Part shown: piece by piece, positions 1 to 64,000 of the stretch
Position numbering within the stretch: the stretch's first letter is position 1
Layout: the number at the start of each line of letters is the position of its first letter
IMG/VR virus record: IMGVR_UViG_2718218136_000001
Length of the DNA: 64,000 bases
Origin: a virus
Taxonomy: Duplodnaviria > Heunggongvirae > Uroviricota > Caudoviricetes
Direction: 5' to 3' (one strand)
Program-made: the position numbers and the translations under genes
Notes under the pieces: generated by a model
Database searches by the model: none
What the model saw: the letters and a program-made list of their open reading frames with translations, nothing else
Told to the model about the DNA's origin: nothing

Positions 1-11200: not shown

Positions 11201-11384
11201 CCAGCATCGCCGACTGAGATTTTACGGATATAAATTCATAGCCCTGATTTCGCAGGTCCTGAATCAGTTCACGTTCCAGGTCCGATTCGCTCTGGTAGCT
11301 GTCGCCTGTTGGCTCAGCTTTGATGTACTTATCAAGAACGATAAAGTTATTGGATTCAGCAATGGTGTGTGTCTGATGAGTCAT
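8268..11384 (-). CDS. hsdR: Type I restriction enzyme R subunit (type IC, EcoR124-like)
   Basis: 1038 aa; Walker A TGSGKT, DECH box (FDECHRSQ); own promoter region 11385-11505. Confidence 0.9.
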
Positions 11385-11505
11385 AGCGCATCCTTTGTGC
11401 CGTCTGGCAAGGGCCGGAAGGGGGGTAATGGTGACTTCCGGCGCGTAAAAAATAGTCTATATACTGACCGGGTGTTAAGGTGGTCCGATCGGTAGCAATG
11501 ATCAA

Positions 11506-12737
<1,232 letters not shown>

Positions 12738-12741
<4 letters not shown>

Positions 12742-14300
12742 TTTTGCACCTCGCAGCCTTCAATTTCAGCCACAATCGCATCAATATCTTTACGCAACTG
12801 GTCGATTTTGCTGACCGTGGTTTTCAGCTCAGCATTCAGCTCAGCAATATCGATAATTTCGCGGTTATCTTTCGCTTCCACATAGCTGCTCACCGACAGG
12901 TTATAGTCATTAGCAACAACGGTCTCAAACGCGACAGATTTCGCCAGATGAGCAACATCTTCCTTGCTGGCAAATACCTGCATAATCTGTTCGATATGGG
13001 TATCGGTCAGGATATTGTTGTTAGTCTCTTTTTTGAACAGTTCGCTGGCGTCAATAAACTGAACGTTGGTATCCGTTTTATGTTTGGACAGAACCAGAAT
13101 GTTTACTGCAATGGTGGTGCCAAAGAACAGGTTCGGTGCCAGTGAAATTACGGTTTCGACATAGTTATTGTCAATCAGATACTGACGGATTTTCTGCTCC
13201 GCGCCGCCACGGTAAAAAATACCCGGGAAGCAAACAATCGCAGCACGACCTTTGGCAGAAAGATAGTTCAGCGCATGTAGTACAAAGGCGAAGTCAGCTT
13301 TTGATTTGGGGGCCAGAACGCCAGCCGGGGCAAAACGCTCATCGTTAATCAGTGTCGGGTCATCGCTGCCAATCCATTTCACCGAATACGGCGGGTTAGA
13401 AACGATGGCATCAAACGGTTTTTCATCTCTGAAGTGCGGCTCAGTCAGTGTATTACCCAGCCTGATATCAAACTTGTCGTAGTTGATGTTGTGCAAAAAC
13501 ATGTTCATACGCGCCAGATTATAGGTCGTATGGTTGATTTCCTGACCGAAAAAGCCTTCTTCGATGATATGGTTATCAAACTGCTTTTTAGCCTGCAACA
13601 ACAGTGAGCCGGAACCCGCTGCCGGGTCGTAGATTTTGTTAACGTTGGTCTGCCCGTGCATAGCCAGTTGTGCAATCAGCCTGGAGACGTGCTGCGGTGT
13701 AAAGAACTCACCGCCTGACTTACCAGCATTCGCCGCATAGTTAGAAATCAGGAACTCATAGGCATCGCCGAACAGGTCAATCTGATGTTCGTTAAAGTCG
13801 CCAAGCTTTAAGCCTTCAACCCCTTTCAGGACCGCAGCCAGGCGGGCATTTTTATCCTTAACGGTGTTACCCAGGCGGTTACTGGTGGTATCGAAATCAG
13901 CAAACAGACCTTTGATGTCTGCTTCTGAAGGATAACCGTAAGCAGAACTTTCGATAGCAACGAAGATGCTGTTTAAATCTGCATTCAGTCTGTCATTGGT
14001 ATTTGCTTTCGCCGCTACGTTGCAGAAAAGCTGACTGGGGTAGATGAAGTAGCCTTTAGTTTTGATGGCATCGTCTTTAATATCATCAGTAATTACGCTG
14101 TCATCCAGTTTCGCATAACAGATACTGTCATCACCGGCTTCAATATAGCTGGAAAAATTTTCGCTGATAAAACGGTAGAAAAGTGCGCCCAGAACGTATT
14201 GCTTAAAATCCCATCCATCGACCGAACCCCTGACATCGTTAGCAATTTGCCAGATTTGACGATGAAGCTCTGCACGTTGTTGAATACTTGTCATTTTCAT
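12738..14300 (-). CDS. hsdM: Type I R-M N6-adenine DNA methyltransferase subunit
   Basis: 520 aa; NPPY motif (VSNPPYS) and AdoMet-binding [10 protein letters not shown]. Confidence 0.9.
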
Positions 14301-14476
14301 CCACTTATTTCAGGCTTATGTAATTGGATGTGATTCTACAGCAACTTGGATGCTTTAGCAGTTCGGATATTAGGCTACGAATGACCTGCCTAGAGGTTTG
14401 TTAAGCCGCAAAGTGCTGGTGCTTTATGTCTGTGAAGTTTATAATTGCGTACACATAACGAGTACACGAGGTATTT

Positions 14477-14698
14477 ATGCAATCCATTAACTTCCGTACC
14501 GCGCGCGGCAACCTTTCTGAAGTGCTCAACAATGTTGAAGCCGGGGAAGAGGTTGAAATCACCCGCAGAGGCCGTGAGCCAGCAGTAATTGTCAGCAAGG
14601 CTACTTTCGAAGCCTACAAAAAAGCGGCGCTGGATGCTGAATTTGCATCCCTGTTTGACACCCTGGACTCCACCAACAAGGAACTGGTTAACCGATAA
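14477..14698 (+). CDS. phd: Phd antitoxin (prevents host death)
   Basis: 73 aa, [39 protein letters not shown]...; matches P1 Phd as I recall it. Confidence 0.95.
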
Positions 14699-15078
14699 TG
14701 AGGCATATATCACCGGAAGAACTTATTGCGCTTCATGATGCGAATATAAGCCGCTACGGCGGCCTGCCGGGAATGTCAGATCCGGGTAGGGCAGAGGCCA
14801 TTATCGGGAGAGTTCAGGCCAGAGTTGCCTACGAAGAGATCACCGACCTTTTCGAAGTCTCCGCCACCTACCTGGTGGCTACAGCGAGAGGGCATATATT
14901 CAATGATGCCAATAAGCGTACCGCGCTAAACAGCGCGCTGCTATTTCTACGCCGTAACGGGGTGCAGGTATTTGATTCACCTGAACTGGTAGACCTTACC
15001 GTAGGGGCTGCGACCGGAGAGATATCTGTATCTTCTGTCGCCGACACGTTACGTAGATTGTATGGTTCTGCGGAGTAG
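14698..15078 (+). CDS. doc: Doc toxin (Fic-family kinase)
   Basis: 126 aa; overlapping start with phd stop; Fic-like [11 protein letters not shown] motif. Confidence 0.95.
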
Positions 15079-15082
15079 ATTA

Positions 15083-15262
15083 ATGGCACGTAAATACAAC
15101 AAGTTGTCCCGTGAAGCGTTAAAGATGCTTCTTGATGGCGTGAGCCGCCGCAAGGTAAAGCAATACCTGGTTGGTAAGCAAATTGGAGTCAGGACCGCTA
15201 TTGCTGTGTTATGCCGTCAGGAAATGGTTGTGCTTAAACAGAGAATGCCGGGCAGCAGATAA
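15083..15262 (+). CDS. Small basic protein downstream of doc (pdcA position in P1)
   Basis: ORF track 15062..15262; ATG at 15083 follows the doc stop. Confidence 0.4.
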   Translation: MARKYNKLSREALKMLLDGVSRRKVKQYLVGKQIGVRTAIAVLCRQEMVVLKQRMPGSR

Positions 15263-15289
15263 AGCCCAATCAGTGATTAAAGGTGTGAT

Positions 15290-16333
15290 GTGAAAGCCAT
15301 AATTACTCCCTTTGTACAGAAAGAGCTTGGCCTCGCCACGTTCAAAGTGGATCAGGAGGTCAGAAAGCTGGTGGAGGCTGGCCGTAAATTTATTATGGAG
15401 CCGGTGCCGCGTGAGTTAATCGAGCACATGGAAGACGGCCTCGTTGTTACCGAGCAAACCATGGCAACAAATGAGGCGTTGCAGCCGTTTTTTAACAGCG
15501 ATGAACTGTTTCGCCGTATTGGTGGAATTGACGCGCTGGTGGCGTGGTTGCGTAAGAAAGAGGGTCAATGCCAGGCCGCAGATCGTAGTTGGTGTGACAA
15601 CCATATTGTCCACGCTGAACGAGACAATAGCGCGGTGTTGTTGTGCTGGCATCACGATAACCATTATCGGATGCGTGGTTTTAATGAGCTGAAAGAAACG
15701 CTGCACAATAATCGCGTTAACTGGATACTGGATGTCGCCCGTCAGGAAATGGGCCTTTCAAATAGCCATGATTTAAGTATTCAGGAGCTGTGCTGGTGGG
15801 CTTTCATGCGCAACATGATGCACCTGATGCCGGAAGAAGTCTGCCGCATATCAATAAATAAGATGAAGGCTACTCCGCAGGATAGCGGACCTCTGAAAGA
15901 GGCGGATATTCGCCCGTATGACGATCGCGCTACAGCATATGTTCAGATGATGGAAGAACGCGCCGCGCCGATGCGTGCAAAAGTATGCCCTGTGGATGTT
16001 GACTCCGACCCTGGCATGGCGCATTTCAAAATACCAAAACTGCAATCGCTAAAATTACCTGAGTACATGGACTTTGTTGCTTCCCGTCCATGCTGTGGGT
16101 GTGGAGCTGCGGGAGCTGGCGCTCACATTACGCCTCATATCGTTCGTCATAGTCGATTATGCGCGCATGACATTTACGCAATTCCTCTGTGCCAGTCATG
16201 CCAGCGTGATATTGAGCGTGACCGCGATAATTGGGAGAAGACGCACGGTAGGTTGGCGATGCATCAACGATTGTTCTTTGATTACGCGCTTGGAGTCGGC
16301 GCTATCACAAGTCACTCGTCGAACGTTAGGTAA
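15290..16333 (+). CDS. Cysteine-rich protein downstream of doc (pdcB position in P1)
   Basis: 347-aa ORF; conserved synteny phd-doc-pdcA-pdcB-lpa. Confidence 0.5.
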
Positions 16334-16334
16334 A

Positions 16335-16351
16335 ATTGCTCTAATGTATTG
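16335..16351 (+). promoter_or_regulatory. C1-operator-like site upstream of lpa (attgctctaatgtattg)
   Basis: Consensus match; P1 lpa is C1-controlled (recollection). Confidence 0.55.
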
Positions 16352-16421
16352 CTATTTATTTAATCTATGGTATTATATTCCACGTTGATTAGTTGACATG
16401 GGCTAATCAGTAGGTGACAGG

Positions 16422-16874
16422 ATGTTACTTAACTGGCAGGGACGCCACTTCATGGAAATAAATCACTTACGAATAACATCGTATGAGATTGCGGATTACA
16501 TGATCCGCACCAAATCTCTTCTATCAGCGAAAGAACTCGCAGCAATCCTTGAAAAGGAATACCCGCATCTGGATGTCGATAAGCGCGACGTTTATCTGCG
16601 CTTAAAGGCTATCGCTGTGTCTAAGTATTCGTCTGTTTTGATTGATGACAGTACACGCCCACGTAGATTTCAGATCCACTCTCTGAATCCTGAATTCTTT
16701 CGCCGCAGCCGCGCGCCGCGCCGGTTTGATGAAAAACTCCAGAACGAACTCTATATGACGCAGGACGAAAAGGAACGCCGGGAACACCAGCCTTGGGTAA
16801 TGGCGCGTCAACTTTTCAATAAGGTAGCCCGTCAGCACCGTCATTACGGTAATGCCACATCCGCACGTATCTGA
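16422..16874 (+). CDS. lpa: Late promoter activator
   Basis: 150-aa ORF immediately upstream of pacA, downstream of an operator; call by synteny and size. Confidence 0.6.
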   Translation: MLLNWQGRHFMEINHLRITSYEIADYMIRTKSLLSAKELAAILEKEYPHLDVDKRDVYLRLKAIAVSKYSSVLIDDSTRPRRFQIHSLNPEFFRRSRAPRRFDEKLQNELYMTQDEKERREHQPWVMARQLFNKVARQHRHYGNATSARI

Positions 16875-16959
16875 TTGATTGCTTGCCCGTTCCGGGCCTT
16901 TTGACATGTGACTTTCGTTACCCTCGCGTCAAAAAGAGTTTTTACGAAAGGAAGCATAA

Positions 16960-18153
16960 GTGACCTGGGACGATCACAAGAAGAATTTTGCTCGCCTGGC
17001 GCGAGATGGTGGTTACACCATCGCACAATATGCCGCCGAGTTTAATCTCAACCCAAACACCGCACGTCGTTATCTCCGTGCATTCAAAGAAGACACCAGA
17101 ACAGCGGACAGCCGTAAGCCAAATAAGCCTGTCAGGAAACCACTAAAAAGCATGATCATTGATCACGCTAATGATCAACGTGCAGGTGATCACATTGTGG
17201 CTGAAGTGGCTGAAAAACAAAGAGTTAATGCTGTTGTCAGTGCCGCAGTCGAGAACGCTAAGCGCCAAAATAAGCGCATAAATGATCGTTCTGATGATCA
17301 TGACGTGATCACCCGCGCCCACCGTACCTTACGTGATCGCCTGGAACGCGACACCCTGGATGATGATGGTGAACGCTTTGAATTCGAAGCTGGCGATTAC
17401 CTGATAGATAACGTTGAAGCGCGGAAGGCCGCGCGCGCTATGTTGCGTCGGTCCGGGGCCGATGTTCTGGAAACCACTCTTCTGGAAAAGTCTCTTTCTC
17501 ATCTCCTTATGCTGGAGAACGCCAGGGATACGTGCATTCGCCTGGTGCAGGAAATGCGCGATCAGCAAAAAGACGATGATGAAGGTACTCCGCCTGAATA
17601 CCGTATCGCGAGCATGCTAAACAGCTGTTCCGCGCAGATAAGCAGCCTGATCAACACCATTTACAGCATCCGGAATAACTATCGAAAAGAAAGCCGGGAG
17701 GCGGAAAAGCACGCTTTATCTATGGGGCAAGCTGGCATTGTTAAGCTGGCATACGAACGAAAGCGTGAAAATAACTGGTCAGTGCTGGAAGCGGCTGAAT
17801 TCATCGAGGCGCATGGAGGAAAAGTGCCGCCCCTGATGCTGGAGCAAATCAAAGCCGATCTGCGTGCTCCTAAGACCAATACCGATGATGAGGAAAATCA
17901 AACAGCATCTGGCGCTCCATCACTTGAAGATCTGGATAAAATCGCGCGAGAACGGGCCGCCAGCCGCCGCGCTGATGCCGCATTGTGGATTGAGCATCGT
18001 AGAGAAGAAATTGCCGATATCGTCGATACAGGTGGTTATGGTGATGTCGATGCGGAAGGCATATCAAACGAAGCATGGCTTGAACAGGATCTGGACGAAG
18101 ACGAGGAGGAAGACGAAGAAGTTACCCGCAAACTGTACGGGGATGATGATTAA
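16960..18153 (+). CDS. pacA: Terminase small subunit PacA
   Basis: 397 aa, GTG start, [18 protein letters not shown]...; contains the pac hexamer cluster. Confidence 0.9.
17150..17315 (+). other. pac packaging site: two clusters of TGATCA/G hexamers (Dam GATC sites) inside pacA
   Basis: Four hexamers at 17153-17192 and three to four at 17283-17312, as in P1 pac. Confidence 0.8.
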
Positions 18154-19637
18154 TGGCCAGAAGTTGCGTAACGGACCCACGTTGGCGCGAGCTTGTGGCG
18201 CTATATCGTTATGACTGGATTGCGGCCGCTGATGTGTTGTTTGGGAAGACACCAACCTGGCAGCAGGATGAGATCATTGAGTCCACGCAGCAGGACGGCA
18301 GTTGGACAAGTGTGACCTCCGGCCATGGTACTGGTAAATCGGATATGACGAGTATCATTGCAATACTTTTCATCATGTTTTTCCCCGGCGCTCGCGTCAT
18401 TCTGGTCGCTAACAAAAGACAGCAAGTCCTTGATGGTATTTTCAAATACATAAAGAGCAATTGGGCTACTGCTGTTAGCAGATTCCCGTGGTTGTCGAAG
18501 TATTTCATTCTTACAGAAACGTCTTTTTTTGAGGTGACTGGCAAGGGTGTTTGGACAATATTGATAAAGTCCTGTCGCCCCGGAAATGAGGAGGCGTTGG
18601 CTGGTGAACACGCCGATCATCTCTTGTATATCATCGACGAAGCGTCGGGGGTGAGTGATAAAGCATTCAGTGTGATAACAGGTGCGCTGACCGGTAAGGA
18701 TAACCGTATTCTGCTTCTTTCCCAGCCTACGCGACCTTCAGGCTATTTCTACGATTCACACCACAGACTAGCTATTCGCCCGGGAAATCCTGATGGATTG
18801 TTTACTGCGATAATACTGAATAGTGAAGAATCTCCGCTTGTAGATGCAAAATTTATACGAGCAAAACTTGCGGAGTATGGCGGTCGTGATAACCCCATGT
18901 ACATGATCAAAGTACGTGGTGAATTTCCCAAATCTCAAGATGGCTTTCTTCTTGGTCGTGATGAGGTTGAGCGGGCGACGCGGCGAAAGGTCAAGATTGC
19001 CAAAGGATGGGGCTGGGTTGCATGTGTTGACGTTGCTGGTGGCACAGGACGAGATAAGTCCGTTATTAATATCATGATGGTGTCCGGCCAGCGAAATAAA
19101 CGCCGTGTAATCAACTATCGTATGCTGGAATACACAGACGTTACAGAAACGCAGTTAGCCGCCAAGATTTTCGCAGAATGTAACCCAGAACGGTTCCCGA
19201 ACATAACCATAGCTATTGATGGCGATGGCTTGGGGAAATCGACGGCTGATCTAATGTACGAACGCTATGGCATTACCGTCCAGCGTATCCGCTGGGGTAA
19301 AAAGATGCACAGCCGTGAAGATAAAAGCCTTTATTTCGATATGCGCGCTTTCGCGAATATTCAGGCGGCAGAAGCTGTAAAATCAGGGCGTATGAGGCTT
19401 GATAAGGGGGCTGCGACTATAGAGGAAGCATCAAAGATACCGGTAGGGATAAATTCCGCAGGTCAATGGAAGGTGATGTCAAAGGAAGATATGAAGAAAA
19501 AACTCAACCTGCACTCACCGGACCATTGGGATACATATTGTTTCGCTATGTTGGCGAACTATGTTCCCCAAGATGAAGTGCTTAGCGTCGAAGACGAAGC
19601 GCAGGTTGATGAAGCTCTGGCATGGCTTAACGAGTAA
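18153..19637 (+). CDS. pacB: Terminase large subunit PacB
   Basis: 494 aa; start overlaps pacA stop; ATPase-like GHGTGKS segment. Confidence 0.85.
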
Positions 19638-19640
19638 AAA

Positions 19641-19657
19641 CTTGCTCTAATAAATTG
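19641..19657 (+). promoter_or_regulatory. C1-operator-like site (cttgctctaataaattg) upstream of the icd-ant module
   Basis: 16/17 consensus match, 4 nt after the pacB stop. Confidence 0.55.
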
Positions 19658-19864
19658 TGTTTTTTGACTGCCGATGTTACATTGAACCTGACCTCTTGCG
19701 CCTTGAGGCATTTTCGGTTTATGCTTATCAGGCACCTCATTAAAACGGGTGCCGGGATTGAGACCCCGGATAATGTCAAAGGCGACACAGACGCCGAAAG
19801 CGTCTTTTTTTGTGTCATGCCATCGCACAGCCATACGTAGCGTTTAGCTCCGAAATCAATGGTA

Positions 19865-19955
19865 GTGCTGGCTGGGCTGCCGAAAGGCAGGCCGGTTCCC
19901 TTTGACGCCGGTAGTCTCAACCCAGTCAGTGCTACCGCCATTGAGATTGAGACCT
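19865..19955 (+). ncRNA. Candidate c4-like antisense RNA (immI repressor RNA)
   Basis: Hairpin gtctcaa...ttgagac (19914-19947) whose loop carries gctaccgc, complementary to gcggtagc at 19959-19966 just upstream of the icd RBS; direct repeat tagctcc at 19849 and 19963. Boundaries approximate. Confidence 0.35.
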
Positions 19956-19996
19956 CACGCGGTAGCTCCTTAACTTAGTCAAAGGAGGCTGCCATT

Positions 19997-20218
19997 ATGG
20001 CTACTGTCCCTACCCCAACTCATCCTGAATTCATCTGGCGCTTCTATTCCTGCCAGAAACGTCACTATCACTTCGTTATTGCACCGACAGAAGATGAGGC
20101 CCGTTCTCAGCTTCCTGACGCTCCCTGCATTTTCTCTGCCCGCTTTTCCACTGATTCGCGCAACTCTCTCAGTTACTGGTGCCTCCCTGTTAACGCTTCT
20201 GCTCAGGAGGGACTATGA
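19997..20218 (+). CDS. icd: Icd-like small protein (interference with cell division), translationally coupled to ant
   Basis: 73 aa; ATGA overlap with the ant start; paralog at 58961..59182. Confidence 0.6.
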   Translation: MATVPTPTHPEFIWRFYSCQKRHYHFVIAPTEDEARSQLPDAPCIFSARFSTDSRNSLSYWCLPVNASAQEGL

Positions 20219-21330
20219 GAACGTCATTAGTCACCCGTGAAGAAATGATTGAGGCAATTGAACAGCACACATCCTGTATCAGTACCAGGGATATACCGGG
20301 CGTTATTGCCAACTACTTCATGATCACCAAACAACTTTACCGGAGAAAGGACAAGAACGCTGTTCACCGCATTCTGTTGTCTGATATCCGCGAATACCTG
20401 CTCGAACAGGGGCATCTGAATTACGCAACCGTCGCAGCCGAAACACGCAAGGAGGCACACAGAATGAAAGCAACTAACGTTAAATCAGAAAAAACTCATG
20501 CACCTTCAGTTCAGGAATCGGAGCTGGTGGTTGTTCAGAATCAGTCTGATGAAATTCCCGTTCTGGAATGGCTGGGAGTGCGTGTAGTGACAACTAAGAT
20601 CCTTGCTAAGGGGTATGGGACAGATGCGGATAACATCAAGAAGAACTTTTCCCGTAATGCTGAACGTTTTTGTGAAGGCAAGCATTTCTATAAAGTTATT
20701 GGAGATGATTTGAACAATTTGCGGGTGACTTTAAGTAACTCACAAAATCCTATCTCTCCTAAAGCCCGCTCACTCATCCTCTGGACGGAACGCGGCGCAG
20801 CCCGCCACGCTAAAATGATCGAAACCGATCAGGCATGGGCATTCTTTGAAAAACTGGAAGACAGCTACTTCCGACAAAAAGAACAGCAACCGATCGCAAT
20901 CCCCCAGACGCTTCCAGAAGCTCTGCGCCTTGCTGCCGAACTGGCTGAACAAAAGCAACTTCTGGAACAGAAAGCCCATCAGCTAAATCAGCAGCTGGTG
21001 GCCGCAGCCCCCAAAGTCGATTTTGCCGACCGGGTATCAGTGGCTAAGGGGATCCTGATTGGGAATTTTGCAAAGGTCGTTGGACTTAAACAAAATGCGC
21101 TGTTTGCCTGGTTACGGGAGAACGGCATTCTGATAGCGTCCGGCGGCCGTAAAAATGTACCGTTCCAGCAGTACATAAACGCCGGATATTTCACAGTGAA
21201 AGAAGTGGTGCTGGATGATGAAGAGGGCTACCAGATACGGCTGACGCCCCAATTAACGGGGAAAGGCCAACAGTGGTTGACGCGTAAACTGCTCGATGCT
21301 GGCTTGTTAAAACCGGTGGCGGCTGAATAA
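20215..21330 (+). CDS. ant: Antirepressor Ant (N-terminal domain plus C-terminal antirepressor domain)
   Basis: 371 aa; C-terminal QQYINAGYFTVKEV...GKGQQWL block shared with the kilA-like gene and with the disrupted copy at 59179-60211. Confidence 0.7.
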   Translation: MRTSLVTREEMIEAIEQHTSCISTRDIPGVIANYFMITKQLYRRKDKNAVHRILLSDIREYLLEQGHLNYATVAAETRKEAHRMKATNVKSEKTHAPSVQESELVVVQNQSDEIPVLEWLGVRVVTTKILAKGYGTDADNIKKNFSRNAERFCEGKHFYKVIGDDLNNLRVTLSNSQNPISPKARSLILWTERGAARHAKMIETDQAWAFFEKLEDSYFRQKEQQPIAIPQTLPEALRLAAELAEQKQLLEQKAHQLNQQLVAAAPKVDFADRVSVAKGILIGNFAKVVGLKQNALFAWLRENGILIASGGRKNVPFQQYINAGYFTVKEVVLDDEEGYQIRLTPQLTGKGQQWLTRKLLDAGLLKPVAAE

Positions 21331-21362
21331 TGGAAGAATGCCCGGTTGATGCCGGGCATAAT

Positions 21363-22214
21363 TTATTGCGCGCTTTCGGGGTTGTCGTTTACTGGCTGCC
21401 CCTTCTTGGTTTTACGGCTGCGCGTAACTGATGCGGCTGACTTAACCTTTTTCTCTTCGCGAGTGATGGCAATTTGTTTTTTTACATTTTCAATATCTGC
21501 CAGGCGATATATTTTTGCTTGCGGCCAGCGGTCGCAGATGATCGGTTCTATGGAGTCATAAAGGCTAAATTTTGCTTTTTCGAATTCACCGTTGATGATG
21601 ATTCCATCACGGAGAGTTTCATCGCAGATAAACACGCCACACAGCGGTACATGGTAACTAACTGATTTACCATCATTGTAGTTAGGGCTACTGGAGATGT
21701 AGTGGACGCGCAGCATTGTTTCGCTAAAGCCGTGTACACGCATACGGAATTTTTCATCCTCCGGGTACTGCCTCATTAGCTCTTTTGTTGCTTCCAGGTT
21801 CTCTATGTATTTCGCACTGTGCTCATTGATCCCCGCGCTTTTTTGGATGCGAATGTCCTTATCAATCAGATGAATAATGCGGCCAGCGGTCATGTTGACG
21901 CTGTTCACAGCTTCTGTCTGATAAGTTGTAACCTTGCGCACACCGCGAAGGATGTTAGGCACTGGATATAAAATAGTCTTTGGGATATTGAGGTCTGGGT
22001 ACTGTTCCAGTTCCCGCGCCATTAAAGTCCATTTATCAATTTCAGCCTGAATGCTGTCCGTTTCTTTGAACGGTAGAACGACAACCGGGCGTACAGGACG
22101 ACCGTCGCTGGCGGTATCAACGTGTTGGGCGCGTGCAACAGCTTTTTTTAGAAAGAGATCCCTGAAGCTGACGAACTCCTGGTACAGTTGTTCGCCGTAG
22201 ACATAATTTATCAT
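21363..22214 (-). CDS. c1: C1 repressor of lysogeny
   Basis: 283 aa beginning MINYVYGEQLYQEFVSFRDL, matching P1 C1 as I recall it. Confidence 0.95.
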   Translation of the reverse strand: MINYVYGEQLYQEFVSFRDLFLKKAVARAQHVDTASDGRPVRPVVVLPFKETDSIQAEIDKWTLMARELEQYPDLNIPKTILYPVPNILRGVRKVTTYQTEAVNSVNMTAGRIIHLIDKDIRIQKSAGINEHSAKYIENLEATKELMRQYPEDEKFRMRVHGFSETMLRVHYISSSPNYNDGKSVSYHVPLCGVFICDETLRDGIIINGEFEKAKFSLYDSIEPIICDRWPQAKIYRLADIENVKKQIAITREEKKVKSAASVTRSRKTKKGQPVNDNPESAQ

Positions 22215-22308
22215 TGATCCTCCTCCAGAATTGACATGGTCAATAACGCCCGGCTGAGAAAACCGGTCATTACTGACCTATATTATAGAGGGATCAAACA
22301 AAAATAAT

Positions 22309-22325
22309 AGATTTATTAGTGCATT
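22309..22325 (-). promoter_or_regulatory. C1-operator-like site between coi and c1
   Basis: Reverse-orientation consensus match with three mismatches. Confidence 0.4.
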
Positions 22326-22534
22326 TATTGTGAGTCTAACTGGTTAGTTGCCATGAGATATTCGATTGTGTCAGTGAGGTCATCCAGGTCGTCTTGGGTG
22401 ATGCGGTACTCCTGATTGGATATCTTTGAGTAGTGTTCAGCAATGGCGCGGGCTGCGTCGGTTTCGGCAGGGTCTACAGATAAAGCGTTAGAGCAATGTC
22501 TAACGTCGTCGATGGTTGGTTGAATGAAAGCCAT
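22325..22534 (-). CDS. coi: Coi, C1 inactivator
   Basis: 69 aa directly upstream of c1 on the same strand. Confidence 0.85.
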   Translation of the reverse strand: MAFIQPTIDDVRHCSNALSVDPAETDAARAIAEHYSKISNQEYRITQDDLDDLTDTIEYLMATNQLDSQ

Positions 22535-22772
22535 AATTATGCCTCACTGTATTGACAACACAGAGCCTGAAGCTCTGACCTACTGTTTCACCCATGATCC
22601 ATGCTGGGGTAATCTAACAACATTGCGCTGTGTGTAAGATGAGCAATGCATAGCTGTAATGCCGTTGTATAAGGTTTCCCTGTTTGCTCATTTCCTTCTG
22701 AGCCGCTCTACAACGCTGAAGACACATTAAATAGTGAATCCCAAGTTGTATTACGAAACGGCGGCAAAACTA

Positions 22773-22789
22773 TAATCTATTAGAGCAAT
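22773..22789 (-). promoter_or_regulatory. C1-operator-like site (reverse orientation)
   Basis: ttattagagcaat core, read directly. Confidence 0.45.
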
Positions 22790-22855
22790 TGTCAAACAAC
22801 TATGAAAAACAATCCAGTTTTTTGCTGGTGGAGTGGGATTTTTCTCTCAAAATTT

Positions 22856-22872
22856 ATTGCTCTAATAATTCT
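22856..22872 (+). promoter_or_regulatory. C1-operator-like site (attgctctaataattct)
   Basis: Consensus match 35 bp upstream of the lox site. Confidence 0.5.
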
Positions 22873-22906
22873 TGATTTTTATGCGCAGCTGGACGTAAAC
22901 TCCTCT

Positions 22907-22940
22907 TCGGGCCTAATAACTTCGTATAGCATACATTATA
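22907..22940. other. lox recombination site, loxP variant (ATAACTTCGTATA-GCATACAT-TATACGAAGTAAA)
   Basis: 13-8-13 architecture; left arm and spacer identical to loxP (reverse orientation), right arm differs at two positions. Confidence 0.85.
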
Positions 22941-23138
22941 CGAAGTAAACTTAAGGGTTATTGAACATGAACAATTTACCTGTAAATCCATACAGTTCAA
23001 TACCTTATCAGGTCAAATAGTGATCACTTGATCATTTGATCAAGATTGCGCTACGTAAAATCTGTGAAAAGTTGGCAGTGTTAGTGCTCCAGATTTCGCG
23101 TAGCGCACTTAGCACCACCAATCAATCAGAGGTGAAAA

Positions 23139-23360
23139 ATGGGATATTCAGCTGCTAAAGTGTCCACTCATCTTGAGCTTGAGAAAAACCGTGGTTACTG
23201 GCGGGCAAAAGGGTTTGAGCGTGATAGTTACCAACTGTCATTATCTCGCGGTGAAGAGAAAATAGAACGCACGCGCGGTCGCTGGCGTTTCTATGACGAG
23301 AACCATAAACAGGTAAAGGCAGAGCCGATCCTGTACACTTTACTTAAAACCATTATCTGA
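23139..23360 (+). CDS. Hypothetical small protein between lox and cre
   Basis: 73-aa ORF with aggtga RBS; may instead be cre leader/promoter sequence. Confidence 0.3.
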   Translation: MGYSAAKVSTHLELEKNRGYWRAKGFERDSYQLSLSRGEEKIERTRGRWRFYDENHKQVKAEPILYTLLKTII

Positions 23361-23367
23361 GTGTTAA

Positions 23368-24399
23368 ATGTCCAATTTACTGACCGTACACCAAAATTTG
23401 CCTGCATTACCGGTCGATGCAACGAGTGATGATGTTCGCAAGAACCTGATGGACATGTTCAGGGATCGCCAGGCGTTTTCTGAGCATACATGGAAAATGC
23501 TTCTGTCCGTTTGCCGGTCGTGGGCGGCATGGTGCAAGTTGAATAACCGGAAGTGGTTTCCCGCAGAACCTGAAGATGTTCGCGATTATCTTCTATATCT
23601 TCAGGCGCGCGGTCTGGCAGTAAAAACTATCCAGCAACATTTGGGCCAGCTAAACATGCTTCATCGTCGGTCCGGGCTGCCACGACCAAGTGACAGCAAT
23701 GCTGTTTCACTGGTTATGCGGCGGATCCGAAAAGAAAACGTTGATGCCGGTGAACGTGCAAAACAGGCTCTAGCGTTCGAACGCACTGATTTCGACCAGG
23801 TTCGTTCACTCATGGAAAATAGCGATCGCTGCCAGGATATACGTAATCTGGCATTTCTGGGGATTGCTTATAACACCCTGTTACGTATAGCCGAAATTGC
23901 CAGGATCAGGGTTAAAGATATCTCACGTACTGACGGTGGGAGAATGTTAATCCATATTGGCAGAACGAAAACGCTGGTTAGCACCGCAGGTGTAGAGAAG
24001 GCACTTAGCCTGGGGGTAACTAAACTGGTCGAGCGATGGATTTCCGTCTCTGGTGTAGCTGATGATCCGAATAACTACCTGTTTTGCCGGGTCAGAAAAA
24101 ATGGTGTTGCCGCGCCATCTGCCACCAGCCAGCTATCAACTCGCGCCCTGGAAGGGATTTTTGAAGCAACTCATCGATTGATTTACGGCGCTAAGGATGA
24201 CTCTGGTCAGAGATACCTGGCCTGGTCTGGACACAGTGCCCGTGTCGGAGCCGCGCGAGATATGGCCCGCGCTGGAGTTTCAATACCGGAGATCATGCAA
24301 GCTGGTGGCTGGACCAATGTAAATATTGTCATGAACTATATCCGTAACCTGGATAGTGAAACAGGGGCAATGGTGCGCCTGCTGGAAGATGGCGATTAG
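23368..24399 (+). CDS. cre: Cre tyrosine recombinase
   Basis: 343 aa, MSNLLTVHQNLPALPVDATSD...; essentially the Cre sequence. Confidence 0.98.
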   Translation: MSNLLTVHQNLPALPVDATSDDVRKNLMDMFRDRQAFSEHTWKMLLSVCRSWAAWCKLNNRKWFPAEPEDVRDYLLYLQARGLAVKTIQQHLGQLNMLHRRSGLPRPSDSNAVSLVMRRIRKENVDAGERAKQALAFERTDFDQVRSLMENSDRCQDIRNLAFLGIAYNTLLRIAEIARIRVKDISRTDGGRMLIHIGRTKTLVSTAGVEKALSLGVTKLVERWISVSGVADDPNNYLFCRVRKNGVAAPSATSQLSTRALEGIFEATHRLIYGAKDDSGQRYLAWSGHSARVGAARDMARAGVSIPEIMQAGGWTNVNIVMNYIRNLDSETGAMVRLLEDGD

Positions 24400-24416
24400 C
24401 CATTAACGCTTAAATG

Positions 24417-24433
24417 ATTGCTCTAATTATTTG
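24417..24433 (+). promoter_or_regulatory. C1-operator-like site after cre
   Basis: attgctctaattatttg. Confidence 0.5.
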
Positions 24434-24449
24434 ATATTTATGGTGACAT

Positions 24450-24761
24450 GTGAGAAAGGATTTCAACATCGACGGAAAATATGTATTGCTGTCTGTAAGC
24501 ACTAATATTCAGTCGCCAGCCGTCATTGTCACTGTAAAGCTGAGCGATAGAATGCCTGATATTGACTCAATATCCGTTGCGTTTCCTGTCAAAAGTATGC
24601 GTAGTGCTGAACATTTCGTGATGAATGCCACCGAGGAAGAAGCACGGCGCGGTTTTGCTAAAGTGATGTCTGAGTTTGGCGAACTCTTGGGTAAGGTTAA
24701 CAATGTCCTTTCAATCAGTTCAGCAAGGTCCAAAGCGTTAACAGCTTCCATGATGAAATAA
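24450..24761 (+). CDS. Small protein downstream of cre (cra position)
   Basis: 103-aa ORF; synteny only. Confidence 0.45.
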   Translation: MRKDFNIDGKYVLLSVSTNIQSPAVIVTVKLSDRMPDIDSISVAFPVKSMRSAEHFVMNATEEEARRGFAKVMSEFGELLGKVNNVLSISSARSKALTASMMK

Positions 24762-24893
24762 AAAAAAGCCTGGCAAGGAGCCAGGCTGCACAAAAGAGCG
24801 GGTTTGTATTCCACATCCAATCAATCAAGAAGGAGTATAGCACACAGGTACTGAAGTGAAAAAATGTGATTCGCGATAAACAAAATACCTATC

Positions 24894-24910
24894 ATTGCTC
24901 TAATTGATTG
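24894..24910 (+). promoter_or_regulatory. C1-operator-like site upstream of ref, with an overlapping second partial site
   Basis: attgctctaattgattgctataattg. Confidence 0.55.
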
Positions 24911-24977
24911 CTATAATTGAGCCGCAGTTTTTGTCAACTACGAAGACGTTGCCATTACTTCACTCCTTGACATCATT

Positions 24978-25003
24978 GGCGGCCATTAGGCCGCCTTTTT
25001 TTT
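24978..25003 (+). terminator. GC-rich hairpin (ggcggcc atta ggccgcc) followed by T8, ending 5 nt before the ref ATG
   Basis: Read directly. Confidence 0.6.
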
Positions 25004-25008
25004 GCCAT

Positions 25009-25452
25009 ATGAAAACAATCGAACAAAAAATTGAACAGTGCCGCAAGTGGCAGAAGGCAGCCAGAGAACGAGCGATCGCTCGGCAACGGGAGAAGTTGGC
25101 TGATCCGGTCTGGCGAGAATCTCAATATCAGAAAATGCGGGATACTCTCGACCGCCGTATCGCTAAACAGAAAGAGCGCCCACCAGCCAGCAAAACGCGG
25201 AAAAGCGCGGTAAAAATAAAATCTCGTGGCTTGAAGGGGAGAACACCAACGGCGGAGGAACGGCGCATCGCCAATGCTCTTGGCGCTCTCCCCTGCATTG
25301 CCTGCTATATGCATGGAGTAATATCTAATGAGGTGTCTCTGCACCATATCGCCGGTCGTACCGCGCCGGGTTGTCATAAAAAGCAATTGCCACTTTGTAG
25401 ATGGCACCACCAGCATGCAGCTCCGGCTGAAGTAAGAGAAAAATACCCATGA
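25009..25452 (+). CDS. ref: Ref HNH endonuclease (recombination enhancement function), truncated by in-frame TGA
   Basis: MKTIEQKIEQCRKWQ...; HNH signature SLHHIAGR...CRWHHQ; the reading frame continues for 38 more codons after the TGA to a TAA at 25567-25569. Confidence 0.8.
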   Translation: MKTIEQKIEQCRKWQKAARERAIARQREKLADPVWRESQYQKMRDTLDRRIAKQKERPPASKTRKSAVKIKSRGLKGRTPTAEERRIANALGALPCIACYMHGVISNEVSLHHIAGRTAPGCHKKQLPLCRWHHQHAAPAEVREKYP

Positions 25453-25757
25453 CTGGTCCCTGTTCATGCCGATGGTGTGGTTGGAGGCAAGAAAGAATTC
25501 ACCTTGCTGAACAAGTCAGAGATGGAGTTACTGGCTGACGCCTATGAAATGGCAAACATCATGCACTAATAAATATATTATTTTTAATGATAAATGATTG
25601 ACAACTGACAAGTGACTTCAGTCAGAATCATCACACGCCCGGTACGGATGGATCCCTTTTCAAATATTCCATGGACGGCACAGTCTGAGTACCGGGCGCT
25701 ACCTTCAGTTGTATTGCTAAGCCGCCGCTGGTGGCTTTTCTTTTTTGTAGGGGCGCT

Positions 25758-26399
25758 ATGGATAAGAAAATATGCGTTGTTTCAATGAGCGTCGGCAAAC
25801 CGGCGTCAATGACTGCTGCATGGATCAACAATGAGCTGATCATGGCTGAGCGGACCAGCTACCCTGAACGCCGCCGCGATATGGAACTCCAGCTGCTGCG
25901 CGAATTGCGAGAAAAAGAGGAAAAGGGTTTTATCGTGCTGGTGGAAGAGGAAAACAGCTTTATTACCGGTCGAGTTGGCCAGCGTGTAAGGTTGCGTGAT
26001 CCCTTCATGAACGGCAGACCGGTACTGATTGAAGCAATGCAGATTTACAAGGAATTGGAACGCCAGAAAGCGATCAAGTTACCGCGCAAGGAATCCGGCA
26101 AATACATCCTTCACCAAAGCATCTTCGATTCCGAACACGATAAAAAAGGCGATGAATTTTTCAACATCAACTGGAGCGAAATAACGACAGAACATGTTCT
26201 GACGTTACTATGTTGCTTTGCGACGGAATACAACAACGTTGCCAGCGCCGACTACATCAGGGCAATGGCTGGAGAAGTTGAGGCCCGCCAGGAGCCATCG
26301 TTACTAAGCCCTCTGATTAACAGAATTCGCGGAACCCAAACGCTGGCACAAAAACGGGTGCCGAAAGGGGAATTAACAGGAAAAGGAAATTATCTATAA
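25758..26399 (+). CDS. Protein at the mat (particle maturation) position
   Basis: ORF track 25731..26399; ATG at 25758 (MDKKICVV) has a better RBS; synteny. Confidence 0.45.
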   Translation: MDKKICVVSMSVGKPASMTAAWINNELIMAERTSYPERRRDMELQLLRELREKEEKGFIVLVEEENSFITGRVGQRVRLRDPFMNGRPVLIEAMQIYKELERQKAIKLPRKESGKYILHQSIFDSEHDKKGDEFFNINWSEITTEHVLTLLCCFATEYNNVASADYIRAMAGEVEARQEPSLLSPLINRIRGTQTLAQKRVPKGELTGKGNYL

Positions 26400-26455
26400 A
26401 CGTCAATGCATTAGGGTATACTTCTCCATAGAACTATAAGTAAATGGAGTAAGTA

Positions 26456-27556
26456 ATGAGCGAATATGTTGAGTTAGCATACGCTGCCGCTACAAGCAGG
26501 CTTTGTCTATTTACCGGGACTGGCTTTTCAAAGGCAGTCTCGAACGGCGAAGCACCAACGTGGAAAGAACTATTAAAAAAAGTTTGCAGCAAAGTTCACA
26601 ACGCCAAACAGTTGGAAGACACGTTATTCCCTGATGATAAACCACCAGCACTGAGTCTTGAAGAAGCCGCACAAATACTATCTTTGAAGCTCAACATTGA
26701 AGGCAAGTCGATTTATGATGAAATTGTTGACATCATATCTCCAATACAACTTGGCGAAGATATATCAAATATAAAGGATTTTTTTCAAAAAAGAACATTT
26801 CGTGTCATTACAACGAATTATGACAAGTTAGCTGAATACTTAACTGGAGATGAGGAGGTTCAGTCTATTACCCCAGGCTTACCTATTCCTAAATATCCCT
26901 CCAAAGTTAAAATATATCATGTCCATGGTTCTATTGACTCTCCACAAAACATGATTGTTACATCAGAAGACTATTTTAGGTTTATAAACTCCGACACTTA
27001 TTTCTCTCGAAAACTTAGCACGATGCTGCATGAAAATACAGTTGCGATATTAGGCTATTCTTTAAGCGACACGAACCTAAAAGCAATTATAAATGATTAC
27101 AAAATATTCTCGAAAGGTAACACTCTGTGCTCTAATATATTTTTCATCTCTCGCAGTGAAGTAAGTCAAGATATGAAGGATTATTATTTTTATTGTTTTG
27201 GAATACGAGTAATTGACAACACCGAAATAGACTCTTTCTTTAAGAGATTGAGCATTAACATAATGTTAATTGAAGGCGTCATAGCAAGAGCCAGACAAAG
27301 TATAAAAAGAGTTTTATCAGGCACTTTTAACTATAAGGATGAATACATTAGATTAGAAGATTCATTCTATCAAATAACTTCCTCGATTATATCTGAGGGT
27401 TTCGACTGGAATGACGGACAAGTAGTTGATTTTTTTCAAGAGAATAATAAAACAAAAAAGAGACTTAACAAGAGAGAGTGGTGCTTGGGAGCAATACGAG
27501 CAGCTTGCAAAATGGCTTATATATTTCGGCAGCCTTTTAGAAATTGGTGGAACTAA
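26456..27556 (+). CDS. SIR2-family protein (putative NAD+-depleting defence effector), possibly continuing to 27746 after a +1 frameshift
   Basis: FTGTGFS, TTNYD and YHVHGS motifs typical of defence-associated SIR2 domains; AT-rich; overlapping ORF 27426..27746 in another frame looks like the true C-terminus. Confidence 0.65.
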   Translation: MSEYVELAYAAATSRLCLFTGTGFSKAVSNGEAPTWKELLKKVCSKVHNAKQLEDTLFPDDKPPALSLEEAAQILSLKLNIEGKSIYDEIVDIISPIQLGEDISNIKDFFQKRTFRVITTNYDKLAEYLTGDEEVQSITPGLPIPKYPSKVKIYHVHGSIDSPQNMIVTSEDYFRFINSDTYFSRKLSTMLHENTVAILGYSLSDTNLKAIINDYKIFSKGNTLCSNIFFISRSEVSQDMKDYYFYCFGIRVIDNTEIDSFFKRLSINIMLIEGVIARARQSIKRVLSGTFNYKDEYIRLEDSFYQITSSIISEGFDWNDGQVVDFFQENNKTKKRLNKREWCLGAIRAACKMAYIFRQPFRNWWN

Positions 27557-27814
27557 GTATGAAAATGAATATTTAGACGCCGTTGAATACTCAATGTCCA
27601 ACATGAGCAAAGAAATGAGATTAGGTTATTCGTGGCATGCTTATAGAGCTTGGGAAACAAGATGGTCCACAATCATTGCTTCAAATCGATTAATAATAAA
27701 AAACGCATCGAAGAAATTGGCGTACTGGAGGATGCTAATTCTATAGTAAAAGATATAGTGTAATTGAAGAGCGGCAAAAATTTAACGGGCAGCTACAACT
27801 GCCCGATATATAAA

Positions 27815-28063
27815 TCAATCCGCATTCAGGAGCAATGCGTTATCTATGATGATCTGCTCCCATTCTTCGAATGCCCGGTCGCGGACGCCCTGGGGAACGC
27901 TGTTAGTTTTGAAATCGACGACCGTACGCCATTTCCCGTCCGGACGGTACATGCGCAGAGCTTTACTTCCCCCTTCCCTGCGCACCTCAACGTTATGCTT
28001 ATCAGCAAACTCTTGTAATGCTCGTAGCGTCCCATGCTTTACTGTGTAGTATCGCTTTTTCAA
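27815..28063 (-). CDS. lxc: Lxc/Bof-like C1 co-repressor
   Basis: 82-aa basic protein upstream of darB; size and position as P1 lxc. Confidence 0.55.
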   Translation of the reverse strand: MKKRYYTVKHGTLRALQEFADKHNVEVRREGGSKALRMYRPDGKWRTVVDFKTNSVPQGVRDRAFEEWEQIIIDNALLLNAD

Positions 28064-28500
28064 GTTTTCTCTCCAGCCTGTGCCAAGGCTTCAACTTCCA
28101 AATCGTAAGACTCAAACTCATAGTCCTGGTCGTCAACTTCTTCAGGCACTGGCAGTAAATGCCAGGCTGAGTATATCTGACCATTATCAAAACGCTCCTG
28201 GCTGTAGAGCGTCGCGGCTATGAGTGTTAGCGCCGGGCGGTCATAACGGTAAATTTTGCGAACGTCACGGTCAACGAGACGACCGAAATTACCATAACCG
28301 CGCTCCAGTAATAATTTTTTAATTTCCGGCCAGTATGGACCATAGCTGCGGTACAGGCGGGGATTTTTCAGTAATCGCCCGCGTAGCCCTGACAGGAAGA
28401 AATCAACGTATTCGTCTTCTGTCTTTCCTAACAACGCTGTACGGAGTACCGCCTCAAGATATGTTTTATTCGGTTTTATTGTATCAGATAGTGTGGCCAT
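28060..28500 (-). CDS. Ulx-like protein
   Basis: 146 aa, ATGA-coupled to the lxc-like gene, immediately upstream of darB. Confidence 0.45.
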   Translation of the reverse strand: MATLSDTIKPNKTYLEAVLRTALLGKTEDEYVDFFLSGLRGRLLKNPRLYRSYGPYWPEIKKLLLERGYGNFGRLVDRDVRKIYRYDRPALTLIAATLYSQERFDNGQIYSAWHLLPVPEEVDDQDYEFESYDLEVEALAQAGEKT

Positions 28501-28533
28501 ATTATGCGACGCCCGGCGAACCGGGCGCTCCTG

Positions 28534-31500
28534 TTATGCGTATTGTTGGATGACGGCCAGAACGTCCGCCACGTTGTGTTTTGTCTCGATAATCCACCAG
28601 TTACCCGGGAAATCGCTGTTCTTCGCCTTCGCTGGCAGCCAGCGAGCGCCGAATTTCGCCTTGATTGCGTCTTTCGCACGGAAAAGAACGCCTTTCATGC
28701 CTGAGGCTTCCTGAAGCCCAAATACCTCGCCAGCGGCGAATTTTGGTGCGTACATCATCTTCAGGTCGGCGGTGGATACGCGATAATTCAGACCAAGAGA
28801 CTGAGCTATGCTGGTGGCATCACCCTGTATTGATGATAACTCTTCTTGTTTCTCGTTTCTGGCGGCAATTTCTTCCTCCGTGATGTTGCCAAGGGCCAGG
28901 TTTATCCGATCAGCGTCGGCCTGTTTCTCTTCATCGGTGCGCCCGGCAAGAACCGTGTTAATTCTCTGCAATATCTCCACATGATTCTTGCGCATGCTGA
29001 GCAATTCCGGCGTAACCTCGTTAAGATCCACCAGCCCAAGGATGGCAAGGTCGGAAAACATTGATACCAGGTTGTAGGTCATGCGATAGCTGAGTTGGCC
29101 ATAGGCTGATGGCAACTGCACCGCATCCATTTGATAGGCATCCATAAATTTAGAGCCGTCGTTTACGACATCCGCAATTGCAGGTGTGATTTTCCCTGTG
29201 GTGGCGGCCTCCCTGATTGCTGTTACCCATGATTGAGTCAGTGCGGCGACTGCATGATTCAGATTGGCTTCCCGTTCTGCTGCGATGCGCGCGCTTGCTG
29301 AGTCCATTGCCTGCTTGATCTCGGCTTTATTGCTGTAAATGCCAATGGTGCCAAACTGTGCTGTGGTGATCTCATAATCTGACGCCCGGAACTCATGGGT
29401 ACCGAAAATGGCATTGGTGACCTCAAGTTCAGAATCCCCGTTACGAGTAGCCCCCTGGCTTGTTTTCTCCGGCATTTTTGCGATCGCATCCGCTATTTTC
29501 TCCTGAATTACTTCAGGGGATAGCGTATCTCCGTATGACGCGATTACATCGCCATAATTGGAGCCAAACAATTCAACCAGGAATGTTTCTGCCGAACGGA
29601 TCTGGCGGTTATTCCCTTCCGACATCATACCAAGCACCCATTTTGCAATTGACGACTTCAGCGCGCCGTCACGGCGATCCGGGTAAACCGCATGCTTCAG
29701 TGGGGCCGTATAGGAACCAACAAAATCAATGCTATAGCCTGACTCTGTAGTCTGAACGCCGTATGAGTCAGTGATTTTGATCATGCCGCGCTGCTGGAAA
29801 CGGTAGAAATCGTCACAGGAAATGATGTCGTTAATCCCGGCGATGGAGACGCCACCACTGATTTTCTGCATAACAGCATCTTCATCGGGAGTTACATCAA
29901 CCTGTTTATCCAGCGTCTTCACATCCCAGTTACCCGATTTGGTGCCTTTGAAGGTAAAGATGATCTCCACGTCTGCGCGCTGGCTGTCGAAGTCCAGCGA
30001 CTTAATGCGAACGATATCACCGGCACAATCATAGTATTGGCCTACACGCCATGAGCGATCGCCGATAACAAGGAACTCATTCGCATGGTTAACCAGATCA
30101 GGATCAACATCCAGAATGCCTTTATTTATTGCATCCTCCACCAGCGGGCGCAGGCGTTTGATATCCGTCGCGGCCTTCTGAGTACGGTTCAATAATTTCT
30201 CATAGCGGGAGATGGCCTGAGAGATATTAGCCTTGCGCTGAATGGCGCTTTTCAACGACGCGCGATACTGTGCTAACAACATACGGTCTGTGTGATGGAC
30301 GCTACCCCAGCGGGCTTTCCAGTCTGCGTTATCAGCTGCTTTGGCCATTACCGCCTGTTTGAATTTGGCGACGTCGGCGGTGGTCTTTTCAAGTTCCGCT
30401 TTGCTTCGCTCCAATTCAGCGGTAAGTACCTCCACATCCTCACCAGCTGCGTGCTGCGCCTTGATGTAGTTCTGAAGGTCGATAGTAGCCTGTTCTTTCT
30501 GGCGAGCGCGTTTCGCAGCTTTCGCCTTATCCATTTGAACCTGCATCATTACCAGACGTTCGCCGTCATCCTTCGCGGTATACATCTGCATTTCGATCAT
30601 GTCATTGGCGTCGGCGTTCTCCATTTCTGACTTATCTGAACGGAGGATATCGGAGATCCAGCCTGCTTTACGCTTCAGCGTCTTCAGTCGGTATTCATCG
30701 AAAGACCCCTTGCCGCAGTAGTAGTGAACGCGAACGCTTGCACGGTTGGAGCCAACTCGTGCACCGCGACCGTTACGTTGTGCGATACTGGCTGGTGTCC
30801 ACGGCAACGTCAGGTGGTGGATATCCGTCGTTCCTCGATGCAGGTTGATACCCACCTCTGCCTTTTTGTTGCAGATGATGATCGGAGTCCGGCCCTCCTG
30901 GAAGTCGGCTGCAATCTTTTCCAGACCGCCCAACGACATTTCATTTTGCTGCGCGATATAGGCGTCATACAGAGCCATTTGCTCGTTGTATTTCGCTATC
31001 TGTGCATCTGTTGGTTCATCCGGTAGCTCTTTCGGCGGTTTAACCGCTTTCAGTTTCTTACCGGTTTTACCTGCCTCGGCAACCGTCTGAGCATTCAGGA
31101 TCCCCACCTTTGAAGGTTCAAGGTTTAGAGCATTGCAGATAATGCGCTTGAGCTTCTGGTGCTGCGTTTTTTCATCGGTGAAGATGATTTGCTTACCTTC
31201 CGGGAAAAACTCCTTCAGCGTCGCGATCAGCTTCGCGTATTTCGGCGTAACGGGGTGAGTTACGGTCAGTTCGTCAATGCCAAACCTGGCCAGGCGCTTA
31301 TTCACTTCCTGCTCGAACGCTTCCGGAACCTGCAACTGAATAAACTCGCCCTTATCTATCAGGGAGTATTGCGATTGCTGCGTGATTGAATCATCACTGT
31401 CGTCGTCTTCGCTGGTGGCTTGTTTAGGCAAACTGTCCGCAAGCTGCTGCACCGCATCGGCGTACTCCGGCAGGAAACGATAGGTGATCCGGCGATAGTA

Positions 31501-34500
31501 CAGGTCCATGTCAGTACATACGCGGTCCATATCCCTGATTATTGAGAAGATCGGACGGGCTTTCTCGTGCTCAATCACGCCGTCTTCATTGACCGAGGTC
31601 GTTACGCCATTGTTGGCTTTGGCCGCCGCTTCCGCCTGCTGACGCAATTCTTCATACGCCGCCAGTTGTTCTTCAGTAAGTGGTGCATCCTGCTGGTGTT
31701 CGTCCAGCTCCGGGATCTCCACGGTATCCTTAACGTCTTCCGCCGTTTTAAGCGTTACCCAGCGATGGAATATACCGCGCAGCGCATCAAGGTTTTCAAA
31801 GCCCACCAGCGCCATTTTTTCTTCAACTTCACCGCTAATTTTCTGTACCGTTTCCAGCCTGGTCTTGCCGAAGAATTTAACGAAGTCATCAGGACCGTAG
31901 ATCCCCATGTTCTGCCAGTATTCCTTCGGCAGAACATGAGAAAGCATGTTGTATGCATCGATCGGGGTGTTAACGACTGGCGTTGCAGTCAGGAGAACCG
32001 GCCCGCGCCCGCCATTCTTTTTCATCAGGTACGCGTTTTTAATTGCCATATCTCGCGCCGATTGCGCCACCGCGCTGGTGGGCAGATAGGCCAGTTGTGA
32101 CGCTTCGCGACCATTTTTATAGCTATTGCGGTAGTTGTGACCTTCGTCAGCGATCACACTATCGAAGCCCATATCCTCAAAGTACGGATACTTCTCTGCT
32201 TTTTCGGTGCCGGTATCTGAATACTCCGACAATACCCGGCGACGCGCGGCCTCTTTGCGGTGGGAGTCGGAGTCCATTGCGCTGGCTACGCGTCCGGCGG
32301 CAACGAAGTCATAAAGCATATCCTGTGCATGCTCATCTACGGTGTCATCACGTAGCGGAATGCGGGCGTATTGTTCTTTGGTAAACACGACTGCACGGTA
32401 ATTTGAGTGCGGGATCGCGTTCATCCGCGCCGTGATAGTGGCTTCATCTGCCAGCTTAAGAGCATCGCGCATAACTGGAGTGCCATCAGTACCAAGAACA
32501 GGTTTACCGTTCTCATCGAGCACCGGCACCTGGCGAATCTGATCACCATCCATCAGCACATCAAGACCGACGAACAGGTAGTTACTGAATGCCTCTTCAC
32601 TCAGGAATTCTTTTGCTTCGTAATACCAGTTTTCCAGCACTGATTTAGGCACTACATACGCAGTACGGGTGGAGCGACCGTTCTCATAGTTGAACGCCTC
32701 AAGCGCCAGCGCGGTCGTGGTTTTACCCAGCCCGGTGCCGAAGCCCAGGATGCCGCGCCCATCTTCGGACAGTCGGCGCACCTCGCTATTCTGGTAATCA
32801 AATGGCTGGCGCTTACCGCTTAATCCCTTCAACCCAAGCGGATCGCCAGAGTGTTCATACGGGATATTGCTATTGAACACATCGTTGTATTTGGCAACCA
32901 GCTCATCGTAGCGATCGTGCGTCTTGATCCACTTATTGAACTGGTCCTCAAGCAGTGCCATCTGCTCGCGGTAGCCGTTCGCCGTCGCGCTATCTTTGCC
33001 ACCGATACGCGCACCATTGAGATACTTTTCCAGCTGTGCCGGGAACCCGGTCGCGTTTTCACCTGATTTACGGTCCCACTCGTAGCGGATCTCGCCTGTT
33101 TCTTTATCCTTGCGCTGGACGACACCGTATCGGTGCCCGACGAACAGACCATCACCACCGTGATAGGTGTCAGAAACCATTTCGTCGCCTTCCAGCTGCA
33201 CTGACTGCACATAGCGCAGATCCGGATAGCCGTTTTCCTGCAAAAACTCCAGAATGACGGAACGGTCGAACCAACGGCTATTGAGCTTAAACCGGATATT
33301 CTCTGCTGGCGTCTTGATGCGCTTCTCTTCGATCGCTGCCAGCTGATTAAGGACGTTGTTCTTTACTGGACCGTCGGGGAGCGTGGCGAGGAATTCCTGT
33401 TTTGGAGCCACTATCTCGTTAATGTCGCCGCTGGTGGCGCGGGCGAACGGAACAATCCCGCCATACGGTGAAACCGCAATACCAGGAGTGCTGGCCAATA
33501 AATTAAGCAACTCTTCATCACTGGCTGGCAATTCGCCGGTAAACGCAAGGCGGAAATCATCGAGCTGGATTGGATCGCGGGTAAGATCGCTATAGAGATA
33601 ACGCAGGGTGTCCTGATAGCTGGTGGAGTCATAACTGGCGCTGGAATCATGCGTAACCAGCTTTCCTGTCAGCTCGTCAGAAATAGTGCCATCCAGCTTA
33701 ATTGCACCACGGAAAGCAAACCAGGCGCGCGCACCGCTTCCCGATAATTTAGCTATCGGACCGCGACCAGGGTTACCAAAACGGTCAATCTCTGCCTGCA
33801 AACGGGATACCAGAGAAAGGCGCTGCTGTTCGATTTGTTCAGCACTATGCCCGGCGGCCTTCATATCCTGATATTCAATTAACATCCGGCCAATCATCGC
33901 CCCACGATACAAGCGTTCACGGTATTTTTCAGGCTGGCTGTTAATCCAGTCCACCAGCGGCACCATATCGTCGCTGATTGATGTGGTGTACTTATCGCGG
34001 ACATTTGCCATCTGGGTAAATGTCATACCGAGACGGCCTTCTGTTGTAGTCAGGTTACGCTGAAGAGCCTCCCAGCTATCCGCGCCATAACTGGCAGCAT
34101 CAATTTTAAGTTCCTTCCCGGCATCAGCTTCAATCCAGCGACCACCAGCATATTTTTGCCATACGCCATTAATCAGGCGCATTTCCCCTTCACCAACAAC
34201 GTCTGCGGTCAGTGACGGTTCAGCCATATCGAGCAAAGACCAGTCGATACGGCTTTCGAAACGATGAATCAGCTTCGCTTTAAGAGCCTGGTTATCAATC
34301 TGACCGTCGGCACGAACCTCAATACGCCCCTGGAAGCCCTTTTCCTGGGTGCCATGAACAAACCGGCGGCCATCCTTTTCAAACCACTTGCCAGAAATAA
34401 ACGTTGGCCAAAGCACATTTGCTGATTCAAGAGTGCTTTCATCCACCAGGGAGATTTTCTCAGCCATCTCTGCCGGATGTTTGCGCATCAGCACCACATC

Positions 34501-35301
34501 AACGATTGTACTGGTCCCGTTTGCGTCAAAAGTACCGGTAGGCAAGCGGTGAGCGCCAAGAAATTCAGCTTTACGGGATAGGCGCAGGCGTAACCGCTTC
34601 ATGTTTGAACCTGAAACAATGGACGGCGGCACAATCACACACATGAATCCGCCAGGCTTTATCTTGTCCAGCATGCGGAGCATGAAGTAAGAACCCATGT
34701 CCGTTTCTTCTGCGTAAGGCTTATCGATGTTGCGTGTGTTATCACGACCACCGAACGGAACGTTACCCACAACATGGTCGAATGAATCGTTAGGCGTGCT
34801 TACAGCCAGCTGTTCGAACGGGGAAATCTGTACGCTGTCTTCCGGGTGTAACAGCTGGTTTATACGACCGGAAACACTGCTGATCTCAGTCGCGGTCATC
34901 ACCGTACCAACCGGTTTTGTCTCATTAAAAACGCCGGTGCCCGCCGATGGTTCCAGAGTGTTACCTACGTCCGCGCCGTAGAGCTTCATGATCTCCCAGA
35001 CACCTTCAGCGATCGGCTTTGGTGTGTAATATTCGGAGACGGACCCGCCAATGCCGCCTTCACCGGTGTACCCAGCCAGGATCTGGCGCTGTTCATCTGT
35101 CAGTGTCGCGCCGTCCACCAGCGAATTAAGCAAATCTATCGCCTTCTGATTCGCCTCCCGGCGCAGTCGGTCATAGCTTTTGCCTTCCACCTTTTCCACG
35201 CCGTATTTAATCGGCGCTCGGTGAGATGTTATTGCCCTAATGTATTTTAATATTTCGCTGACACTTGAACAGCGAAACACCCCCATAGATAGCTTGTTCA
35301 T
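28534..35301 (-). CDS. darB: DarB antirestriction protein (methyltransferase plus helicase domains)
   Basis: 2255 aa, same length as P1 DarB; helicase Walker A GFGTGLGKTTT and DEGH box. Confidence 0.9.
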   Translation of the reverse strand: MNKLSMGVFRCSSVSEILKYIRAITSHRAPIKYGVEKVEGKSYDRLRREANQKAIDLLNSLVDGATLTDEQRQILAGYTGEGGIGGSVSEYYTPKPIAEGVWEIMKLYGADVGNTLEPSAGTGVFNETKPVGTVMTATEISSVSGRINQLLHPEDSVQISPFEQLAVSTPNDSFDHVVGNVPFGGRDNTRNIDKPYAEETDMGSYFMLRMLDKIKPGGFMCVIVPPSIVSGSNMKRLRLRLSRKAEFLGAHRLPTGTFDANGTSTIVDVVLMRKHPAEMAEKISLVDESTLESANVLWPTFISGKWFEKDGRRFVHGTQEKGFQGRIEVRADGQIDNQALKAKLIHRFESRIDWSLLDMAEPSLTADVVGEGEMRLINGVWQKYAGGRWIEADAGKELKIDAASYGADSWEALQRNLTTTEGRLGMTFTQMANVRDKYTTSISDDMVPLVDWINSQPEKYRERLYRGAMIGRMLIEYQDMKAAGHSAEQIEQQRLSLVSRLQAEIDRFGNPGRGPIAKLSGSGARAWFAFRGAIKLDGTISDELTGKLVTHDSSASYDSTSYQDTLRYLYSDLTRDPIQLDDFRLAFTGELPASDEELLNLLASTPGIAVSPYGGIVPFARATSGDINEIVAPKQEFLATLPDGPVKNNVLNQLAAIEEKRIKTPAENIRFKLNSRWFDRSVILEFLQENGYPDLRYVQSVQLEGDEMVSDTYHGGDGLFVGHRYGVVQRKDKETGEIRYEWDRKSGENATGFPAQLEKYLNGARIGGKDSATANGYREQMALLEDQFNKWIKTHDRYDELVAKYNDVFNSNIPYEHSGDPLGLKGLSGKRQPFDYQNSEVRRLSEDGRGILGFGTGLGKTTTALALEAFNYENGRSTRTAYVVPKSVLENWYYEAKEFLSEEAFSNYLFVGLDVLMDGDQIRQVPVLDENGKPVLGTDGTPVMRDALKLADEATITARMNAIPHSNYRAVVFTKEQYARIPLRDDTVDEHAQDMLYDFVAAGRVASAMDSDSHRKEAARRRVLSEYSDTGTEKAEKYPYFEDMGFDSVIADEGHNYRNSYKNGREASQLAYLPTSAVAQSARDMAIKNAYLMKKNGGRGPVLLTATPVVNTPIDAYNMLSHVLPKEYWQNMGIYGPDDFVKFFGKTRLETVQKISGEVEEKMALVGFENLDALRGIFHRWVTLKTAEDVKDTVEIPELDEHQQDAPLTEEQLAAYEELRQQAEAAAKANNGVTTSVNEDGVIEHEKARPIFSIIRDMDRVCTDMDLYYRRITYRFLPEYADAVQQLADSLPKQATSEDDDSDDSITQQSQYSLIDKGEFIQLQVPEAFEQEVNKRLARFGIDELTVTHPVTPKYAKLIATLKEFFPEGKQIIFTDEKTQHQKLKRIICNALNLEPSKVGILNAQTVAEAGKTGKKLKAVKPPKELPDEPTDAQIAKYNEQMALYDAYIAQQNEMSLGGLEKIAADFQEGRTPIIICNKKAEVGINLHRGTTDIHHLTLPWTPASIAQRNGRGARVGSNRASVRVHYYCGKGSFDEYRLKTLKRKAGWISDILRSDKSEMENADANDMIEMQMYTAKDDGERLVMMQVQMDKAKAAKRARQKEQATIDLQNYIKAQHAAGEDVEVLTAELERSKAELEKTTADVAKFKQAVMAKAADNADWKARWGSVHHTDRMLLAQYRASLKSAIQRKANISQAISRYEKLLNRTQKAATDIKRLRPLVEDAINKGILDVDPDLVNHANEFLVIGDRSWRVGQYYDCAGDIVRIKSLDFDSQRADVEIIFTFKGTKSGNWDVKTLDKQVDVTPDEDAVMQKISGGVSIAGINDIISCDDFYRFQQRGMIKITDSYGVQTTESGYSIDFVGSYTAPLKHAVYPDRRDGALKSSIAKWVLGMMSEGNNRQIRSAETFLVELFGSNYGDVIASYGDTLSPEVIQEKIADAIAKMPEKTSQGATRNGDSELEVTNAIFGTHEFRASDYEITTAQFGTIGIYSNKAEIKQAMDSASARIAAEREANLNHAVAALTQSWVTAIREAATTGKITPAIADVVNDGSKFMDAYQMDAVQLPSAYGQLSYRMTYNLVSMFSDLAILGLVDLNEVTPELLSMRKNHVEILQRINTVLAGRTDEEKQADADRINLALGNITEEEIAARNEKQEELSSIQGDATSIAQSLGLNYRVSTADLKMMYAPKFAAGEVFGLQEASGMKGVLFRAKDAIKAKFGARWLPAKAKNSDFPGNWWIIETKHNVADVLAVIQQYA
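35231..35247 (+). promoter_or_regulatory. C1-operator-like site in the darB/prt divergent region
   Basis: attgccctaatgtattt. Confidence 0.4.
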
Positions 35302-35367
35302 TGGTAATCCTTAACAAGTGACTAGTGTTAAATTCCGTTAAAACACGATGCGAATTATTCTAATTAA

Positions 35368-38098
<2,731 letters not shown>

Positions 38099-38100
38099 CA

Positions 38101-38130
38101 CCCTCCACGCCCTGACGGGCGTGGAGGATG
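38101..38130. terminator. 11-bp GC-rich stem-loop between convergent pro and ddrA-like genes
   Basis: cctccacgccc tgac gggcgtggagg; no flanking U-tract. Confidence 0.45.
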
Positions 38131-38496
38131 TCACGCTGCCTCTTTAATGTTGGCGGCTATCCATGCCGCCGTGTGCTGTTTAACCTGGTCCAGGTCGATG
38201 TATGTGCCAACATATTGACTCAAATCCTGCAAGGTACCGATAAATGCATCGGTGCTCTGATCGACGAATTTATCAGCCAGGAAATCAGCAACCAGTTTTG
38301 GCACACCATCATGTTCCGAAGGTTGTTTTTCCTCGCCACTACCGCCGCCGGACGCGCCGTACCCCATCTGTTGCATGATCTGGTCAATTTCATCGCTGAT
38401 ATCCAGCAACTCCATGCCACTCGCGGTAGCAGCTTTGGACATCAGAGAATCCAACTTGTCGCTGAGGTCCATTAACTCAATAGCTGATAGTGTCAT
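38131..38496 (-). CDS. Small acidic protein at the ddrA position
   Basis: 121 aa, immediately downstream of darA. Confidence 0.5.
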   Translation of the reverse strand: MTLSAIELMDLSDKLDSLMSKAATASGMELLDISDEIDQIMQQMGYGASGGGSGEEKQPSEHDGVPKLVADFLADKFVDQSTDAFIGTLQDLSQYVGTYIDLDQVKQHTAAWIAANIKEAA

Positions 38497-40412
38497 GCAG
38501 CTACCCCCGCTTTCTGGATTGCTACCAGCAGATCAGCCAGGTGGCGAGCAGCGCCATTAACCAGCTCTTCGTTTTCCTCAAAACGTCCGGCAGCCTGAAG
38601 GGCTGCAATCGCTTCCCGGACATTGCCCCGGGCGTTACGGATCTCCGCCATGTCAGTGCTTTGCATATCCATCATGTTATTGAGATATTCAATGGCTTTA
38701 TTAGCCTCTGCATCTGCTTCGCTAACCGTTTCATCAGGCTGTGCCGGGGCCGGTTCTGGCTGAGTAATCTCACCAACTTCGGTCTGCAATGCATTGATCA
38801 TGCTCTGCACCATTTTCTCGGTGCCAGCGCCACCCGGAAACACAATATTGGGGAAAGTTTTTTGAAACTGAGTTTTCAGCATTACGCGGAACTCGTCTGG
38901 TGAGCTGGTGGCCAGCTCCAGAGCTTTTTGTGCATATTTGCCAAACGGACCATTAGTAAGTGTCTTCGCCAGGAAGTCGAAAGAATCCTCGCGAGGCAAT
39001 AACTTCAGGTCGTACTCACTCATTTGCTGATCAGAAAGCGGGGTATCGTAAGTAGCAATGCCGTAGCGTGCATATTCATAATACGAGTCACCTTCATCAG
39101 GGCGCGGCAGAATCGCTTTGTTACCTTCAGGTATTGCGCCAGGGGCCGCCGGACGCATTTGCAGGGCATATCGATATGCACCTACAGAGACTTCTGGTTC
39201 AGGCGAAGAGCTACCGGTATCCTCCGCTGGTTCAGGTTCGACGTTTTCCGGTTTATGTTCTTCTGGTTGGACCAGATATTCCGATACATTACCCGCTTTA
39301 TAGGCTTTAAACAGCTTGCCGATCGCATCTGCCATGTCCACACCCTGTATGGATTTAGCCTTGATCATGTATACGCTGCCATCCGGATCGGTTAACTGGA
39401 TATACCCTTCGCCATCCCCAATGAATTGCTTCATTGATGCACCATTACTGAGCGTCGCTTCCCCGTCCATATGCATACGATTTTTGATACTGACAAGGCG
39501 ATCCGTCAGCGCGCGAGAGTGCCCACCAGTCATCCCCGCTGGAGCAATGGTATCGCGCCCACCAGTGCGATTGAGCTGATCAATCTCCGTCTGCAAACTC
39601 TCATTCTCTTCATAAAGAGAATCCGCTTCCGATGCAACAGCGTTAATTTTCTGCTCCAGATCTGCCTTCTGCCCTTCTACCGCTGCCACCTGATCCGCGA
39701 AGTCGCTCATGGCATCCTCTTTCTGGTCACTGTCAGCCTGTAGTTGGGTTATTTCATCAACAAGGGCTTTTTTCTTCTTCTGCGCACGCTGGAATTTTGC
39801 CGAGTTTTTCTCTGCAAGGTTGGCAAGTTTCATGGTGACCTGCGCCAGCGTCATATCACGTCCACTCATCGGAGCAACGGTGTGAGTAACGTCTTTTTTA
39901 TTCAGTAAGAACTGGAAAGCAACCAGCGTATCGCTATTGGTGATCCGGTTTTCCGCTGTCGGGCTATGAAACAAAATGCTGATAGTCTGACCATCACTGA
40001 GCGGAATAATGGCTGGCAGGACCGGCAGCCCGTTAACGTTACGTGCCCGACCAATTTCAGCGCCGCCGATCGCGCGCGAGCCGCTCTGGGCCACATCCCC
40101 CGTTTTATCACTCCCCGCAGAGATTCCGGTACCATTCAGCTTCTGGTTCAATGCCCGGACAAATGCCTGCATGGTCCGGTGTAACTGCAAACGAGTAGAA
40201 CTAATCGCCTCCAGTAAATCCGTAGCACACCAGTGGATCGGTGTGTCATAGAAGAACGTAGCCTCGATTTCCTCCAGGGTGTTGGATTCCGTCATCAGAT
40301 AGCGGTCCTCACCGGCCATTAATGCGCGATATTCATCATCAGTCACTGGCGGGGGAAGCACGTCAAGCCCAGGCTTGATCGTCACCCCTTTATTGATATT
40401 GAACTGTTCCAT
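38493..40412 (-). CDS. darA: DarA antirestriction/capsid internal protein
   Basis: 639 aa; shares a KNSAKFQ...KAK segment with the upstream hdf-like gene. Confidence 0.75.
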   Translation of the reverse strand: MEQFNINKGVTIKPGLDVLPPPVTDDEYRALMAGEDRYLMTESNTLEEIEATFFYDTPIHWCATDLLEAISSTRLQLHRTMQAFVRALNQKLNGTGISAGSDKTGDVAQSGSRAIGGAEIGRARNVNGLPVLPAIIPLSDGQTISILFHSPTAENRITNSDTLVAFQFLLNKKDVTHTVAPMSGRDMTLAQVTMKLANLAEKNSAKFQRAQKKKKALVDEITQLQADSDQKEDAMSDFADQVAAVEGQKADLEQKINAVASEADSLYEENESLQTEIDQLNRTGGRDTIAPAGMTGGHSRALTDRLVSIKNRMHMDGEATLSNGASMKQFIGDGEGYIQLTDPDGSVYMIKAKSIQGVDMADAIGKLFKAYKAGNVSEYLVQPEEHKPENVEPEPAEDTGSSSPEPEVSVGAYRYALQMRPAAPGAIPEGNKAILPRPDEGDSYYEYARYGIATYDTPLSDQQMSEYDLKLLPREDSFDFLAKTLTNGPFGKYAQKALELATSSPDEFRVMLKTQFQKTFPNIVFPGGAGTEKMVQSMINALQTEVGEITQPEPAPAQPDETVSEADAEANKAIEYLNNMMDMQSTDMAEIRNARGNVREAIAALQAAGRFEENEELVNGAARHLADLLVAIQKAGVAA

Positions 40413-40413
40413 G

Positions 40414-41025
40414 TTAATTTCCTGCTTTCAGTTGCTTAAGACGACGTTTGAGTTCGCCATTCCGTGCCTTTTCGTTATTGAGTCGGCCCGTCTCCTTATC
40501 CAGCTTCGCCCGCAAATCAGTGATCTGCTGTTGATTGAAAGACACCGAATTCTGCGCGGACTTATAAGCGGCAACCACCTGAGCATTCCGCTGTTTTGCT
40601 TCTTGCAGGCGCTGAAAGTTGGATTTAACTGCCGGTTTCTTGTCTACCGGATTGGCAACACGCTTCGCTTTGGCGATCAGTGATTTCTGGAATTTTGCGG
40701 AGTTTTTGCGGGCCGCTTGCCCCATGACGGTACCAAGCGTCTTGATATCCGGCGACTGAGCGTTAGGAATAGCTTTTCCATTCAGCTTCACAGACGATAT
40801 ATCGCCAGTATCGTTTACCTGTATGGCAAGAATTTGTCCGTCGTTAAGAACCAGCTTTGCTGTTTTAACTTTAACGCCATCTTTCGTTGTTGCGCGGTTG
40901 CTGGAGTCAACCTCAATTACCGTAACACCGGTTTTATTGATCGCCGCGATAAGGGATTTCAGCCCCTTTTCATTAACCTGGTCAAAATCGACCGTTGCAT
41001 ACTTATTTTTCGTCATCTGACACAT
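40414..41025 (-). CDS. hdf: Hdf-like protein (homolog of DarA fragment)
   Basis: 203 aa; similarity to a DarA segment. Confidence 0.6.
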   Translation of the reverse strand: MCQMTKNKYATVDFDQVNEKGLKSLIAAINKTGVTVIEVDSSNRATTKDGVKVKTAKLVLNDGQILAIQVNDTGDISSVKLNGKAIPNAQSPDIKTLGTVMGQAARKNSAKFQKSLIAKAKRVANPVDKKPAVKSNFQRLQEAKQRNAQVVAAYKSAQNSVSFNQQQITDLRAKLDKETGRLNNEKARNGELKRRLKQLKAGN

Positions 41026-41446
41026 CCTGTGCGAGATTTATTACGTAACTTCTGCGGATTTGCTGAGTAACAGGGAAAATCCGATACAACGGGTTAATGA
41101 ACGAGTCGCCATGCGTAACCATGACGTTGAAATGCCACAGTCGCTCTCCTTTACCCATATATTCAGTGGGTATGTACAACCATTCACTGTTTTCGCCCTG
41201 TTCAGCCGACGTCAGACAACGTTGTTCACCTTCAATCACTGTCGTCGGCTTCTGAACATCGCGGATCCAATATCTGACCGTTGCGCCGCGCAAAAACGGG
41301 AATTTAGACCGGTATTTGAACGGCACCCGGATGAAACCCGGTTTAATTTCCACATCACCAAGTTCTAAATGCGTGATGTCCTTGCGTTTTAGCAAATAGC
41401 GATCGGCTAAGGCTAACGCAAGAACGCATACACCCCAGCCAATCAT
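41003..41446 (-). CDS. lydB: LydB-like antiholin
   Basis: 147 aa directly downstream of the holin gene. Confidence 0.55.
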   Translation of the reverse strand: MIGWGVCVLALALADRYLLKRKDITHLELGDVEIKPGFIRVPFKYRSKFPFLRGATVRYWIRDVQKPTTVIEGEQRCLTSAEQGENSEWLYIPTEYMGKGERLWHFNVMVTHGDSFINPLYRIFPVTQQIRRSYVINLAQDVSDDEK

Positions 41447-41772
41447 TTCCCGCCTCCCTTTTTCACCAAACTTGTAAGAACATTCAGAATGCTATCGATA
41501 TTCACTCGTTTCATCCCTGAAATCACCTCATGACCGTTATTGCTGGCTATCGTTACCATTAAGTACGTAATTGATAACTCCCAGCCCTCGTGTTGCCCCA
41601 ATAGGTACGCCACCGCGCCAGCTGTCACTGCAACAAAGATCTCCGTAACCAATCCCAACAAATTGCCAGACTGGCGACCGTCTCGGACATCCATCAGGAA
41701 CGTGCCTATCCCACCAATTACTGAAAGCAGGAGCGCAATAGCAACTGGAGCTAATTCCTGTGTGTCAAGCAC
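41443..41772 (-). CDS. lydA: Holin LydA
   Basis: 109 aa with two to three TM helices and charged C-terminus. Confidence 0.7.
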   Translation of the reverse strand: MLDTQELAPVAIALLLSVIGGIGTFLMDVRDGRQSGNLLGLVTEIFVAVTAGAVAYLLGQHEGWELSITYLMVTIASNNGHEVISGMKRVNIDSILNVLTSLVKKGGGK

Positions 41773-41839
41773 AAGTTCCCTCCTACGTTGTCAGGAGGTA
41801 ATGGTATGCAAAGTAACTTCTCAACCGGTCATTTGTTGC

Positions 41840-42121
41840 TTAAGAGGCATTTCTATTGAGGTACGAATCAATAATCCTTTGTAACTTTTCAAGAATGAGC
41901 CTGTTATTGATGCTGCAAATAATAGTCACGCAATTCTGAAGACTTTCATCCATACCCTTATATTCCGCGAAATACATGCCTATAAAGCCTGCAAGTACGG
42001 CAGCAATACACTCGGCCATCAATTGCCTGCATGACGCTTCGTAACGTTTTTCACAAACCCCATTCAGAAACGAATGCACCCCGCCAAGGATGGAGAGGAG
42101 CATTATTGTGAAATCACACAT
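41840..42121 (-). CDS. Small membrane protein, holin-like
   Basis: 93 aa with two hydrophobic segments. Confidence 0.45.
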   Translation of the reverse strand: MCDFTIMLLSILGGVHSFLNGVCEKRYEASCRQLMAECIAAVLAGFIGMYFAEYKGMDESLQNCVTIICSINNRLILEKLQRIIDSYLNRNAS

Positions 42122-42248
42122 AACTATTTCCTTAATAGTGAATTAAATATCATTGGGAAACGGTATGTACTTTGTGATTTCCACACATACTGGTTTTTGT
42201 TAATTAAAATCCGCAGCTTGCTATAAATAACGATAGTGAGCAGAAAAT

Positions 42249-42809
42249 ATGCTAATAGGCTATGTACGCGTATCAACAAATGAACAAAACACTGCTTTAC
42301 AACGAAACGCTCTTGAAAGCGCAGGATGTGAGCTAATTTTTGAGGACAAGGCGAGCGGCAAAAAGGCTGAGCGCCCTGGGTTAAAAAAGGTACTCCGTAT
42401 GCTTTCCAGAGGTGATACCCTGGTCGTATGGAAGTTAGATCGTCTTGGGCGCAGCATGCGTCACTTAGTTGTGCTGGTGGAAGAGCTGCGTGACAGAGGC
42501 ATTAACTTCCGGAGTCTCACTGACTCCATCGACACCAGTACACCAATGGGGCGCTTTTTCTTTCACGTAATGGGGGCGCTGGCAGAAATGGAACGTGAAC
42601 TTATTGTTGAACGTACACGCGCTGGACTTGATGCAGCTCGCGCAGAAGGTCGAATAGGTGGGCGTCGGCCTAAATACCAGAAAGAAACATGGCAGCAAAT
42701 GCGGCGATTGCTGGAGAAGGGCATCCCCCGTAAGCAGGTTGCAATCATCTATGATGTGGCTGTTTCCACTCTTTATAAGAAGTTTCCGGCGTCATCATTT
42801 CAATCCTAA
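42249..42809 (+). CDS. cin: Cin serine invertase
   Basis: 186 aa, MLIGYVRVSTNEQNTALQ...; resolvase catalytic Ser and C-terminal HTH; ends at cixL. Confidence 0.95.
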   Translation: MLIGYVRVSTNEQNTALQRNALESAGCELIFEDKASGKKAERPGLKKVLRMLSRGDTLVVWKLDRLGRSMRHLVVLVEELRDRGINFRSLTDSIDTSTPMGRFFFHVMGALAEMERELIVERTRAGLDAARAEGRIGGRRPKYQKETWQQMRRLLEKGIPRKQVAIIYDVAVSTLYKKFPASSFQS

Positions 42810-42826
42810 ACCTTGGTTTAAGAGAA
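42801..42826. other. cixL crossover site (caatcctaaacc-tt-ggtttaagagaa)
   Basis: 26-bp imperfect dyad at the outer edge of the left inverted repeat. Confidence 0.75.
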
Positions 42827-43409
42827 CTCGGTACCAGCGGTGAAAAGATCCCCCTGTTGAGCACGGCTAACACATGGAGTGCACGCCAGACTTTCAACGG
42901 CGGGATCACCGGGGCGCTGACAGGGAACGCCGATACCGCAACAAAATTGAAAACAGCCAGAAACATTAATGGCGTCAGGTTCGATGGTTCTGGTGACATT
43001 AATATCAATACTCTGGTATCGCGCGGTCGCGTAACGGCCCTGGAGGCGAATGCACAGGGAACATCCGGGATTCAGCTGTATGAGGCATACAACAATGGCT
43101 ACCCTTCCCCCTATGGCAATGTGCTTCACCTTAAAGGTGCCACCGCTGCTGGCGAAGGTGAGTTATTCATTGGCTGGAGTGGCACGAGCGGTACCCATGC
43201 GCCCGTACATATCCGTTCGCGGCGGGATACTGATTCTGCCAACTGGTCTGAATGGGCGCAGGTCTATACGTCAAAAGATTCAATTCCCGGCGTCAATGCC
43301 AAAGGGGATCAGGATACCTCTGGTAATGCGGCTACAGCGACCAAGTTGCAGACAGCATGTACTATCAACGGTGTCTCGTTTGATGGTTCTAAAAATATTG
43401 AGCTAACGG
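42811..43409. repeat. Left ~600-bp inverted repeat of the invertible C segment
   Basis: Reverse-complement identical to 46514-47111. Confidence 0.9.
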
Positions 43410-44371
43410 TTGAAAATTTAAATCTTGAGCGAACAGTAGAATTAGCCGCTGGGTCATTGCAGAAAAATCAGAACGGCGCGGATATTCCTGGAAAAGATAC
43501 CTTCACTAAAAATATTGGTGCATGTCGCGCTTTTCACAGTTCTATTAGTACAGGTGCAGGGAACTGGACAACGGCACAATTGATTGAATGGCTGGATTCT
43601 CAAGGGGCATTCAATCACCCATACTGGATGTGCAAATGTTCATGGTCGTACGGCAATAATAAAATTATAACCGATACTGGCTGTGGAACTATTCATCTTG
43701 CAGGTTGCGTTATTGAGGTTATGGGTAATAAAGGTGCCATGACCATACGCGTTACTACGCCGAGCACGTCCAGCGGTGGCGGAATCACTAACGCTCAATT
43801 CACTTATATTAATCATGGTGATGCTTACGCTCCTGGCTGGCGACGAGACTACAACACGAAAAACCAGCAGCCTGCATTTGCTTTAGGGCAAACAGGACGC
43901 AGGGTCGCAAATGATAAAGCTGTTGGCTGGAACTGGAATAGCGGCGTTTATGATGCAGATATCAGTGGCGCATCGACATTAATCCTCCACTTTAATATGA
44001 ATGCGGGGAGTTGCCCTGCTGTACAGTTCCGCGTGAATTACAGAAATGGCGGTATCTTTTATCGTTCAGCGCGTGATGGTTATGGCTTTGAAGCTAACTG
44101 GTCAGAGTTTTACACCACAACACGCAAACCCTCTGCGGGAGATGTTGGTGCATATACGCAGGCAGAATGTAACTCAAGGTTTATTACAGGTATTCGCCTT
44201 GGCGGTCTGTCATCTGTTCAGACATGGAATGGTCCTGGCTGGTCTGACAGGTCAGGTTATGTCGTTACTGGTTCAGTTAACGGAAACCGTGATGAATTAA
44301 TTGATACAACTCAGGCAAGGCCAATTCAGTATTGCATTAATGGGACGTGGTATAACGCGGGGAGTATTTAA
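42857..44371 (+). CDS. Alternative tail-fibre variable cassette Sv' (silent in this orientation)
   Basis: Promoterless; first ~185 aa identical to an internal part of S; distinct C-terminal domain. Confidence 0.8.
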   Translation: MSTANTWSARQTFNGGITGALTGNADTATKLKTARNINGVRFDGSGDININTLVSRGRVTALEANAQGTSGIQLYEAYNNGYPSPYGNVLHLKGATAAGEGELFIGWSGTSGTHAPVHIRSRRDTDSANWSEWAQVYTSKDSIPGVNAKGDQDTSGNAATATKLQTACTINGVSFDGSKNIELTVENLNLERTVELAAGSLQKNQNGADIPGKDTFTKNIGACRAFHSSISTGAGNWTTAQLIEWLDSQGAFNHPYWMCKCSWSYGNNKIITDTGCGTIHLAGCVIEVMGNKGAMTIRVTTPSTSSGGGITNAQFTYINHGDAYAPGWRRDYNTKNQQPAFALGQTGRRVANDKAVGWNWNSGVYDADISGASTLILHFNMNAGSCPAVQFRVNYRNGGIFYRSARDGYGFEANWSEFYTTTRKPSAGDVGAYTQAECNSRFITGIRLGGLSSVQTWNGPGWSDRSGYVVTGSVNGNRDELIDTTQARPIQYCINGTWYNAGSI

Positions 44372-44373
44372 TT

Positions 44374-44907
44374 ATGATGCACTTAAGAAATATTACAGCT
44401 GGCAACCCTAAAACAAAAGAGCAATACCAGCTAACGAAACAATTTAACATCAAATGGCTTTATACAGAGGATGGAAAAAACTGGTATGAGGAACAAAAGA
44501 ATTTCCAGTATGATACGTTGAAAATGGCCTATGACCACAACGGCGTTATTATTTGTATTGAAAAGGATGTTTCAGCAATTAATCCAGAAGGCGCAAGCGT
44601 CGTTGAATTACCTGATATTACAGCAAATCGCCGGGCTGATATTTCTGGTAAATGGATGTTCAAAGATGGCGTAGTGGTAAAGCGAACTTATACCGAGGAA
44701 GAGCAGAGGCAACAAGCGGAAAATGAAAAGCAAAGTCTGCTACAGCTCGTCAGGGATAAAACCCAGCTATGGGACTCACAGCTACGGCTGGGTATCATTT
44801 CCGCCGAGAATAAGCAGAAATTAACCGAGTGGATGCTCTTTGCGCAGAAAGTCGAATCCACAGACACCTCCAGCCTACCAGTAACATTTCCCGAACAACC
44901 TGAATGA
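44374..44907 (+). CDS. Alternative tail-fibre assembly chaperone U'
   Basis: 177 aa, N-terminus MMHL(R/K)NI(T/Q)AGN shared with U. Confidence 0.8.
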   Translation: MMHLRNITAGNPKTKEQYQLTKQFNIKWLYTEDGKNWYEEQKNFQYDTLKMAYDHNGVIICIEKDVSAINPEGASVVELPDITANRRADISGKWMFKDGVVVKRTYTEEEQRQQAENEKQSLLQLVRDKTQLWDSQLRLGIISAENKQKLTEWMLFAQKVESTDTSSLPVTFPEQPE

Positions 44908-44935
44908 GACAAGGCCCGATAGCGGGCCTTAATTT

Positions 44936-45463
44936 TTATTCAGGCTTTTGTGGCCATTCAGGATTTGCCGTATCCACACGGCTGACCAGAACACTGTAGC
45001 GTTCCCATGCTTCCAGTCGTGTGCGTTCCTCGTCTGTTGCCATATTCAGCCTGACAGCGCGTTCCAGCGGCTGGATGACTGATTCAGCTTCGGAAAGCAA
45101 TGCGGCCTTTTGTGATTCGGCTTGTTGTTGCTGTTCGTCTGCCGTATAAATCCGTTTAACTACAGCTCCATCCTTAAACATCCACTTTCCTGAATCATCA
45201 GCGCGGCGGTTGGCTGTTATGTCGGGAACCTCAACGACGCTAAAACCTTCAGGGTTAAGCGTGGAGGCATCTTTGGTGATGGCGACAATAATATTATTTT
45301 CATCGTAAACAATCTTTATGGTGTCTGGCTGAAAGTTTTTCACTTCCTCATACCAGTTTTTTTCGTCCTCAGAGTAAAGCCAGATGACTCCGTGCTTCTT
45401 TGTTAACTCATACTGCTCCAGTGTTTTAGCATTACCCGCTTGTATGTTCTTTAAGTGCATCAT
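44936..45463 (-). CDS. U: Tail-fibre assembly chaperone U (expressed orientation)
   Basis: 175 aa directly downstream of S. Confidence 0.8.
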
Positions 45464-45464
45464 A

Positions 45465-57828: not shown

Positions 57829-58350
57829 TTATTTCTTTTCTGGACAAGTAGCATTTGGCTGAATTCGAGTTTCATTATCTTTAGTTGAAATAAGCACAGC
57901 AAGCCCCGTTGTAAACTGGCATGCTTTACCAACTTGAGTTGAAGTGAACACCTTAGTTCCTTCTTTATAAGTCAGTGAAACACCTTCAACAATTGTTTTA
58001 TCACTAACCAAAGAACCAGCCGCTGCACCAAGAGCCGCACCACCAGTACCGCCAGCTACAGCACCCAGTGTCGATGTGCCTTTAACATTATAACCGGCAA
58101 CGCCCCCAGCAACAGCTCCCAGTACCGCACCAAATGTCTGTGCCGCTTCTTTATTAGCTTTATTATCAACTTTCACTTTAGCTGGAAGCACAGAGATAAT
58201 ATTGACTGTCTTTGTTTCCTGCTTCGAATTCAATTGAGCGGTATCATAAACATCGGCAGCATAATCAGCACCGCTAGATTGACACCCAGAAAGAAGAATT
58301 GCAGATACAACAAGAGCGCATAAAGTATACTTTTTAGACATAAGAATCAT
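57829..58350 (-). CDS. Glycine-zipper lipoprotein (lipobox LSGC)
   Basis: Signal peptide plus Cys; GAVAGGxxG glycine-zipper repeats. Confidence 0.55.
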   Translation of the reverse strand: MILMSKKYTLCALVVSAILLSGCQSSGADYAADVYDTAQLNSKQETKTVNIISVLPAKVKVDNKANKEAAQTFGAVLGAVAGGVAGYNVKGTSTLGAVAGGTGGAALGAAAGSLVSDKTIVEGVSLTYKEGTKVFTSTQVGKACQFTTGLAVLISTKDNETRIQPNATCPEKK

Positions 58351-58630
58351 CCCAGAAAAACAAAAACCGGCGAGAAGTTACCACGAGAACGGAAAGTAAA
58401 CAAGAATACTCCCATTGACTTATATCAAATAATCAACTTTTTATAAGCTATCCCTAACTTATTGTGTATAGCTGAAAAGTCAGAGATAAGTTCACCATCT
58501 GCATTATTTCTTAAGTTAATAGTTTATTGCTAACTTAATTTATGTATCGACTATTGATATCCATCTTAAAGTAACAATATCCCTCTGCATTATTTTCATC
58601 ACAAATAATACATCTATTGCACTACGCTCA

Positions 58631-58647
58631 CCTGCTCTAATAAATTT
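58631..58647 (+). promoter_or_regulatory. C1-operator-like site upstream of the second c4-icd-ant region
   Basis: cctgctctaataaattt. Confidence 0.5.
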
Positions 58648-58839
58648 GTATTTTTAAGTCGCGAATGCTATCTTTTCGCATCATATTGACCTTTTAATCG
58701 TTCAGGCTTATAGTTTCGCCGTCGTAGCAAATTCTGCGACCAGGTTTGACAGCCTGAATGATTGTGCGGACAACCGCAGATTTCCGATATTGCGGTATTT
58801 TGTGTCCGTTAAACCGCGTTACGCCCAAATTATGGTGGG

Positions 58840-58955
58840 GCGTGATGGGGAGGCTTCGGCCTGCTGGTTTCACAATCGCCAGTCTGTCAACCCTGTCACG
58901 TCCTGCCACCTGTTTGACAGCGGGTAGCAGGTTGTTAAACCTGATTGTGAGGCCG
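58840..58955 (+). ncRNA. Candidate second c4-like RNA region
   Basis: Hairpin tctgtcaa...ttgacag positionally analogous to the one at 19914-19947; boundaries approximate. Confidence 0.25.
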
Positions 58956-58960
58956 TAACT

Positions 58961-59182
58961 ATGGTTAATGCCAATCCTTGCGCACGCCCAGAATTCATCT
59001 GGCGTTTCTATTCCTGTAAAAAACACCACTATCACTTCGTTATCGCAGCAACTGAAGACGAAGCACGCTCTCAATTGCCTGATGGCCCCTGCATTTTTAC
59101 TGCCCGTTTTTCAACTAACTCGCGCAATTCACTTAGTTACTGGAGCCTCCCCTTCTCTGCCGACGTTCAGGGGGGTTTATGA
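58961..59182 (+). CDS. Icd-like protein, second copy
   Basis: 73 aa, about 70 percent identical to the 19997..20218 product. Confidence 0.55.
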   Translation: MVNANPCARPEFIWRFYSCKKHHYHFVIAATEDEARSQLPDGPCIFTARFSTNSRNSLSYWSLPFSADVQGGL

Positions 59183-60211
59183 AAACACCTCTCGTCACCC
59201 GTAATGAAATAGCCGAAGCGATCGCCCTGCATACTGCCTGTATGCCGACACGGGAGATCCCCGGCGCAATTGCTAACTATTTCATGATAACCAGACGTTT
59301 TTATACCCGAACAGATAAGGCTGTGATCAACAGGCTACTGATAGCCGAGATCAGGGATTATTTGATTGAACAAGGACGTCTACGTTACGCAACAGTGGCA
59401 GCAGAAATGAGAAAGGAGGCACATAGAATGACCGGTAATAATTTAAATGTTGAAAAACCAGCACCTGTTGCTTCAGCTACGCCAGCACCAGCCCTGAATG
59501 TCATCCCCAACACCGGAGACACAATCGACAGCCAAACATTGTTGAAGATGGTCAATGAGGCACGGAAATTATGTAGCGAAAAACCAGTTCGCAACAATGA
59601 TTTCATTGCCAGAGTTAAGGATGAGCTTGAAGGAGAAACCTACGAAATTTTCGTAGGTCAAAAAAACGGCGCAGTAATAGATATTATAACCATGACCTAC
59701 AAACAAGCCCTGCGAGTTGCCGCGCGCGAGTCAAAAGCGGTCCGCCGTTCGCTGATCGACAAACTGGAAGAATTGCAGCAGGCAAACTCCCCTACCCCAT
59801 CGATCCCCAAACATTACCAGAAGCTCTACGCCTGGCTGCCGAGTTGGCAGAACAGAAAATGCAGTTGGAACAACAGCTGGTGGCCGCAGCCCCTAAAGTC
59901 GATTTTGCCGACCGGGTATCAGCGGCTAATGGAATCCTGATCGGGGACTTGCAAAGGTCGTTGGACTTAAGCAAAACGCCCTTTTCTCATGGTTGCGCCA
60001 GAACGGCATTCTCATGGCTTTTGGTGCGCGCAAAAACGTACCGCGCCAGCAGTACATTAACGCCGGGTATTTCACGGTGAAAGAAGTGGTGCTGGATGAT
60101 GAAAATGGCTACCAGATACGGCTGACGCCCCAATTAACGGGTAAAGGCCAGCAGTGGTTAACTAGCAAGCTACTTGATGCTGGTTTGTTAAAACCAGTAG
60201 CAATAGGTTAA
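59179..60211 (+). pseudogene. Antirepressor ant, second copy, interrupted by two frameshifts (about 59800 and 59955)
   Basis: Homology to the intact Ant continues across three frames (ORFs 59179..59940, 59844..60080, 59993..60211). Confidence 0.6.
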
Positions 60212-60288
60212 CAAAAGAAAAAACCTGCCAGCTAACTGGCAGGTTTCTGAGCAGATCGACCAACCCGATCTGGATCGAGTTAGAAAAA

Positions 60289-60305
60289 TTTGCTCTAATA
60301 AATTT
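60289..60305 (+). promoter_or_regulatory. C1 operator, near-perfect consensus (tttgctctaataaattt), upstream of the kilA-like gene
   Basis: 16/17 match. Confidence 0.65.
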
Positions 60306-60373
60306 CGTTTCTAAGTGCAAAGAATCACCATTTCGAGCTGGTGATTGAAGGTTGATGCAAATTTGGAGAAAAA

Positions 60374-61172
60374 ATGCAACAAACATTCAATGCGGATATG
60401 AATATATCAAACCTTCATCAAAATGTCGATCCTTCAACCACCCTGCCTGTTATTTGTGGTGTTGAAATTACGACCGACCGCGCTGGCCGTTATAACCTTA
60501 ATGCTCTACACAGAGCGAGCGGACTCGGTGCCCATAAAGCGCCAGCTCAATGGCTAAGAACGCTGTCAGCCAAACAGCTCATCGAAGAGCTTGAAAAAGA
60601 AACTATGCAGAATTGCATAGTTTCGTTCGAAGGCCGTGGCGGCGGCACTTTTGCCCATGAATGCTCGCAGTGGAGTACGCTGGTTGGATTCTCCCGCGTT
60701 TCGGCTGAAGGTAAACCAGACATTTATCGACTATCGAGCTGGAAGATTACAACCTGCTATTCCGAAGAGCCTCCCAGAAGCTCTCCGTTTGGCTGCTGAC
60801 CTGGCAGAGCAAAAGCAACGGCTGGAGCAAAAAATGCTGATGGATGCACCTAAAGTCGAATTCGCCGAACGCGTTGCTACCGCCAGCGGGGTTCTAATCG
60901 GCAACTATGCCAAAGTGCTCGGCCTGGGCCAAAACTATCTCTTCACCTGGTTGCGTGATAACGGAATTCTGATCGCAACCGGTGAACGCAGAAACGTCCC
61001 CAAACAAGAATACATATCCCGTGGGTATTTCACCCTTAAAGAAACCGTGATCGATACAAGCAATGGAAGCAGGATTTCTTTCACGACTCGTATAACCGGC
61101 AAAGGTCAGCAGTGGCTGATGAAGCGATTGCTTGATGCTGGTGTGCTGGTACCTGTCGCGGCAACGCGCTAA
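60374..61172 (+). pseudogene. KilA-N domain antirepressor-like gene split by a frameshift near 60660
   Basis: N-terminal KilA-N/Bro-N-like ORF 60374..60799 and C-terminal ORF 60636..61172 carrying the shared Ant C-terminal domain; combined length about 266 codons. Confidence 0.55.
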
Positions 61173-61201
61173 CAGACGTAGTAAGAACCACCAGCATTGT
61201 A

Positions 61202-61636
61202 ATGCTGGCTAAAGTCACTTTCCTGAGCTGTATAACGATGAGCGATTTTACTTTTTCTGGCTATGAATTGGCCTGCTTTGTAACACACTCCGGTCTATCC
61301 CGTAGCGCCGGGCATATCCTGTCGCAATGTGCAAATCTCGCGGCAACAACCAGTGAATACTTCATTCACAAGCCTCACCGCCTGATCGCGGCAGAAACTG
61401 GTTATAGCCAATCAACCGTCGTTCGTGCATTCCGTGAAGCTGTAAACAAAGGAATTCTGTCTGTAGAGATTGTTATCGGCGATCACCGTGAACGTCGCGC
61501 TAACCTGTACCGGTTTACACCATCCTTTTTGGCCTTCGCACAACAAGCCAAAAATGCGCTGATTGAAAGCAAATTAAAGATCTCTTCAGCGGCAACCAAG
61601 GTTAAGCTGTTCTCGCTAAGACATTGGCTTATTTAA
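61202..61636 (+). CDS. HTH-containing protein at the repL position (possible short or truncated RepL-like lytic replication initiator)
   Basis: 144 aa; winged-helix-like AETGYSQSTVVRAFREAVNKGIL; synteny after kilA. Confidence 0.3.
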   Translation: MLAKVTFLSCITMSDFTFSGYELACFVTHSGLSRSAGHILSQCANLAATTSEYFIHKPHRLIAAETGYSQSTVVRAFREAVNKGILSVEIVIGDHRERRANLYRFTPSFLAFAQQAKNALIESKLKISSAATKVKLFSLRHWLI

Positions 61637-62040
61637 TTTTTATCCACACCCCCATGTCAAAATGATACCCCCTCCCCCTGTCAGGATGACGTGGCAATAA
61701 AGAATAAGAAGTCACAAGTTAAAAAACAAAAAGATCAGTTTCCGGCGGTGCCGGAACGACCAGACTCAAAAAATGACTTCATGGATCGCTGAGGCAAAAG
61801 CAAAGGCTGACAATCTGCGGTTATCCAAAAAACGCGCTCAAAAACATGAGTTCAAGCAGAAAGTAGAGGCGGCAGCGCGGAAATATGCTTACCTGAAGGA
61901 CAAGGCGTCTCCTGATATTGCGGGATATCAAACTTCGATAATCTGCCGCATTGCATGACGGTAAACGAAGCTCTTAATGCGGTTTAGCCAAAAAAAGATA
62001 ACGAACAATGGGGTATACCGGCAGATTCAGAGGGTGATAG

Positions 62041-62057
62041 ATTGCTCTAATCTGGAG
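62041..62057 (+). promoter_or_regulatory. C1-operator-like site (attgctctaatctggag)
   Basis: 11/17 with a perfect left half. Confidence 0.35.
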
Positions 62058-62500
62058 TCACTGGCGTTTTCAGTTTGAGTCGGAGATGCAATTGATTTTT
62101 TACAGTTAGCGATCGCTTTGCAGGATATGTTTGTATTGGCTTCTGTGTATACATGATAGCCGAAAAATGCTTGTCGATATCGACCGCAAAGAACAAGCAG
62201 GAGATTCTAGTATGGATTTTCTTTGGCGCGGTCTGGCCATTAGGATCATGTTTGCTGCAACATTTCTTCTGATGTGGATATTCACCCTTCCAGGTGATTC
62301 TATAGAAAAAAAGCCAGACATTGATACAATCGTTGCGGTGCTTGAGGCTATCTGCTTCAGGCATTACCCGAAAAGCAGATAGAAGAAGCCCCAGTAACAT
62401 TACGCGTCCTGCAAGACGCTTAACATTAATCTGAGCATATCTATGCTTAGCATACGTAGATTAGCCTCTTACCGACCAAAAGGTCAAGGAGAAGCAGGCT

Positions 62501-62646
62501 ATGAAGCAGCAAAAAGCGATGTAATCGCTCTGATCGTCATCTGTTTAACCGTCATTGTGACGGCACTGGTAACGAGAAAGACCTCTGCGAGTACGAATCC
62601 GAACGGCCAACGGAGTCACTGTCTTCACAGCCTACCGAATCTGAAA
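62501..62646 (+). pseudogene. Degenerate hok/gef-family membrane toxin gene (at least three frameshifts)
   Basis: MKQQKAM (frame 2), VIALIVICLTVIVTALVTRK (frame 1), DLCE (frame 0) and VRIRTANGVTVFTAY (frame 2) together resemble HokC/Gef MKQHKAMIVALIVICITAVVAALVTRKDLCEVHIRTGQTEVAVFTAYESE. Confidence 0.5.
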
Positions 62647-63906
62647 GTAAGAACCTGCGGGAGAGATCCCTGCACTCTTCGTGTGTCAGGTATCTCAATG
62701 CACCCTTTCCTCTCCAAATAAAAAAGCTCCCGAAGGAGCTTTAAAATACAAGGGATGACTCTTAAGCCCACTCATCCAGTTGTAGACGATACGAAGTGAC
62801 GGGCGCACAGCGGCAGTCACATCTTCGTACTAAAGTCGATTGCATCACTGTAGATTTTGCAGTCCAACATTTCAATTTGTAGCAGCTTTTGTCACAGCGT
62901 TACCCGGAAGATTTGATTCAGGGTCGCAGCCATCGTGATATCAACATAGTCCTTCGCCGCAATGCGATCTTAATGAACTGAAGAATATCGCCTTCGATAG
63001 TCTCCACCACTGGACCTGGATTTCCCCAGAGTTTCGAATTGGACCGTGCTGGTTGAACTTCACACCATTCGGACCATAGTCCTCCACATCCTCGCGGTCA
63101 TTCAGGAATTTGCGACGTGCGAACCAGTACGCTGATATCTTCATGCTGCAAAAGTGAGCTGGAATTCAGAAGATACCAGTCGTTCGCCTTTGGCCGCGTT
63201 GCAGTATAGCGGCCTTAATAAATTTACGGTTTCCTTAGTGTTATTGTCCCCATATAAAATCTTTTACTGAACGCCCGACATATCGGAGCTGTTATATCGA
63301 AGAACCGGTCAACTGGAGTTGCGGTGTTTTCAGGAAATGCCCATTGGTCCCTGGCGCATCGAGATCGAAACTTATGTCTGGATAGCGACATCAATGATGT
63401 TGATCCGCGACCAATGTTTAGCGTCACACGCTCCGGGATTCGACCACCAATACTGGCATCTTTAAGTTCCGGGCTAATCATCGCTGACAATGCGGCGATA
63501 GCTCCTGAAACCTCCGTGAATGGTCAAACAAAGCGATGAAAGTTACTGGCAGCGTGAAAGTCGGCGGTGTTCCCCCCTCCCAAACCATTAAGCTGTTCAA
63601 CGGGCCACCGACGTTGTTTCAGTACCAACCTGCGCAAAACCACTGAAAGCACCAGCAACAGACCCCATGGACATACCGGTAAACGGCGCTTCCCAATTCT
63701 GGGCCATGTTCATTGCTGCCCCCTGGCTGATATCCGGTAACCTGGTACTGAGAGTTCGTTAAAGTAACTTTCAGAAATGGCGATACACCGTCAGCCTGGC
63801 TGTAAACCCCATAAGGAATAGGTGCCATTCAAGTTAAAGGCCGGAGTTCTCCGGCCTCCTCCTTTAGCCAAGGCGCTTACGGCGCAGTTTCATTGACTTT
63901 TTGCGG

Positions 63907-64000
63907 AATGTAAATATTGTCATGAACTATATCCGTAACCTGGATAGTGAAACAGGGGCAATGGTGCGCCTGCTGGAAGATGGCGATTAGCCATTAACGC
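63907..64000 (+). repeat. Duplicate of the cre 3' end and downstream flank (identical to 24316-24409), cut by the window edge
   Basis: 94 bp identical, including the codons for NVNIVMNYIRNLDSETGAMVRLLEDGD-stop. Confidence 0.85.

What the first reader, a model, noticed from the sequence alone, without database searches (positions are those of the whole stretch)
19641..21330. An intact c4/icd/ant-type immunity-I module lies between pacB and c1
Between the pacB stop and c1 I read an operator, a candidate antisense-RNA region, a 73-aa icd-like gene and a 371-aa antirepressor gene coupled by ATGA. As I recall P1, immI (c4-icd-ant) sits next to sim/kilA-repL, not beside immC, and pacB is followed directly by c1. 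The copy at the canonical location (58.7-60.2 kb) is frameshifted. The element may therefore have relocated or replaced its antirepressor control, which would change its heteroimmunity behaviour.
Basis: partly seen in the sequence, partly recalled or inferred. Interest (0 to 1): 0.6.

Follow-up and report, generated by a model that had tools for sequence, protein, structure and literature searches.

The report
Second antisense-gated antirepressor module in P1-like plasmid
This P1-like phage-plasmid carries an extra, complete copy of the small-RNA-controlled "antirepressor" switch between its packaging gene and its main repressor gene, but this insertion is common and already recorded in relatives, it adds to the usual copy rather than replacing it, and the apparent damage to the usual copy is most likely a sequencing artefact.

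Summary
Between the pacB stop (19637) and the c1 stop (21363) lie 1,725 bp where P1 and P7 have 24 bp. This stretch holds:
- a C1-operator-like site;
- an IsrK-type leader carrying the a1/b1 sites and a terminator;
- a C4 antisense RNA (Rfam 75 bits);
- a2/b2 sites over the icd ribosome-binding site;
- a 73-aa icd gene overlapping (ATGA) a 371-aa ant gene.

The interpretation does not hold.
- **Not new:** the same insertion sits in the same slot in phage RCS47, in about 300 PLSDB plasmids and in about 40 IMG/VR contigs. Venturini et al. 2019 recorded it.
- **Not a replacement:** relatives such as pET6.1-IncY keep both modules intact.
- **The frameshift is probably an artefact:** the canonical ant frameshifts are two of about 80 one-base deletions, many in short same-base runs. 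They begin at 58.6 kb and become denser towards the window end. Restoring two bases gives a full 344-aa Ant.

What I add:
- The second C4 has recognition sites unrelated to those of the canonical C4, so the two should not cross-react.
- Its sites exist as 2 x 2 alleles, with a1/a'/a2 and b1/b'/b2 matching in 72 of 73 loci.
- Its leader belongs to the IsrK family studied in Salmonella prophage Gifsy-1.

The module is therefore an additional, probably independent immunity specificity. No function has been tested.

The parts
19641..19657 (+). C1-operator-like site (CTTGCTCTAATAAATTG), the counterpart of P1 Op51/Oc4. By eye it overlaps a P51a-like promoter: TTGTGT at 19656-19661, 16-nt spacer, TACATT at 19678-19683.
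   Evidence: 2 mismatches to the operator consensus; 16 sites in the window against 0.36 expected; this stretch aligns with the P1 Op51/P51 region. The promoter is my own reading; the consensus scan found none. C1 binding is not tested.
19697..19727 (+). Candidate promoter of the leader RNA: TTGCGC, 18-nt spacer, TATGCT, placing the start near 19732. Phage D6 has TTGCGC, 18-nt spacer, TATATT at the homologous position.
   Evidence: Read from the sequences. It is below the threshold of the scan, so it is an inference.
19732..19810 (+). IsrK-type leader RNA. It carries a1 (TTGAGAC, 19758-19764, in a hairpin loop) and b1 (GTCAAAGG, 19775-19782), and ends in an intrinsic terminator (stem 19789-19805 followed by T7).
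   Evidence: RF01394, 60.2 bits against a gathering score of 50; terminator; site coordinates; a1 and b1 covary with a' and b'.
19855..19942 (+). C4-family antisense RNA. b' (CCTTTGAC, 19899-19906) lies in the loop of the second hairpin. a' (GTCTCAA, 19914-19920) lies in the single-stranded junction.
   Evidence: RF01695, 75.4 bits, full-length match; the minimum-free-energy fold (-46.5 kcal/mol) leaves a' unpaired but pairs four bases of b' inside the second hairpin, so b' lies fully in a loop only in the Rfam consensus structure.
19947..19988 (+). mRNA target sites: a2 (TTGAGAC, 19947-19953) and b2 (GTCAAAGG, 19978-19985). b2 overlaps the icd Shine-Dalgarno sequence AAGGAGG (19982-19988).
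   Evidence: Cognate duplexes are -9 to -13 kcal/mol, against -5 to -8 for the canonical module's sites; covariation.
19997..20218 (+). icd-like gene (73 aa).
   Evidence: 80% identical to P1 Icd over the 66 aligned residues. NF033153, 49.8 bits against a cut-off of 25.
20215..21330 (+). ant gene (371 aa), overlapping icd by ATGA. Its parts are an Ant1-type N-terminus (about aa 1-85), an ORF6N domain (aa 117-201, absent from P1 Ant) and a KilAC domain (aa 259-360). An internal Ant2-like start at ATG 20464 follows the AAGGAGG at 20449-20455.
21338..21359 (.). GC-rich inverted repeat between the ant stop and the c1 stop. It is a likely terminator for the converging ant and c1 transcripts.
   Evidence: (9 pairs, 6 G-C), reported for the + strand only. 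Termination of the c1 transcript on the other strand, and function in general, are inferred.
58631..60211 (+). Canonical immI module: operator 58631-58647; a1/b1 motif 58708-58760; C4 58828-58913 with a P1-type a site (TTGACAG) and a P7-type b site (GATTGTG); icd 58961-59182; ant split into 59179-59940 and 59993-60211 by two one-base deletions.

Best explanation
The 1.7-kb stretch is a second, complete immI-type antirepressor cassette, inserted in the 24-bp pacB-c1 gap of a P1-like phage-plasmid. It is the RCS47-type arrangement.

**Predicted working, by analogy**
- Transcription starts at a C1-operated promoter and/or at a leader promoter.
- Most transcripts stop at the leader terminator. This gives a roughly 79-nt IsrK-type RNA that carries a1 and b1.
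- Read-through transcripts yield the C4 RNA.
- The exposed a' and b' of C4 pair with a2 and b2 on the mRNA.
- b2 covers the icd ribosome-binding site, so icd is not translated. ant is coupled to icd by the ATGA overlap, so ant stays off in the lysogen.
- The leader's a1/b1 compete for the same a'/b' surfaces, so an excess of leader RNA should relieve repression.
- When Ant is made, it is expected to inactivate the C1 repressor, which here differs from P1 C1.100 at only 3 residues.

**Consequence**
The recognition sites of this C4 (a = TTGAGAC, b = GTCAAAGG) are unrelated to those of the canonical C4 in the same window (a = TTGACAG, b = GATTGTG). The two modules should therefore be orthogonal, and the element should have two independent immunity keys.

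**Canonical copy**
It is most likely intact in the real molecule. Its frameshifts are sequence-quality artefacts.

**Shown here:** the anatomy, the family matches, the complementarity, the covariation, the distribution among relatives and the artefact pattern.

**Inferred:** the promoters, RNA processing, repression by C4, relief by the leader, and the Ant-C1 interaction.
For: - **Anatomy and family matches:**
- **Insertion relative to P1 and P7:**
- **Same module in the same slot:** RCS47, pET6.1-IncY, 301 plasmids at 80% coverage or more, and about 40 of 71 IMG/VR loci.
- **Literature record of the insertion:** PMC6906374.
- **The RNA circuit is under selection:** in 73 instances of this C4 subtype, a1/a'/a2 and b1/b'/b2 change together. 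There are two alleles at each site and all four combinations occur (25, 19, 18 and 10 instances). There is one exception, L049, at a1. All four combinations also occur inside the pacB-c1 slot. Covariation of this kind distinguishes P1 from P7 and the other P1-type immI alleles (74 of 74 parsed loci).
- **Orthogonality:** cognate site duplexes are -9 to -13 kcal/mol and non-cognate ones -5 to -8.
- **Role of the leader:** in Gifsy-1, IsrK is followed by a C4 RNA. The pairs validated there by compensatory mutation, G28-C162 and G31-C159 (PMC4825925), fall exactly on a1:a'. In that system, short IsrK supplied in trans raised translation of the downstream antirepressor more than 100-fold.
- **Both modules coexist intact in relatives:**
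- **Artefact pattern of the canonical frameshifts:**
Against: - No expression or binding data exist for this module.
- The consensus promoter scan found no promoter upstream of the leader or of C4.
- An intrinsic terminator lies between the leader and C4, so C4 synthesis needs read-through or an unrecognised promoter.
- The middle third of Ant is an ORF6N domain that P1 Ant lacks. It varies from 64 to 100% identity among otherwise near-identical P1-like loci, so its target need not be C1.
- The artefact reading of the canonical frameshifts rests on pattern alone. I have no reads.
Confidence: 0.68

Rival explanations
1. One reading: the canonical immI has decayed by frameshift and the pacB-c1 module has taken over antirepressor control, so immI has been relocated or replaced.
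For: In the window as given, the canonical ant is split into two frames. Four of the 30 best plasmid hits show only one ant-like place in the record, so some relatives may lack a canonical ant.
Against: - The two ant frameshifts are part of about 80 one-base deletions, nearly all losses from the window. They also hit intergenic DNA, kilA, repL and the hok/sok region, with density rising towards the window end.
- Repairing two bases restores a 344-aa Ant that is 342/344 identical to a relative's.
- pET6.1-IncY has the identical second module and an intact canonical module.
- At least 11 IMG/VR contigs carry both.
Confidence: 0.07
2. The module is regulated as proposed, but its Ant does not act on P1 C1. 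Its variable ORF6N middle domain would aim it at repressors of other resident prophages or at another host or phage target, making it a tool of inter-phage conflict rather than a second immI.
For: - The ORF6N domain is absent from P1 Ant1/Ant2.
- It varies from 64 to 100% identity among pacB-c1 loci, while the N- and C-terminal parts stay at 94-100%.
- The same isrK-C4 leader drives unrelated Rha/Ant-type proteins in D6, phiP27 and many Stx phages.
Against: - The N-terminal 85 aa and the C-terminal 120 aa are clearly P1-Ant-like, and the internal Ant2 start is kept.
- A C1-operator-like site sits at the module's 5' end.
- The module sits directly beside c1 in every P1-like locus where both flanks are held.
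Confidence: 0.2
3. The module is an inert hitch-hiking remnant of a recombination with a D6-like or lambdoid phage and has no current function.
For: No functional data exist. No consensus promoter was found.
Against: - Both ORFs are intact and coupled.
- The full-length C4 and leader score well above the Rfam thresholds.
- Three-way compensatory covariation at two sites holds in 72 of 73 instances.
- The module is kept in hundreds of plasmids.
Confidence: 0.05

Closest known systems
immI (c4-icd-ant1/2) of phages P1 and P7
   Same: - Same order of parts: C1 operator, a1/b1 leader with a terminator-like hairpin, C4 RNA, a2/b2 with b2 on the icd ribosome-binding site, a 73-aa icd, and an ATGA-coupled ant with an internal Ant2 start.
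- Icd is 80% identical to P1's over the 66 aligned residues. The Ant N- and C-terminal parts are P1-like.
- Specificity is set by short a and b sites that covary three ways.
   Different: - It lies between pacB and c1, not beside sim and kilA-repL.
- The leader and C4 share no detectable nucleotide similarity with P1's and have unrelated a and b sites.
- The leader is of the IsrK type (RF01394).
- The middle of Ant is an ORF6N domain.
- It is present in addition to the canonical immI.
The pacB-c1 'ant' insertion of phage RCS47 (NC_042128) and plasmid pTZ20_1P (Venturini et al. 2019, PMC6906374)
   Same: It is the same insertion in the same slot. It is 97.9% identical to RCS47 and 100% identical to pET6.1-IncY over 1,725 bp.
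   Different: Nothing structural. The published note and the RCS47 annotation name only ant (plus 'two short hypothetical orfs'). They do not mention the C4 RNA, the leader or the specificity alleles.
immI-like module of phage D6 (NC_050154)
   Same: The leader, C4 and the start of icd are 94% identical to the window's. The a allele is the same.
   Different: - The b allele differs by two bases, with compensating changes in b1, b' and b2.
- There is no C1 operator upstream.
- The downstream antirepressor is of the Rha/Roi type.
- The neighbouring genes are different.
isrK-orf45-anrP locus of Salmonella prophage Gifsy-1 (Hershko-Shalev et al. 2016, PMC4825925)
   Same: An IsrK-family leader with a terminator is followed by a C4-family RNA and an antirepressor gene. 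The experimentally validated leader-downstream helix is the a1:a' pairing.
   Different: - Gifsy-1 has no icd. b2 lies on the anrP ribosome-binding site, and the C4 region was read as a translated 45-codon ORF.
- The a and b sequences are different.
- The antirepressor there switches on antQ rather than acting on a P1 C1.

Membership tests
P1/P7-type immI module (c4-icd-ant) | A C4-family antisense RNA encoded upstream of icd on the same strand | tested here: met
   RF01695, 75.4 bits against a gathering score of 45, full-length, at 19855-19942
P1/P7-type immI module (c4-icd-ant) | C4 a' and b' complementary to a2 and b2 on the mRNA, with b2 overlapping the icd ribosome-binding site | tested here: met
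   a' is GTCTCAA and a2 is TTGAGAC. b' is CCTTTGAC and b2 is GTCAAAGG, which overlaps AAGGAGG 9 nt before the ATG. The pairs covary across 73 loci.
P1/P7-type immI module (c4-icd-ant) | A second copy of the target sites (a1, b1) upstream of c4 | tested here: met
   a1 at 19758-19764 and b1 at 19775-19782, inside the IsrK-type leader. They covary with a' and b' in 72 of 73 instances.
P1/P7-type immI module (c4-icd-ant) | An icd ORF translationally coupled to ant | tested here: met
   The 73-aa ORF matches NF033153 and is 80% identical to P1 Icd over the 66 aligned residues. The ATGA overlap lies at 20215-20218.
P1/P7-type immI module (c4-icd-ant) | An Ant1/Ant2-type antirepressor (KilAC C-terminus, internal in-frame second start) | tested here: inconclusive
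   It is 54% identical to P1 Ant1. KilAC is present, and the internal ATG at 20464 has a strong Shine-Dalgarno sequence. However, aa 117-201 form an ORF6N domain that P1 Ant lacks.
P1/P7-type immI module (c4-icd-ant) | A C1-controlled operator at the module's promoter | tested here: inconclusive
   A 17-mer with 2 mismatches to the consensus lies at 19641-19657 and aligns with the Op51 region. The promoter hexamers are weak. C1 binding is not testable here.
P1/P7-type immI module (c4-icd-ant) | Ant binds and inactivates the C1 repressor; C4 represses ant in trans | not testable with these tools
   This needs reporter fusions, pull-downs and superinfection assays.
P1/P7-type immI module (c4-icd-ant) | Canonical map position beside sim and kilA-repL | tested here: not met
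   It lies between pacB and c1. This feature defines the locus, not the mechanism.
IsrK (RF01394) leader RNA | Match to the covariance model at or above the gathering score, ending in an intrinsic terminator | tested here: met
   60.2 bits against 50, model positions 1-77. Terminator at 19789-19805 followed by T7.
IsrK (RF01394) leader RNA | The middle hairpin of the leader pairs with a downstream segment of the same transcript (helix b-I of Gifsy-1) | tested here: met
   The Gifsy-1 pairs G28-C162 and G31-C159 map to a1:a'. The window has the equivalent a1 and a' with perfect 7-nt complementarity.
IsrK (RF01394) leader RNA | The short RNA activates translation of the downstream antirepressor in trans; Hfq binding | not testable with these tools
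   Shown only for Gifsy-1 (PMC4825925).

The most novel reading that the evidence does not exclude
P1-like phage-plasmids may run a combinatorial immunity code built from two orthogonal antisense-RNA locks.
- **Canonical immI:** at least two a alleles and four b alleles, freely recombined.
- **Optional pacB-c1 module:** 2 x 2 alleles.
- **Leader RNA:** in each module the terminated leader RNA (a1/b1, the IsrK type) would act as an anti-antisense decoy that sets the threshold for antirepressor release.

A phage with a second lock that the resident lysogen cannot close would escape that lysogen's immunity. This would explain why the extra module is so common. The published Gifsy-1 'orf45' mechanism would then be a special case of the same C4 circuit.
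Probability: 0.35. Interest if true: 0.5.

Novelty: new member of a known kind. Interest (0 to 1): 0.3.

Why it matters
P1-like phage-plasmids are frequent carriers of resistance genes in E. coli and Salmonella. Whether two of them can share a cell, exclude each other or induce each other depends on their immunity systems.

- If the second module works as predicted, roughly four in ten P1-like plasmids in PLSDB have an extra immunity specificity that P1/P7-based models ignore.
- That would affect predictions of phage-plasmid incompatibility, superinfection and spread.
- The practical lesson for this window is narrower. The insertion is a known, common feature. The "dead" canonical copy should not be interpreted biologically until the sequence quality of the last 5 kb has been checked.

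Tried and rejected
- **Promoter scan:** the consensus scan of 19500-21500 found no promoter upstream of the leader or of C4. The promoters I list were read by eye and by homology with P1 and D6, and remain inferences.
- **Real pseudogene:** I considered that the canonical ant is truly dead. I rejected this because of the deletion-only pattern that spreads across all features and thickens towards the window end, and because a two-base repair restores the protein.
- **Source record:** I considered that the window is pET6.1-IncY itself. The module is 100% identical, but the canonical region is only 97.2% identical and carries a different C4 allele, so it is a relative and not the source.
- **Prior literature:** searches for a description of a second C4 or immI in P1-like elements found only the one-sentence note in PMC6906374. 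The library does not cover most subscription journals, for example the original RCS47 and D6 papers, so earlier discussion cannot be excluded.
- **'ash family protein':** NCBIfam gave no hit for the 39-aa ORF that PGAP names 'ash family protein' and that lies over the C4 gene. I treat it as a doubtful gene call.
- **Failed scripts:** my first regular-expression parsers for the a and b sites failed. I replaced them with alignment-based or corrected patterns. In one search, 43 of 117 canonical loci stayed unparsed.
- **Not used:** structure prediction and large protein searches, because family assignment was already clear.
Full report
**What is there**

The window is a P1-like phage-plasmid. The relevant genes are pacA (16960-18153), pacB (18153-19637), c1 (21363-22214, minus strand), coi and cre. 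C1 differs from P1 C1.100 at three residues.

In P1 NC_005856 the pacB stop and the c1 stop are 24 bp apart, with no annotated feature between them. P7 and most named P1 isolates are the same. In the window that gap is 1,725 bp (19638-21362).

**Anatomy of the insert**

From 5' to 3':
- **Operator.** A 17-mer, CTTGCTCTAATAAATTG, lies at 19641-19657. It has two mismatches to the C1 operator consensus. The window holds 16 such sites with up to 3 mismatches, against 0.36 expected. This stretch aligns loosely with the P1 Op51/P51 region.
- **Leader.** An IsrK-family RNA lies at 19732-19810 (RF01394, 60.2 bits against 50). It ends in an intrinsic terminator.
- **C4.** A full-length C4 antisense RNA lies at 19855-19942 (RF01695, 75.4 bits against 45, E = 6.6e-13).
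- **icd.** A 73-aa ORF (19997-20218) is 80% identical to P1 Icd over the 66 aligned residues and matches NF033153.
- **ant.** A 371-aa ORF (20215-21330) overlaps icd by ATGA. It has an Ant1-like N-terminus, an ORF6N domain (aa 117-201) that P1 Ant lacks, and a KilAC domain. An internal ATG at 20464, behind an AAGGAGG, matches the position of the P1 Ant2 start.
- **Terminator.** A GC-rich inverted repeat (21338-21359) separates the converging ant and c1 genes.

**The RNA circuit**

In P1, the exposed a' and b' segments of C4 pair with a2 and b2 on the mRNA. b2 lies on the icd ribosome-binding site, and copies a1 and b1 lie upstream (annotation).

The new module has the same logic with unrelated sequences:
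- a' is GTCTCAA (19914-19920). It matches a1 at 19758-19764 and a2 at 19947-19953, both TTGAGAC.
- b' is CCTTTGAC (19899-19906). It matches b1 at 19775-19782 and b2 at 19978-19985, both GTCAAAGG.
- b2 overlaps the Shine-Dalgarno sequence AAGGAGG.
- a1 and b1 lie inside the IsrK-type leader.

I collected 71 IMG/VR loci that share the first C4 hairpin and aligned them:
- Each site has two alleles: a is TTGAGAC or TTGGAAC, and b is GTCAAAGG or GCAAAAGG.
- In 72 of 73 instances the three copies of each site change together.
- All four combinations occur (25, 19, 18 and 10 instances). The window has the rarest.
- The single exception, L049, departs only at a1.

Covariation of the same kind distinguishes P1 from P7. 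It is strong evidence that leader, C4 and mRNA sites interact.

**Orthogonality**

The canonical C4 in the same window uses a = TTGACAG and b = GATTGTG. Predicted site duplexes are -9 to -13 kcal/mol for cognate pairs and -5 to -8 for cross pairs. The two modules should not cross-regulate. This is a prediction from sequence, not a measurement.

**Link to IsrK**

The leader family was studied in Salmonella prophage Gifsy-1. There, short IsrK supplied in trans raised translation of the downstream antirepressor anrP more than 100-fold. A helix between IsrK and "orf45" was proven by the compensatory pairs G28-C162 and G31-C159 (PMC4825925).

- In Gifsy-1, Rfam places a C4 RNA at nt 103-186 of the isrK transcript, inside orf45.
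- The nucleotide numbering of the paper maps exactly onto this sequence. The two validated pairs are a1 (UUGGCGU, 26-32) with a' (ACGCCAA, 158-164).
- The isrK-C4 tandem also precedes Rha/Ant-type genes in D6, phiP27 and many Stx phages, and a few records annotate both RNAs.

This gives experimental backing, in a relative, for one step of the proposed mechanism: the leader competing for the C4 surfaces.

**Distribution and prior knowledge**

- The insert is 97.9% identical to phage RCS47 and 100% identical to plasmid pET6.1-IncY, in the same slot in both.
- It is found at 80% coverage or more in 301 PLSDB plasmids. By comparison, 455 records hold most of the canonical immI-kilA-repL region, out of about 785 that match it.
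- About 40 of the 71 IMG/VR loci have PacB upstream. Wherever the locus extends far enough, C1 lies downstream. All four allele pairs occur in this slot.
- Venturini et al. [quoted passage not shown] RCS47)" (PMC6906374).

The insertion itself is therefore already on record. I found no paper describing its C4 RNA, its leader or its alleles. The searchable library omits most subscription journals.

**Origin**

The module looks like a mosaic:
- Nucleotide similarity to P1 immI is limited to icd plus the ant 5' part (71%) and the ant 3' part (81%).
- The leader-C4 part is 94% identical to D6.
- The ORF6N middle varies from 64 to 100% identity among otherwise near-identical loci.

**The canonical copy**

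The canonical module is present:
- a1/b1 motif at 58708-58760;
- C4 at 58828-58913;
- icd at 58961-59182;
- ant split into 59179-59940 and 59993-60211.

Against P1 and against the closest plasmid (NZ_CP010146, 98.9%), the window shows about 80 one-base deletions from 58,593 to the end.
- Nearly all are losses from the window, and many lie in short same-base runs.
- Their density rises towards 64 kb.
- They also hit intergenic DNA, kilA, repL and the hok/sok region.
- Over the aligned stretch 53.5-58.59 kb the only indels are one compensating pair at its very start (53,559-53,564). The comparison of 14.6-25 kb with pET6.1-IncY shows only two.
- Long stop-free frames cover 0.83, 0.68 and 0.21 of the last three 2-kb bins. 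Most earlier bins are at 0.7-1.0.
- Restoring one C and one T gives a 344-aa Ant that is 342/344 identical to the relative's.
- pET6.1-IncY carries the identical second module and also intact canonical icd, ant, kilA and repL.

I conclude that the frameshifts are most likely errors near a contig end, and that the second module adds to the first rather than replacing it.

**Verdict**

- The relocation or replacement interpretation is not supported.
- The heteroimmunity suggestion is plausible and now has a concrete basis: an orthogonal, allelic C4 lock. It remains untested.
- The module is a member of the C4/icd/ant kind, in a documented and common location.
- Interest is modest, at 0.3. The most interesting open point is whether two orthogonal locks, each allelic, form a combinatorial immunity code among P1-like phage-plasmids.

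Noticed in passing
window 58593-64000: About 80 one-base deletions relative to NZ_CP010146. Nearly all are losses from the window, many lie in short same-base runs, and they become denser towards the window end. They break ant, kilA, repL and the hok/sok region, and long stop-free frames cover only 0.21 of 62-64 kb. This looks like low-quality sequence at a contig end.
   Followed up: yes
window 58828-58913; loci L081-L160: The canonical C4 combines the P1 a site (TTGACAG) with the P7 b site (GATTGTG). Among 74 parsed P1-type immI loci from IMG/VR, two a alleles and three b alleles occur in all six combinations, and a1/a'/a2 and b1/b'/b2 match in all 74. pET6.1-IncY has a fourth b' (CGTAAGT). 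Specificity of the canonical immI is therefore combinatorial, not just P1 versus P7.
   Followed up: partly
L079 (Gifsy-1 NC_010392) 34072-34316, minus strand: The 'orf45' of the published isrK-orf45-anrP locus contains a C4-family RNA (RF01695, 69 bits, nt 103-186 of the transcript). The paper's compensatory pairs G28-C162 and G31-C159 are the a1:a' pairing of the C4 system. The paper does not mention C4 or P1.
   Followed up: yes
window 19859-19978 (+): PGAP annotates a 39-aa 'ash family protein' CDS here in pET6.1-IncY and many other plasmids. It lies on top of the C4 RNA gene and gave no NCBIfam hit, so it is probably a spurious protein call.
   Followed up: partly
window 20530-20890 (Ant aa 105-225); loci L013-L077: The ORF6N middle part of the 371-aa Ant ranges from 64 to 100% identity among P1-like pacB-c1 loci, while its N- and C-terminal parts stay at 94-100%. 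This suggests domain swapping or diversifying selection.
   Followed up: no
L049 (IMGVR_UViG_2778261639_000014): This is the only locus in which a1 (TTGAGAC type) does not match a' and a2 (TTGGAAC type). It also carries a divergent icd and ant behind pacB.
   Followed up: no
window 62336-62506 (+): A sok antitoxin RNA (RF01794, 81 bits) of a hok/sok system lies downstream of repL, inside the error-rich stretch.
   Followed up: no
phage phi456 OR339795.1 70652-71983: This P1-like phage matches only window 20968-22299, that is the 3' part of the second ant plus c1. It may therefore hold a truncated copy of the module next to c1.
   Followed up: no
L059 (IMGVR_UViG_2713896909_000009): Besides the pacB-c1 module, a second Ant-N/Ant-C match lies about 5 kb downstream on the opposite strand. 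It could be a rearrangement or a misassembly.
   Followed up: no

What the first reader, a model, noticed from the sequence alone, without database searches (positions are those of the whole stretch)
19845..19990. Candidate c4-like antisense RNA with loop sequence complementary to the icd ribosome-binding region
A hairpin (gtctcaa / ttgagac) presents gctaccgc in its loop, the exact complement of gcggtagc at 19959-19966, about 20 nt upstream of the icd Shine-Dalgarno; tagctcc also occurs as a direct repeat upstream (19849) and downstream (19963). This mirrors the a1/b1 - a'/b' - a2/b2 arrangement described for P1 c4.
Basis: partly seen in the sequence, partly recalled or inferred. Interest (0 to 1): 0.4.

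Follow-up and report, generated by a model that had tools for sequence, protein, structure and literature searches.

The report
Second C4 antisense RNA immunity module

Summary
The window is a P1-like phage-plasmid, 99.5% identical to phage RCS47 over this region. Positions 19855-19942 match Rfam C4 antisense RNA (RF01695) at 75.4 bits against a cut-off of 45. An IsrK-type RNA carrying a1/b1 lies upstream (19732-19810), and icd (19997-20218) and ant (20215-21330) lie downstream.

- **Recognition elements:** a' is GUCUCAA (19914-19920, in the junction) and b' is CCUUUGAC (19899-19906, in the loop of hairpin 2).
- **Targets:** a2 is UUGAGAC (19947-19953). b2 is GUCAAAGG (19978-19985), overlapping the Shine-Dalgarno sequence. 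a1 and b1 are at 19758 and 19775.

Across 109 distinct related loci, a'/a2 and b'/b2 co-vary: 22 a' and 38 b' variants, with 95% exact complements against 0.3-3% between classes.

The GCUACCGC/GCGGUAGC complementarity is nevertheless real. It co-varies in IsrK-type modules, including P4: 6 of 9 pairs show compensatory changes, and 0 of 500 shuffles reach the observed value. It cannot form together with the C4 outer stem, which suggests a conformational switch in the unprocessed transcript.

The TAGCTCC repeat is not conserved. Overall this is an unannotated member of a known kind.

The parts
19641..19657 (+). C1-repressor operator-like 17-mer CTTGCTCTAATAAATTG, equivalent to P1 Oc4/Op51
   Evidence: It matches the consensus ATTGCTCTAATAAATTT that I supplied from memory at 15 of 17 positions. 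The operator annotated in P1 is AATGCTCTAATAAATTT. Module 2 has an equivalent site at 58631. C1 binding is inferred.
19655..19725 (+). Two weak sigma-70-like promoter candidates: TTGTGT-17-TACATT (19655-19683, overlapping the operator) and TTGCGC-18-TATGCT (19696-19725, ending 7 nt before the start of the IsrK model)
   Evidence: Found by a relaxed scan, each with 5 mismatches. The stricter consensus scan found none. The arrangement mirrors P1 P2c4/P1c4. Inference only.
19732..19810 (+). IsrK-type small RNA / leader: two hairpins plus an intrinsic terminator, carrying a1 and b1
   Evidence: Rfam RF01394 at 60.2 bits against a gathering score of 50, covering the full model. Terminator stem at 19789-19805 followed by a T-run.
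19758..19764 (+). a1 (TTGAGAC), upstream complement of a', in the loop of IsrK hairpin 2
   Evidence: It co-varies with a' across classes.
19775..19782 (+). b1 (GTCAAAGG), upstream complement of b'
   Evidence: It co-varies with b'.
19855..19942 (+). C4 antisense RNA gene (Rfam hit). By analogy with the annotated P1 C4, the mature RNA is predicted at 19861-19939 (79 nt), leaving an unpaired G-C-C 3' tail; the next base is A, so the precursor reads GCCA, like the 3' end of a tRNA
   Evidence: RF01695 at 75.4 bits against 45. My own covariance model gives 89.9 bits. MFE is -46.5 kcal/mol, z = -5.3. The P1 mature C4 coordinates come from L092:495-571 and the offset mapping.
19860..19876 (+). 5' strand of the C4 outer stem (P1 stem)
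   Evidence: Model columns 6-22. 100% of cells paired, with 8 of the 17 outer-stem pairs compensatory.
19877..19890 (+). Hairpin 1 (CUGCC-GAAA-GGCAG, GNRA tetraloop)
19891..19912 (+). Hairpin 2, whose 12-nt loop carries b' (CCTTTGAC, 19899-19906)
19914..19920 (+). a' (GTCTCAA), in the single-stranded junction between hairpin 2 and the outer stem.
19921..19937 (+). 3' strand of the C4 outer stem.
19947..19953 (+). a2 (TTGAGAC), target of a' on the icd leader.
   Evidence: Its position is equivalent to the annotated P1 a2.
19959..19966 (+). c2 (GCGGTAGC), complementary to the 3' end of C4 (c'). A conserved, co-varying element between a2 and b2
19978..19988 (+). b2 (GTCAAAGG, 19978-19985), overlapping the icd Shine-Dalgarno sequence AAGGAGG (19982-19988)
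   Evidence: Equivalent to the annotated P1 b2.
19997..20218 (+). icd homologue (73 aa), the first gene controlled
   Evidence: ORF. 80% identity to P1 Icd over 66 aa. Not annotated in the RCS47 record.
20215..21330 (+). Antirepressor gene (ORF6N + ANT/KilAC domains). Its start overlaps the icd stop (ATGA), so the two are probably translationally coupled

Best explanation
Positions 19855-19942 encode a C4-family antisense RNA. It belongs to a second, IsrK-type copy of the P1 immI immunity module, inserted between pacB and c1 of a P1-like phage-plasmid.

Proposed mechanism:
1. Transcription starts upstream of 19732, probably under a C1 operator at 19641-19657. It first makes an IsrK-like RNA carrying a1 and b1. 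Most transcripts should stop at the terminator (19789-19812).
2. Read-through transcripts contain C4, the a2/c2/b2 leader, icd and ant.
3. C4 folds into a 16-17-bp outer stem that encloses two hairpins. By analogy with P1, it is cut out by RNase P at its 5' end (before G19861) and trimmed at its 3' end to about 79 nt.
4. The junction sequence a' (GUCUCAA) and the loop sequence b' (CCUUUGAC) pair with a2 (19947-19953) and b2 (19978-19985) on the leader. b2 overlaps the icd Shine-Dalgarno sequence, so icd translation is blocked. The overlapping, translationally coupled ant gene then stays silent. In P1 this also causes Rho-dependent termination.
5. The short IsrK-like RNA, or a1/b1 acting in cis, can compete for a'/b' and relieve repression.

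The a'/b' sequences of this module differ from those of the canonical module at 58828-58913, so the two C4 RNAs should not cross-react.

I infer that in the unprocessed read-through transcript it stabilises an alternative fold. In that fold a1:a' and b1:b' pair in cis, C4 is not a substrate for RNase P, and a2 sits in a hairpin loop.

What is shown: family membership, the fold, all the complementarities and their co-variation. What is inferred: expression, processing, repression, and the role of c':c2.
For: - **Family and fold.** Rfam RF01695 scores 75.4 bits against a gathering score of 45, and RF01394 (isrK) 60.2 against 50. The MFE of 19855-19942 reproduces the C4 fold, with z = -5.3. The fold is 100% paired with 13 compensatory pairs in a MAFFT alignment of 12 sequences, and 99.7% paired with 17 of 27 compensatory pairs in 25 distinct sequences.
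- **Recognition pairs.** Exact a'/a2/a1 and b'/b2/b1 complements are present, with b2 overlapping AAGGAGG. The three sites change together among close relatives: GAGAC / GGAAC / GGCCU for a, and GUCAAAGG / GCAAAAGG / GUCUAAGG for b. The same holds among P1/P7-type modules. Over 109 distinct loci there are 22 a' and 38 b' variants. Exact complements of at least 7 nt occur in 95% of native pairs, against 0.3% (a) and 2.9% (b) between classes.
- **Layout.** It matches the annotated P1 immI: Oc4, a1, b1, c4, a2, b2, icd, ant1.
- **Downstream genes.** Icd is 80% identical to P1 Icd. Ant has ORF6N + ANT domains. The icd stop and ant start overlap as ATGA.
- **Separate specificities.** For b, native duplexes are -12.7 and -11.7 kcal/mol against -6.0 and -5.5 for the crossed pairs. 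For a the difference is weaker in one direction (see evidence against).
- **The c':c2 helix.** 88.5% of cells are paired. 6 of 9 pairs have changes on both sides. There are 29 double-change cells against 10.1 +/- 2.2 in shuffles (0 of 500). Slid controls are 33-60% paired. Native duplex energy averages -14.3 kcal/mol, against -11.4 between classes and -8.3 shuffled. c2 follows the 3' strand by Watson-Crick pairing where the 5' strand only wobbles.
- **Alternative fold.** With the IsrK part attached, the MFE of this locus and of 7 other IsrK-type loci (8 of the 18 folded) switches to a1:a' + b1:b' + c':c2 with no outer stem.
- **Experimental support in a homologue.** Cis a1:a' pairing was shown by compensatory mutations in Gifsy-1 IsrK, and an RNA of about 80 nt is processed from the read-through transcript (PMC4825925). 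I mapped those mutations onto a1 and a'.
Against: - There is no expression or processing data for this locus.
- The strict promoter scan finds nothing, and the candidates I list each have 5 mismatches.
- An intrinsic terminator lies between the promoter region and C4, so C4 depends on read-through.
- Pfam has no model that hits Icd, so the icd call rests on 80% identity to P1 Icd.
- The a-site cross-reactivity check is not clean. Module 1 a' against the module 2 leader gives -7.8 kcal/mol, against -8.8 for its own leader, although the crossed site is not at the a2 position.
- For c':c2: the helix is degenerate in P1/P7-type modules, including module 2 here (36-58 of 200 shuffles do as well), yet P1 C4 is known to work. 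MFE predictions are split between conformers. Relatedness of the sequences inflates the shuffle statistics. I could not read the primary P1 and P4 papers to see whether this helix was already described.
Confidence: 0.85

Rival explanations
1. A hairpin with stem GUCUCAA/UUGAGAC presents GCUACCGC in its loop, and that loop is the antisense element. It pairs with GCGGUAGC on the icd leader, while the TAGCUCC repeats play the role of a1/a2.
For: The strings and complementarities exist. The GCUACCGC/GCGGUAGC complementarity is conserved. In cis the two helices could formally form an H-type pseudoknot.
Against: The covariance models place GCUACCGC in the 3' strand of the outer stem, which is paired in 100% of cells with many compensatory changes. 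GUCUCAA and UUGAGAC behave as a' and a2, each with an upstream twin a1. The element that covers the Shine-Dalgarno sequence is b2, pairing with the loop of hairpin 2. The upstream TAGCTCC is absent from the L002 class and from the Stx-phage, P4 and APSE homologues. Folding C4 plus its downstream sequence gives the C4 fold, not this hairpin.
Confidence: 0.04
2. c2 is a third trans-acting target site. After a':a2 and b':b2 contact is made, the single-stranded 3' tail of mature C4 nucleates pairing with c2 and displaces the end of the outer stem. The result is a more stable three-helix (pseudoknot-like) repressor-mRNA complex.
For: c2 pairs with the very 3' end of the mature RNA, including the unpaired tail nucleotides. 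Column 18 is paired in 27 of 27 sequences and column 19 in 15 of 27. The mature end is taken from the P1 annotation. c2 keeps a fixed spacing of about 5 nt after a2. c2:c' uses Watson-Crick pairs where the 5' strand has G.U wobbles, so displacement would be energetically favourable.
Against: The order of the elements (a2-c2-b2 on the mRNA against b'-a'-c' on C4) is not collinear. The arrangement needs part of a 17-bp stem to melt. P1/P7 C4 works with a degenerate c2. The tools available cannot model it.
Confidence: 0.2
3. The c':c2 complementarity has no function. c2 is a leftover partial copy of the C4 5' strand, or reflects shared ancestry of closely related cassettes.
For: c2 is identical to the 5' strand at 75% of the compared positions. 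Many of the loci are closely related, and shuffle controls ignore relatedness (tool caveat). The helix is weak in the P1/P7 type.
Against: At the column where the 3' strand alternates A/G, c2 alternates U/C (16 A-U, 10 G-C) while the 5' strand stays U. Where the 5' strand forms G.U, c2 is Watson-Crick in 31 of 50 cells. The helix is kept in divergent lineages with different sequences: P4 GGCGAUAGC, Klebsiella phage GGUGGUGA, the second D6 copy UGGCGGC. Slid-partner controls, which preserve relatedness, drop to 33-60% paired.
Confidence: 0.15
4. The module is an inactive relic of recombination: the C4 gene and targets are intact in sequence but are not expressed or used in this phage.
For: It is an extra copy outside the canonical immI position. 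Promoter matches are weak. The RCS47 record annotates only ant here.
Against: All six a/b sites are perfect complements. Both ORFs are intact and coupled. The same insertion recurs in many P1-like contigs, and the a and b sites change together there, which implies ongoing selection. A C1-operator-like site is retained.
Confidence: 0.1

Closest known systems
C4 antisense RNA of phages P1 and P7 (immI: c4-icd-ant1/2; Rfam RF01695)
   Same: Same covariance-model family and the same fold: an outer stem, a tetraloop hairpin, and a hairpin whose loop is b', with a' in the junction. The order Oc4-like operator, a1, b1, c4, a2, b2, icd, ant is the same, and b2 lies over the icd ribosome-binding site. 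Icd is 80% identical.
   Different: - It sits between pacB and c1, not next to sim/kilA; the canonical copy is at 58.8 kb in this window.
- The upstream a1/b1 carrier is IsrK-type with an intrinsic terminator, rather than the c4-a1b1 motif.
- The a'/b' specificity is different.
- It is 79 nt rather than 77 nt.
- The c':c2 helix is perfect here and degenerate in P1/P7.
- The antirepressor has an ORF6N + KilAC architecture.
IsrK - STnc1160 - orf45 - anrP locus of Salmonella prophage Gifsy-1, and its relatives in Stx phages, phiP27 and APSE
   Same: The architecture is IsrK-like RNA with terminator, then a C4-like RNA, then an antirepressor-type gene, with read-through transcription. Cis a1:a' pairing was demonstrated by compensatory mutants, and an RNA of about 80 nt is processed from the read-through transcript (PMC4825925). 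About 69% DNA identity over IsrK, C4, the leader and the first codons.
   Different: - In Gifsy-1 the regulated reading frame was defined as orf45, which starts at the AUGG of the C4 5' strand. The RNA studied ended at nt 180, before c2.
- Here the first ORF is an icd homologue whose Shine-Dalgarno sequence overlaps b2.
- The host element is a P1-like plasmid prophage controlled by C1.
CI RNA of satellite phage P4 (seqA / seqB / seqC immunity)
   Same: It hits the same covariance model at 73.7 bits. It has a2-, b2- and c2-equivalents at the same offsets: GUGAGAA at +5, GGCGAUAGC at +16, UUCACAGGA at +36. It is listed with C4 as a non-tRNA, hairpin-like RNase P substrate (PMC5499578).
   Different: The upstream target lies about 144 nt away, and no exact a1 was found within 150 nt. 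CI controls premature termination of P4 replication genes rather than an icd-ant operon (as described in PMC4825925).

Membership tests
C4 antisense RNA (Rfam RF01695) | Covariance-model score at or above the curated gathering score over the full model | tested here: met
   75.4 bits against 45, model positions 1-87 of 87, E = 6.6e-13.
C4 antisense RNA (Rfam RF01695) | Long outer stem enclosing a tetraloop hairpin and a second hairpin, supported by co-variation | tested here: met
   The MFE reproduces it, with z = -5.3. 100% paired with 13 compensatory pairs, and 99.7% paired with 17 of 27 compensatory pairs. The first hairpin ends in a GAAA tetraloop.
C4 antisense RNA (Rfam RF01695) | Single-stranded a' and b' complementary to a2/b2 downstream on the same strand, with b2 over the ribosome-binding site of the first ORF | tested here: met
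   a' 19914-19920 with a2 19947-19953. b' 19899-19906 with b2 19978-19985, overlapping AAGGAGG at 19982-19988. Co-variation over 109 loci.
C4 antisense RNA (Rfam RF01695) | Upstream duplicate targets a1/b1 | tested here: met
   TTGAGAC at 19758 and GTCAAAGG at 19775. The three sites change together.
C4 antisense RNA (Rfam RF01695) | Excised from a longer transcript by RNase P to a stable RNA of about 77 nt | not testable with these tools
   Only consistent features can be shown. There is an acceptor-like stem, the predicted cleavage is before G19861, and the unpaired sequence after the stem reads G-C-C-A, like a tRNA 3' end.
C4 antisense RNA (Rfam RF01695) | Represses translation of icd/ant in trans | not testable with these tools
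   Inferred from the complementarity and from the P1 record annotation.
IsrK / a1b1 carrier RNA (Rfam RF01394; compare RF03163 c4-a1b1) | Covariance-model score above the gathering score; two hairpins plus a Rho-independent terminator | tested here: met
   60.2 bits against 50 over the full model. Terminator at 19789-19805 plus a T-run.
IsrK / a1b1 carrier RNA (Rfam RF01394; compare RF03163 c4-a1b1) | Carries sequences complementary to the downstream C4-like RNA, with the a1 site in the loop of hairpin 2 | tested here: met
   The Gifsy-1 mutations G28/G31 and C159/C162 map to a1 and a' in a Salmonella homologue.
IsrK / a1b1 carrier RNA (Rfam RF01394; compare RF03163 c4-a1b1) | Hfq binding and trans-activation of downstream translation | not testable with these tools
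   Known only for Gifsy-1 (PMC4825925).
P1 immI locus proper | C1-controlled operator upstream of c4 | tested here: inconclusive
   A 15-of-17 match to the operator consensus lies at 19641-19657. The consensus was supplied from memory, and binding was not tested.
P1 immI locus proper | Genomic position between sim and kilA/repL, with the c4-a1b1 type leader | tested here: not met
   This module lies between pacB and c1 and has an IsrK-type leader. The canonical immI is the second module, at 58.6-59.2 kb.

The most novel reading that the evidence does not exclude
It is mutually exclusive with the C4 acceptor-like stem. The read-through transcript would then act as a conformational switch: it either matures into the C4 repressor or stays as a leader in which C4 is unfolded. 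The helix is absent from the C4 features annotated in the P1 and APSE-7 records (a1, b1, a2, b2; a', b'). The Rfam C4 match covers c' but ends before c2.
Probability: 0.4. Interest if true: 0.5.

Novelty: new member of a known kind. Interest (0 to 1): 0.32.

Why it matters
This phage-plasmid carries two complete C4-icd-ant immunity modules with different recognition sequences. One is P1-type and one is IsrK/lambdoid-type, and both appear to sit behind C1-operator-like sites. The published RCS47 record annotates neither the RNA nor icd in this module, so anyone modelling immunity, superinfection exclusion or induction of P1-like plasmids that carry resistance genes would miss a regulator.

The family comparison also shows how freely a'/b' specificities are exchanged: 22 a' and 38 b' variants were found. 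In addition it reveals a third conserved helix, c':c2. If that helix is functional, it would add a cis-acting structural switch to a textbook antisense system and would link the P1 C4, P4 CI and Gifsy-1 IsrK models.

Tried and rejected
- **Primary papers.** I could not read Hartmann 1995 (PMC41593) or Lobocka 2004 (PMC523184); neither is held. The Citron & Schuster model is therefore cited only through Weinberg 2010 Additional file 1, a 2025 review and the P1 GenBank features.
- **Promoters.** The strict promoter scan of 19560-20060 found none.
- **Icd family.** Pfam gives no hit for either Icd.
- **c2 as a passive copy of the 5' strand.** Rejected, because c2 tracks the 3' strand by Watson-Crick pairing where the 5' strand wobbles.
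[quoted passage not shown] Not supported here: the loop is 20 nt, there is no T-run after 19966, and the terminator scan found only the IsrK terminator. Some relatives do have a U-run after c2.
- **TAGCTCC repeat as functional.** Rejected, since it is not conserved.
- **Co-folding C4 with the leader.** Loop-loop and pseudoknotted contacts cannot be represented by nested-structure folding, so I did not attempt it.
- **Broader C4 sampling by DNA pattern.** Patterns general enough to catch distant C4 genes would give thousands of chance hits, so I ran only one subfamily pattern.
Full report
**What is in the sequence**

- GTCTCAA is at 19914-19920, and TTGAGAC is at 19947-19953 and again at 19758-19764.
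- GCTACCGC is at 19931-19938, and its exact complement GCGGTAGC is at 19959-19966.
- The Shine-Dalgarno sequence AAGGAGG is at 19982-19988, and the ATG of a 73-codon ORF is at 19997.

**Genomic setting**

Window 19642-20220 is 99.5% identical to the P1-like phage RCS47. The locus lies between pacB (18153-19637) and the C1 repressor gene (21363-22214, minus strand), with cre at 23368. The RCS47 record annotates only 'ant' here, with no RNA and no icd. The insertion of an antirepressor gene between pacB and c1 in RCS47-like plasmids has been noted in the literature, without mention of the RNA (PMC6906374). The ORF at 19997-20218 is 80% identical to P1 Icd. The next ORF (20215-21330) overlaps it by ATGA and has ORF6N + ANT/KilAC domains.

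**Identity of the RNA**

A scan of the whole window against Rfam at gathering thresholds gave these hits:

| Family | Position | Bits (cut-off) |
|---|---|---|
| C4 antisense RNA, RF01695 | 19855-19942 | 75.4 (45) |
| C4 antisense RNA, RF01695 | 58828-58913 | 68.4 (45) |
| IsrK, RF01394 | 19732-19810 | 60.2 (50) |
| c4-a1b1, RF03163 | 58708-58760 | 55.2 (46.7) |

The 88-nt segment folds on its own into the family structure. There is a 16-bp outer stem in the MFE (17 bp in the family model), a hairpin with a GAAA loop, and a second hairpin with a 12-nt loop. The energy is -46.5 kcal/mol, z = -5.3.

I aligned 12 homologues with MAFFT and imposed this structure. 100% of cells were paired and 13 pairs had changes on both sides. 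On 25 distinct sequences aligned to my own covariance model, 99.7% were paired and 17 of 27 pairs were compensatory.

The GenBank annotation of P1 gives the reference layout: operator Oc4, two promoters, a1, b1, the 77-nt C4 RNA, a2, b2, icd and ant1. By offset from the model hit, the mature RNA here would be 19861-19939 (79 nt). That leaves an unpaired G-C-C 3' tail. The next base is A, so the precursor reads GCCA, like the 3' end of a tRNA. C4 and P4 CI are listed among non-tRNA, hairpin-like RNase P substrates (PMC5499578).

**The real recognition elements**

In the family model the single-stranded parts are the loop of hairpin 2 and the junction before the 3' strand.
- The loop contains CCUUUGAC (19899-19906), which is b'. 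Its exact complement GUCAAAGG occurs at 19978-19985, overlapping the Shine-Dalgarno sequence (b2), and at 19775-19782 (b1).
- The junction is GUCUCAA (19914-19920), which is a'. Its complement UUGAGAC occurs at 19947-19953 (a2) and at 19758-19764 (a1, in the loop of IsrK hairpin 2).

**Co-variation of a and b**

I collected three sets of relatives:
- 80 IMG/VR loci, found through Icd;
- P1, P7, D6, P4, APSE-1/-7, phiP27, several Stx phages, a Klebsiella phage and a Salmonella phage;
- 80 loci found with a DNA pattern.

Among close relatives of this module the three a sites change together (GAGAC / GGAAC / GGCCU), and so do the three b sites (GUCAAAGG / GCAAAAGG / GUCUAAGG). The same holds in P1/P7-type modules.

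Over 109 distinct loci there are 22 a' and 38 b' variants. An exact complement of at least 7 nt sits at the expected downstream place in 95% of loci. When loci of different classes are crossed, the figure is 0.3% for a and 2.9% for b. This is strong comparative evidence for the C4 mechanism as summarised by Weinberg 2010 and a 2025 review.

Modules 1 and 2 of this window have different a'/b'. Crossed b duplexes are -6.0 and -5.5 kcal/mol, against -12.7 and -11.7 for the native pairs. The a comparison is weaker in one direction: module 1 a' against the module 2 leader gives -7.8 against -8.8 for its own leader, though the crossed site is not at the a2 position.

**The IsrK part**

Module 1 has the IsrK-type leader, with an intrinsic terminator at 19789-19805 followed by a T-run. 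This is the type found in Gifsy-1, Stx phages and APSE.

In Gifsy-1, transcripts that read through the IsrK terminator are translationally silent, and short IsrK activates them in trans. A cis helix between IsrK G28/G31 and C162/C159 was proven by compensatory mutants. An RNA of about 80 nt (STnc1160) is processed from the read-through transcript (PMC4825925). In a Salmonella homologue these positions fall in a1 and a'.

By analogy, 19732-19812 should yield a decoy RNA for C4.

A C1-operator-like 17-mer (15 of 17 matches to the consensus I supplied from memory) lies at 19641-19657, and two weak promoter candidates follow it. The strict scan found none.

GCUACCGC is the last 7 nt of the outer-stem 3' strand plus one tail nucleotide; I call it c'. 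GCGGUAGC lies between a2 and b2; I call it c2. They are complementary in nearly all IsrK-type modules, and the sequences differ between classes:

| c' (stem end, bar, tail) | c2 |
|---|---|
| UUCACCA\|CC | GGUGGUGA(A) |
| UCCACCG\|CC | (G)GCGGUGG |
| UCCGCCA\|CC | GGUGGCGG or GGUGGUGG |
| GCUAUCG\|CC (P4) | GGCGAUAGC |
| CUCACCA\|CC | GGUGGUGAG |
| GCUGCCA\|CC | GGUGGUAGC |

Statistical tests:
- **Duplex energies.** Native pairs average -14.3 kcal/mol, against -11.4 between classes and -8.3 for shuffled targets. For this module's class only 1 of 200 shuffles does as well.
- **Pair counts.** In a gapless 27-sequence alignment the 9-bp helix is 88.5% paired, and 6 pairs change on both sides. There are 29 double-change cells against 10.1 +/- 2.2 in shuffles (0 of 500), and slid controls are 33-60% paired.
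- **Not a copy of the 5' strand.** Where the 3' strand alternates A/G, c2 alternates U/C while the 5' strand stays U. Where the 5' strand wobbles, c2 is Watson-Crick in 31 of 50 cells.
- **Weak in P1/P7.** The helix is not significant in P1/P7-type modules, including module 2 here (36-58 of 200 shuffles do as well).

The helix cannot coexist with the C4 outer stem. Folding C4 plus 62 nt downstream keeps the outer stem in 19 of 20 loci. Adding the 125 nt upstream flips this locus and 7 other IsrK-type loci (8 of 18) to a different fold: a1:a' + b1:b' + c':c2, with no outer stem.

I therefore favour a cis conformational switch in the unprocessed transcript. A third trans contact, or no function at all, remain possible. 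Weinberg 2010 remarked that the 3' half of the outer stem sometimes overlaps a terminator hairpin and might be cis-regulatory. Here there is no T-run after c2.

**The TAGCTCC repeat**

Its frequency in the window is what chance would give. The upstream copy is deleted in the L002 class, which keeps every other element. I treat it as coincidental.

**Verdict**

The finding is a genuine but previously catalogued kind of element: a C4-family antisense RNA, in a second IsrK-type immI-like module of a P1-like phage-plasmid, unannotated in the closest public record. The one detail that looked arbitrary, the 8-nt complementarity, turns out to be a conserved co-varying helix that deserves experimental follow-up. 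Expression, RNase P processing, repression and the role of c':c2 are all inferred, not shown.

Noticed in passing
window 58828-58913, with targets at 58746, 58914 and 58943: The canonical immI C4 of this phage combines the a' of P1 (CUGUCAA) with the b' of P7 (CACAAUC), and its a1/a2 and b1/b2 sites match. It is a hybrid immunity specificity, different from both reference phages.
   Followed up: partly
window 62336-62506: A sok antitoxin RNA (Rfam RF01794, 81.3 bits), so a hok/sok-type plasmid addiction module is present.
   Followed up: no
L112:9709-11209 (minus strand); also L105, L106, L096, L143, L158, L139: Tandem arrays of two or three complete IsrK-C4-ORF modules. In L112 there are three, 656 nt apart, each with its own a' and b' sequences.
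   Followed up: partly
window 19982-20033: The Shine-Dalgarno region and the first codons of icd (MATVPT...) are shared with non-icd ORFs downstream of IsrK-C4, for example the MATVPT... ORFs in the L112 array. The DNA match to Stx phages runs about 36 nt into the ORF. The regulatory cassette seems to be exchanged together with the start of the reading frame.
   Followed up: partly
L058:1171-1530: An IMG/VR variant in which sequence resembling the pacB terminase gene runs straight into the b2/Shine-Dalgarno sequence of icd. IsrK, C4, a2 and c2 are all deleted, which would leave icd-ant without its antisense control.
   Followed up: no
L091:174-253 (phage D6): A second, divergent C4-like hit (40.7 bits) lies about 470 nt upstream of the D6 IsrK-C4 module. 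It has its own a2-, c2- and b2-like complements downstream.
   Followed up: no
window 19732-19810 compared with 58708-58760: Rfam keeps isrK (RF01394) outside clan CL00128, although it plays the same a1/b1-carrier role as c4-a1b1 (RF03163). The Gifsy-1 mutations G28/G31 and C159/C162 map onto a1 and a' (L214).
   Followed up: yes
window, 16 sites, for example 8001, 19641, 22773, 22856, 58631, 60289: 16 C1-operator-like 17-mers (3 or fewer mismatches to ATTGCTCTAATAAATTT) are scattered through the window, as expected for a P1-type genome. One precedes each of the two C4 modules.
   Followed up: partly

What the first reader, a model, noticed from the sequence alone, without database searches (positions are those of the whole stretch)
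22907..22940. lox site differs from canonical loxP in one arm
Left arm and spacer are loxP (reverse orientation), but the right arm reads TATACGAAGTAAA rather than TATACGAAGTTAT, while Cre looks essentially canonical. Outer-arm variants are known to shift recombination equilibrium, so this native asymmetric site may behave differently from loxP.
Basis: partly seen in the sequence, partly recalled or inferred. Interest (0 to 1): 0.45.

Follow-up and report, generated by a model that had tools for sequence, protein, structure and literature searches.

The report
Rare natural loxP outer-arm variant
This is the ordinary Cre recombination site of a P1-type phage-plasmid with a rare, naturally circulating two-base change at the outer tip of one arm, and published measurements of exactly this arm show Cre still recombines it about as well as standard loxP.

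Summary
The lox site lies at 22916-22949 (+: ATAACTTCGTATA GCATACAT TATACGAAGTAAA). It differs from loxP only at 22947 and 22949 (TTAT>TAAA), the outermost and third bases of the cra/cre-proximal arm. The context is a typical P1-family immC-lox-cra-cre region, and Cre equals P1 Cre apart from E22D.

The allele is real and rare. It is in 6 of 674 lox-bearing E. coli complete-genome records, 8 of 667 PLSDB plasmids, 1 of about 100 IMG/VR loci and 1 metagenome contig. It sits on several flank and Cre haplotypes. No one-step intermediates were seen, and no Cre change co-varies with it.

A published loxP arm library measured this exact arm (TTTACTTCGTATA) at 51.2% cleavage, which is parity with the competing lox2272 pair. 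The base kept unchanged (T2) is the most strongly specified distal position.

The equilibrium-shift idea (lox66/lox71 logic) needs partners mutated in opposite arms. Here every recombination is between identical copies, so the products equal the substrates.

Verdict: a functional, near-neutral polymorphism of a known site. Interest is low.

The parts
22916..22949 (+). lox recombination site (34 bp) of a P1-family element; same orientation as in the P1 reference (spacer GCATACAT reading toward cra/cre)
   Evidence: Single match to loxP with 2 mismatches and 0 expected by chance. It aligns column-for-column with the annotated loxP/lox features of X03453, AY751747 and AY751748.
22916..22928 (+). 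immC-proximal 13-bp arm, ATAACTTCGTATA, canonical
22929..22936 (+). 8-bp asymmetric spacer GCATACAT, canonical loxP spacer
22937..22949 (+). cra/cre-proximal 13-bp arm, TATACGAAGTAAA (outer-to-inner on the other strand: TTTACTTCGTATA). The variant bases are 22947 (arm position 3, A>T) and 22949 (arm position 1, A>T). Arm position 2 (T) is unchanged.
   Evidence: The same allele is in L054, L107-L112 and L115.
23139..23360 (+). cra (Cre-associated, 73 aa); 3 substitutions relative to P1 Cra
23368..24399 (+). cre, tyrosine recombinase acting on the lox site; P1 Cre with E22D only
   Evidence: Pfam Phage_integrase 9e-33
22969..22972 (.). Position of 'Dam methylation site 1 within the regulatory region of cre' (P1 coordinates 37-40). 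Here it reads GAAC instead of GATC (22971 T>A), so the site is lost.
   Evidence: P1 annotation; alignment; the same change is in metagenome contig L115
22978..22997 (+). LexA box (CTGT-N8-ACAG) homologous to the P1 annotation at coordinates 46-65; conserved
   Evidence: assigned by coordinate transfer from P1
21363..22214 (-). c1 repressor gene (context, left of lox)
22325..22534 (-). coi (C1 inactivator) gene (context, left of lox)

Best explanation
The site is the functional lox site of a P1-family phage-plasmid. One Cre monomer binds each 13-bp arm. Two Cre-bound sites synapse, and strands are exchanged within the unchanged GCATACAT spacer. This circularises terminally redundant phage DNA after infection and resolves plasmid dimers. 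The TTAT>TAAA change at the outer tip of the cre-proximal arm is a rare natural polymorphism, present in about 1% of P1-like elements, that leaves recombination essentially intact. Both partners in every natural reaction carry the same allele, so the reaction is symmetric and no equilibrium shift occurs. Shown here: the sequence, the genomic context, the allele frequency, its independent occurrences and the absence of Cre co-variation. Taken from the literature: near-wild-type recombination of this exact arm. Inferred: near-neutrality in the native P1 setting.
For: The allele recurs in independent complete plasmids from South Korea, Colombia, China, Thailand and the Czech Republic. It also occurs in 2 E. 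fergusonii plasmids, IMG/VR locus L054 and metagenome contig L115. Frequencies are 6/674 E. coli complete-genome records and 8/667 PLSDB plasmids. The carriers have at least 4 right-flank haplotypes and 6 different Cre alleles, including one identical to P1 Cre, so no compensatory Cre change is needed. The exact arm gave 51.2% cleavage (486 vs 464 reads) against a lox2272 competitor pair, and the single changes A1T and A3T gave 54.2% and 57.2% (PMC9586403 S1 File). Rec-seq reports a single direct Cre contact in the five distal bases, with the strongest preference at position 16, which is arm position 2 and is unchanged here (PMC6486577). lox66 and lox71 recombine with P1 loxP at wild-type efficiency in P1 transduction (PMC2841073). 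There is only one lox in the window.
Against: The yeast library assay was close to saturation (about 3.5% uncleaved) and had only one variant arm among the four in the synapse. In P1, two of four arms would be variant and Cre is scarce, so a modest defect could have gone unseen. Randomised-arm selection shows a preference for ATA at positions 1-3 (PMC2018622). The canonical arm is held at about 99% frequency while the immediately flanking bases are polymorphic at 10-50%. That pattern is compatible with the TAAA allele being slightly deleterious and not strictly neutral. No recombination assay of this allele in a P1 context exists in what I could search.
Confidence: 0.85

Rival explanations
1. 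Attenuated or LE/RE-like site. The variant arm binds Cre appreciably more weakly, so at native Cre levels this lox recombines more slowly or with altered directionality or equilibrium compared with loxP.
For: Positions 1 and 3 show nucleotide preference in a randomised-arm selection. lox66 transposons gave 5-10-fold fewer BAC end-deletions than loxP in one setting. The allele is kept rare, at about 1%.
Against: The exact arm is at parity in the library assay. The most strongly specified distal base is unchanged. An equilibrium shift requires oppositely mutated partners, and these do not exist here. All natural variants found in this arm are the same allele, and the left-arm variants ATAG and ATAAT occur in other elements. 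The allele persists on many backgrounds without a Cre change.
Confidence: 0.1
2. The change is selected for a regulatory role and not for recombination. For example, it creates a TAAACT hexamer identical to the -10 of P4cre, or it forms a linked regulatory haplotype with the loss of Dam site 1, altering cra/cre or coi transcription through lox.
For: TAAACT arises at 22946-22951 and duplicates the P4cre -10 hexamer at 22896-22901. The window and L115 also lose Dam site 1, 22 bp away.
Against: The consensus scan finds no promoter-like site in this region in either the window or a canonical locus, and there is no usable -35. Eight other TAAA carriers keep GATC, so the two changes are not obligatorily linked. 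Dam site 1 is itself polymorphic, reading GATT in about 12 of 100 IMG/VR loci.
Confidence: 0.04
3. Sequencing or assembly error in this window.
For: Three T>A changes fall within 25 bp, one of them inside a GATC. Methylated motifs can cause systematic base-calling errors in some platforms (my own knowledge).
Against: The identical TAAA arm is present in at least 10 independent public sequences from different laboratories, and TAAA+GAAC together occur in an independent metagenome contig.
Confidence: 0.01

Closest known systems
loxP of bacteriophage P1 (X03453 nt 35-68; NC_005856 coordinates 94784-94800 plus 1-17)
   Same: It has the same 34-bp architecture, an identical left arm, an identical 8-bp spacer and 11/13 of the right arm. 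It has the same position between imcA/coi/c1 and cra/cre, and the same recombinase (342/343 aa).
   Different: There are two transversions, at arm positions 1 and 3 of the cre-proximal arm (22949, 22947).
Synthetic library variant 'TTTACTTCGTATA' of the right recombinase-binding element (Yamauchi et al. 2022, PMC9586403, S1 File)
   Same: It is the identical 34-bp sequence, with the same arm relative to the GCATACAT spacer. It was measured at 51.2% cleavage, which is parity.
   Different: That site was made by random mutagenesis and tested in yeast against a wild-type loxP partner. Here the allele is native to a phage-plasmid and recombines with a copy of itself.
LE/RE mutant sites lox66 and lox71 (outer five bases of one arm replaced)
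   Same: The changes are confined to the outer end of one arm, with an unchanged spacer. Such sites still recombine with loxP.
   Different: lox66 and lox71 change five bases and are used as an opposite-arm pair so that the product is a doubly mutated, poorly bound site. Here only two bases change and no opposite-arm partner exists, so the equilibrium-shifting mechanism is absent. The exact lox66/71 sequences are from my own knowledge and were not checked here.
Other rare natural lox alleles of P1-like elements found here
   Same: They are rare single-locus departures from an otherwise about 94-99% invariant site: left-arm ATAG (L062, L097, L253) and ATAAT (L313).
   Different: Those are single substitutions in the other arm. 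Two further alleles change the spacer: GCGAACAT in L243 and NZ_CP122664.1, and GCGTTCAT in L250. From established knowledge of spacer mutants, those would be expected to alter partner specificity, unlike TAAA.

Membership tests
P1-type lox site (loxP family) | Two 13-bp inverted repeats flanking an 8-bp asymmetric spacer (34 bp) | tested here: met
   22916-22928 / 22929-22936 / 22937-22949. The arms are complementary at 11 of 13 positions.
P1-type lox site (loxP family) | Spacer identical to loxP (GCATACAT / ATGTATGC), which determines partner compatibility | tested here: met
   The spacer is identical in the window and in the P1, P7, phiW39, SJ46 and 813R1 references.
P1-type lox site (loxP family) | Located between the immC genes (c1-coi-imcB/A) and cra-cre in a P1-family genome | tested here: met
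   ORF map. The region is 96-98% identical to P1-family records, with the lox feature annotated at the homologous position.
P1-type lox site (loxP family) | Adjacent cognate Cre tyrosine recombinase | tested here: met
   cre is at 23368-24399 and differs from P1 Cre only by E22D. Pfam Phage_integrase.
P1-type lox site (loxP family) | Recombined by Cre | not testable with these tools
   No experiment was possible. A published measurement of the identical 34-bp sequence gave 51.2% cleavage against a lox2272 competitor in yeast (PMC9586403).
LE/RE (lox66/lox71-type) equilibrium-shifting sites | Outer bases of one arm mutated, spacer unchanged | tested here: met
   Two of the three outermost bases of one arm are changed.
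LE/RE (lox66/lox71-type) equilibrium-shifting sites | A partner site mutated in the opposite arm, so that recombination yields a doubly mutated, poorly bound product | tested here: not met
   The window has only one lox. Natural partners are identical copies. No element was found that carries the mirror-image change.
LE/RE (lox66/lox71-type) equilibrium-shifting sites | Mutated arm has clearly reduced Cre affinity | not testable with these tools
   Not measured here. The published excision data for this arm show no reduction.

The most novel reading that the evidence does not exclude
At the low native Cre level of a P1 lysogen, the TAAA arm, present on two of the four arms in every synapse, measurably weakens Cre occupancy of the cre-proximal half-site. 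That would slow dimer resolution or cyclisation, or relieve a Cre roadblock on transcription passing through lox (P4cre toward cra-cre, P2coi toward coi). The allele would then be a natural tuning variant of the Cre-lox module and not a neutral one. Its appearance on several haplotypes without one-step intermediates could then reflect either selection-driven spread or a recurrent templated double mutation.
Probability: 0.1. Interest if true: 0.3.

Novelty: new member of a known kind. Interest (0 to 1): 0.1.

Why it matters
It matters little for biology. The result documents that the most widely used recombination site in genetics is not strictly invariant in nature. About 1% of P1-like phage-plasmids carry a two-base outer-arm allele that Cre tolerates, which agrees with specificity profiling showing weak read-out of the distal bases. 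The practical value is modest. Exact-match loxP screens will miss such native sites. Annotation pipelines leave them unlabelled: every carrier record shows 'none' under the match. The allele is a convenient natural marker for tracing recombination between P1-like plasmids on either side of lox.

Tried and rejected
(1) Sequencing error. Rejected because the identical allele occurs in at least 10 independent sequences.

(2) Cre-lox co-evolution. Rejected because TAAA carriers have six different Cre alleles, one of them identical to P1 Cre, and no substitution is shared.

(3) A single clonal lineage. Not supported, because over 2.2 kb most TAAA carriers have canonical loci as nearest neighbours. 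On the right flank only the window, L108/L112 and L110 group together (11-12 differences), and the window's left flank is a different haplotype (34-35 differences). I could not decide between recombinational spread and recurrent mutation.

(4) A new promoter created by the TAAACT hexamer. The consensus scan finds nothing in either the window or a canonical locus.

(5) A second lox or pseudo-lox partner in the window. None was found.

(6) Species-representative genomes as a denominator. This was unusable, because the loxP-core hits there are 454 paired-end linker remnants in unrelated draft genomes.

(7) Sauer & McDermott 2004, on lox in P1 relatives. The paper is not held in the library. Its GenBank records (P7 and phiW39) were used instead and are canonical.

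(8) A templated origin from the upstream GACGTAAACTC (22893-22903), which resembles the variant GAAGTAAACTT. I noted this but had no way to test it.

(9) The 2026 ITC preprint on indirect read-out. It does not address the outermost positions.

Full report
**1. Observation.**
Reading the window and searching for loxP with up to three mismatches gives exactly one site, at 22916-22949. None of 100 shuffles produced a match. The coordinates in the finding (22907-22940) are 9 nt too far left. On the + strand the site is ATAACTTCGTATA-GCATACAT-TATACGAAGTAAA. The left arm and spacer are canonical. The right arm differs from TATACGAAGTTAT at 22947 and 22949, both T>A. [quoted passage not shown] No other lox or credible half-site exists in the 64 kb.

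**2. Context.**
The ORF map shows pacB (18153-19637), an extra 371-aa ORF, c1 (21363-22214, minus strand), coi (22325-22534, minus strand), lox, cra (23139-23360) and cre (23368-24399). The 1.1 kb around lox is 96-98% identical to P1, P7, phiW39, SJ46, RCS47 and other Punavirus records. In three of those records a lox/loxP feature is annotated at the homologous position. An alignment shows that P1, P7, phiW39, 813R1 and SJ46 all carry the canonical ...GAAGTTAT. Cre differs from the P1 reference protein by E22D only, and Pfam recognises the tyrosine-recombinase domain.

The curated P1 annotation places lox between P4cre, which reads rightward into cra-cre, and P2coi, which reads leftward. A LexA box lies to the right of lox and is conserved in the window at 22978-22997. 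'Dam methylation site 1 within the regulatory region of cre' also lies to the right. In the window it reads GAAC instead of GATC (22971 T>A).

**3. Is the allele real, and how common is it?**
- A 37-nt query that distinguishes the alleles found the TAAA arm at 100% identity over its full length in 6 of 674 lox-bearing E. coli complete-genome records. These are pFORC64.1, p28Eco12, pEC13-3, pPEC399_2, pCUVET19-970.2 and a plasmid of strain 1296KP.
- The same query found it in 8 of 667 PLSDB plasmids, two of them from E. fergusonii. The sequences were read directly.
- The identity band that would hold one-step intermediates (TTAA or TAAT) is empty in both collections.
- An exact-core scan of IMG/VR gave about 100 natural sites. 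One has TAAA (L054) and two have ATAG in the other arm.
- One metagenome contig (L115) carries TAAA together with the GAAC change and Cre E22D. It is 99.0% identical to the window from c1 to cre.

The allele is therefore a genuine, geographically dispersed polymorphism at about 1% frequency. It is not an error.

**4. Unbiased survey.**
The core scan could not see inner-arm or spacer variants, so I also collected loci through the Cre protein and read whatever lay upstream.
- Of 65 readable sites, 61 are canonical.
- Two have single left-arm changes (ATAG, ATAAT).
- Two have spacer changes. GCGAACAT is also present in one complete E. coli plasmid. GCGTTCAT has no match in E. coli complete genomes.
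- Three loci lack the site precisely. The missing stretch equals the maximal match to the 454 Titanium paired-end linker, which contains loxP. The same linker flanks appear around loxP 'hits' in unrelated draft genomes. These are trimming artefacts.

**5. Population structure.**
Over 2.2 kb, TAAA carriers are generally closer to canonical loci than to each other. I analysed the flanks separately, because Cre crossover in the spacer uncouples them. On the right flank the window groups with L110 and L108/L112 at 11-12 differences, against 17 for the nearest canonical loci. L107, L109 and L111 sit on other haplotypes. The window's left flank is a distinct haplotype, with 34-35 differences from all the other carriers. 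No Cre substitution is shared among carriers, and pFORC64.1 combines TAAA with a Cre identical to P1's. No compensatory change in the recombinase accompanies the arm variant.

**6. Functional evidence from the literature.**
- Yamauchi et al. 2022 (PMC9586403) mutagenised exactly this arm of loxP, with the same GCATACAT orientation, and scored cleavage in competition with a lox2272 pair. Their S1 File lists TTTACTTCGTATA with 486 loxP-side and 464 lox2272-side reads, which is 51.2%. A1T alone gave 54.2% and A3T alone gave 57.2%. Damaging double mutants fall to 30-45%.
- Bessen et al. 2019 (PMC6486577) report that the five distal bases receive a single direct contact (Lys244). They find that position 16, which is arm position 2 and is unchanged here, is the most strongly specified of them.
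- Sheren et al. 2007 (PMC2018622) found a statistical preference for ATA at positions 1-3 when the whole arm is randomised. A small effect therefore remains possible.
- Chatterjee et al. 2010 (PMC2841073) showed that lox66 and lox71, with five outer bases replaced, are recombined with phage P1's own loxP as efficiently as wild type in P1 transduction. They were 5-10-fold less efficient in a more demanding BAC end-deletion assay.

**7.
From established knowledge of Cre-lox, a Cre monomer binds each arm, two sites synapse as a tetramer, and exchange occurs inside the spacer. The left arm of one partner is therefore joined to the right arm of the other. The LE/RE trick works because lox71 x lox66 yields one wild-type site and one doubly mutated site that Cre binds poorly.

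In this element there is one lox, and the natural substrates are two copies of it. These are the terminally redundant ends after infection, or the two copies in a plasmid dimer. Every product is again canonical-left plus TAAA-right, so the reaction is symmetric and no equilibrium shift can arise. Recombination with a co-resident canonical P1-like element only swaps flanks and regenerates one site of each type. The only possible effect is a change in Cre occupancy of one half-site, and the available measurement shows none.

**8. Alternatives examined.**
The variant creates a TAAACT hexamer identical to the P4cre -10, but the promoter scan finds no promoter-like arrangement in the variant or in a canonical locus. 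The nearby Dam-site loss is not obligatorily linked, because eight carriers keep GATC. That site is also polymorphic elsewhere, reading GATT in about 12% of IMG/VR loci.

**9. Verdict.**
This is a correctly spotted but ordinary feature: a rare, apparently near-neutral natural allele of loxP in a P1-like phage-plasmid. I found no paper describing it as a natural allele, and public records leave it unannotated. The identical sequence has already been tested synthetically. Novelty is 'new member of a known kind' and interest is about 0.1.

Noticed in passing
window 22969-22972: The GATC annotated in P1 as 'Dam methylation site 1 within the regulatory region of cre' reads GAAC here (22971 T>A). 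It lies next to the P2coi -10. The same change is in metagenome contig L115, while the other TAAA carriers keep GATC. About 12 of 100 IMG/VR loci read GATT, so this Dam site is dispensable or polymorphic.
   Followed up: partly
window 63907-64000 (and 24316-24409): The last 94 nt of the window are a 100% direct repeat of the final 84 nt of cre plus 10 nt downstream. The join is abrupt, with no microhomology, and falls inside a tail/baseplate-region gene that continues normally in hundreds of P1-like plasmids. This is either a rearrangement, such as a deletion within a multimer, or an assembly chimera. The sequence beyond the window end is needed to decide.
   Followed up: partly
window 19645-21363: A ~1.7-kb segment between pacB and c1 carries a 371-aa ORF (20215-21330) with ORF6N and ANT/KilAC antirepressor domains. 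It is absent from the otherwise 98.7-99% identical contig L115, so it is an accessory insertion next to the immunity region.
   Followed up: partly
window 26456-27556: A 366-aa SIR2_2-domain protein lies directly after mat and before a 2255-aa ORF on the minus strand, about where I recall P1 carrying its res/mod genes. Its best PADLOC matches are PDC-S25, ThsA and LmuA-like. It is a likely anti-phage defence gene in a variable region.
   Followed up: partly
L243:~742-806; L250:~742-806; NZ_CP122664.1:13436-13500: These are natural lox alleles with altered spacers: GCGAACAT (an IMG/VR locus plus one complete E. coli plasmid) and GCGTTCAT (one IMG/VR locus only). From what is known of spacer mutants, they should not recombine with loxP. 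That makes them functionally more interesting than the TAAA arm allele.
   Followed up: partly
L242, L247, L271 (upstream of cre); L116-L235: Three P1-like loci lack the lox site precisely. The deleted stretch equals the maximal match to the loxP-containing 454 Titanium paired-end linker. Many unrelated draft genomes (Gemmata, Paracaedibacter, Legionella tunisiensis and others) contain loxP with the linker flanks cgta...acga. Both are library or trimming artefacts in public assemblies.
   Followed up: yes
L062, L097, L253 (ATAG); L313 (ATAAT): Rare single-base variants of the other, immC-proximal lox arm, at arm positions 4 and 5. Their frequency in complete genomes was not determined.
   Followed up: no
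window 22893-22903 vs 22942-22952: The variant arm end GAAGTAAACTT resembles the upstream GACGTAAACTC (a shared GTAAACT), which contains the P4cre -10 hexamer. This could be a template for a one-step double substitution, and it would fit the absence of single-step intermediates. It is purely speculative.
   Followed up: no

What the first reader, a model, noticed from the sequence alone, without database searches (positions are those of the whole stretch)
25450..25569. ref is interrupted by an in-frame opal codon with 38 intact codons downstream
Translation stops at TGA (25450-25452) after EKYP, yet the same frame continues without stops to a TAA at 25567-25569, giving a total of 186 codons, the length I recall for P1 Ref. 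This looks like a single TGG-to-TGA change. Either Ref is truncated (losing the C-terminal tail after the HNH motif) or it is completed by UGA read-through.
Basis: partly seen in the sequence, partly recalled or inferred. Interest (0 to 1): 0.5.

Follow-up and report, generated by a model that had tools for sequence, protein, structure and literature searches.

The report
Nonsense allele of P1 ref nuclease
A P1-like plasmid-prophage carries a real, naturally circulating stop-codon mutation (Trp148 to stop) in its non-essential Ref nuclease gene, which cuts off part of the active site; this is ordinary gene inactivation, not a recoding signal.

Summary
The remaining 38 codons are identical in protein to P1 Ref 149-186.

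It is not a sequencing error. The same TGA plus GAA haplotype occurs in four other independent assemblies. A fifth assembly, on a diverged backbone, has TAG at the same codon. The allele is rare: about 5 contigs against more than 1,500 with intact P1-type Ref, and none in about 1,000 complete phage or plasmid records.

The lost segment is not a tail after the HNH motif. It holds His153, a ligand of the active-site zinc, 11 of the 32 invariant residues and the last third of the Pfam domain.

Nothing points to programmed read-through. TGG is otherwise universal, TGA ends 22 of 44 intact genes here, the window has no tRNA, and no RNA structure follows the stop. A basal leak of a few percent would reinsert Trp.

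ref is often disrupted in P1-like plasmids: about 1 in 5 PLSDB records lack an uninterrupted copy. Verdict: an ordinary loss-of-function allele of a known gene.

The parts
24889..24976 (+). ref regulatory region: promoters P2ref and P1ref and the C1 operator Oref, placed by transfer from the P1 annotation (P1 1957-2044, offset +22932)
   Evidence: P1 features. Window 24850-25749 aligns to P1 without gaps and has only three substitutions. The one upstream of ref is T to C at 24888, one base outside the -35 hexamer of P2ref. Function is inferred from P1, not tested.
25009..25452 (+). truncated ref reading frame: 147 codons plus the premature TGA. It encodes the 76-residue basic N-terminal DNA-binding segment and the first 71 residues of the nuclease domain.
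   Evidence: The Pfam RecA_dep_nuc match covers residues 80-145, profile positions 1-66 of 103. Domain limits are from PMC4330346.
25450..25452 (+). premature opal codon at Trp148 (TGG in P1; G to A at 25452), followed by C
   Evidence: The same TGA is in L014, L016, L017 and L018; L015 has TAG at the same codon.
25453..25569 (+). orphaned 3' part of ref: codons 149-186 plus TAA, including the His153 codon at 25465-25467
   Evidence: Identical in protein to P1 Ref 149-186. Pfam profile positions 69-102, E = 1.6e-10. The role of His153 is from PMC3973344.
25548..25548 (+). synonymous G to A (Glu180, GAG to GAA) linked to the TGA in every TGA carrier; it marks a single-origin haplotype
25560..25577 (-). 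C1 operator Omat, overlapping the last codons of ref (transferred from P1 2628-2645)
   Evidence: P1 annotation. The sequence is identical to P1 over this stretch.

Best explanation
This is a genuine, heritable nonsense allele (Trp148 to opal) of ref, the RecA-dependent HNH nuclease gene of a P1-like plasmid-prophage.

Shown: a single G to A transition changed TGG to TGA. The allele sits on one haplotype, linked to a synonymous change at codon 180, and that haplotype circulates in nature.

Inferred: ribosomes terminate at UGA and release a 147-residue product. This product keeps the basic N-terminal DNA-binding segment, the zinc-binding cysteines and His112, His113 and His134. It lacks the conserved WLVPVHADG loop with the zinc ligand His153 and the two C-terminal helices. 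It should therefore be unable to make RecA-directed double-strand breaks, and it is probably misfolded or unstable.

Inferred: ref is dispensable for the plasmid-prophage and costly to the host, so such alleles are tolerated or mildly favoured. A few percent of ribosomes may read UGA with Trp-tRNATrp and restore wild-type Ref, as an unselected by-product.
For: Mutation identity.

Real and inherited: the exact TGA-containing 30-mer is in a metagenome contig. The exact truncated product is called on 5 contigs from 5 different samples. Four of them carry TGA plus the linked GAA. L014 is 99.96% identical to the window over 10.3 kb. L016 and L018 have patchy, mosaic flanks.

Independent recurrence: L015, on a 97.2% backbone, has TAG at codon 148 with different linked sites.

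What is lost: the Pfam domain spans residues 80-182 and the truncated product covers profile positions 1-66 of 103. W148, L149, P151, V152, H153, A154, G159, G160, F164, N168 and L174 are invariant in 30 full-length homologues down to 49% identity. The AlphaFold2 model (pLDDT 90.5) places helices 161-167 and 171-181 after the stop. His153 coordinates the active-site Zn2+, and H153A cannot make double-strand breaks (PMC3973344; PMC4330346).

Dispensable and costly: ref+ lysogens reach a lower stationary-phase density and are more sensitive to ciprofloxacin than delta-ref lysogens (PMC4713147).

Recurrent loss in nature: 134 of 647 PLSDB records with ref DNA lack a copy covering at least 80% in one piece. 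There is also an 82-nt deletion allele, a Tn3-family insertion allele and several frameshifted cluster representatives.

Otherwise clean sequence: every other P1 homologue tested upstream of window position 57,300 (the P1 homologues tested) is full length without stops or frameshifts. mat, which first looked split, is the 213-aa form shared with relatives.
Against: No protein-level data exist. The stability and activity of Ref(1-147) are inferred, not measured. H153A Ref still nicks the paired strand slowly, so losing His153 alone is not a complete null; the argument for a null rests on also losing two helices and 11 invariant residues.

The same codon was hit twice independently, and none of 8 other hypothetical C-terminal nonsense products of the same allele is in the collection. 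This leaves some room for a non-neutral explanation.

The source record has a low-quality stretch elsewhere (61.6-63.6 kb), so its base calls are not uniformly reliable, although independent assemblies corroborate the TGA itself.
Confidence: 0.8

Rival explanations
1. Sequencing or assembly error: the true base at 25452 is G and Ref is intact.
For: The same window has a stretch (about 61,600-63,550) with roughly 70 single-base deletions against its closest relative, and an anomalous junction at 63906/63907. So the record is not uniformly reliable. The variant is absent from about 1,000 complete phage, plasmid and E. coli records.
Against: Four other assemblies from different samples carry exactly the same TGA plus the linked synonymous change. 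The errors in the bad stretch are almost all deletions at short base runs, not substitutions. The ref region has no indel against its relatives.
Confidence: 0.03
2. Attenuated rather than dead: UGA-C is leaky, and Trp-tRNATrp reads it and reinserts the original Trp. The allele would then deliver a few percent of wild-type Ref and be maintained as a low-dose version of a toxic nuclease.
For: UGA read-through by Trp-tRNATrp is about 2% at 37 C and 4% at 25 C in E. coli K-12 reporters (PMC10570021). From my own knowledge of Poole et al. 1995 (not re-read here), the C following the stop is the weakest termination context. The inserted residue would be the wild-type one. The 38 downstream codons carry only a synonymous change in both the TGA and the TAG lineage.
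Against: The stop is not conserved: it is a rare allele of about 1% or less, and TGG is found everywhere else. The independent second allele is TAG, which tRNATrp does not read in the same way. No stimulatory RNA structure follows the stop (z = 0.52). TGA ends 22 of 44 intact genes in the window, three of them as TGA-C. Intact downstream codons are expected for a young mutation without any selection.
Confidence: 0.1
3. Selected truncation: Ref(1-147) is a stable nuclease-dead protein kept for its N-terminal DNA-binding activity (modulation of SOS or cell division). This would explain repeated breaks at codon 148.
For: The N-terminal 76 residues alone induce SOS more strongly than wild-type Ref (PMC4713147). 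Codon 148 carries two independent nonsense mutations. An 82-nt deletion starts at the same codon. A frameshifted cluster representative (P0008) changes frame at the same codon (inferred from its protein sequence). Eight other hypothetical nonsense products were not found.
Against: Natural disruptions are spread along the gene: after residues 92, 103-114, 132 and 152, plus 5' deletions. Late truncations are easier to detect by a homology search, which biases the sample. Two events among the few transition-accessible sites are not statistically compelling; four TGG codons supply 8 of the 19 nonsense transitions. The 82-nt deletion is explained by a TGGCTG direct repeat.
Confidence: 0.06
4. UGA is decoded as a sense codon in this element or its host, through an altered code or a suppressor tRNA.
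For: None beyond the open downstream frame.
Against: TGA terminates 22 of 44 intact P1-homologous genes in the window. ARAGORN finds no tRNA gene in the window. All relatives are Escherichia or Salmonella plasmids.
Confidence: 0.01

Closest known systems
[quoted passage not shown]
   Same: Same gene at the same locus, between c8 and mat and behind the C1-controlled Oref operator. It is 559/561 nt identical to P1 ref. All 185 translated sense codons are identical to P1 Ref.
   Different: Codon 148 is TGA instead of TGG, so the primary product ends at residue 147 of 186.
Engineered Ref variants: H153A, H134A/H153A (Ref nuc-) and Ref-deltaC110 (PMC3973344, PMC4330346, PMC4713147)
   Same: All lack the His153 zinc ligand and are defective in making double-strand breaks. 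All keep the N-terminal DNA-binding segment, which on its own induces SOS.
   Different: The point mutants are folded full-length proteins and deltaC110 removes the whole globular domain. The natural allele keeps 71 of the 110 domain residues. Its folding and activity are untested.
Other naturally disrupted ref alleles in P1-like phage-plasmids
   Same: The outcome is the same, an interrupted ref: an 82-nt deletion removing codons from 148 onward (L011); a Tn3-family transposon after Trp132 (L012); an IS1 insertion (H153); and frameshifted or truncated cluster representatives. 134 of 647 PLSDB records lack an uninterrupted copy.
   Different: Here a single base substitution leaves the rest of the gene untouched.
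Leaky UGA termination read by Trp-tRNATrp in E. coli (reporter and nudL read-through, PMC10570021)
   Same: A UGA codon in an E. coli-type host, so the same basal competition between release factor RF2 and Trp-tRNATrp should apply. The inserted residue would be Trp.
   Different: There is no conservation of the stop and no stimulatory element. It is a rare mutant allele, not an evolved read-through site.

Membership tests
Ref / RecA_dep_nuc (PF16786) RecA-dependent HNH nucleases | Sequence match to the family profile above the curated threshold | tested here: met
   The conceptual full-length product scores 172.7 bits against a cutoff of 26.9, over residues 80-182. The truncated 147-aa product scores 112.9 bits but covers only profile positions 1-66 of 103.
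Ref / RecA_dep_nuc (PF16786) RecA-dependent HNH nucleases | Complete His-Me finger active site, including the three histidines that coordinate the catalytic metal (His153 among them) | tested here: not met
   The stop at codon 148 precedes the His153 codon at 25465-25467. His153 is a zinc ligand (PMC3973344) and is invariant in 30 homologues. The gene belongs to the family, but its primary product is an incomplete member.
Ref / RecA_dep_nuc (PF16786) RecA-dependent HNH nucleases | Basic, disordered N-terminal segment of about 76 residues that binds DNA | tested here: met
   Residues 1-76 are identical to P1 Ref. Their properties are taken from PMC4330346.
Ref / RecA_dep_nuc (PF16786) RecA-dependent HNH nucleases | RecA-filament-dependent DNA cleavage | not testable with these tools
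   This needs a biochemical assay of Ref(1-147) with RecA and a D-loop substrate.
P1 immC-proximal locus (cre - c8 - ref - mat) | Gene order and C1-controlled operators as in P1 | tested here: met
   Window 22933-26393 is collinear with P1 1-3462. The operator and promoter stretches are identical to P1 apart from one base at 24888.
Programmed stop-codon read-through (recoding) sites | The in-frame stop is conserved among relatives | tested here: not met
   There is no exact match to the TGA version in 14 phage records, 504 plasmid records, 528 E. coli records, the GTDB genomes or IMG/VR. Only about 5 contigs carry a stop at codon 148, against at least 1,520 contigs with the intact P1-type product.
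Programmed stop-codon read-through (recoding) sites | A stimulatory downstream RNA structure or special context | tested here: not met
   The 101 nt around and after the stop fold no better than shuffled sequence (z = 0.52). The sequence is the same as in wild-type ref.

The most novel reading that the evidence does not exclude
Codon 148 of ref may be a preferred breakpoint. In that case natural P1-like plasmids would repeatedly convert Ref into a nuclease-dead 147-residue protein, or through UGA leak into a low-dose nuclease. Either form would keep the N-terminal SOS-inducing DNA-binding activity while relieving the host of ref-dependent toxicity and quinolone hypersensitivity. That would be an adaptive attenuation rather than random decay.
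Probability: 0.08. Interest if true: 0.45.

Novelty: already known. Interest (0 to 1): 0.15.

Why it matters
It matters little for basic biology. Ref, its structure and the role of His153 are well characterised, and a nonsense allele of a dispensable accessory gene is routine.

There are two practical points. Annotators should call this ref a pseudogene or truncated gene, not a recoded gene. Lysogens of this lineage are predicted to lack the ref-dependent enhancement of ciprofloxacin killing described for P1, which bears on phage-antibiotic synergy with P1-like elements.

The recurrence of breaks at codon 148 is a small curiosity. A systematic census of ref alleles could settle whether it is more than chance.

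Tried and rejected
1. Private mutation or sequencing error. This was my first reading, because the TGA version had no exact match in the phage, plasmid, E. coli, GTDB or IMG/VR collections, and the 147-aa product from the ATG start was not on record. I rejected it after the metagenome scan and a look-up of the product with the upstream start that gene callers use (173 aa). Together these found five independent carriers.

2. mat next door is also frameshifted. tblastn against P1 Mat split into two frames, with a G4 run against G5 in P1 at 25746-25749. Rejected: relatives L004 and L005 share G4, and all relatives annotate a 213-aa Mat equal to window 25758-26399.

3. Methylation-motif or other systematic miscall. 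The 43 substitutions private to the window against 7 relatives share no motif. They are transition-rich, as expected for natural divergence.

4. Suppressor tRNA or altered genetic code. Rejected.

5. A read-through-stimulating RNA structure. None found.

6. Cluster sizes as counts of disrupted alleles. I first read the 929 members of cluster P0011 as 929 Tn3-interrupted refs. One search shows that the cluster consists mostly of normal 186-aa Ref, so only the representative is known to be disrupted.

7. Hot-spot test. Eight other hypothetical nonsense products of the same allele (W132, Q135, Q126, E141, K145, Y146, K161, E163) are absent from the collection. This is suggestive, but with only two independent events it is not significant.

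It was repeated with database proteins.

Full report
**Observation**

The frame that opens with ATG at 25009 reads MKTIEQ...EKYP, stops at TGA (25450-25452), and then continues for 38 sense codons to TAA at 25567-25569. That makes 186 sense codons in all. Against ref of phage P1 (NC_005856 2077-2637) the 561 bases align without gaps. They differ at two positions: TGG to TGA at codon 148 (G to A at 25452) and a synonymous GAG to GAA at codon 180 (25548). With Trp restored, the protein is identical to the crystallised P1 Ref (PDB 3PLW, 186 residues).

An open run of 38 codons would occur by chance with P of about 0.14 in sequence of this composition. The openness alone therefore says nothing. 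The 38 codons matter because they are ref: they match Pfam RecA_dep_nuc profile positions 69-102 with E = 1.6e-10.

**What the window is**

The window is a P1-like plasmid-prophage, not laboratory P1. It is collinear with P1 from about coordinate 76.3 kb, through lox (window 22933 = P1 coordinate 1), to about 54.6 kb. Identity is roughly 98%, and several modules are replaced. One example is a SIR2-family gene where P1 has res/mod. The ref allele itself is of the P1 type, while the best-matching plasmids over the surrounding 14 kb are only 95-97% identical.

The P1 homologues tested by tblastn upstream of window position 57,300 are full length without stops or frameshifts, apart from ref. mat first looked split, but that was a false alarm. 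The G4 run at 25746-25749 (G5 in P1) is shared with relatives, and all relatives annotate a 213-aa Mat equal to window 25758-26399.

**Is the stop real?**

At first it looked private. No exact match to the TGA version exists in 14 phage records, 504 PLSDB plasmids, 528 complete E. coli records, the GTDB species genomes or IMG/VR. The window also contains a clearly unreliable stretch elsewhere (see below).

A scan of metagenome contigs then found the exact TGA-containing 30-mer. A look-up of the truncated product with the upstream start that gene callers choose (173 aa) found it on five contigs from five different samples.

- **L014** (Logan ERR15823409) is 99.96% identical to the window over 10.3 kb.
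- **L016** (ERZ28666530), **L017** (ERZ773216) and **L018** (ERZ28619713) carry the same TGA and the same linked GAA at codon 180.
- **Mosaic flanks.** L016 and L018 differ from the window in clustered patches, 11 differences in the 5' part of mat and 15 in the 3' part of c8. This is the mosaic pattern expected when a haplotype has been around long enough to recombine.
- **L015** (Logan ERR1609596) lies on a backbone only 97.2% identical. It has TAG, not TGA, at codon 148 and different linked sites (GAG at codon 180, CTG at codon 166). That is an independent amber mutation of the same Trp codon.

So the stop is a real, inherited allele. It is also rare.

**What the stop removes**

Ref has a basic, disordered 76-residue N-terminal DNA-binding segment and a 110-residue globular HNH domain, residues 77-186 (PMC4330346). 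The Pfam domain spans residues 80-182, and the truncated product covers only profile positions 1-66 of 103.

His153 lies five codons after the stop. It is one of three histidines coordinating the active-site Zn2+ and is equated with His131 of the colicin E9 HNH motif. The H153A protein nicks the paired strand slowly but cannot cut the displaced strand, so it makes no double-strand breaks (PMC3973344). The published nuclease-minus Ref is H134A/H153A (PMC4713147).

In 30 full-length homologues down to 49% identity, W148, L149, P151, V152, H153, A154, G159, G160, F164, N168 and L174 are invariant. These are 11 of the 32 invariant positions. An AlphaFold2 model of a 96%-identical homologue (mean pLDDT 90.5) places the beta-hairpin at 110-113 and 126-129 and short helices at 131-134 and 140-145. 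After the stop position come the conserved loop and two helices, 161-167 and 171-181.

The lost part is therefore a third of the catalytic domain, including part of the active site. It is not a tail after the motif. I infer, without having tested it, that Ref(1-147) cannot make RecA-directed double-strand breaks and is probably poorly folded.

**Read-through**

Nothing suggests recoding.
- The stop is not conserved.
- TGA is the ordinary terminator of 22 of 44 intact genes in the window, three of them in the same TGA-C context.
- The window has no tRNA gene.
- The RNA around and after the stop folds no better than shuffled sequence (z = 0.52).
- The independent second allele is TAG.

What is expected is the ordinary leak. 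In E. coli K-12 reporters Trp-tRNATrp reads UGA at about 2% (37 C) to 4% (25 C) in competition with release factor RF2 (PMC10570021). From my own knowledge of Poole et al. 1995, which I did not re-read here, a C after the stop is the weakest termination context. Because the misreading tRNA inserts Trp, that minor product would be wild-type Ref. This is a by-product of the chemistry, and I found no evidence that it is selected.

**Why such an allele persists**

ref is not needed for plasmid maintenance or lytic growth, and it is costly. ref+ lysogens reach a lower stationary-phase density and are more sensitive to ciprofloxacin than delta-ref lysogens (PMC4713147).

Natural P1-like plasmids lose ref often. 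Of 647 PLSDB records with ref DNA, only 513 have a copy covering at least 80% in one piece, and at least one of those is split by IS1. Other examples are an 82-nt deletion between TGGCTG repeats that removes codons from 148 onward, a Tn3-family insertion after Trp132, and several frameshifted or truncated cluster representatives.

About 4.8% of all single-base changes in ref, and 3.4% of transitions, create a stop. The four TGG codons supply 8 of the 19 nonsense transitions. One nonsense change among the many substitutions that separate this lineage from its relatives (43 listed in 14 kb against seven relatives) is therefore unremarkable.

**The one curiosity**

Codon 148 has been hit several times:
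- TGA, in the window's haplotype.
- TAG, in L015.
- The left end of the 82-nt deletion.
- A one-base deletion in cluster representative P0008, judging from its protein sequence.

Eight other hypothetical nonsense products of the same allele are not in the collection. Three things weaken this as evidence of selection. Only two of the events are clean independent point mutations. Late truncations are the easiest to detect by homology. The deletion is explained by microhomology. I give about 8% to the reading that truncation at this point is favoured.

**Verdict**

This is a confirmed, real but ordinary loss-of-function (at most strongly attenuated) allele of a well-known gene. It should be annotated as a truncated gene or pseudogene.

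**Seen in passing**

- **Low-quality stretch.** The window has a stretch with about 70 single-base deletions, mostly in short base runs, and few substitutions against its closest relative (61.6-63.6 kb). These break kilA, repL, bplB and pmgG.
- **Odd junction.** That stretch ends at a junction (63906/63907) after which window 24316-24409, the 3' end of cre, is repeated exactly.
- **SIR2-family gene.** The gene next to mat is frameshifted by a T7 run (T6 in relatives). L014 shares this frameshift.
- **lox arm.** The right arm of lox ends GAAGTAAA instead of GAAGTTAT, also in L014.
- **c8 start codon.** It is GTG only in the window.
- **pmgQ stop.** The stop of pmgQ is TAT instead of TAA.

Noticed in passing
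window 61600-63550 (sparser from about 59800): There are about 70 single-base deletions, mostly in short base runs, and very few substitutions against the closest relative (NZ_CP099360, L010) and against P1. They break the frames of kilA, repL, bplB and pmgG. This looks like an unpolished, low-quality stretch of the source assembly rather than biology.
   Followed up: partly
window 63906/63907 and 63907-64000 versus 24316-24409: Collinearity with P1 and with all plasmid relatives ends at 63906, just past pmgG. The last 94 bases of the window are an exact repeat of the window's own 3' end of cre (24316-24409). This could be a misassembly or a real duplication or rearrangement. If the repeat continues beyond the window, a second c8-ref copy could exist.
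   Followed up: partly
locus L015 (Logan ERR1609596) 2246-2884; equivalent to window 25450-25452: This locus has an independent amber mutation (TGG to TAG) at the same ref codon 148, on a backbone only 97.2% identical to the window. Its linked sites are also different.
   Followed up: yes
window 26456-27763: The SIR2-family gene that replaces P1 res/mod is frameshifted. A T7 run at 27424-27430 (T6 in L004, L016, L017) gives a 366-aa ORF instead of 435 aa, and the independent assembly L014 shares this. A further A6 run (A7 in L014, L016, L017) near 27698 is seen only in the window.
   Followed up: partly
window 22916-22949: The lox site reads ATAACTTCGTATAGCATACATTATACGAAGTAAA. The outer bases of the right arm differ from loxP (GAAGTTAT to GAAGTAAA, at 22947 and 22949). 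Seven relatives lack the change but the near-identical contig L014 has it. Its effect on Cre recombination is not assessed.
   Followed up: no
window 24450: The c8 start codon is GTG here, but ATG in P1, in seven plasmid relatives and in the four TGA/TAG-carrier contigs that cover this position. It is a window-only change or an error.
   Followed up: no
window 5856-5858: The stop codon of the pmgQ homologue is TAT instead of P1's TAA. The frame therefore runs on for at least 67 more codons, through the OpmgR operator region.
   Followed up: no
window 25746-25749 and 25758-26399: The P1 reference has G5 where the window and some relatives have G4. Relatives annotate a 213-aa Mat from the downstream ATG, not the 250-aa Mat of the P1 record. 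The long P1 Mat N-terminus may therefore be specific to P1 or an annotation choice.
   Followed up: partly
window 8193-14400 and 19640-21360: In the first stretch the P1 genes pmgT to humD have no counterpart (no tblastn hit), so the module has been replaced. The second stretch holds a second icd/ant-like immunity module between pacB and c1 (icd-like at 20018-20215, ant-like at 20215-21321), as in the plasmid relatives. The content of the replaced module was not examined.
   Followed up: no
locus L011 (Logan SRR19363049) 1501-2800: This is another natural ref allele. An 82-nt deletion between TGGCTG direct repeats removes codons from 148 onward. A DUF4145 gene is inserted between ref and mat.
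   Followed up: partly

What the first reader, a model, noticed from the sequence alone, without database searches (positions are those of the whole stretch)
26456..27746. SIR2-family putative NADase gene sits where P1 carries its type III res-mod, and is split by a +1 frameshift at a homopolymer
Between mat and lxc, P1 (recollection) carries the EcoP1I type III R-M genes. Here there is instead a single AT-rich gene whose N-terminal half carries the TTNYD and HG motifs of defence-associated SIR2 domains (Thoeris ThsA, DSR and pAgo-associated SIR2 classes). The 366-codon frame ends at 27556, but an overlapping frame (27426..27746) encodes a more protein-like C-terminus containing EIGGTKYENE, possibly a SLOG/LOG-type ligand-binding fold. 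A T7 run (27430-27436) and an A6 run (27454-27459) lie at the junction. No TIR (ThsB-like) or HerA partner is visible nearby, so this is either an orphan single-gene SIR2 system, a decayed Thoeris-like system, or an undescribed SIR2 architecture at a phage-plasmid defence hotspot.
Basis: partly seen in the sequence, partly recalled or inferred. Interest (0 to 1): 0.8.

Follow-up and report, generated by a model that had tools for sequence, protein, structure and literature searches.

The report
Frameshifted single-gene SIR2 defence candidate
A P1-like phage-plasmid carries, in the slot where phage P1 keeps its restriction enzyme, a broken copy of a widespread but untested one-protein SIR2 (NAD-destroying) candidate anti-phage gene; the break is a real inherited mutation, and the family is a reasonable target for experiments but not a new kind of system.

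Summary
Window 26456-27556 encodes a 366-aa protein with a Pfam SIR2_2 domain (E 3e-23) and the catalytic TTNYD and HVHG motifs. It lies exactly between the mat and lxc stop codons, where P1 carries EcoP1I res/mod.

Relatives in 125 plasmids carry an intact 435-aa gene. The window differs by two homopolymer indels, not one:
- T7 at 27430-27436, where relatives have T6.
- A6 at 27698-27703, where relatives have A7.

The true gene end is 27763. The T7 frameshift is real, because three independent assemblies encode the same 366-aa product. They have A7, so the A6 deletion is private to this record. That record is an untrimmed, indel-prone assembly, so A6 may be an error.

The C-terminal domain is not SLOG. 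It is a 180-aa all-alpha, HEAT-like solenoid found only in this SIR2 family. No TIR, HerA, pAgo or other partner is conserved in six distant genomic contexts. Intact alleles are under purifying selection (dN/dS about 0.13).

Best reading: a pseudogenised copy of an uncharacterised, single-protein, DSR-like NADase abortive-infection gene. Defence function is inferred, not shown. Interest is moderate.

The parts
26400..27814 (+). Cargo segment of the mat-lxc hotspot. Homology to other P1-like elements stops at the mat stop codon and resumes at the lxc stop codon.
   Evidence: Boundary comparison with RCS47 (empty site), P1 (res/mod) and vB_EcoM-673R5 (RelA/SpoT pair), with annotations. GC is 35.6% against 47.6% for the window.
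26446..26449 (+). GGAG ribosome-binding site, 6 nt upstream of the ATG at 26456.
   Evidence: Read from the sequence. No sigma-70-like site was found on the + strand between mat and the ATG.
26456..27429 (+). Native-frame part of the SIR2 gene (aa 1-325). It covers the full SIR2_2 Rossmann domain (aa 1-255) and the first helices of the C-terminal solenoid.
   Evidence: TTNYD is at 26810-26824 and HVHG at 26918-26929; N121 and H157 align to DSR2 N133 and H171.
26456..27556 (+). The 366-aa ORF as it stands, annotated in RefSeq as WP_225088618.1. The last 41 aa are out of frame.
27430..27436 (+). T7 run, a +1 insertion relative to the T6 of intact alleles. This is a real, inherited frameshift.
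   Evidence: The same T7 is present in GCA_916160465.1, ERR1880019 and ERR15823409.
27437..27697 (+). Segment encoding native aa 326-412, now readable only in the +1 frame. It is part of the 27426..27746 ORF.
27698..27703 (+). A6 run, a -1 deletion relative to the A7 of intact alleles and of the three sister assemblies. It is private to this record and is either a late mutation or an assembly error.
   Evidence: The record is indel-prone.
27704..27763 (+). The last 19 native codons plus the TAA stop, back in the original frame.
   Evidence: the corrected translation is collinear with WP_032271833.1, differing at two residues (A222T and L299I).
27786..27805 (.). GC-rich hairpin (CGGGCAG..CTGCCCG) between the convergent SIR2 and lxc genes, probably a terminator.
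   Evidence: Analogous hairpins lie at the same place in RCS47 and 673R5 cargo.
25758..26399 (+). mat (maturation control), the left backbone flank.
27815..28063 (-). lxc (modulator of C1), the right backbone flank. It is followed by ulx at 28060-28500 and darB at 28534-35301.

Best explanation
The locus is a pseudogenised allele of a compact single-protein family. Each member has an N-terminal SIR2_2 NADase domain (aa 1-255) joined to a family-specific alpha-solenoid of about 180 aa (aa 258-431).

Shown:
- The gene is the cargo of the P1 mat-lxc variable slot.
- Intact 435-aa alleles are common in P1-like plasmids.
- Those intact alleles are under purifying selection.
- This lineage carries a real T6-to-T7 slippage frameshift. 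It truncates the protein after aa 325 and removes most of the conserved solenoid.

Inferred:
- By analogy with DSR2 and DSR1, the intact protein would be a self-contained abortive-infection system.
- The solenoid would hold the SIR2 domain inactive and bind a phage-made protein.
- Binding would release NAD+ hydrolysis. NAD+ depletion would then stop the infecting phage and protect the plasmid-bearing population.
- In this plasmid the system is most likely dead.
- The extra A7-to-A6 change is either a later hit in a dead gene or a long-read deletion error.
For: Domain and catalytic residues:
- SIR2_2 E 3e-23.
- PADLOC hits are only to SIR2 portions of PDC-S25, ThsA, LmuA and Dsr1/2.
- TTNYD and HVHG are invariant in 27 homologues. 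They align to the DSR2 catalytic N133 and H171.

Structure:
- The full-length model has pLDDT 85 and pTM 0.80. Foldseek best hits are DSR2, ThsA and KomC.
- A profile of the C-terminal domain, searched against 1.84 billion proteins, finds 97 representatives. All full-length ones are SIR2_2 plus this domain, 406-480 aa long.

Context:
- The gene is solitary in six distant contexts, all mobile or defence-rich. These include the lambdoid prophage int-att junction, and positions near HNH/HerA, Mrr and GmrSD genes.
- The slot holds EcoP1I in P1.

Selection:
- dN/dS is 0.12-0.14 in both domains.

The frameshift:
- It is real, because the exact 366-aa product is encoded in three more assemblies, all with T7 and A7.

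Published mechanism:
- DSR proteins deplete NAD+. The DSR2 alpha-solenoid CTD binds the phage tail tube protein (abstracts of 10.1101/2021.12.14.472415 and PMC11850899).
Against: - No experiment on this family was found.
- No close homologue exists in 50,697 deposited phage genomes.
- No own promoter was detected. The gene may be read through from mat, which is C1-repressed or late in P1, and that is awkward for a prophage defence gene.
- The NADase activity, the trigger and the oligomeric state are all untested.
- The assembly is indel-prone, and its other copy of this region shows T6.
Confidence: 0.6

Rival explanations
1. The split is a sequencing or assembly artefact, and the gene is intact in this plasmid.
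For: - The record is an untrimmed circular assembly. Window 24316-63906 duplicates record 1-39615, with 144 gap positions between the two copies.
- The other copy of this gene shows T6 at the first site.
- Both indels are in homopolymers. The AT-rich gene holds 6 of the 17 runs of 6 or more bases in the 14.7-kb collinear block.
Against: - Three independent assemblies, two of them Logan assemblies of other runs, encode the identical 366-aa product and carry T7.
- The other copy in the record has 7 deletion events in this gene alone, so its T6 is weak evidence.
- No other gene in the well-covered block is frameshifted.
- For the A6 site alone, the artefact reading remains open at about even odds.
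Confidence: 0.05
2. The frameshifted allele is still used. Either low-level transcriptional or +1 ribosomal slippage on the U7 run restores some full-length protein, acting as a phase-variable or dosage-limited toxic effector, or the 366-aa SIR2 fragment works alone.
For: - The T7 allele persists in at least four isolates with almost no other change.
- The downstream frame stays open to the native stop in the three A7 sisters.
- The complete SIR2 domain is retained.
Against: - A run of 7 is short for efficient slippage.
- No stimulatory element or RBS precedes the downstream frame.
- 12 of 13 near-identical alleles in complete genomes are simply intact.
- A neighbouring accessory gene, ref, is also knocked out in this lineage (W148*), which fits plain decay.
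- Another lineage lost the N-terminus by deletion (P0005).
Confidence: 0.08
3. The family is not an anti-phage defence. It could instead be a counter-defence, a plasmid-competition or addiction function, or a true NAD-dependent protein deacylase as RefSeq names it.
For: - RefSeq calls it 'SIR2 family NAD-dependent protein deacylase'.
- It sits next to the P1 Dar anti-restriction genes ulx and darB.
- No functional data were found.
Against: - It matches SIR2_2 (PF13289), not the canonical sirtuin family, at E <= 1.
- Its nearest solved relatives are all defence NADases.
- It occupies the P1 restriction-modification slot, the prophage int-att moron site and defence islands.
- The RefSeq name is generic.
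Confidence: 0.15
4. It is a decayed Thoeris (ThsA without ThsB), or an orphan component of SIR2-HerA, pAgo or Lamassu systems.
For: PADLOC ThsA1 E 1e-17 and LmuA E 1.5e-16. The LmuA profile (433 positions) is about the same length as the protein.
Against: - All these hits cover only the SIR2 half.
- The C-terminal half is all-alpha and is not SLOG.
- The two-domain architecture is fixed in every full-length relative.
- No TIR, HerA, pAgo or SMC partner is conserved in six contexts.
Confidence: 0.02

Closest known systems
DSR2 / DSR1 (defence-associated sirtuins; Gao 2020, Garb 2022)
   Same: - It is a single-gene system with an N-terminal SIR2_2 domain carrying the same catalytic N and H.
- DSR2 is the best sequence and fold match among solved structures.
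- The C-terminal region is predicted to be a helical-repeat solenoid, the fold class of the DSR2 sensor domain (PMC11850899 abstract).
   Different: - It is 435 aa, against about 1,000-1,260 aa for DSR proteins.
- NCBIfam Dsr1/Dsr2 equivalog scores are 26 and 22 bits against a cut-off of 1,400.
- The solenoid has no detectable sequence or specific fold similarity to the DSR helical domains.
- The trigger and oligomeric state are unknown.
Thoeris ThsA (SIR2-SLOG)
   Same: The size is similar (about 476 aa) and the SIR2_2 NADase domain is related (PADLOC ThsA1 E 1e-17; PDB 6lhx and 8bto).
   Different: - There is no SLOG domain; the C-terminus is all-alpha.
- There is no ThsB/TIR gene here or in relatives.
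PADLOC candidate PDC-S25
   Same: It is the best PADLOC hit (E 1.7e-27), and both are single-gene SIR2 candidates.
   Different: - Only about 160 of 517 profile positions align, and these are the SIR2 core. The rest of the architecture differs.
- PDC-S25 is itself untested, as far as one mention in the library shows.
EcoP1I type III R-M of phage P1
   Same: It occupies the identical genomic slot between the mat and lxc stop codons.
   Different: It is unrelated in sequence and mechanism, and consists of one gene of 1.3 kb instead of res+mod at about 6 kb.

Membership tests
Pfam SIR2_2 (PF13289) defence-type sirtuin domain | Profile match above the gathering score | tested here: met
   82.9 bits against a cut-off of 24.5, E 3e-23, aa 117-252.
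Pfam SIR2_2 (PF13289) defence-type sirtuin domain | Catalytic Asn (TTNYD) and His (HG) conserved | tested here: met
   N121, D123, H155 and H157 are invariant in 27 homologues. They align to the DSR2 TTNYD and H171.
Pfam SIR2_2 (PF13289) defence-type sirtuin domain | NAD+ hydrolase activity | not testable with these tools
   Needs a biochemical assay.
Thoeris ThsA | C-terminal SLOG (cADPR-isomer-binding) domain | tested here: not met
Thoeris ThsA | Adjacent ThsB (TIR) gene | tested here: not met
   The neighbours are mat, lxc, ulx and darB. No TIR gene appears in six distant contexts.
DSR1 / DSR2 | Full-length match to the NCBIfam equivalog (NF041818 / NF041819) | tested here: not met
   26.2 and 21.8 bits against a cut-off of 1,400; only the SIR2 core aligns.
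DSR1 / DSR2 | Single-gene system with N-terminal SIR2 and a C-terminal helical sensor | tested here: met
   The gene is solitary in all contexts, and the SIR2-plus-alpha-solenoid layout is predicted. The sensor role is inferred only.
DSR1 / DSR2 | Phage protein-triggered NAD+ depletion giving abortive infection | not testable with these tools
   Needs infection assays.
SIR2-HerA | Adjacent HerA (DUF87) ATPase | tested here: not met
   None is present in the window annotation. One DUF87 gene lies 2.6 kb away in the Halomonas locus only, where it is paired with its own 401-aa gene.
Short pAgo SIR2-APAZ (SPARSA) | APAZ domain and an adjacent short pAgo | tested here: not met
   No pAgo gene is seen in any context. 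The PADLOC 'SIR2' models match weakly, and over the SIR2 core only.
Lamassu LmuA (SIR2 type) | Full-length LmuA match plus an LmuB SMC-like partner | tested here: not met
   Only profile positions 14-224 of 433 align. There is no LmuB in the window.
Canonical sirtuin protein deacylase (Pfam SIR2, PF02146) | Match to the canonical sirtuin profile | tested here: not met
   No PF02146 hit at E <= 1. The RefSeq product name is generic.
P1 mat-lxc variable cargo slot | Backbone homology breaks at the mat stop and the lxc stop, with different cargo in different elements | tested here: met
   P1 has res/mod+IS5, RCS47 is empty, and 673R5/SJ46 carry a RelA/SpoT pair.

The most novel reading that the evidence does not exclude
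The intact 434-aa SIR2 plus mini-solenoid protein is a previously undescribed, minimal, self-contained sensor-effector NADase immune protein, in effect a 'mini-DSR' less than half the size of DSR1/DSR2. It would spread as a swappable allele set at the P1 restriction slot and at lambdoid int-att sites. The recurrent knock-outs would then reflect a cost or self-targeting conflict with the carrier phage's own lytic cycle. Those knock-outs are the T7 frameshift here and the Mat::SIR2 deletion elsewhere.
Probability: 0.3. Interest if true: 0.6.

Novelty: new variant of a known kind. Interest (0 to 1): 0.4.

Why it matters
If the intact protein defends against phage, it would be the smallest known SIR2 immune protein that carries its own sensor. 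Its 180-aa recognition domain would be tractable for structural work and for finding the trigger.

It is also one of the commoner cargos of a well-defined defence slot in P1-like phage-plasmids, appearing in 125 of 694 mat-bearing plasmids. These elements move resistance genes among Enterobacteriaceae.

For this particular window the gene is broken, so the window shows gene decay rather than a working system. The analysis also shows that this public record is an untrimmed, indel-prone assembly. That affects any other 'frameshift' called in this window.

Tried and rejected
- **SLOG or ligand-binding C-terminus.** Rejected by the structure model and by the absence of any profile hit.
- **Decayed Thoeris, SIR2-HerA, pAgo or Lamassu component.** Rejected because no partner is conserved and the architecture is fixed.
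- **Upstream 179-aa and 207-aa genes in Halomonas and Pseudoalteromonas as a hidden partner.** They share no similarity.
- **C-terminal domain fused to other effectors (modular sensor).** Not found. All genuine hits are SIR2_2 fusions, and two long hits are spurious glycosidase or lectin proteins.
- **Pure sequencing artefact for the T7 frameshift.** I considered this seriously after finding the duplicated, error-rich record ends. I then rejected it because three independent assemblies share T7.
- **Close homologues in deposited phage genomes.** None by DNA. By protein there are only weak SIR2-core hits.
- **Literature on this family, its accessions, PDC-S25, or a P1 mat-lxc hotspot.** Nothing specific was found.
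- **An afdb50 fold search.** This library was unavailable.

Full report
**What is in the sequence**

The window is identical to plasmid unnamed3 of E. coli O177:H21 (NZ_CP016549.1), a P1-like phage-plasmid. The local gene order is:
- cre 23368-24399
- c8
- ref
- mat 25758-26399
- the SIR2 ORF 26456-27556
- then, on the other strand, lxc 27815-28063, ulx 28060-28500 and darB 28534-35301

The 366-aa ORF matches Pfam SIR2_2 at E 3e-23, with 82.9 bits against a gathering score of 24.5. It carries TTNYD at 26810-26824 and HVHG at 26918-26929. The gene is 35.6% GC in a 47.6% GC window.

**The frameshift**

Megablast finds the gene in 125 plasmid records and in 134 of 5,426 complete E. coli genomes. 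Nearly all copies are on P1-like plasmids, and the intact CDS is annotated at 435 aa.

Alignment to three intact alleles (99.4%, 88% and 84% identical) shows two indels in the window:
- An extra T in the T run at 27430-27436 (T7 against T6).
- A missing A in the A run at 27698-27703 (A6 against A7).

Removing one T and adding one A gives a 435-aa protein ending at 27763. It is collinear with WP_032271833.1 and differs from it at two residues, A222T and L299I. The two indels do not rescue each other, because the shifted frame reaches a stop at 27554-27556.

**Real mutation or artefact**

The record raises a serious warning.
- Its first 39,615 bases duplicate its last 39,591 (window 24316-63906). 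This is the signature of a circular long-read contig whose overlapping ends were not trimmed.
- The two copies differ at 144 gap positions, almost all short deletions. These pile up in record 1-14257 and in window 58592-63906.
- The other copy of the SIR2 gene has seven deletion events. It reads T6 at the first site and A6 at the second.

On that evidence alone the frameshift could not be trusted. However, a look-up of the exact 366-aa product finds it in three further assemblies: GCA_916160465.1 and Logan assemblies of ERR1880019 and ERR15823409.
- These differ from the window at only 3-4 positions over 7.1 kb, and all read T7 at the first site. The +1 frameshift is therefore a real allele inherited in a plasmid lineage.
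- All three read A7 at the second site. The A6 deletion is thus private to this record. It is either a later mutation in an already dead gene or a deletion error of the kind this assembly makes. I cannot tell which.

The same lineage also carries a shared nonsense mutation in ref, TGG to TGA at 25452, giving W148*. A different decayed allele, in which Mat residues 1-81 are fused to SIR2 residues 126-435 by a deletion, exists in other contigs.

**The slot**

In P1 itself, mat ends at 3468. The res gene, mod (interrupted by IS5) and their promoters fill 3544 to about 9700, and lxc ends at 9750. Other P1-like elements differ at the same site:
- RCS47 has 39 bp there.
- vB_EcoM-673R5 and SJ46 have a RelA/SpoT gene plus a second gene.

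Backbone homology breaks immediately after the mat stop codon and resumes at the lxc stop codon. Each cargo brings its own GC-rich hairpin next to lxc. Of 694 PLSDB plasmids with mat, 125 match the SIR2 segment.

The SIR2 alleles differ from one another far more (dS 0.5-0.8) than the flanking backbone does (96-98% identity). This indicates that old alleles are exchanged by recombination. dN/dS is 0.12-0.14 overall, 0.05-0.09 in the SIR2 domain and 0.14-0.16 in the C-terminal domain. Intact alleles are therefore maintained by selection.

**The protein family**

A search of 5.8 billion proteins returns 704 relatives.
- They are nearly all 431-444 aa long.
- They are 52-60% identical over the full length.
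- They come from Xenorhabdus, Pantoea, Klebsiella, Vibrio, Halomonas, Pseudoalteromonas, Marinobacter, Pseudomonas, Paracidovorax and Delftia.

Invariant residues include the TTNYD and YHVHGS motifs. A C-terminal set is also invariant: W344, Q346, Y347, W353, S392, W393, W399, W403, N410 and R411.

AlphaFold on a 27-sequence alignment gives pLDDT 85 and pTM 0.80. The model has a Rossmann-type SIR2 domain to about aa 255, followed by nine helices.
- The best Foldseek and sequence matches among solved structures are the SIR2 domains of DSR2, ThsA and KomC.
- The C-terminal domain modelled alone has pLDDT 90.
- It has no Pfam, PADLOC or PDB sequence match.
- It has no significant Foldseek hit.

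It is not a SLOG domain. A profile of this domain, searched against 1.84 billion representative proteins, finds 97 proteins. Every full-length genuine hit is SIR2_2 plus this domain, at 406-480 aa. So the domain is private to this family and is not shuffled onto other effectors.

**Partners**

None is conserved.
- The 59%-identical E. coli chromosomal homologue lies alone between the integrase of a lambdoid prophage and the narP/ccm chromosomal flank.
- In Halomonas it sits among HNH, DUF4145 and HerA-like genes.
- In Pseudomonas it is next to an Mrr-type nuclease.
- In Vibrio it is near a GmrSD gene.
- In Pseudoalteromonas and Paracidovorax it is among unrelated genes.
- The short upstream genes in two of these loci are unrelated to each other.

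**Most likely mechanism**

The intact protein looks like a miniature defence-associated sirtuin. It is one polypeptide with an NADase effector and a helical-repeat domain that probably autoinhibits the effector and recognises a phage product. In DSR2 the alpha-solenoid CTD binds the phage tail tube protein and switches on NAD+ hydrolysis. DSR proteins deplete NAD+ and abort infection (abstracts of PMC11850899 and 10.1101/2021.12.14.472415, listed).

What is shown:
- the domain identity
- the conserved catalytic residues
- the fixed two-domain architecture
- the solitary, mobile and defence-rich contexts
- purifying selection on intact alleles

What is inferred:
- NADase activity
- the sensing role of the solenoid
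- abortive infection

One awkward point is that no promoter-like site lies between mat and the ATG. In P1, mat is under a C1 operator and a late promoter. Expression in the lysogen therefore needs testing.

In this window the product stops after 325 native residues and lacks most of the conserved solenoid, so the system is most likely inactive.

**Comparison with known systems**

It fails the membership tests for all of the following:
- Thoeris: no SLOG domain and no ThsB.
- SIR2-HerA.
- pAgo-SIR2.
- Lamassu.
- DSR1/DSR2 equivalogs: 26 bits against a cut-off of 1,400.
- PADLOC PDC-S25: only the SIR2 core aligns.

It works most like a DSR, but it is not a member by sequence. No paper in the held library mentions the family, its accessions or the P1 mat-lxc slot as a defence hotspot. 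That library is incomplete, and I could not run DefenseFinder.

**Verdict**

- The SLOG and Thoeris ideas are rejected.
- The 'orphan single-gene SIR2' reading is the best one.

The specific copy is a real pseudogene in an error-prone public record. The family is an annotated but uncharacterised variant of a known kind of system. Interest is moderate (0.4).

Noticed in passing
window 24316-63906 (= NZ_CP016549.1 86456-126046), duplicated at record 1-39615; window 63907-64000 wraps to record 1-94: The public record is an untrimmed circular assembly, so the true plasmid is about 86.4 kb rather than 126 kb. The two copies differ by 144 gap positions. About 80 single-base deletions lie in window 58592-63906, so apparent frameshifts in the last 5.4 kb of this window are suspect.
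   Followed up: yes
window 42803-47120: The tail-fibre invertible (C) segment next to the recombinase gene at 42249-42809 is in opposite orientation in the two assembly copies. The sequenced population therefore contained both Cin orientations.
   Followed up: partly
window 25009-25569 (stop at 25450-25452): ref carries a W148* nonsense change (TGG to TGA at 25452). It is shared by the three sister assemblies, making ref a second real knock-out of an accessory gene in this lineage.
   Followed up: yes
window 8268-14294: A complete type I R-M system (hsdR, hsdS, hsdM) sits just upstream of phd/doc, where the close relative NZ_CP027575 has humD. This looks like a second defence-cargo site in the same plasmid.
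   Followed up: no
protein P0005, other contigs: A 392-aa Mat(1-81)::SIR2(126-435) fusion created by a deletion that removes the TTNYD motif. This is an independent decay route for the same gene.
   Followed up: partly
window 24760-24767: An intergenic A run is length-variable: A8 here, A9 in the other copy of the record and A6 in NZ_CP027575.
   Followed up: no
L008-L011, gene at 8001-9311: A 59%-identical chromosomal homologue in E. coli lies alone between a lambdoid prophage integrase and the narP/ccm flank. This is a classic moron or defence position.
   Followed up: partly
L012 (Halomonas daqingensis), 1100-11667: Here the homologue is embedded in a dense island. The island holds two HNH genes, a DUF4145 gene, an HSDR_N gene and a 401-aa plus DUF87 (HerA-like) pair.
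   Followed up: no
L007 2578-3677 (vB_EcoM-673R5) and SJ46: The same mat-lxc slot holds a RelA/SpoT-family gene plus a 180-aa gene, possibly a toxSAS toxin-antitoxin or defence pair.
   Followed up: no

What the first reader, a model, noticed from the sequence alone, without database searches (positions are those of the whole stretch)
38099..38131. pro is followed directly by the convergent darA operon; lysozyme, ssb, hxr and ddrB genes are missing from this position
In P1 (recollection) lyz, an IS1, ssb, hxr and ddrB lie between pro and ddrA. Here pro ends at 38098 and the ddrA-like gene begins 33 bp later on the other strand, separated only by a GC hairpin. No endolysin is identifiable anywhere in the 64 kb despite holin and antiholin genes being present.
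Basis: partly seen in the sequence, partly recalled or inferred. Interest (0 to 1): 0.4.

Follow-up and report, generated by a model that had tools for sequence, protein, structure and literature searches.

The report
IS609-scarred deletion of P1 lysis block
This P1-like phage-plasmid has lost about 8.5 kb, including its only cell-wall-degrading enzyme (lyz), ssb and ddrB, by a deletion between the end hairpins of two inverted IS609 insertion sequences; it is an ordinary decay event that probably leaves the phage unable to burst its host.

Summary
Phage P1 has 7,516 bp between these points (lydE, lydD, lyz, ssb, isaA, IS1, isaB, hxr, ddrB/iddB). None of these genes, and no other endolysin, is detectable in the 64 kb.

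The "GC hairpin" is not a terminator. The 40 nt at 38095-38134 are the only non-P1 bases at the junction. They consist of the outward-facing right ends of two inverted IS609 (IS200/IS605, tnpB-only) copies, fused at their shared sub-terminal hairpin.

Relatives show the earlier states:
- About 40 plasmids carry the IS609 copy next to pro.
- 75 plasmids carry the copy next to ddrA.
- 12 Salmonella plasmids carry both, inverted, flanking lyz to ddrB.

The crossover lies in a 9-nt direct repeat (GGGCGTGGA). This resembles Tn10 "nearly precise excision".

No record among about 1,000 P1-like records in three curated collections has this junction. However, two independent short-read assemblies carry it at 99.98-99.99% identity, so the deletion is real.

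Of the lost genes only lyz is essential in P1, so I predict a lysis-defective element. The part of the replicon outside the window could not be inspected. Interest is low.

The parts
35377..37086 (+). prt (portal), 569 aa
   Evidence: 98.9% identical to P1 Prt over the full length.
37079..38098 (+). pro (head processing protein), 339 aa. The last codon and the stop are changed from P1 AAA TAA (K, stop) to AAT TGA (N, stop) by the IS609 end.
   Evidence: 99.1% identical to P1 Pro over aa 1-338. Sequence comparison with P1 and L002.
38095..38134 (.). 40-nt IS609 footprint, the only non-P1 bases at the junction. It is made of the reverse-complemented right-end tail of the pro-side copy, one hairpin, and the right-end tail of the ddrA-side copy.
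   Evidence: P1 identity stops at 38094 and resumes at 38135. Alignment to both IS609 ends in L002.
38095..38125 (-). Last 31 nt (hairpin plus tail GGGTGTCAA) of the pro-side IS609 copy
   Evidence: 100% identical to nt 1306-1336 of IS609 copy 1 of NZ_CP149138.1. The same sequence continues into tnpB in GCA_035827035.1 (L009).
38102..38127 (.). Hairpin with an 11-bp stem and loop TGAC (38113-38116)
   Evidence: Fold at -18.7 kcal/mol, z = -6.5. Unique in the window. No T-tract, and not called as a terminator.
38117..38125 (+). Inferred crossover interval, the 9-nt direct repeat GGGCGTGGA shared by both right-end hairpins
   Evidence: The loop TGAC to its left matches the pro-side copy. All close relatives have loop TTCG in the ddrA-side copy. 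The tail GGATGTCAC to its right matches the ddrA-side copy.
38126..38134 (+). Right-end tail (GGATGTCAC) of the ddrA-side IS609 copy. It supplies the TGA stop codon of ddrA.
   Evidence: Identical in 10 relatives that carry the ddrA-side IS609. P1 has GCA TAA where the window has GCG TGA.
38131..38496 (-). ddrA, 121 aa
   Evidence: 97.5% identical to P1 DdrA over the full length.
38493..40412 (-). darA, 639 aa
   Evidence: 97.8% identical to P1 DarA.
40414..41025 (-). hdf
   Evidence: 99% identical to P1 Hdf.
41003..41446 (-). lydB (antiholin)
   Evidence: 98.6% identical to P1 LydB.
41443..41772 (-). lydA (holin)
   Evidence: 100% identical to P1 LydA.
41840..42121 (-). lydC (holin)
   Evidence: 100% identical to P1 LydC.

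Best explanation
The window comes from a P1-like (Punavirus) phage-plasmid whose ancestor carried two IS609 elements. IS609 belongs to the IS200/IS605 family; these copies are tnpB-only and about 1,335 bp long.

One copy was inserted on the TTAT that overlaps the pro stop codon. The other was inserted on the TTAT that overlaps the ddrA stop codon. The two copies were in inverted orientation with their right ends facing outward. They bracketed the block lydE/lydD-lyz-ssb-(accessory genes)-hxr-ddrB.

Each right end carries the same 9-bp-stem hairpin, so the two inverted copies share short direct repeats (TCCACGCCC and GGGCGTGGA). A deletion with its crossover in GGGCGTGGA removed both IS bodies and everything between them: 8,466 bp relative to NZ_CP149138.1, and 7,516 bp of P1-equivalent sequence. 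It left a 40-nt palindromic scar that still provides the TGA stop codons of pro and ddrA.

I infer the mechanism. The most likely route is transposase-independent copy-choice slippage, or single-strand annealing after hairpin cleavage. Snap-back pairing of the 1.3-kb inverted repeats would bring the two hairpins together and promote the event, as in Tn10 precise and nearly precise excision.

I also infer the consequence. The element keeps holins LydA and LydC and antiholin LydB, but has no muralytic enzyme. After induction it should kill the host without lysing it or releasing virions. It also lacks phage SSB, Hxr and the Dar component DdrB. It therefore most likely persists as a plasmid only.
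For: Shown directly:
- P1 identity ends at 38094 and resumes at 38135.
- The 40 nt in between equal the right-end tail and hairpin of the pro-side IS609 (31/31 nt) followed by the right-end tail of the ddrA-side IS609.
- Plasmid NZ_CP149138.1 carries both copies (1,336 and 1,335 bp, 95.7% identical, inverted) at exactly these two sites, flanking lyz, ssb, hxr and ddrB.
- The pro-IS junction is present in about 40 plasmids, the IS-ddrA junction in 75, and both in 12.
- The two transposase-like proteins scanned, one from each insertion site (SJ46 ddrA-side copy and L002 pro-side copy), are TnpB (OrfB_IS605, Cas12f1-like TNB and HTH domains).
- PMC6906374 describes IS609 between pro and lydE in pJIE250-3, with cleavage sites left TTAT and right TCAA. 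These match the ends found here.
- The nearest full-length relatives, CP021729.1 and GCA_036607425.1, are 100% identical on the pro side and 99.6% on the ddrA side. They still hold IS609-ddrB-hxr-porin-ssb-lyz.
- GCA_035827035.1 is 99.955% identical up to the hairpin and then runs into IS609 tnpB.
- The identical junction occurs in independent short-read assemblies: ERR1880019 (99.98% over 15.8 kb, contig seen in 2 samples) and ERR15823409 (99.99%).
- In the genome-wide CRISPRi map of P1, lyz is the only essential gene among those deleted (PMC10695390). Lyz is P1's SAR endolysin (PMC9025707).

Supporting the inferred mechanism:
- Copy-choice deletion between short repeats within inverted repeats, stimulated by rolling-circle replication, is described for Tn10-type nearly precise excision (PMC12524634; references).
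Against: - No sequenced molecule is the direct parent. The only records seen with both IS609 copies (Salmonella plasmids) are just 97-98.7% identical to the window.
- The step from the two-IS state to the deletion is inferred from end-point anatomy and was not observed.
- Slippage cannot be told apart from break-and-anneal repair.
- About 22 kb or more of the replicon lies outside the window, so lyz could in principle sit elsewhere.
- The right end of the window is of poor quality, so the source assembly is not uniformly reliable.
- The lysis-defective phenotype is predicted, not tested.
Confidence: 0.8

Rival explanations
1. Assembly artefact. The assembler joined pro to ddrA through the palindromic IS609 hairpins, and the real molecule still holds IS609-lyz...ddrB-IS609.
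For: The window's right end carries about 70 single-base deletions in 2 kb and an unexplained join to a second copy of the cre 3' end. The source assembly is therefore locally unreliable. Draft assemblies of close relatives break contigs at this IS (L009 and L010).
Against: The identical junction is found in two separately assembled short-read data sets (ERR1880019 and ERR15823409), in contigs of 21.6 and 15.2 kb that are 99.98-99.99% identical to the window. The two IS ends share only 9 nt in direct orientation, which is far below assembler k-mer sizes. The region around the junction is of high quality, with 1 mismatch and 2 gaps in 15.8 kb.
Confidence: 0.04
2. Relocation rather than loss. 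The lyz-ssb-ddrB block, or a second intact copy of the region, lies elsewhere on the same replicon or in the host, so the element is still lysis-proficient.
For: Only 64 kb are visible. Window 63907-64000 is a second, 100% identical copy of the cre 3' end, which could mark the start of a partial duplication.
Against: Two inverted IS200/IS605 elements cannot mobilise the segment between them, because a left end and a right end must lie in order on one strand (established mechanism of the family; own knowledge). None of the several hundred P1-like records returned by the searches, in every listed row and fetched locus, shows lyz anywhere but next to pro. The second cre copy lies next to a stretch of error-ridden sequence and is more likely an artefact.
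Confidence: 0.08
3. Transposase-driven event. The block was removed by IS609 TnpA excision, or by TnpB cleavage followed by repair.
For: Both end points lie in IS609 right ends. The IS200/IS605 transposase recognises exactly these sub-terminal hairpins (family knowledge).
Against: TnpA cuts at the element tips (after TTAT on the left and after TCAA/TCAC on the right) and reseals the empty site. Here both 9-nt right-end tails survive and the join lies inside the hairpin. The two right ends lie on opposite strands, so no left-right pair spans the block. These copies encode only TnpB. No IS609 body, tnpA or tnpB is left in the window.
Confidence: 0.05
4. Deliberate engineering of a lysis-deficient P1 derivative.
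For: Engineered P1 genomes exist in the public phage collection, for example OP279344 'del res del mod'.
Against: The end points coincide with natural IS609 footprints and carry no cassette, FRT/lox scar or designed sequence. The backbone is a wild P1-like plasmid with type I R-M, SIR2 and Ant-like accessory modules. The junction occurs in sequencing runs with unrelated accession series.
Confidence: 0.02

Closest known systems
Phage P1 (NC_005856) and P7, pro-to-ddrA interval
   Same: Same flanking genes in the same order and orientation at 97-100% protein identity: darB, prt and pro on the left; ddrA, darA, hdf, lydB, lydA, lydC and cin on the right.
   Different: P1 has 7,516 bp here (lydE, lydD, lyz, ssb, isaA, IS1, isaB, hxr, ddrB/iddB). 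The window has 40 nt of IS609 ends instead.
Salmonella plasmid pZ1323SSL0064-3 (NZ_CP149138.1) and 11 sister records
   Same: These records have IS609 at both sites, inverted, with right ends facing outward. Their pro-IS and IS-ddrA junction sequences are the ones fused in the window.
   Different: They still contain both IS bodies and the lyz-ssb-hxr-ddrB block, 8,466 bp more than the window. The backbone is only 97-98.7% identical, so this is a model of the ancestor and not the ancestor itself.
E. coli plasmid CP021729.1, GCA_036607425.1 and GCA_035827035.1 (nearest backbones)
   Same: 100% identity on the pro side and 99.6% on the ddrA side for the first two; 99.955% for the third.
   Different: The first two have only the ddrA-side IS609 and keep ddrB-hxr-porin-ssb-lyz. 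The third has the pro-side IS609, and its contig ends inside the IS.
IS609 (IS200/IS605 family), as reported in P1-like plasmids pJIE250-3 and pSvP1 (PMC6906374)
   Same: Same target (TTAT), same right-end terminus (TCAA), and same insertion site between pro and lydE.
   Different: The window holds only the last 31 nt and 9 nt of two copies. It has no tnpB, no left end and no TTAT joint.
Tn10 precise and nearly precise excision (Ross et al. 1979; Foster et al. 1981; d'Alencon et al. 1994)
   Same: About 1.3-kb inverted IS copies flank several kb. The deletion runs between short direct repeats located at or within the IS ends and leaves a short palindromic remnant. The process is thought to be transposase-independent copy choice. 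The repeat and remnant sizes for Tn10 come from my own knowledge.
   Different: The IS family differs: this is a single-strand 'peel and paste' element, not IS10. The direct repeats arise because a sub-terminal hairpin is palindromic. The event is inferred from natural sequences and was not selected in the laboratory.

Membership tests
P1-like phage-plasmid (Punavirus) | Gene order colinear with P1 at high identity | tested here: met
   blastn shows the window colinear with P1 at 95-99% identity, apart from a few accessory replacements. About 55 P1 proteins are found, most of them full-length and at 85-100% identity.
P1-like phage-plasmid (Punavirus) | Complete lysis system: SAR endolysin Lyz with pinholin LydD, plus LydA/LydB/LydC | tested here: not met
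   lyz, lydD and lydE are absent (E > 0.1). lydA, lydB and lydC are present.
P1-like phage-plasmid (Punavirus) | Plasmid replicon and partition genes (repA, parA, parB) | not testable with these tools
   The P1 region gp21-gp24, which includes repA and parAB, lies outside the 64-kb window.
IS609 / IS200-IS605 element | Sub-terminal right-end hairpin followed by about 9 nt ending in TCAA/TCAC | tested here: met
   38095-38125 matches the pro-side right end 31/31 nt. The tail GGATGTCAC matches the ddrA-side right end. The TCAA cleavage site is reported in PMC6906374.
IS609 / IS200-IS605 element | tnpB (and/or tnpA) gene, and a left end abutting TTAT | tested here: not met
   No tnpB or IS body is present in the window. 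This is a footprint, not an element.
Inverted-repeat-stimulated deletion (Tn10-type nearly precise excision) | The parental structure has long inverted repeats bracketing the lost DNA | tested here: met
   This was seen in relatives, not in a direct parent: inverted IS609 copies of 1,336 and 1,335 bp, 95.7% identical.
Inverted-repeat-stimulated deletion (Tn10-type nearly precise excision) | End points lie in short direct repeats inside the repeat ends, and the remnant is a short palindrome built from both outer ends | tested here: met
   A 9-nt GGGCGTGGA repeat at the end points, a 40-nt remnant, and a 38-nt near-palindrome.
Inverted-repeat-stimulated deletion (Tn10-type nearly precise excision) | Independence from transposase and RecA | not testable with these tools
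   This needs genetics.
Intrinsic (bidirectional) terminator | G+C-rich hairpin followed by a T-tract on the transcribed strand | tested here: not met
   The hairpin is present, but neither strand has a T-run after it. The scan does not call it.

The most novel reading that the evidence does not exclude
An inverted pair of IS609 copies turns the lyz-ssb-ddrB block of P1-like phage-plasmids into a cassette that is shed at appreciable frequency, perhaps during rolling-circle replication. Shedding occurs by hairpin-to-hairpin copy choice. It gives lysis-defective derivatives that survive as plain plasmids and circulate; the same junction is seen in at least three sequencing runs. This would be a concrete and recurrent route from phage-plasmid to plasmid.
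Probability: 0.12. Interest if true: 0.45.

Novelty: new member of a known kind. Interest (0 to 1): 0.2.

Why it matters
The finding explains an apparent paradox, holins without an endolysin, as a simple scar. It warns annotators that this element is probably a defective, plasmid-only derivative and not an inducible phage. It also gives a clean natural example of how the palindromic ends of IS200/IS605 elements create direct repeats between inverted copies and so promote loss of the DNA between them. If the deletion recurs, it would bear on how phage-plasmids decay into plasmids. As a single event it is ordinary genome decay.

Tried and rejected
- **Exact-pattern scans.** I scanned for the junction, with the loop left free, in genome contigs, viral contigs and metagenome contigs. 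There were no hits. The source record could not be identified.
- **Curated collections.** megablast of the junction against phages, plasmids and complete E. coli genomes returned 20, 489 and 489 P1-like records. None had the junction contiguous.
- **Second odd junction.** The join at 63906/63907 was searched in plasmids. It was absent from 740 records.
- **Rfam.** A search on an intact IS609 gave only a sub-threshold RAGATH-18 hit (28 bits against a gathering score of 44.9). This was not informative.
- **Terminator reading of the hairpin.** Rejected, because there is no T-tract.
- **Homologous recombination between the IS copies.** Rejected, because the copies are inverted and recombination would invert the block, not delete it.
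- **TnpA excision.** Rejected, because the join is not at the cleavage sites.
- **Wrap-around of a circular record as the source of the second cre fragment.** Rejected, because the sequence before 63907 is not the sequence before 24316.
- **Pseudogenes in the right part of the window.** I first read the kilA, ant1, bplB and pmgG frameshifts as signs of decay. I then found that they sit in or just before the stretch (densest at 61500-63500) with about 70 deletion-biased single-base errors, 46 of 80 scored deletions lying in short base runs of 1-2 nt adjacent repeats or longer. I now treat them as sequencing errors.
- **Looking for lyz in the same samples.** This was not feasible, because look-ups cannot be restricted to one sample.

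Full report
**Observation**

The pro ORF ends with TGA at 38096-38098. The 121-aa ddrA ORF on the minus strand has its stop codon at 38131-38133. The 32-nt spacer contains a perfect 11-bp G+C-rich stem (38102-38112 / 38117-38127) with loop TGAC. Counting the flanks, 38096-38133 is a 38-nt near-palindrome. As single-stranded DNA it folds at -18.7 kcal/mol, z = -6.5. The 22-nt hairpin core is unique in the window, against 0 expected by chance.

Reference P1 (NC_005856) has the following between the pro stop (20033) and the ddrA stop (27542): lydE, lydD, lyz, ssb, isaA, IS1, isaB, hxr and ddrB/iddB. By base-level comparison, the window lacks P1 20030-27545 (7,516 bp).

tblastn of every one of these P1 proteins against the 64 kb finds nothing better than E = 0.19. 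The flanking proteins are found at 97.5-100% identity.

**No endolysin in the window**

The window is colinear with P1, running from gp7 through cre, darB, pro, ddrA, the C-segment, sit and repL to pmgG. The non-P1 segments are 8193-14400, 19638-21363, 26268-27805, 57258-58632 and 62052-62719, plus a 241-bp gap inside the S tail-fibre gene (45971-46211). Their ORFs were scanned:
- a type I R-M system;
- an icd/Ant-like module with ORF6N and KilAC domains, and a SIR2_2 protein;
- DUF5384 and TraT-like proteins;
- small ORFs with no family match.

None is a muralytic enzyme. P1 has a single endolysin, the SAR endolysin Lyz (PMC9025707).

**What the spacer is**

P1 identity stops at 38094 and resumes at 38135. 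Exactly 40 nt (38095-38134) are foreign.

In Salmonella plasmid NZ_CP149138.1 (L002), two transposase genes lie right after pro and right before ddrA, in inverted orientation. The two transposase-like proteins scanned, one from each insertion site (SJ46 ddrA-side copy and L002 pro-side copy), are TnpB, with OrfB_IS605, Cas12f1-like TNB and HTH_OrfB_IS605 domains.

Comparison with P1 defines both elements:
- They are 1,336 and 1,335 bp long and 95.7% identical.
- Each is inserted 3' of a TTAT that overlaps a TAA stop codon, of pro on the minus strand and of ddrA on the plus strand.
- Their right ends face outward.
- Each right end is a 9-bp-stem hairpin (TCCACGCCC-NNNN-GGGCGTGGA) followed by 9 nt (GGGTGTCAA or GGATGTCAC).
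- The tail supplies a new TGA stop to the adjacent gene.

A published description of P1-like plasmids names this element IS609. It reports the element between pro and lydE in pJIE250-3, with cleavage sites left TTAT and right TCAA, and reports an IS609-like copy in pSvP1 (PMC6906374).

The window's 40 nt read as follows:
- the reverse complement of the pro-side tail, TTGACACCC (38095-38103);
- one hairpin with loop TGAC (38104-38125);
- the ddrA-side tail, GGATGTCAC (38126-38134).

The last 31 nt of the pro-side copy match the window 31/31. All ten relatives examined have loop TTCG (CGAA in SJ46) in the ddrA-side copy. The loop in the window therefore comes from the pro-side copy, and the crossover lies in the 9-nt GGGCGTGGA (38117-38125). 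Relative to L002, 8,466 bp are missing. No other IS609 sequence is present in the window.

**Earlier states in relatives**

- The pro-IS609 junction is present in about 40 plasmids.
- The IS609-ddrA junction is present in 75 plasmids, and in phages SJ46, RCS47 and 813R1.
- Both junctions occur together in 12 Salmonella records.
- The nearest backbones with an intact block, CP021729.1 and GCA_036607425.1, are 100% identical to the window over the last 1.4 kb of prt-pro and 99.6% identical over ddrA to lydA. They hold ddrA-IS609-ddrB-hxr-porin-ssb-lyz-pro.
- GCA_035827035.1 is 99.955% identical to window 27079-38125 and then continues into IS609 tnpB.

**Is the deletion real?**

None of 20 phage records, 489 plasmid records or 489 complete E. 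coli genome records has the junction contiguous. Exact-pattern scans of three further collections were empty.

However, a look-up of the exact Pro protein found the same arrangement in two separately assembled public sequencing runs:
- ERR1880019, a 21.6-kb contig seen in 2 samples;
- ERR15823409, a 15.2-kb contig.

Both carry the identical 40-nt junction and are 99.98% and 99.99% identical to the window. The two IS ends share only 9 nt in direct orientation, so a k-mer mis-join is implausible. I conclude that the deletion is real and belongs to a lineage seen more than once.

**Mechanism (inferred)**

Homologous recombination between inverted copies would invert the block, not delete it.

IS200/IS605 TnpA cuts at the element tips and reseals the empty site. 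Here both tails survive, the join lies inside the hairpin, the two right ends are on opposite strands, and the copies encode only TnpB. A transposase-driven event is therefore unlikely.

The anatomy fits deletion between short direct repeats that are brought together by pairing of long inverted repeats. The features are 1.3-kb inverted repeats, end points in a short direct repeat within the repeat ends, and a short palindromic remnant. This is the pattern described for Tn10 precise and nearly precise excision:
- Ross et al. 1979 and Foster et al. 1981 are cited.
- Copy-choice evidence, and stimulation by rolling-circle replication, from d'Alencon et al. is summarised in PMC12524634.
- The Tn10 repeat and remnant sizes are from my own knowledge.

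P1 replicates by rolling circle late in infection, which would favour such slippage. This last point is inference.

The loops of the same IS609 right end are reverse complements of each other in SJ46 (CGAA) and its relatives (TTCG). This is the classic signature of template switching within a hairpin. It suggests that these hairpins are prone to polymerase strand switching.

**Consequences (inferred)**

In the genome-wide CRISPRi map of P1, lyz is essential. lydE, lydD, ssb, isaA, isaB, hxr, ddrB and iddB are non-essential (PMC10695390). DdrB aids DarB addition to the capsid (PMC9024508).

The element keeps LydA, LydB and LydC but has no enzyme to open the cell wall. It should kill the host without lysing it and should form no plaques unless an endolysin is supplied in trans.

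The pro/lyz bidirectional terminator hairpin of P1 is also gone. The IS609 palindrome has no T-tract and is not called as a terminator. A terminator-like site inside the 3' end of ddrA (38151-38171, plus strand) is the next candidate stop for pro read-through.

**Limits**

The window lacks the P1 region from gp21 to gp24, about 22 kb that includes repA and parAB. Relocation of lyz therefore cannot be excluded.

The window's right end is unreliable. Between 61500 and 63500 there are about 70 single-base indels relative to a close relative, nearly all of them deletions. At 63906/63907 the last 43 nt of gp21 are joined, without microhomology, to a 100% identical second copy of the cre 3' end. This join is seen in none of 740 plasmids. 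I regard it as a probable assembly artefact. It does not affect the pro-ddrA junction, which lies in sequence confirmed by independent assemblies.

**Verdict**

The explanation is ordinary: an IS-associated deletion in a well-known phage-plasmid family, giving a probably lysis-defective derivative. Interest is low. The only mildly instructive point is that the palindromic ends of two inverted IS609 copies supplied the direct repeats for the deletion.

Noticed in passing
window 63907-64000 (junction at 63906/63907): A second, 100% identical copy of the cre 3' end and downstream bases (equal to window 24316-24409) is joined, without microhomology, to the last 43 nt of gp21. 466 P1-like plasmids align across this region only up to 63906, and none of 740 plasmid records has the join. 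It is probably an assembly artefact, but a real rearrangement or partial duplication is possible.
   Followed up: partly
window 61500-63500 (sparser from about 59800): About 70 single-base indels, nearly all deletions, relative to a 97% identical plasmid (NZ_CP069885.1). This error profile resembles raw long reads. It breaks kilA (60374-61172) and probably also ant1, repL, bplB and pmgG into fragments. These apparent pseudogenes are probably sequencing errors.
   Followed up: partly
window 26456-27556: A 366-aa SIR2_2-domain protein sits where P1 has the EcoP1 res/mod genes, between mat and lxc. It is a likely defence gene in the known variable region.
   Followed up: no
window 8268-14300: A complete type I restriction-modification system (hsdR 1038 aa, hsdS 411 aa, hsdM 520 aa) replaces pmgT between pap and phd.
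   Followed up: partly
window 20018-21330: A second icd-like/ant-like module lies between pacB and c1, in addition to the regular immI icd/ant1 at 58961-59940. Icd is 80% identical to P1 Icd. The 371-aa protein with ORF6N and KilAC domains is 54% identical to P1 Ant1.
   Followed up: no
window 57286-58350: DUF5384 and TraT-like proteins replace P1 simB/simC (superinfection exclusion).
   Followed up: no
L002 10596-11931 and 17767-19101; P1 (L001) 3031-3034 and 10543-10546: Both IS609 copies inserted exactly on the TTAT that overlaps the TAA stop codons of pro and ddrA. The right-end terminus (TCAA/TCAC) supplies a replacement TGA stop, so the insertions are nearly silent (Pro K339N only).
   Followed up: yes
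L003 10005-10008 versus L002 19073-19076 and L011-L020: The 4-nt loop of the same IS609 right-end hairpin is CGAA in phage SJ46 and its reverse complement TTCG in nine other relatives. This loop inversion is typical of template switching in quasi-palindromes.
   Followed up: no
L008 11346-15154 (Logan ERR15823409 contig 273): In this second sample that carries the deletion, the sequence after cin joins window 42818 to 50889 in reverse. This implies an inversion with one end inside bplA (477 aa reduced to 352 aa), or an assembly artefact at the cix repeat.
   Followed up: no
L011-L016 (e.g. L011 17658-18773): The closest full-length relatives carry an OmpC-like porin gene (371 aa) between hxr and ssb, inside the block that is deleted in the window. 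The pro-ddrA interval is a hotspot for cargo genes.
   Followed up: no

Follow-up and report, generated by a model that had tools for sequence, protein, structure and literature searches.

Two single-base deletions split a P1-type kilA gene within a deletion-rich patch of a phage-plasmid sequence

The DNA analyzed here is a stretch of 64,000 nucleotides (hereafter, the window) from a P1-like (Punavirus) phage-plasmid, in which positions 60374-61172 are kilA. In this copy, the two domains expected of the KilA protein are found in two overlapping open reading frames (ORFs). This raises the question of whether the gene has really been inactivated, whether its parts are joined by programmed frameshifting or form a natural two-gene arrangement, or whether the split is an error of the sequence. 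The preliminary description of this locus, made from the window alone, had proposed that the kil function is inactivated, if the split is real, or that its expression requires programmed frameshifting.

The kilA locus and its lesions

The kilA gene of the window (60374-61172, plus strand) aligns with P1 kilA (NC_005856 49896-50696) and with the intact 801-nt kilA genes of plasmids. It is 799 nt long, compared with 801 nt in all relatives, and is spread over three frames by two 1-nt deletions. The gene order icd-ant-kilA-repL is the same as that in P1 and in plasmid annotations; in the P1 reference NC_005856, ant1/ant2 are followed by the promoter PkilA (P53) with the C1 operator OrepL (Op53), then by kilA, and then by repL with oriL. 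At the position equivalent to that of the P1 promoter (49792-49820), the window has PkilA/P53 on the plus strand (60271-60299), with TGGATC as the -35 sequence (60271-60276) and TCTAAT as the -10 sequence (60294-60299). The 17-bp C1 operator Op53/OrepL, TTTGCTCTAATAAATTT, is located at 60289-60305 (plus strand) and is identical to the P1 operator annotated at 49810-49826; the C1 operator that had been noticed upstream of the gene is thus Op53 itself. The lytic replicon operon kilA-repL, which C1 represses, starts with kilA. The P1 lytic replicon consists of kilA and repL, is transcribed from P53, and is controlled by C1 through Op53 (PMC9948254). Expression of KilA is lethal to E. coli, and kilA is dispensable for lytic replication, for which repL is essential (PMC9948254).

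The assignment of the locus to kilA, with a KilA-N domain in the frame of 60374 followed by an Ant-type domain in the frame of 60636, was confirmed by Pfam (PF04383 and PF03374). ORF1 (60374-60799, plus strand, 141 aa) encodes KilA residues 1-96 followed by an out-of-frame tail (CSQWSTLVGF...). Its KilA-N match (PF04383, E 3.5e-10, 40.1 bits) lies at residues 27-96 and covers only profile positions 5-79 of 107. ORF2 (60636-61172, plus strand, 178 aa) begins with about 18 codons of out-of-frame sequence, corresponds from about 60691 to KilA residues 107-266, and contains the end of KilA-N together with ANT/KilAC (PF03374, E 1.2e-32). The two ORFs overlap by 164 nt, close to the 160 nt or so estimated previously. 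As written, the 266 codons of kilA do not form one continuous ORF; we attribute the split to a sequence error and thus retain the assignment to kilA.

When kilA was aligned with its counterparts in P1, two further phages, and three plasmids, two single-base deletions were seen, both on the plus strand. The first reduces the TT of all relatives to a single T at 60662 (GAATTGC to GAATGC), and the second reduces their TTT to TT at 60689-60690 (GGATTTCT to GGATTCT). Three-frame translation showed that the segment between them (60663-60688, plus strand) contains the nine true KilA codons LLAVEYAGW in the third frame. Consequently, the reading of KilA starts in the frame of 60374 (residues 1-96), passes through the third frame (LLAVEYAGW), and continues in the frame of 60636 (from about residue 107). 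The preliminary description had placed one lesion near 60660; there is a break at this place, but the lesions are two. It had also recognized a conserved motif, W-L-x-SPxF-x-L-K-V, in the second frame. The SPAFRLKV part is truly conserved, but the W-L-x start is a wrong-frame coincidence, because LLAVEYAGW between the lesions lies in the third frame and the true sequence is GWISPAFRLKV. The lesions are at about residues 97-106, inside the KilA-N domain. Since the restored KilA-N match spans residues 27-123, the break is within a domain and not at a domain boundary.

When the two T's are restored, the gene encodes a 266-aa KilA that is identical at 266 of 266 positions to WP_001187871.1, and the restored gene has seven nucleotide differences from CP010146, all of them synonymous. 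The KilA-N score increases from 40 to 75.4 bits, now over profile positions 5-106, and ANT/KilAC (PF03374) is detected with E 2e-32. Gap filling thus gives a common RefSeq protein with synonymous differences only, which speaks against the inactivation of kil proposed earlier.

Signals for recoding were looked for at the lesions. Direct reading of the codons GAA TGC TCG CAG TGG AGT ACG CTG GTT GGA TTC revealed no slippery heptamer, in-frame stop, rare codon, or upstream stimulator of the Shine-Dalgarno type. In the ORF1 frame of 60636-60799, visual inspection likewise found neither an X XXY YYZ heptamer nor a prfB-like CUU UGA motif at the lesions. Neither of the possible ORF2 starts (GTG at 60636 and ATG at 60657) is preceded by a plausible ribosome-binding site or Shine-Dalgarno sequence.

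We compared the locus with its relatives using two queries. The 1.1-kb query around kilA matched P1, P7, and 20 other phage records with 97.7-98.8% identity, and more than 500 P1-like plasmids and complete E. coli genome records with up to 99.5% identity; in every relative inspected, kilA is intact and 801 nt long. The second query, of 131 nt, spanned both lesions and matched 512 complete-genome E. coli records and 509 plasmid records. Its best match was 131/133 (98.5%), that is, identical except for the two missing T's. No record among these 512 E. coli and 509 plasmid records reached 99% identity, and therefore neither deletion is present in any otherwise matching record. With the two queries together, no homolog with the same kilA split was found among phages, plasmids, and complete E. 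coli genomes. The annotation 'KilAC domain-containing protein (x2)' was considered as a possible split kilA and was rejected; it represents ant plus kilA. Homologs with a natural two-gene arrangement and the same overlap, which had been named as the observation that would overturn the idea of a frameshifted gene, were looked for and not found among about 510 relatives. The arrangement is therefore not natural, and a sequence artefact is favoured over real inactivation.

Deletions around kilA and the join at 63906/63907

In its kilA part, the window is most closely related to E. coli D5 plasmid A (CP010146), with 99.9% identity over 56800-59200. Compared with CP010146, the stretch 58592-63733 has 68 deletion events and one insertion, whereas the 5,026 bp upstream of it have no indels (binomial p ~1e-20). 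The number of deletions per 500 bp is 0-2 over 58.0-61.5 kb and then 8, 13, 18, 19, and 3 up to 64 kb; at the peak of 18-19 per 500 bp (62.5-63.5 kb), there is about one deletion per 27-28 bp. Comparison with two other plasmids was concordant: 60-62 kb has 13 deletions, and in 62001-63906, there are 57 deletions and seven substitutions compared with CP067401, one of the two. Homopolymer runs of at least two bases contain 76% of the deletions, compared with 48% expected (chi-square p 3e-5), and three quarters of the deletions fall in runs of only 1-3 bases. The deleted bases are strand-asymmetric, with 27 G and 13 C. For kilA, the local density (seven deletions in 3 kb) predicts 1.9 hits per 800-bp gene, and two were observed. 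Both kilA lesions are private among about 510 relatives and are two of the 68 deletions of this 5.1-kb patch, an observation that speaks against both loss of the kil function and programmed frameshifting.

All seven genes that follow icd within the stretch are broken, and all seven gap-filled proteins have 98-100% amino-acid identity to those of relatives, with no internal stops. In the ant1/ant2 homolog ant (59179-60211, plus strand), two 1-nt deletions were found, one reducing C5 to C4 near 59804-59808 and the other reducing TTT to TT near 59948-59950; the gap-filled protein matches at 343 of 345 positions. The gene repL (61202-62037, plus strand), which encodes the lytic replication initiator and contains oriL, has about 10 deletions, and its gap-filled protein matches at 277 of 282 positions. 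Four more broken genes are located at 62086-63713: a 246-nt hypothetical gene (six deletions), hokD (seven), a bplB-like gene (15), and a pmgG-like gene (13). The longest ORF remaining in 62086-63713 is at most 92 aa, and there is no ORF longer than 144 aa in 61.6-64 kb, whereas ORFs of 2255, 1140, 1038, and 1030 aa are intact elsewhere in the window. The sok antitoxin RNA at 62336-62506, next to the hokD ORF with its seven deletions, is still recognized by Rfam (81 bits) despite its location in the error-dense stretch. A uniformly noisy nanopore assembly was considered as a source of the deletions and rejected: in 1-58000, the bins have about 0-1 indels outside divergent segments, and ORFs of up to 2255 aa are intact.

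Downstream of the stretch, at 63906/63907, the pmgG/gene-21 region changes abruptly into the 3' end of cre (its last ~80 nt). Over its final 94 nt (63907-64000), the window is 100% identical to its own positions 24316-24409. No microhomology was found at the 63906/63907 join. About 23 kb of expected P1 backbone is skipped there, including genes 22/23, parAB, repA, the dnaB-like helicase gene (ban), tRNA genes, and the Dam methyltransferase gene (dmt). This join may have arisen by chimeric assembly or mark the end of a contig; alternatively, the rearrangement is real. Wrapping of a small circular sequence by the window was tried as the source of the duplicated 63907-64000 and rejected; only the last 94 nt are repeated. 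No deletions occur in the ~170 nt that immediately precede the join or in the 94 nt that follow it, and thus the patch does not simply become worse toward the end of the contig.

Several other features of the window were noted in passing. An intact type I restriction-modification system (8268-14300, minus strand) encodes HsdR (1038 aa), HsdS (411 aa), and HsdM (520 aa), and the segment is absent from the two reference plasmids compared. Its position presumably corresponds to the locus where P1 has the type III res/mod genes. hsdS contains an internal direct repeat of 490 bp (11630-12118 and 12238-12727, 99.6% identical). At 42249-47120, the window has the C segment of P1-like phages, an invertible tail-fibre segment; it includes a Cin-type serine invertase (42249-42809, with Resolvase and HTH_7 domains), beside which there are 623-bp inverted repeats (42803-43425 and 47120-46498, 99.2% identical). 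Besides the canonical c4 (58828-58913, with its a1b1 target at 58708-58760), the window has another C4 antisense RNA (75 bits) in a second immI-like module near c1 (19732-19942 and 20989-21314); this module also contains an isrK-like RNA and a segment similar to ant, with 86% identity to 59871-60195.

Sequence error or real loss

The deletions are private to the window, clustered, and biased, and all of the affected genes are restored by gap filling. We conclude that the kilA split is very probably a sequencing or assembly artefact of an ordinary P1-type kilA, and we infer a technical cause. The two kilA deletions would then be part of a local cluster of consensus errors of the deletion type (58592-63733). 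Patches of this kind are typical of regions where a long-read or hybrid assembly is poorly covered or unpolished, and the one here adjoins what appears to be a chimeric join or contig end at 63906/63907. The real molecule most likely has an intact 801-nt kilA ORF for a 266-aa protein with the KilA-N and KilAC domains. What would be expected of an artefact was observed: the differences are private, they are of one indel type (68 deletions and one insertion) and prefer homopolymers, the patch is bounded, seven of seven genes are hit regardless of function, and conservation returns once the indels are removed. Furthermore, the essential repL and the hok toxin gene have more deletions than kilA, and therefore non-selective noise fits better than targeted inactivation.

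An alternative explanation is that kilA, ant, repL, hok, and their neighbours have really been lost by frameshifts, possibly in the course of a domestication of the prophage-plasmid that destroyed its toxic and lytic functions. Since lytic replication does not require kilA and expression of the gene kills E. coli (PMC9948254), real loss-of-function alleles of this gene are plausible in principle. The affected block is also functionally coherent (antirepressor, kil, lytic replicon, and hok), and the join at 63906/63907 could be a true rearrangement that removed ~23 kb of backbone. However, natural decay would not give a ratio of 68 deletions to one insertion, or of 57 deletions to seven substitutions in 1.9 kb; in bacterial pseudogenes, substitutions outnumber indels by about 10-20 to 1. 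Nor is there any sign of relaxed selection in the gap-filled genes, because their proteins are 98-100% identical to those of relatives and kilA has seven synonymous and no non-synonymous differences. Moreover, none of the about 510 relatives shares a deletion with the window, runs of only 1-3 bases hold three quarters of the deletions, and all of them lie within 5 kb, the neighbouring 5 kb being free of deletions. We thus regard real loss as unlikely. Even if the kilA deletions were real, all they would show is that a P1 gene that is dispensable and toxic to the host has been lost, a finding of minor interest.

A more far-reaching version of real loss is that all 68 deletions were produced by a deletion-only process that wiped out the block of antirepressor, kil, lytic replicon, and hok beside a recombination join. 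This would be a previously undescribed route to the domestication of prophage-plasmids, and we consider it very unlikely.

Even less probable, in our opinion, is that some local, deletion-biased biological process acted on the 5-kb segment, for example error-prone repair synthesis or replication slippage linked to the join. The deletion density does peak within ~1 kb of 63906/63907 and declines with distance, as such a process might produce. However, we know of no precedent for this density, that is, of no process in which a single base is deleted about once per 27-28 bp while substitutions and insertions are nearly absent. The excess of G over C and the enrichment in homopolymers match read-level error profiles, and the last 170 nt beside the join are deletion-free.

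Finally, a programmed +1 frameshift or two -1 shifts joining ORF1 and ORF2, or a natural arrangement with separate KilA-N and KilAC genes, is suggested by the 164-nt overlap of two ORFs that each have a recognizable domain, but the chance of either is practically nil: the homolog comparison effectively refutes them (about 510 of about 510 homologs have one uninterrupted ORF with the two extra T's), the break is inside KilA-N and not between the domains, the native protein requires two separate shifts 27 nt apart, and six neighbouring genes are broken likewise.

Thus, in all likelihood, the split kilA of the window is not a real biological feature but a sequence artefact. The practical value of this result is in quality control: 58.6-64.0 kb (the last ~5.4 kb) is unreliable for gene calls, pseudogene counts, and the discovery of frameshifts. 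The split ant, the truncated repL, the broken hok/sok, and the odd ORFs of this region would have the same trivial cause.

Comparison with P1 KilA and with residual errors of long-read assemblies

The gene underlying the split is already known; it is P1 kilA, specifically the gene for WP_001187871.1. P1 KilA (KILA_BPP1, YP_006517.1) is encoded at the same position (ant1/2, P53/Op53, kilA, repL), behind an identical operator, and has the same order of Pfam domains, KilA-N and then ANT/KilAC; the nucleotide identity over 1.1 kb is 97.7%. The alignment with P1 KilA, which had been recommended as a check, located the two 1-nt deletions and showed that the gap-filled protein of the window differs at two of 266 residues. 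Unlike P1 kilA, the window copy is without two T's (60662 and 60689-60690) and runs through three frames, and no other record does so. From KilA WP_001187871.1 of P1-like IncY plasmids (E. coli D5 plasmid A, NZ_CP010146, and the 2013C-4081 plasmid, NZ_CP027575), the window differs only in the two 1-nt deletions.

The second comparison is with the residual indels of long-read and hybrid assemblies, which occur in patches of low coverage or without polishing, at contig ends, and at chimeric joins. The patch around kilA resembles them in that nearly all of the indels are deletions, in the enrichment of the deletions in homopolymers, and in the strand-asymmetric bias of the deleted bases. It also resembles them in its form, a sharply bounded patch in otherwise clean sequence with an abrupt join to a duplicated segment, and in its effect on the genes, which are frameshifted as written and perfectly conserved after gap filling.

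What the first reader, a model, noticed from the sequence alone, without database searches (positions are those of the whole stretch)
62443..62745. Degenerate hok/gef-type toxin locus
Pieces of a Hok/Gef-like peptide (N-terminus, TM helix, DLCE, C-terminal VxIRT...VFTAY) are present in three different frames, followed by a hairpin. This indicates a decayed type I toxin-antitoxin locus; an active overlapping small RNA or alternative peptide cannot be excluded.
Basis: partly seen in the sequence, partly recalled or inferred. Interest (0 to 1): 0.4.

Follow-up and report, generated by a model that had tools for sequence, protein, structure and literature searches.

The report
Known hok/sok locus, garbled by sequence errors
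This is an ordinary hok/mok/sok toxin-antitoxin cassette of a P1-like phage-plasmid, and its broken appearance most likely comes from a 2-4 kb stretch of uncorrected single-base deletion errors beside an assembly junction, not from biological decay.

Summary
Pieces of a Hok peptide lie in three frames at 62501-62650, and a hairpin follows at 62723-42. The locus is an unmistakable hok/mok/sok cassette: the Rfam sok model scores 81 bits (E=1.6e-17), and it is 95-96% identical to the 'hokD' locus annotated in over 200 P1-like plasmids.

Real decay is very unlikely. The copy differs from intact relatives by 17 single-base deletions and 1 insertion, but only about 1 substitution. Thirty-eight of 39 natural relatives have no gaps and the other has one.

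The same deletion-only pattern runs through a sharply bounded tract. It is sparse from 59804 and dense from 61603 to 63729, with 73 deletions, 2 insertions and 11 substitutions. It crosses intergenic DNA and both strands and breaks ant, kilA, repL, hok, bplB and pmgG alike. Over 21 kb of the rest of the window has 272 substitutions and 0 gaps against the same reference.

The tract ends 177 nt before a homology-free join to a second exact copy of the cre 3' end (63906/63907). Neither the deleted sequence nor the junction occurs in any collection searched.

Verdict: a known element in a known context, with low interest. The degeneration is most probably a low-quality long-read consensus next to a misassembly.

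The parts
62303..62330 (+). Promoter-like site for hok mRNA (TAGAAA, 16-nt spacer, TG-TACAAT)
   Evidence: It lies about 7 nt upstream of the position where the Rfam model and the 5' tac element begin. The assignment is an inference by position.
62336..62506 (+). hok mRNA leader. This is the match to the Rfam 'sok' model RF01794, on the hok sense strand, ending at the hok ATG.
   Evidence: 81.3 bits, gathering score 59, E=1.6e-17. The intact relative scores 114.9 bits.
62337..62347 (+). tac-like 5' element, GGTGCTTGAGG, the pairing partner of fbi
   Evidence: In the intact relative the 5' end GGGUGCUUGAGG pairs with CCUCAAUGCACCC in the MFE and centroid folds (-166.5 kcal/mol, z=-8.9). One G is missing here at 62336.
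62385..62451 (-). Sok antisense RNA homologue, carrying 4 one-base deletions
   Evidence: Mapped from the annotated sokW of phage 933W through alignment A2. The stem-loop plus U-tail folds at -30.4 kcal/mol in the intact relative and -20.0 here.
62458..62487 (-). Putative sok promoter (TTGACC, 18-nt spacer, TAATCT), free of deletions
   Evidence: Read directly from the sequence. It is positioned 6 nt upstream of the mapped Sok 5' end. It falls below the threshold of the scan. The analogy to the R1 sok promoter rests on my own knowledge.
62443..62650 (+). mok reading frame (ATG at 62443). As written it runs on to 62721 as a 92-aa chimeric ORF: Mok N-terminus, then the Hok TM helix, then out-of-frame sequence.
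   Evidence: Pfam HOK_GEF matches residues 27-47 of the 92-aa ORF (27.9 bits).
62501..62650 (+). hok coding region, 150 nt instead of 156. It has 7 one-base deletions and 1 insertion, with a stop after codon 7 as written.
   Evidence: The restored product is 92% identical to HokW of 933W.
62694..62705 (+). fbi-like 3' element, CTCAATGCACCC (one C missing at 62693)
62723..62742 (.). Hairpin between the convergent hok and bplB genes. It scores as a terminator on the minus strand.
   Evidence: It is identical in relatives.
59804..63729 (.). Tract of window-specific one-base deletions. It is sparse from 59804 to 60688 (6 deletions) and dense from 61603 to 63729 (73 deletions, 2 insertions, 11 substitutions).
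   Evidence: Against 40 relatives the dense part has 32 gaps/kb, compared with 0.05 gaps/kb for a reference against the same relatives.
63906..64000 (+). Homology-free junction at 63906/63907 between the 3' end of tail-tube gene 21 and a second, 100% identical copy of the cre 3' end (63907-64000 = 24316-24409)
   Evidence: No plasmid in PLSDB continues across it. There are no exact hits in genome or viral contigs.

Best explanation
The region is the standard hok/mok/sok post-segregational killing cassette carried by a large subgroup of P1-like phage-plasmids, between the lytic replicon gene repL and the baseplate gene bplB.

In intact copies the mechanism is as follows; this is established knowledge of the hok/sok family and was not tested here. 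A stable about 430-nt hok mRNA is kept silent by pairing of its 5' tac element with its 3' fbi element. Slow 3' trimming activates it. The short-lived antisense Sok RNA pairs with the leader at the mok translation start, blocks mok translation and the hok translation coupled to it, and marks the duplex for RNase III. Cells that lose the plasmid lose Sok first and are then killed by the 51-aa membrane peptide Hok.

The copy in this window looks degenerate because the record carries a tract of uncorrected one-base deletion errors. The tract is dense from 61603 to 63729, thins out leftwards to 59804, and sits next to a chimeric junction at 63906/63907. This most probably reflects a poorly supported long-read consensus at a misassembly. 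The real DNA molecule most likely carries an intact hok/sok locus.
For: Identity of the locus:
- Rfam sok model: 81.3 bits, E=1.6e-17.
- 95-96% nucleotide identity over 481 nt to loci annotated hokD in 212 E. coli records and 227 plasmids, all P1-like among the records listed.
- 83-86% identity to Rac hok and 933W mokW/hokW/sokW.
- The restored peptide matches Pfam HOK_GEF at 78.7 bits.
- The intact relative shows tac-fbi closure and a Sok stem-loop.

Artefact:
- Within the hok mRNA, BLAST gives 17 gap positions and 1 mismatch. Of 39 IMG/VR relatives, 38 have 0 gaps, one has 1 gap, and they carry 0-8 mismatches.
- The dense tract has 73 deletions, 2 insertions and 11 substitutions. Window 27817-38094 and 46215-57257 have 272 mismatches and 0 gaps against the same reference.
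- The tract has 32 gaps/kb against 40 independent relatives. A reference against the same relatives has 0.05 gaps/kb, and the adjoining 900 nt of the window has 0.
- 77% of the deletions fall in homopolymer runs of 2 or more, where 48% is expected.
- 4 of 7 Dcm CCWGG sites are hit, where 1.2 is expected (P about 0.02).
- Deletions are spread evenly over coding and non-coding DNA: 82% are in coding sequence, which makes up 84% of the tract.
- They break ant, kilA, repL, an unnamed ORF, hok, bplB and pmgG alike.
- Deletion density rises towards a homology-free join to a duplicated cre fragment 177 nt beyond the tract.
- The deleted hok sequence has no exact match in genome, viral or metagenome collections, and the single T-deletion none in viral contigs, while the intact 36-mer occurs in 39 viral contigs.
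Against: - No reads, coverage or quality values are available, so the artefact is inferred from the mutation spectrum and context. It is not demonstrated.
- The last 177 nt before the junction and the 94 nt after it are clean, so the error tract does not touch the junction itself.
- The source record could not be found, so the sequencing platform is unknown.
- The Dcm enrichment is confounded by the homopolymer bias.
- A deletion bias does exist in real bacterial pseudogenes, although nothing like 7:1 over substitutions with every event being 1 nt.
Confidence: 0.88

Rival explanations
1. The decay is biological. This P1-like element is a defective, non-inducible plasmid remnant in which the repL-hok-bplB-pmgG segment is no longer under selection and has accumulated inactivating frameshifts. 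In that case hok is a true pseudogene.
For: - As written, the hok ORF stops after 7 codons, Sok and the tac/fbi elements carry deletions, and the mRNA fold weakens from -166.5 to -129.4 kcal/mol.
- The element has other features of a rearranged or defective P1: it lacks about 6.5 kb (ddrB..ssb..lyz) relative to pYZ_2_2_2, and it has an abnormal junction at 63906.
- Natural inactivation of hok loci is well known in E. coli K-12 (own knowledge), and IS4-family insertions occur in the 3' UTR of some relatives.
Against: - The spectrum does not look like evolution: 73 one-base deletions, 2 insertions, 11 substitutions and no multi-base deletions.
- The substitution distance to relatives is as small as between intact copies: 1 mismatch in 433 nt.
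- The tract has sharp bounds unrelated to gene boundaries, and the flanks are indel-free.
- No other record shares even the first frameshift.
Confidence: 0.08
2. The cluster of -1 frameshifts is real and was produced in one event by error-prone DNA synthesis, for example Pol IV-dependent break repair, during the illegitimate recombination that created the 63906/63907 junction.
For: - The tract is adjacent to a homology-free rearrangement junction, and its density rises towards that junction.
- The deletions are -1 events enriched in short runs. This is the class of error attributed to DinB/Pol IV (own knowledge).
Against: - About 3.5% of bases are affected over 2 kb. This is orders of magnitude above any reported break-associated mutagenesis (own knowledge).
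- The 177 nt nearest the junction are clean.
- The junction itself may be an assembly chimera.
Confidence: 0.02
3. As written, the locus is a functional variant. The 92-aa ORF (62443-62721) would fuse the Mok N-terminus to the Hok transmembrane helix and encode an alternative membrane peptide still controlled by a Sok-like RNA.
For: - The ORF is open and starts at the mok ATG.
- Its residues 27-47 match Pfam HOK_GEF (27.9 bits).
- The sok promoter region 62458-62487 carries no deletion.
Against: - The ORF exists only because of frameshifts that are part of the error-like tract.
- It has no exact match in the protein collection.
- It lacks the conserved Cys-containing C-terminal part.
- The regulatory RNA structure is degraded.
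Confidence: 0.02

Closest known systems
hok/sok locus of P1-like phage-plasmids, annotated 'type I toxin-antitoxin system toxin HokD' by PGAP and 'MokW' in Punavirus P1 MH422554. Examples are pYZ_2_2_2 (NZ_JBVNBM010000003.1) and E. fergusonii NZ_CP099360.1.
   Same: - Same position, between repL and bplB.
- Same promoter, tac, Sok, mok, hok, fbi and terminator elements.
- About 99.7% identical once the one-base gaps are ignored.
   Different: The window copy has 17 one-base deletions and 1 insertion across the mRNA. The relatives examined have none, apart from a single gap in one of 39.
hokW/mokW/sokW of Stx phage 933W (AF125520), and hok of Rac-type prophages (the hokD/relF lineage)
   Same: - 83-86% nucleotide identity over the promoter-to-fbi region.
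- The restored Hok is 92% identical to HokW.
- The Sok stem-loop is conserved, and the annotated sokW maps to window 62385-62451 on the minus strand.
   Different: - The 3' end beyond fbi and the terminator differ.
- The host element differs: lambdoid prophages there, a P1-like plasmid prophage here.
hok/sok (parB) of plasmid R1, the experimentally characterised prototype
   Same: The architecture and inferred mechanism are the same: tac-fbi closure, mok-hok translational coupling, and an antisense Sok with a 5' single-stranded tail plus a terminator hairpin. The Rfam sok model is matched above its gathering score.
   Different: - The Hok peptide is more distant, judged from my recollection of the R1 Hok sequence. 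It was not compared here.
- No experiment exists for the P1-like plasmid copy as far as I could find.
Chromosomal hok loci of E. coli K-12 inactivated by IS elements (hokA, hokC, hokE; Pedersen and Gerdes 1999, cited from my own knowledge)
   Same: These are genuine examples of decayed hok loci. Some P1-like relatives show the equivalent lesion: an IS4-family element of about 1.34 kb inserted between the hok stop codon and fbi, with a 12-nt duplication.
   Different: The window copy has no IS element and no rearrangement within the locus, only scattered 1-nt deletions. That is not how known hok pseudogenes look.

Membership tests
hok/sok (Hok/Gef) type I toxin-antitoxin loci | Nucleotide or RNA-model similarity of the leader/Sok region to known hok/sok loci | tested here: met
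   Rfam RF01794 scores 81.3 bits against a gathering score of 59. blastn gives 95-96% identity to annotated hokD loci and 83-86% to hokW/sokW.
hok/sok (Hok/Gef) type I toxin-antitoxin loci | Intact toxin ORF of about 50 aa with the Pfam HOK_GEF domain | tested here: not met
   As written the ORF stops after MKQQKAM, and the rest is spread over three frames. The restored sequence, which is the relatives' sequence, scores 78.7 bits. Membership by descent therefore holds, but function as written does not.
hok/sok (Hok/Gef) type I toxin-antitoxin loci | Overlapping mok frame that starts upstream of hok and to which hok translation is coupled | tested here: inconclusive
   The mok ATG at 62443 is present and aligns with the annotated mokW. 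The frame is altered by the deletions. Translational coupling cannot be tested with these tools.
hok/sok (Hok/Gef) type I toxin-antitoxin loci | Antisense Sok RNA gene with its own promoter, a 5' tail and a terminator stem-loop | tested here: inconclusive
   The homologue of the annotated sokW lies at 62385-62451 on the minus strand, and a -35/-10-like site at 62487-62458 is intact. The stem-loop is weakened by 4 deletions: -20.0 against -30.4 kcal/mol, z=-1.6 against -4.6. Expression was not tested.
hok/sok (Hok/Gef) type I toxin-antitoxin loci | Long-range 5' tac to 3' fbi pairing that closes the full-length mRNA | tested here: inconclusive
   The pairing is clear in the intact relative (12 or more pairs, MFE equals centroid, z=-8.9). 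In the window sequence only a shortened 5'-3' helix survives, and the total energy drops by 37 kcal/mol.
Uncorrected sequencing or assembly error tract | Indels greatly outnumber substitutions, with a one-base deletion bias enriched in homopolymers | tested here: met
   73 deletions, 2 insertions and 11 substitutions. 77% of the deletions lie in runs of 2 or more, where 48% is expected.
Uncorrected sequencing or assembly error tract | Confined to a contiguous tract that ignores gene boundaries, while the rest of the record is clean | tested here: met
   There are 0 gaps in 21 kb elsewhere in the window and 0 gaps/kb in the adjoining 900 nt. 82% of the deletions are in coding sequence, which makes up 84% of the tract.
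Uncorrected sequencing or assembly error tract | Variants private to this record | tested here: met
   There are no exact matches in genome, viral or metagenome contigs. The best identity in 5,426 E. coli genomes and 72,556 plasmids is 95.8%.
Uncorrected sequencing or assembly error tract | Low coverage or quality in the underlying reads, with the errors disappearing on polishing | not testable with these tools
   No reads or quality values are available, and the source record was not found.

The most novel reading that the evidence does not exclude
The 79 one-base deletions are real and mark a tract of extreme, localised -1 frameshift mutagenesis. They would have been laid down by error-prone repair synthesis during the illegitimate recombination that joined gene 21 to cre at 63906/63907, inactivating hok/sok and six neighbouring genes in one event.
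Probability: 0.02. Interest if true: 0.6.

Novelty: already known. Interest (0 to 1): 0.06.

Why it matters
It matters little for biology. hok/sok cassettes in P1-like phage-plasmids are already annotated in hundreds of records.

The practical value is as a warning. In this window, apparent pseudogenes between about 59.8 and 63.7 kb (ant, kilA, repL, hok, bplB, pmgG) should not be read as gene decay. The junction at 63906 should be treated as a possible misassembly.

If the deletions were nevertheless real, they would be an unprecedented cluster of frameshift mutations.

Tried and rejected
- Source record. I looked for it, and for any independent record sharing the lesions. Exact 54-nt (five deletions), 35-nt (one deletion) and junction patterns gave 0 hits in genome contigs, viral contigs and metagenome contigs. 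Exact-protein look-ups of two ORFs created by the frameshifts gave nothing. The platform and the contig context beyond the window therefore remain unknown.
- Literature. A search for hok in P1-like phage-plasmids gave no paper that treats this locus specifically.
- Methylation-site test. Deletions are enriched at Dcm sites (4 of 7, P about 0.02) but not at Dam sites (2 of 11). This is only weak support for a nanopore origin, because CC and GG runs confound it.
- Rejected: a novel small RNA or alternative peptide. The only RNA signal is the canonical hok leader/Sok. The CRISPR-DR46 hit at the hairpin is noise at E=0.94.
- Rejected: chance resemblance. The E-values exclude it.
- Rejected: natural pseudogene. 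The mutation spectrum argues against it (see rival explanations).

Full report
**What is there**

The window is a P1-like phage-plasmid (punavirus). It is 92-99% identical, segment by segment, to E. coli plasmid pYZ_2_2_2 and to many other P1-like plasmids.

The reported interval 62443-62745 lies between the lytic-replicon gene repL and the baseplate gene bplB. In relatives, PGAP annotates a 156-nt 'hokD' gene at this position, and the Punavirus P1 record MH422554 annotates 'MokW'.

- Rfam's sok model RF01794 matches 62336-62506 on the + strand with 81.3 bits (gathering score 59, E=1.6e-17). The consensus ends at the hok ATG, so the model covers the hok leader in the sense orientation.
- blastn of 62300-62780 finds 212 E. 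coli records and 227 plasmids that cover at least 80% of the query. The best identity is 95-96%.
- It also finds the Rac hok and 933W mokW/hokW/sokW loci at 83-86% identity.

**Check of the observation**

- Frame starting at 62441: MKQQKAM*, then later VRIRT..VTVFTAY.
- Frame starting at 62443: VIALIVICLTVIVTALVTRK.
- Frame starting at 62442: KDLCE.

The intact relative encodes MKQQKAMLIALIVICLTVIVTALVTRKDLCEVRIRTGQTEVTVFTAYESER. It matches Pfam HOK_GEF at 78.7 bits and is 92% identical to HokW. The hairpin is at 62723-62742. The interval misses about 105-140 nt at the 5' end of the locus.

**Anatomy**

I mapped the parts by homology to the annotated 933W locus and by folding:

- Promoter-like site, 62303-62330.
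- mRNA 5' end with the tac element, 62337-62347.
- Sok antisense RNA, 62385-62451 on the minus strand, with a promoter-like TTGACC, 18-nt spacer, TAATCT at 62487-62458.
- mok ATG at 62443.
- hok coding region, 62501-62650.
- fbi element, 62694-62705.
- Hairpin, 62723-62742, shared with the convergent bplB operon.

In the intact relative the full-length mRNA folds with its 5' end paired to fbi (-166.5 kcal/mol, z=-8.9). Sok forms a long terminator hairpin (-30.4 kcal/mol). This is the canonical hok/sok design.

The mechanism is established for plasmid R1 and inferred here. The stable mRNA is silenced by tac-fbi pairing and activated by 3' trimming. The unstable Sok RNA blocks mok translation and the hok translation coupled to it. 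Hok then kills plasmid-free segregants.

**Why the copy looks degenerate**

- Against pYZ_2_2_2 and P1 MH422554, the window copy differs almost only by missing single bases.
- Across the hok mRNA there are 17 one-base deletions and 1 insertion. BLAST counts 17 gap positions and 1 mismatch.
- Thirty-nine independent IMG/VR relatives were retrieved with an intact 36-mer. Thirty-eight have 0 gaps, one has 1 gap, and they carry 0-8 mismatches in the same 433 nt.
- The pattern is not limited to hok. From 61603 to 63729 there are 73 one-base deletions, 2 insertions and 11 substitutions.
- Six further isolated homopolymer deletions lie between 59804 and 60688.
- Together they break ant, kilA, repL, an unnamed ORF, hok, bplB and pmgG.
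- Against 40 relatives the dense tract shows 32 gaps/kb (range 26-35). A reference against the same relatives shows 0.05 gaps/kb, and the adjoining 900 nt of the window shows 0.
- Elsewhere in the window, divergence from the same reference is by substitution only: 272 mismatches and 0 gaps over 21.3 kb. ORFs of 1,038-2,258 aa are intact there.
- 77% of the deletions sit in runs of 2 or more identical bases, where 48% is expected.
- 4 of 7 Dcm sites are hit, where 1.2 is expected.
- Coding and non-coding DNA are hit equally.

**The junction**

The P1 backbone stops at 63906, 42 nt into the 3' end of tail-tube gene 21 and 177 nt after the last deletion. It is joined without any homology to a second, 100% identical copy of the cre 3' end (63907-64000 = 24316-24409).

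No plasmid in PLSDB continues across this point. The junction sequence has no exact match in the genome or viral collections. A tract of deletion errors that becomes denser towards a unique, homology-free join fits a poorly supported consensus next to a chimeric assembly join. This step is inference, because no reads are available.

**Verdict on mechanism and status**

The locus is a member of the hok/sok family by descent (confidence about 0.99). As written it could not make Hok: the ORF stops after codon 7, and both regulatory RNA structures are weakened.

The lesion spectrum is incompatible with natural pseudogene evolution and typical of uncorrected long-read error. I put about 0.88 on 'intact canonical locus, garbled record'. 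I put about 0.08 on genuine decay and about 0.02 each on the two exotic readings, namely one-event frameshift mutagenesis at a real rearrangement and a functional Mok-Hok(TM) fusion ORF.

**Comparison with known systems and novelty**

The closest known system is the same locus in other P1-like plasmids, already annotated as hokD. Next come hokW/sokW of 933W and Rac hok. The mechanistic prototype is R1 hok/sok.

Truly decayed hok loci are known: the K-12 loci (own knowledge) and IS4-family insertions in some relatives. They are inactivated by IS insertion, not by scattered 1-nt deletions.

Nothing here is new. The finding is best scored as already known, with a probable data-quality artefact layered on top.

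Noticed in passing
window 63906/63907; 63907-64000 = 24316-24409: A homology-free junction joins the 3' end of tail-tube gene 21 to a second exact copy of the cre 3' end. The two copies are direct repeats 39,591 nt apart. This is either a chimeric assembly join or a real deletion/duplication derivative of the plasmid.
   Followed up: partly
window 59804-60688: Six isolated window-specific homopolymer deletions (at 59804, 59948, 60217, 60307, 60661 and 60688) truncate ant (253 aa instead of about 349) and split kilA. They are probably the thin edge of the same error tract.
   Followed up: partly
L016 6434-7772; L038 8916-10253 (probably also L017, L020, L027, L034): In several IMG/VR P1-like relatives an element of about 1.34 kb sits between the hok stop codon and fbi, with a 12-nt duplication of reference positions 337-348. 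It encodes a 372-aa IS4-family transposase and looks like IS186. The insertion would uncouple the fbi element from hok, as in the IS-associated chromosomal hok loci of K-12 (own knowledge).
   Followed up: partly
window 38094-38135: The window lacks about 6.5 kb that pYZ_2_2_2 has (84617-91137: a 2,988-nt hypothetical gene, a DUF2829 gene, ssb, lysozyme). If this is real, the element has no lysozyme gene at this position and may be lysis-defective.
   Followed up: no
window 58708-58760 and 58828-58913: The immunity region immI is present: C4 antisense RNA (68.4 bits) and its a1/b1 targets (55.2 bits) lie upstream of ant. A match to isrK at 58721-58802 falls below the gathering score.
   Followed up: no
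window 42803-43438 / 46485-47120: 636-nt inverted repeats, 98% complementary, flank a 3-kb segment among the tail-fibre genes. This is the invertible C-segment typical of P1.
   Followed up: no
window 11630-11929 / 12239-12538: A 300-nt direct repeat (99% identical, 609 nt apart) lies in the region that corresponds to the type I restriction specificity (hsdS) gene of the reference. The window diverges from pYZ_2_2_2 here.
   Followed up: no
window 57257-58633 and 26339-27817: These segments have no counterpart in pYZ_2_2_2. The reference carries IS26 copies in the icd/ant region at the first site. The content was not examined.
   Followed up: no
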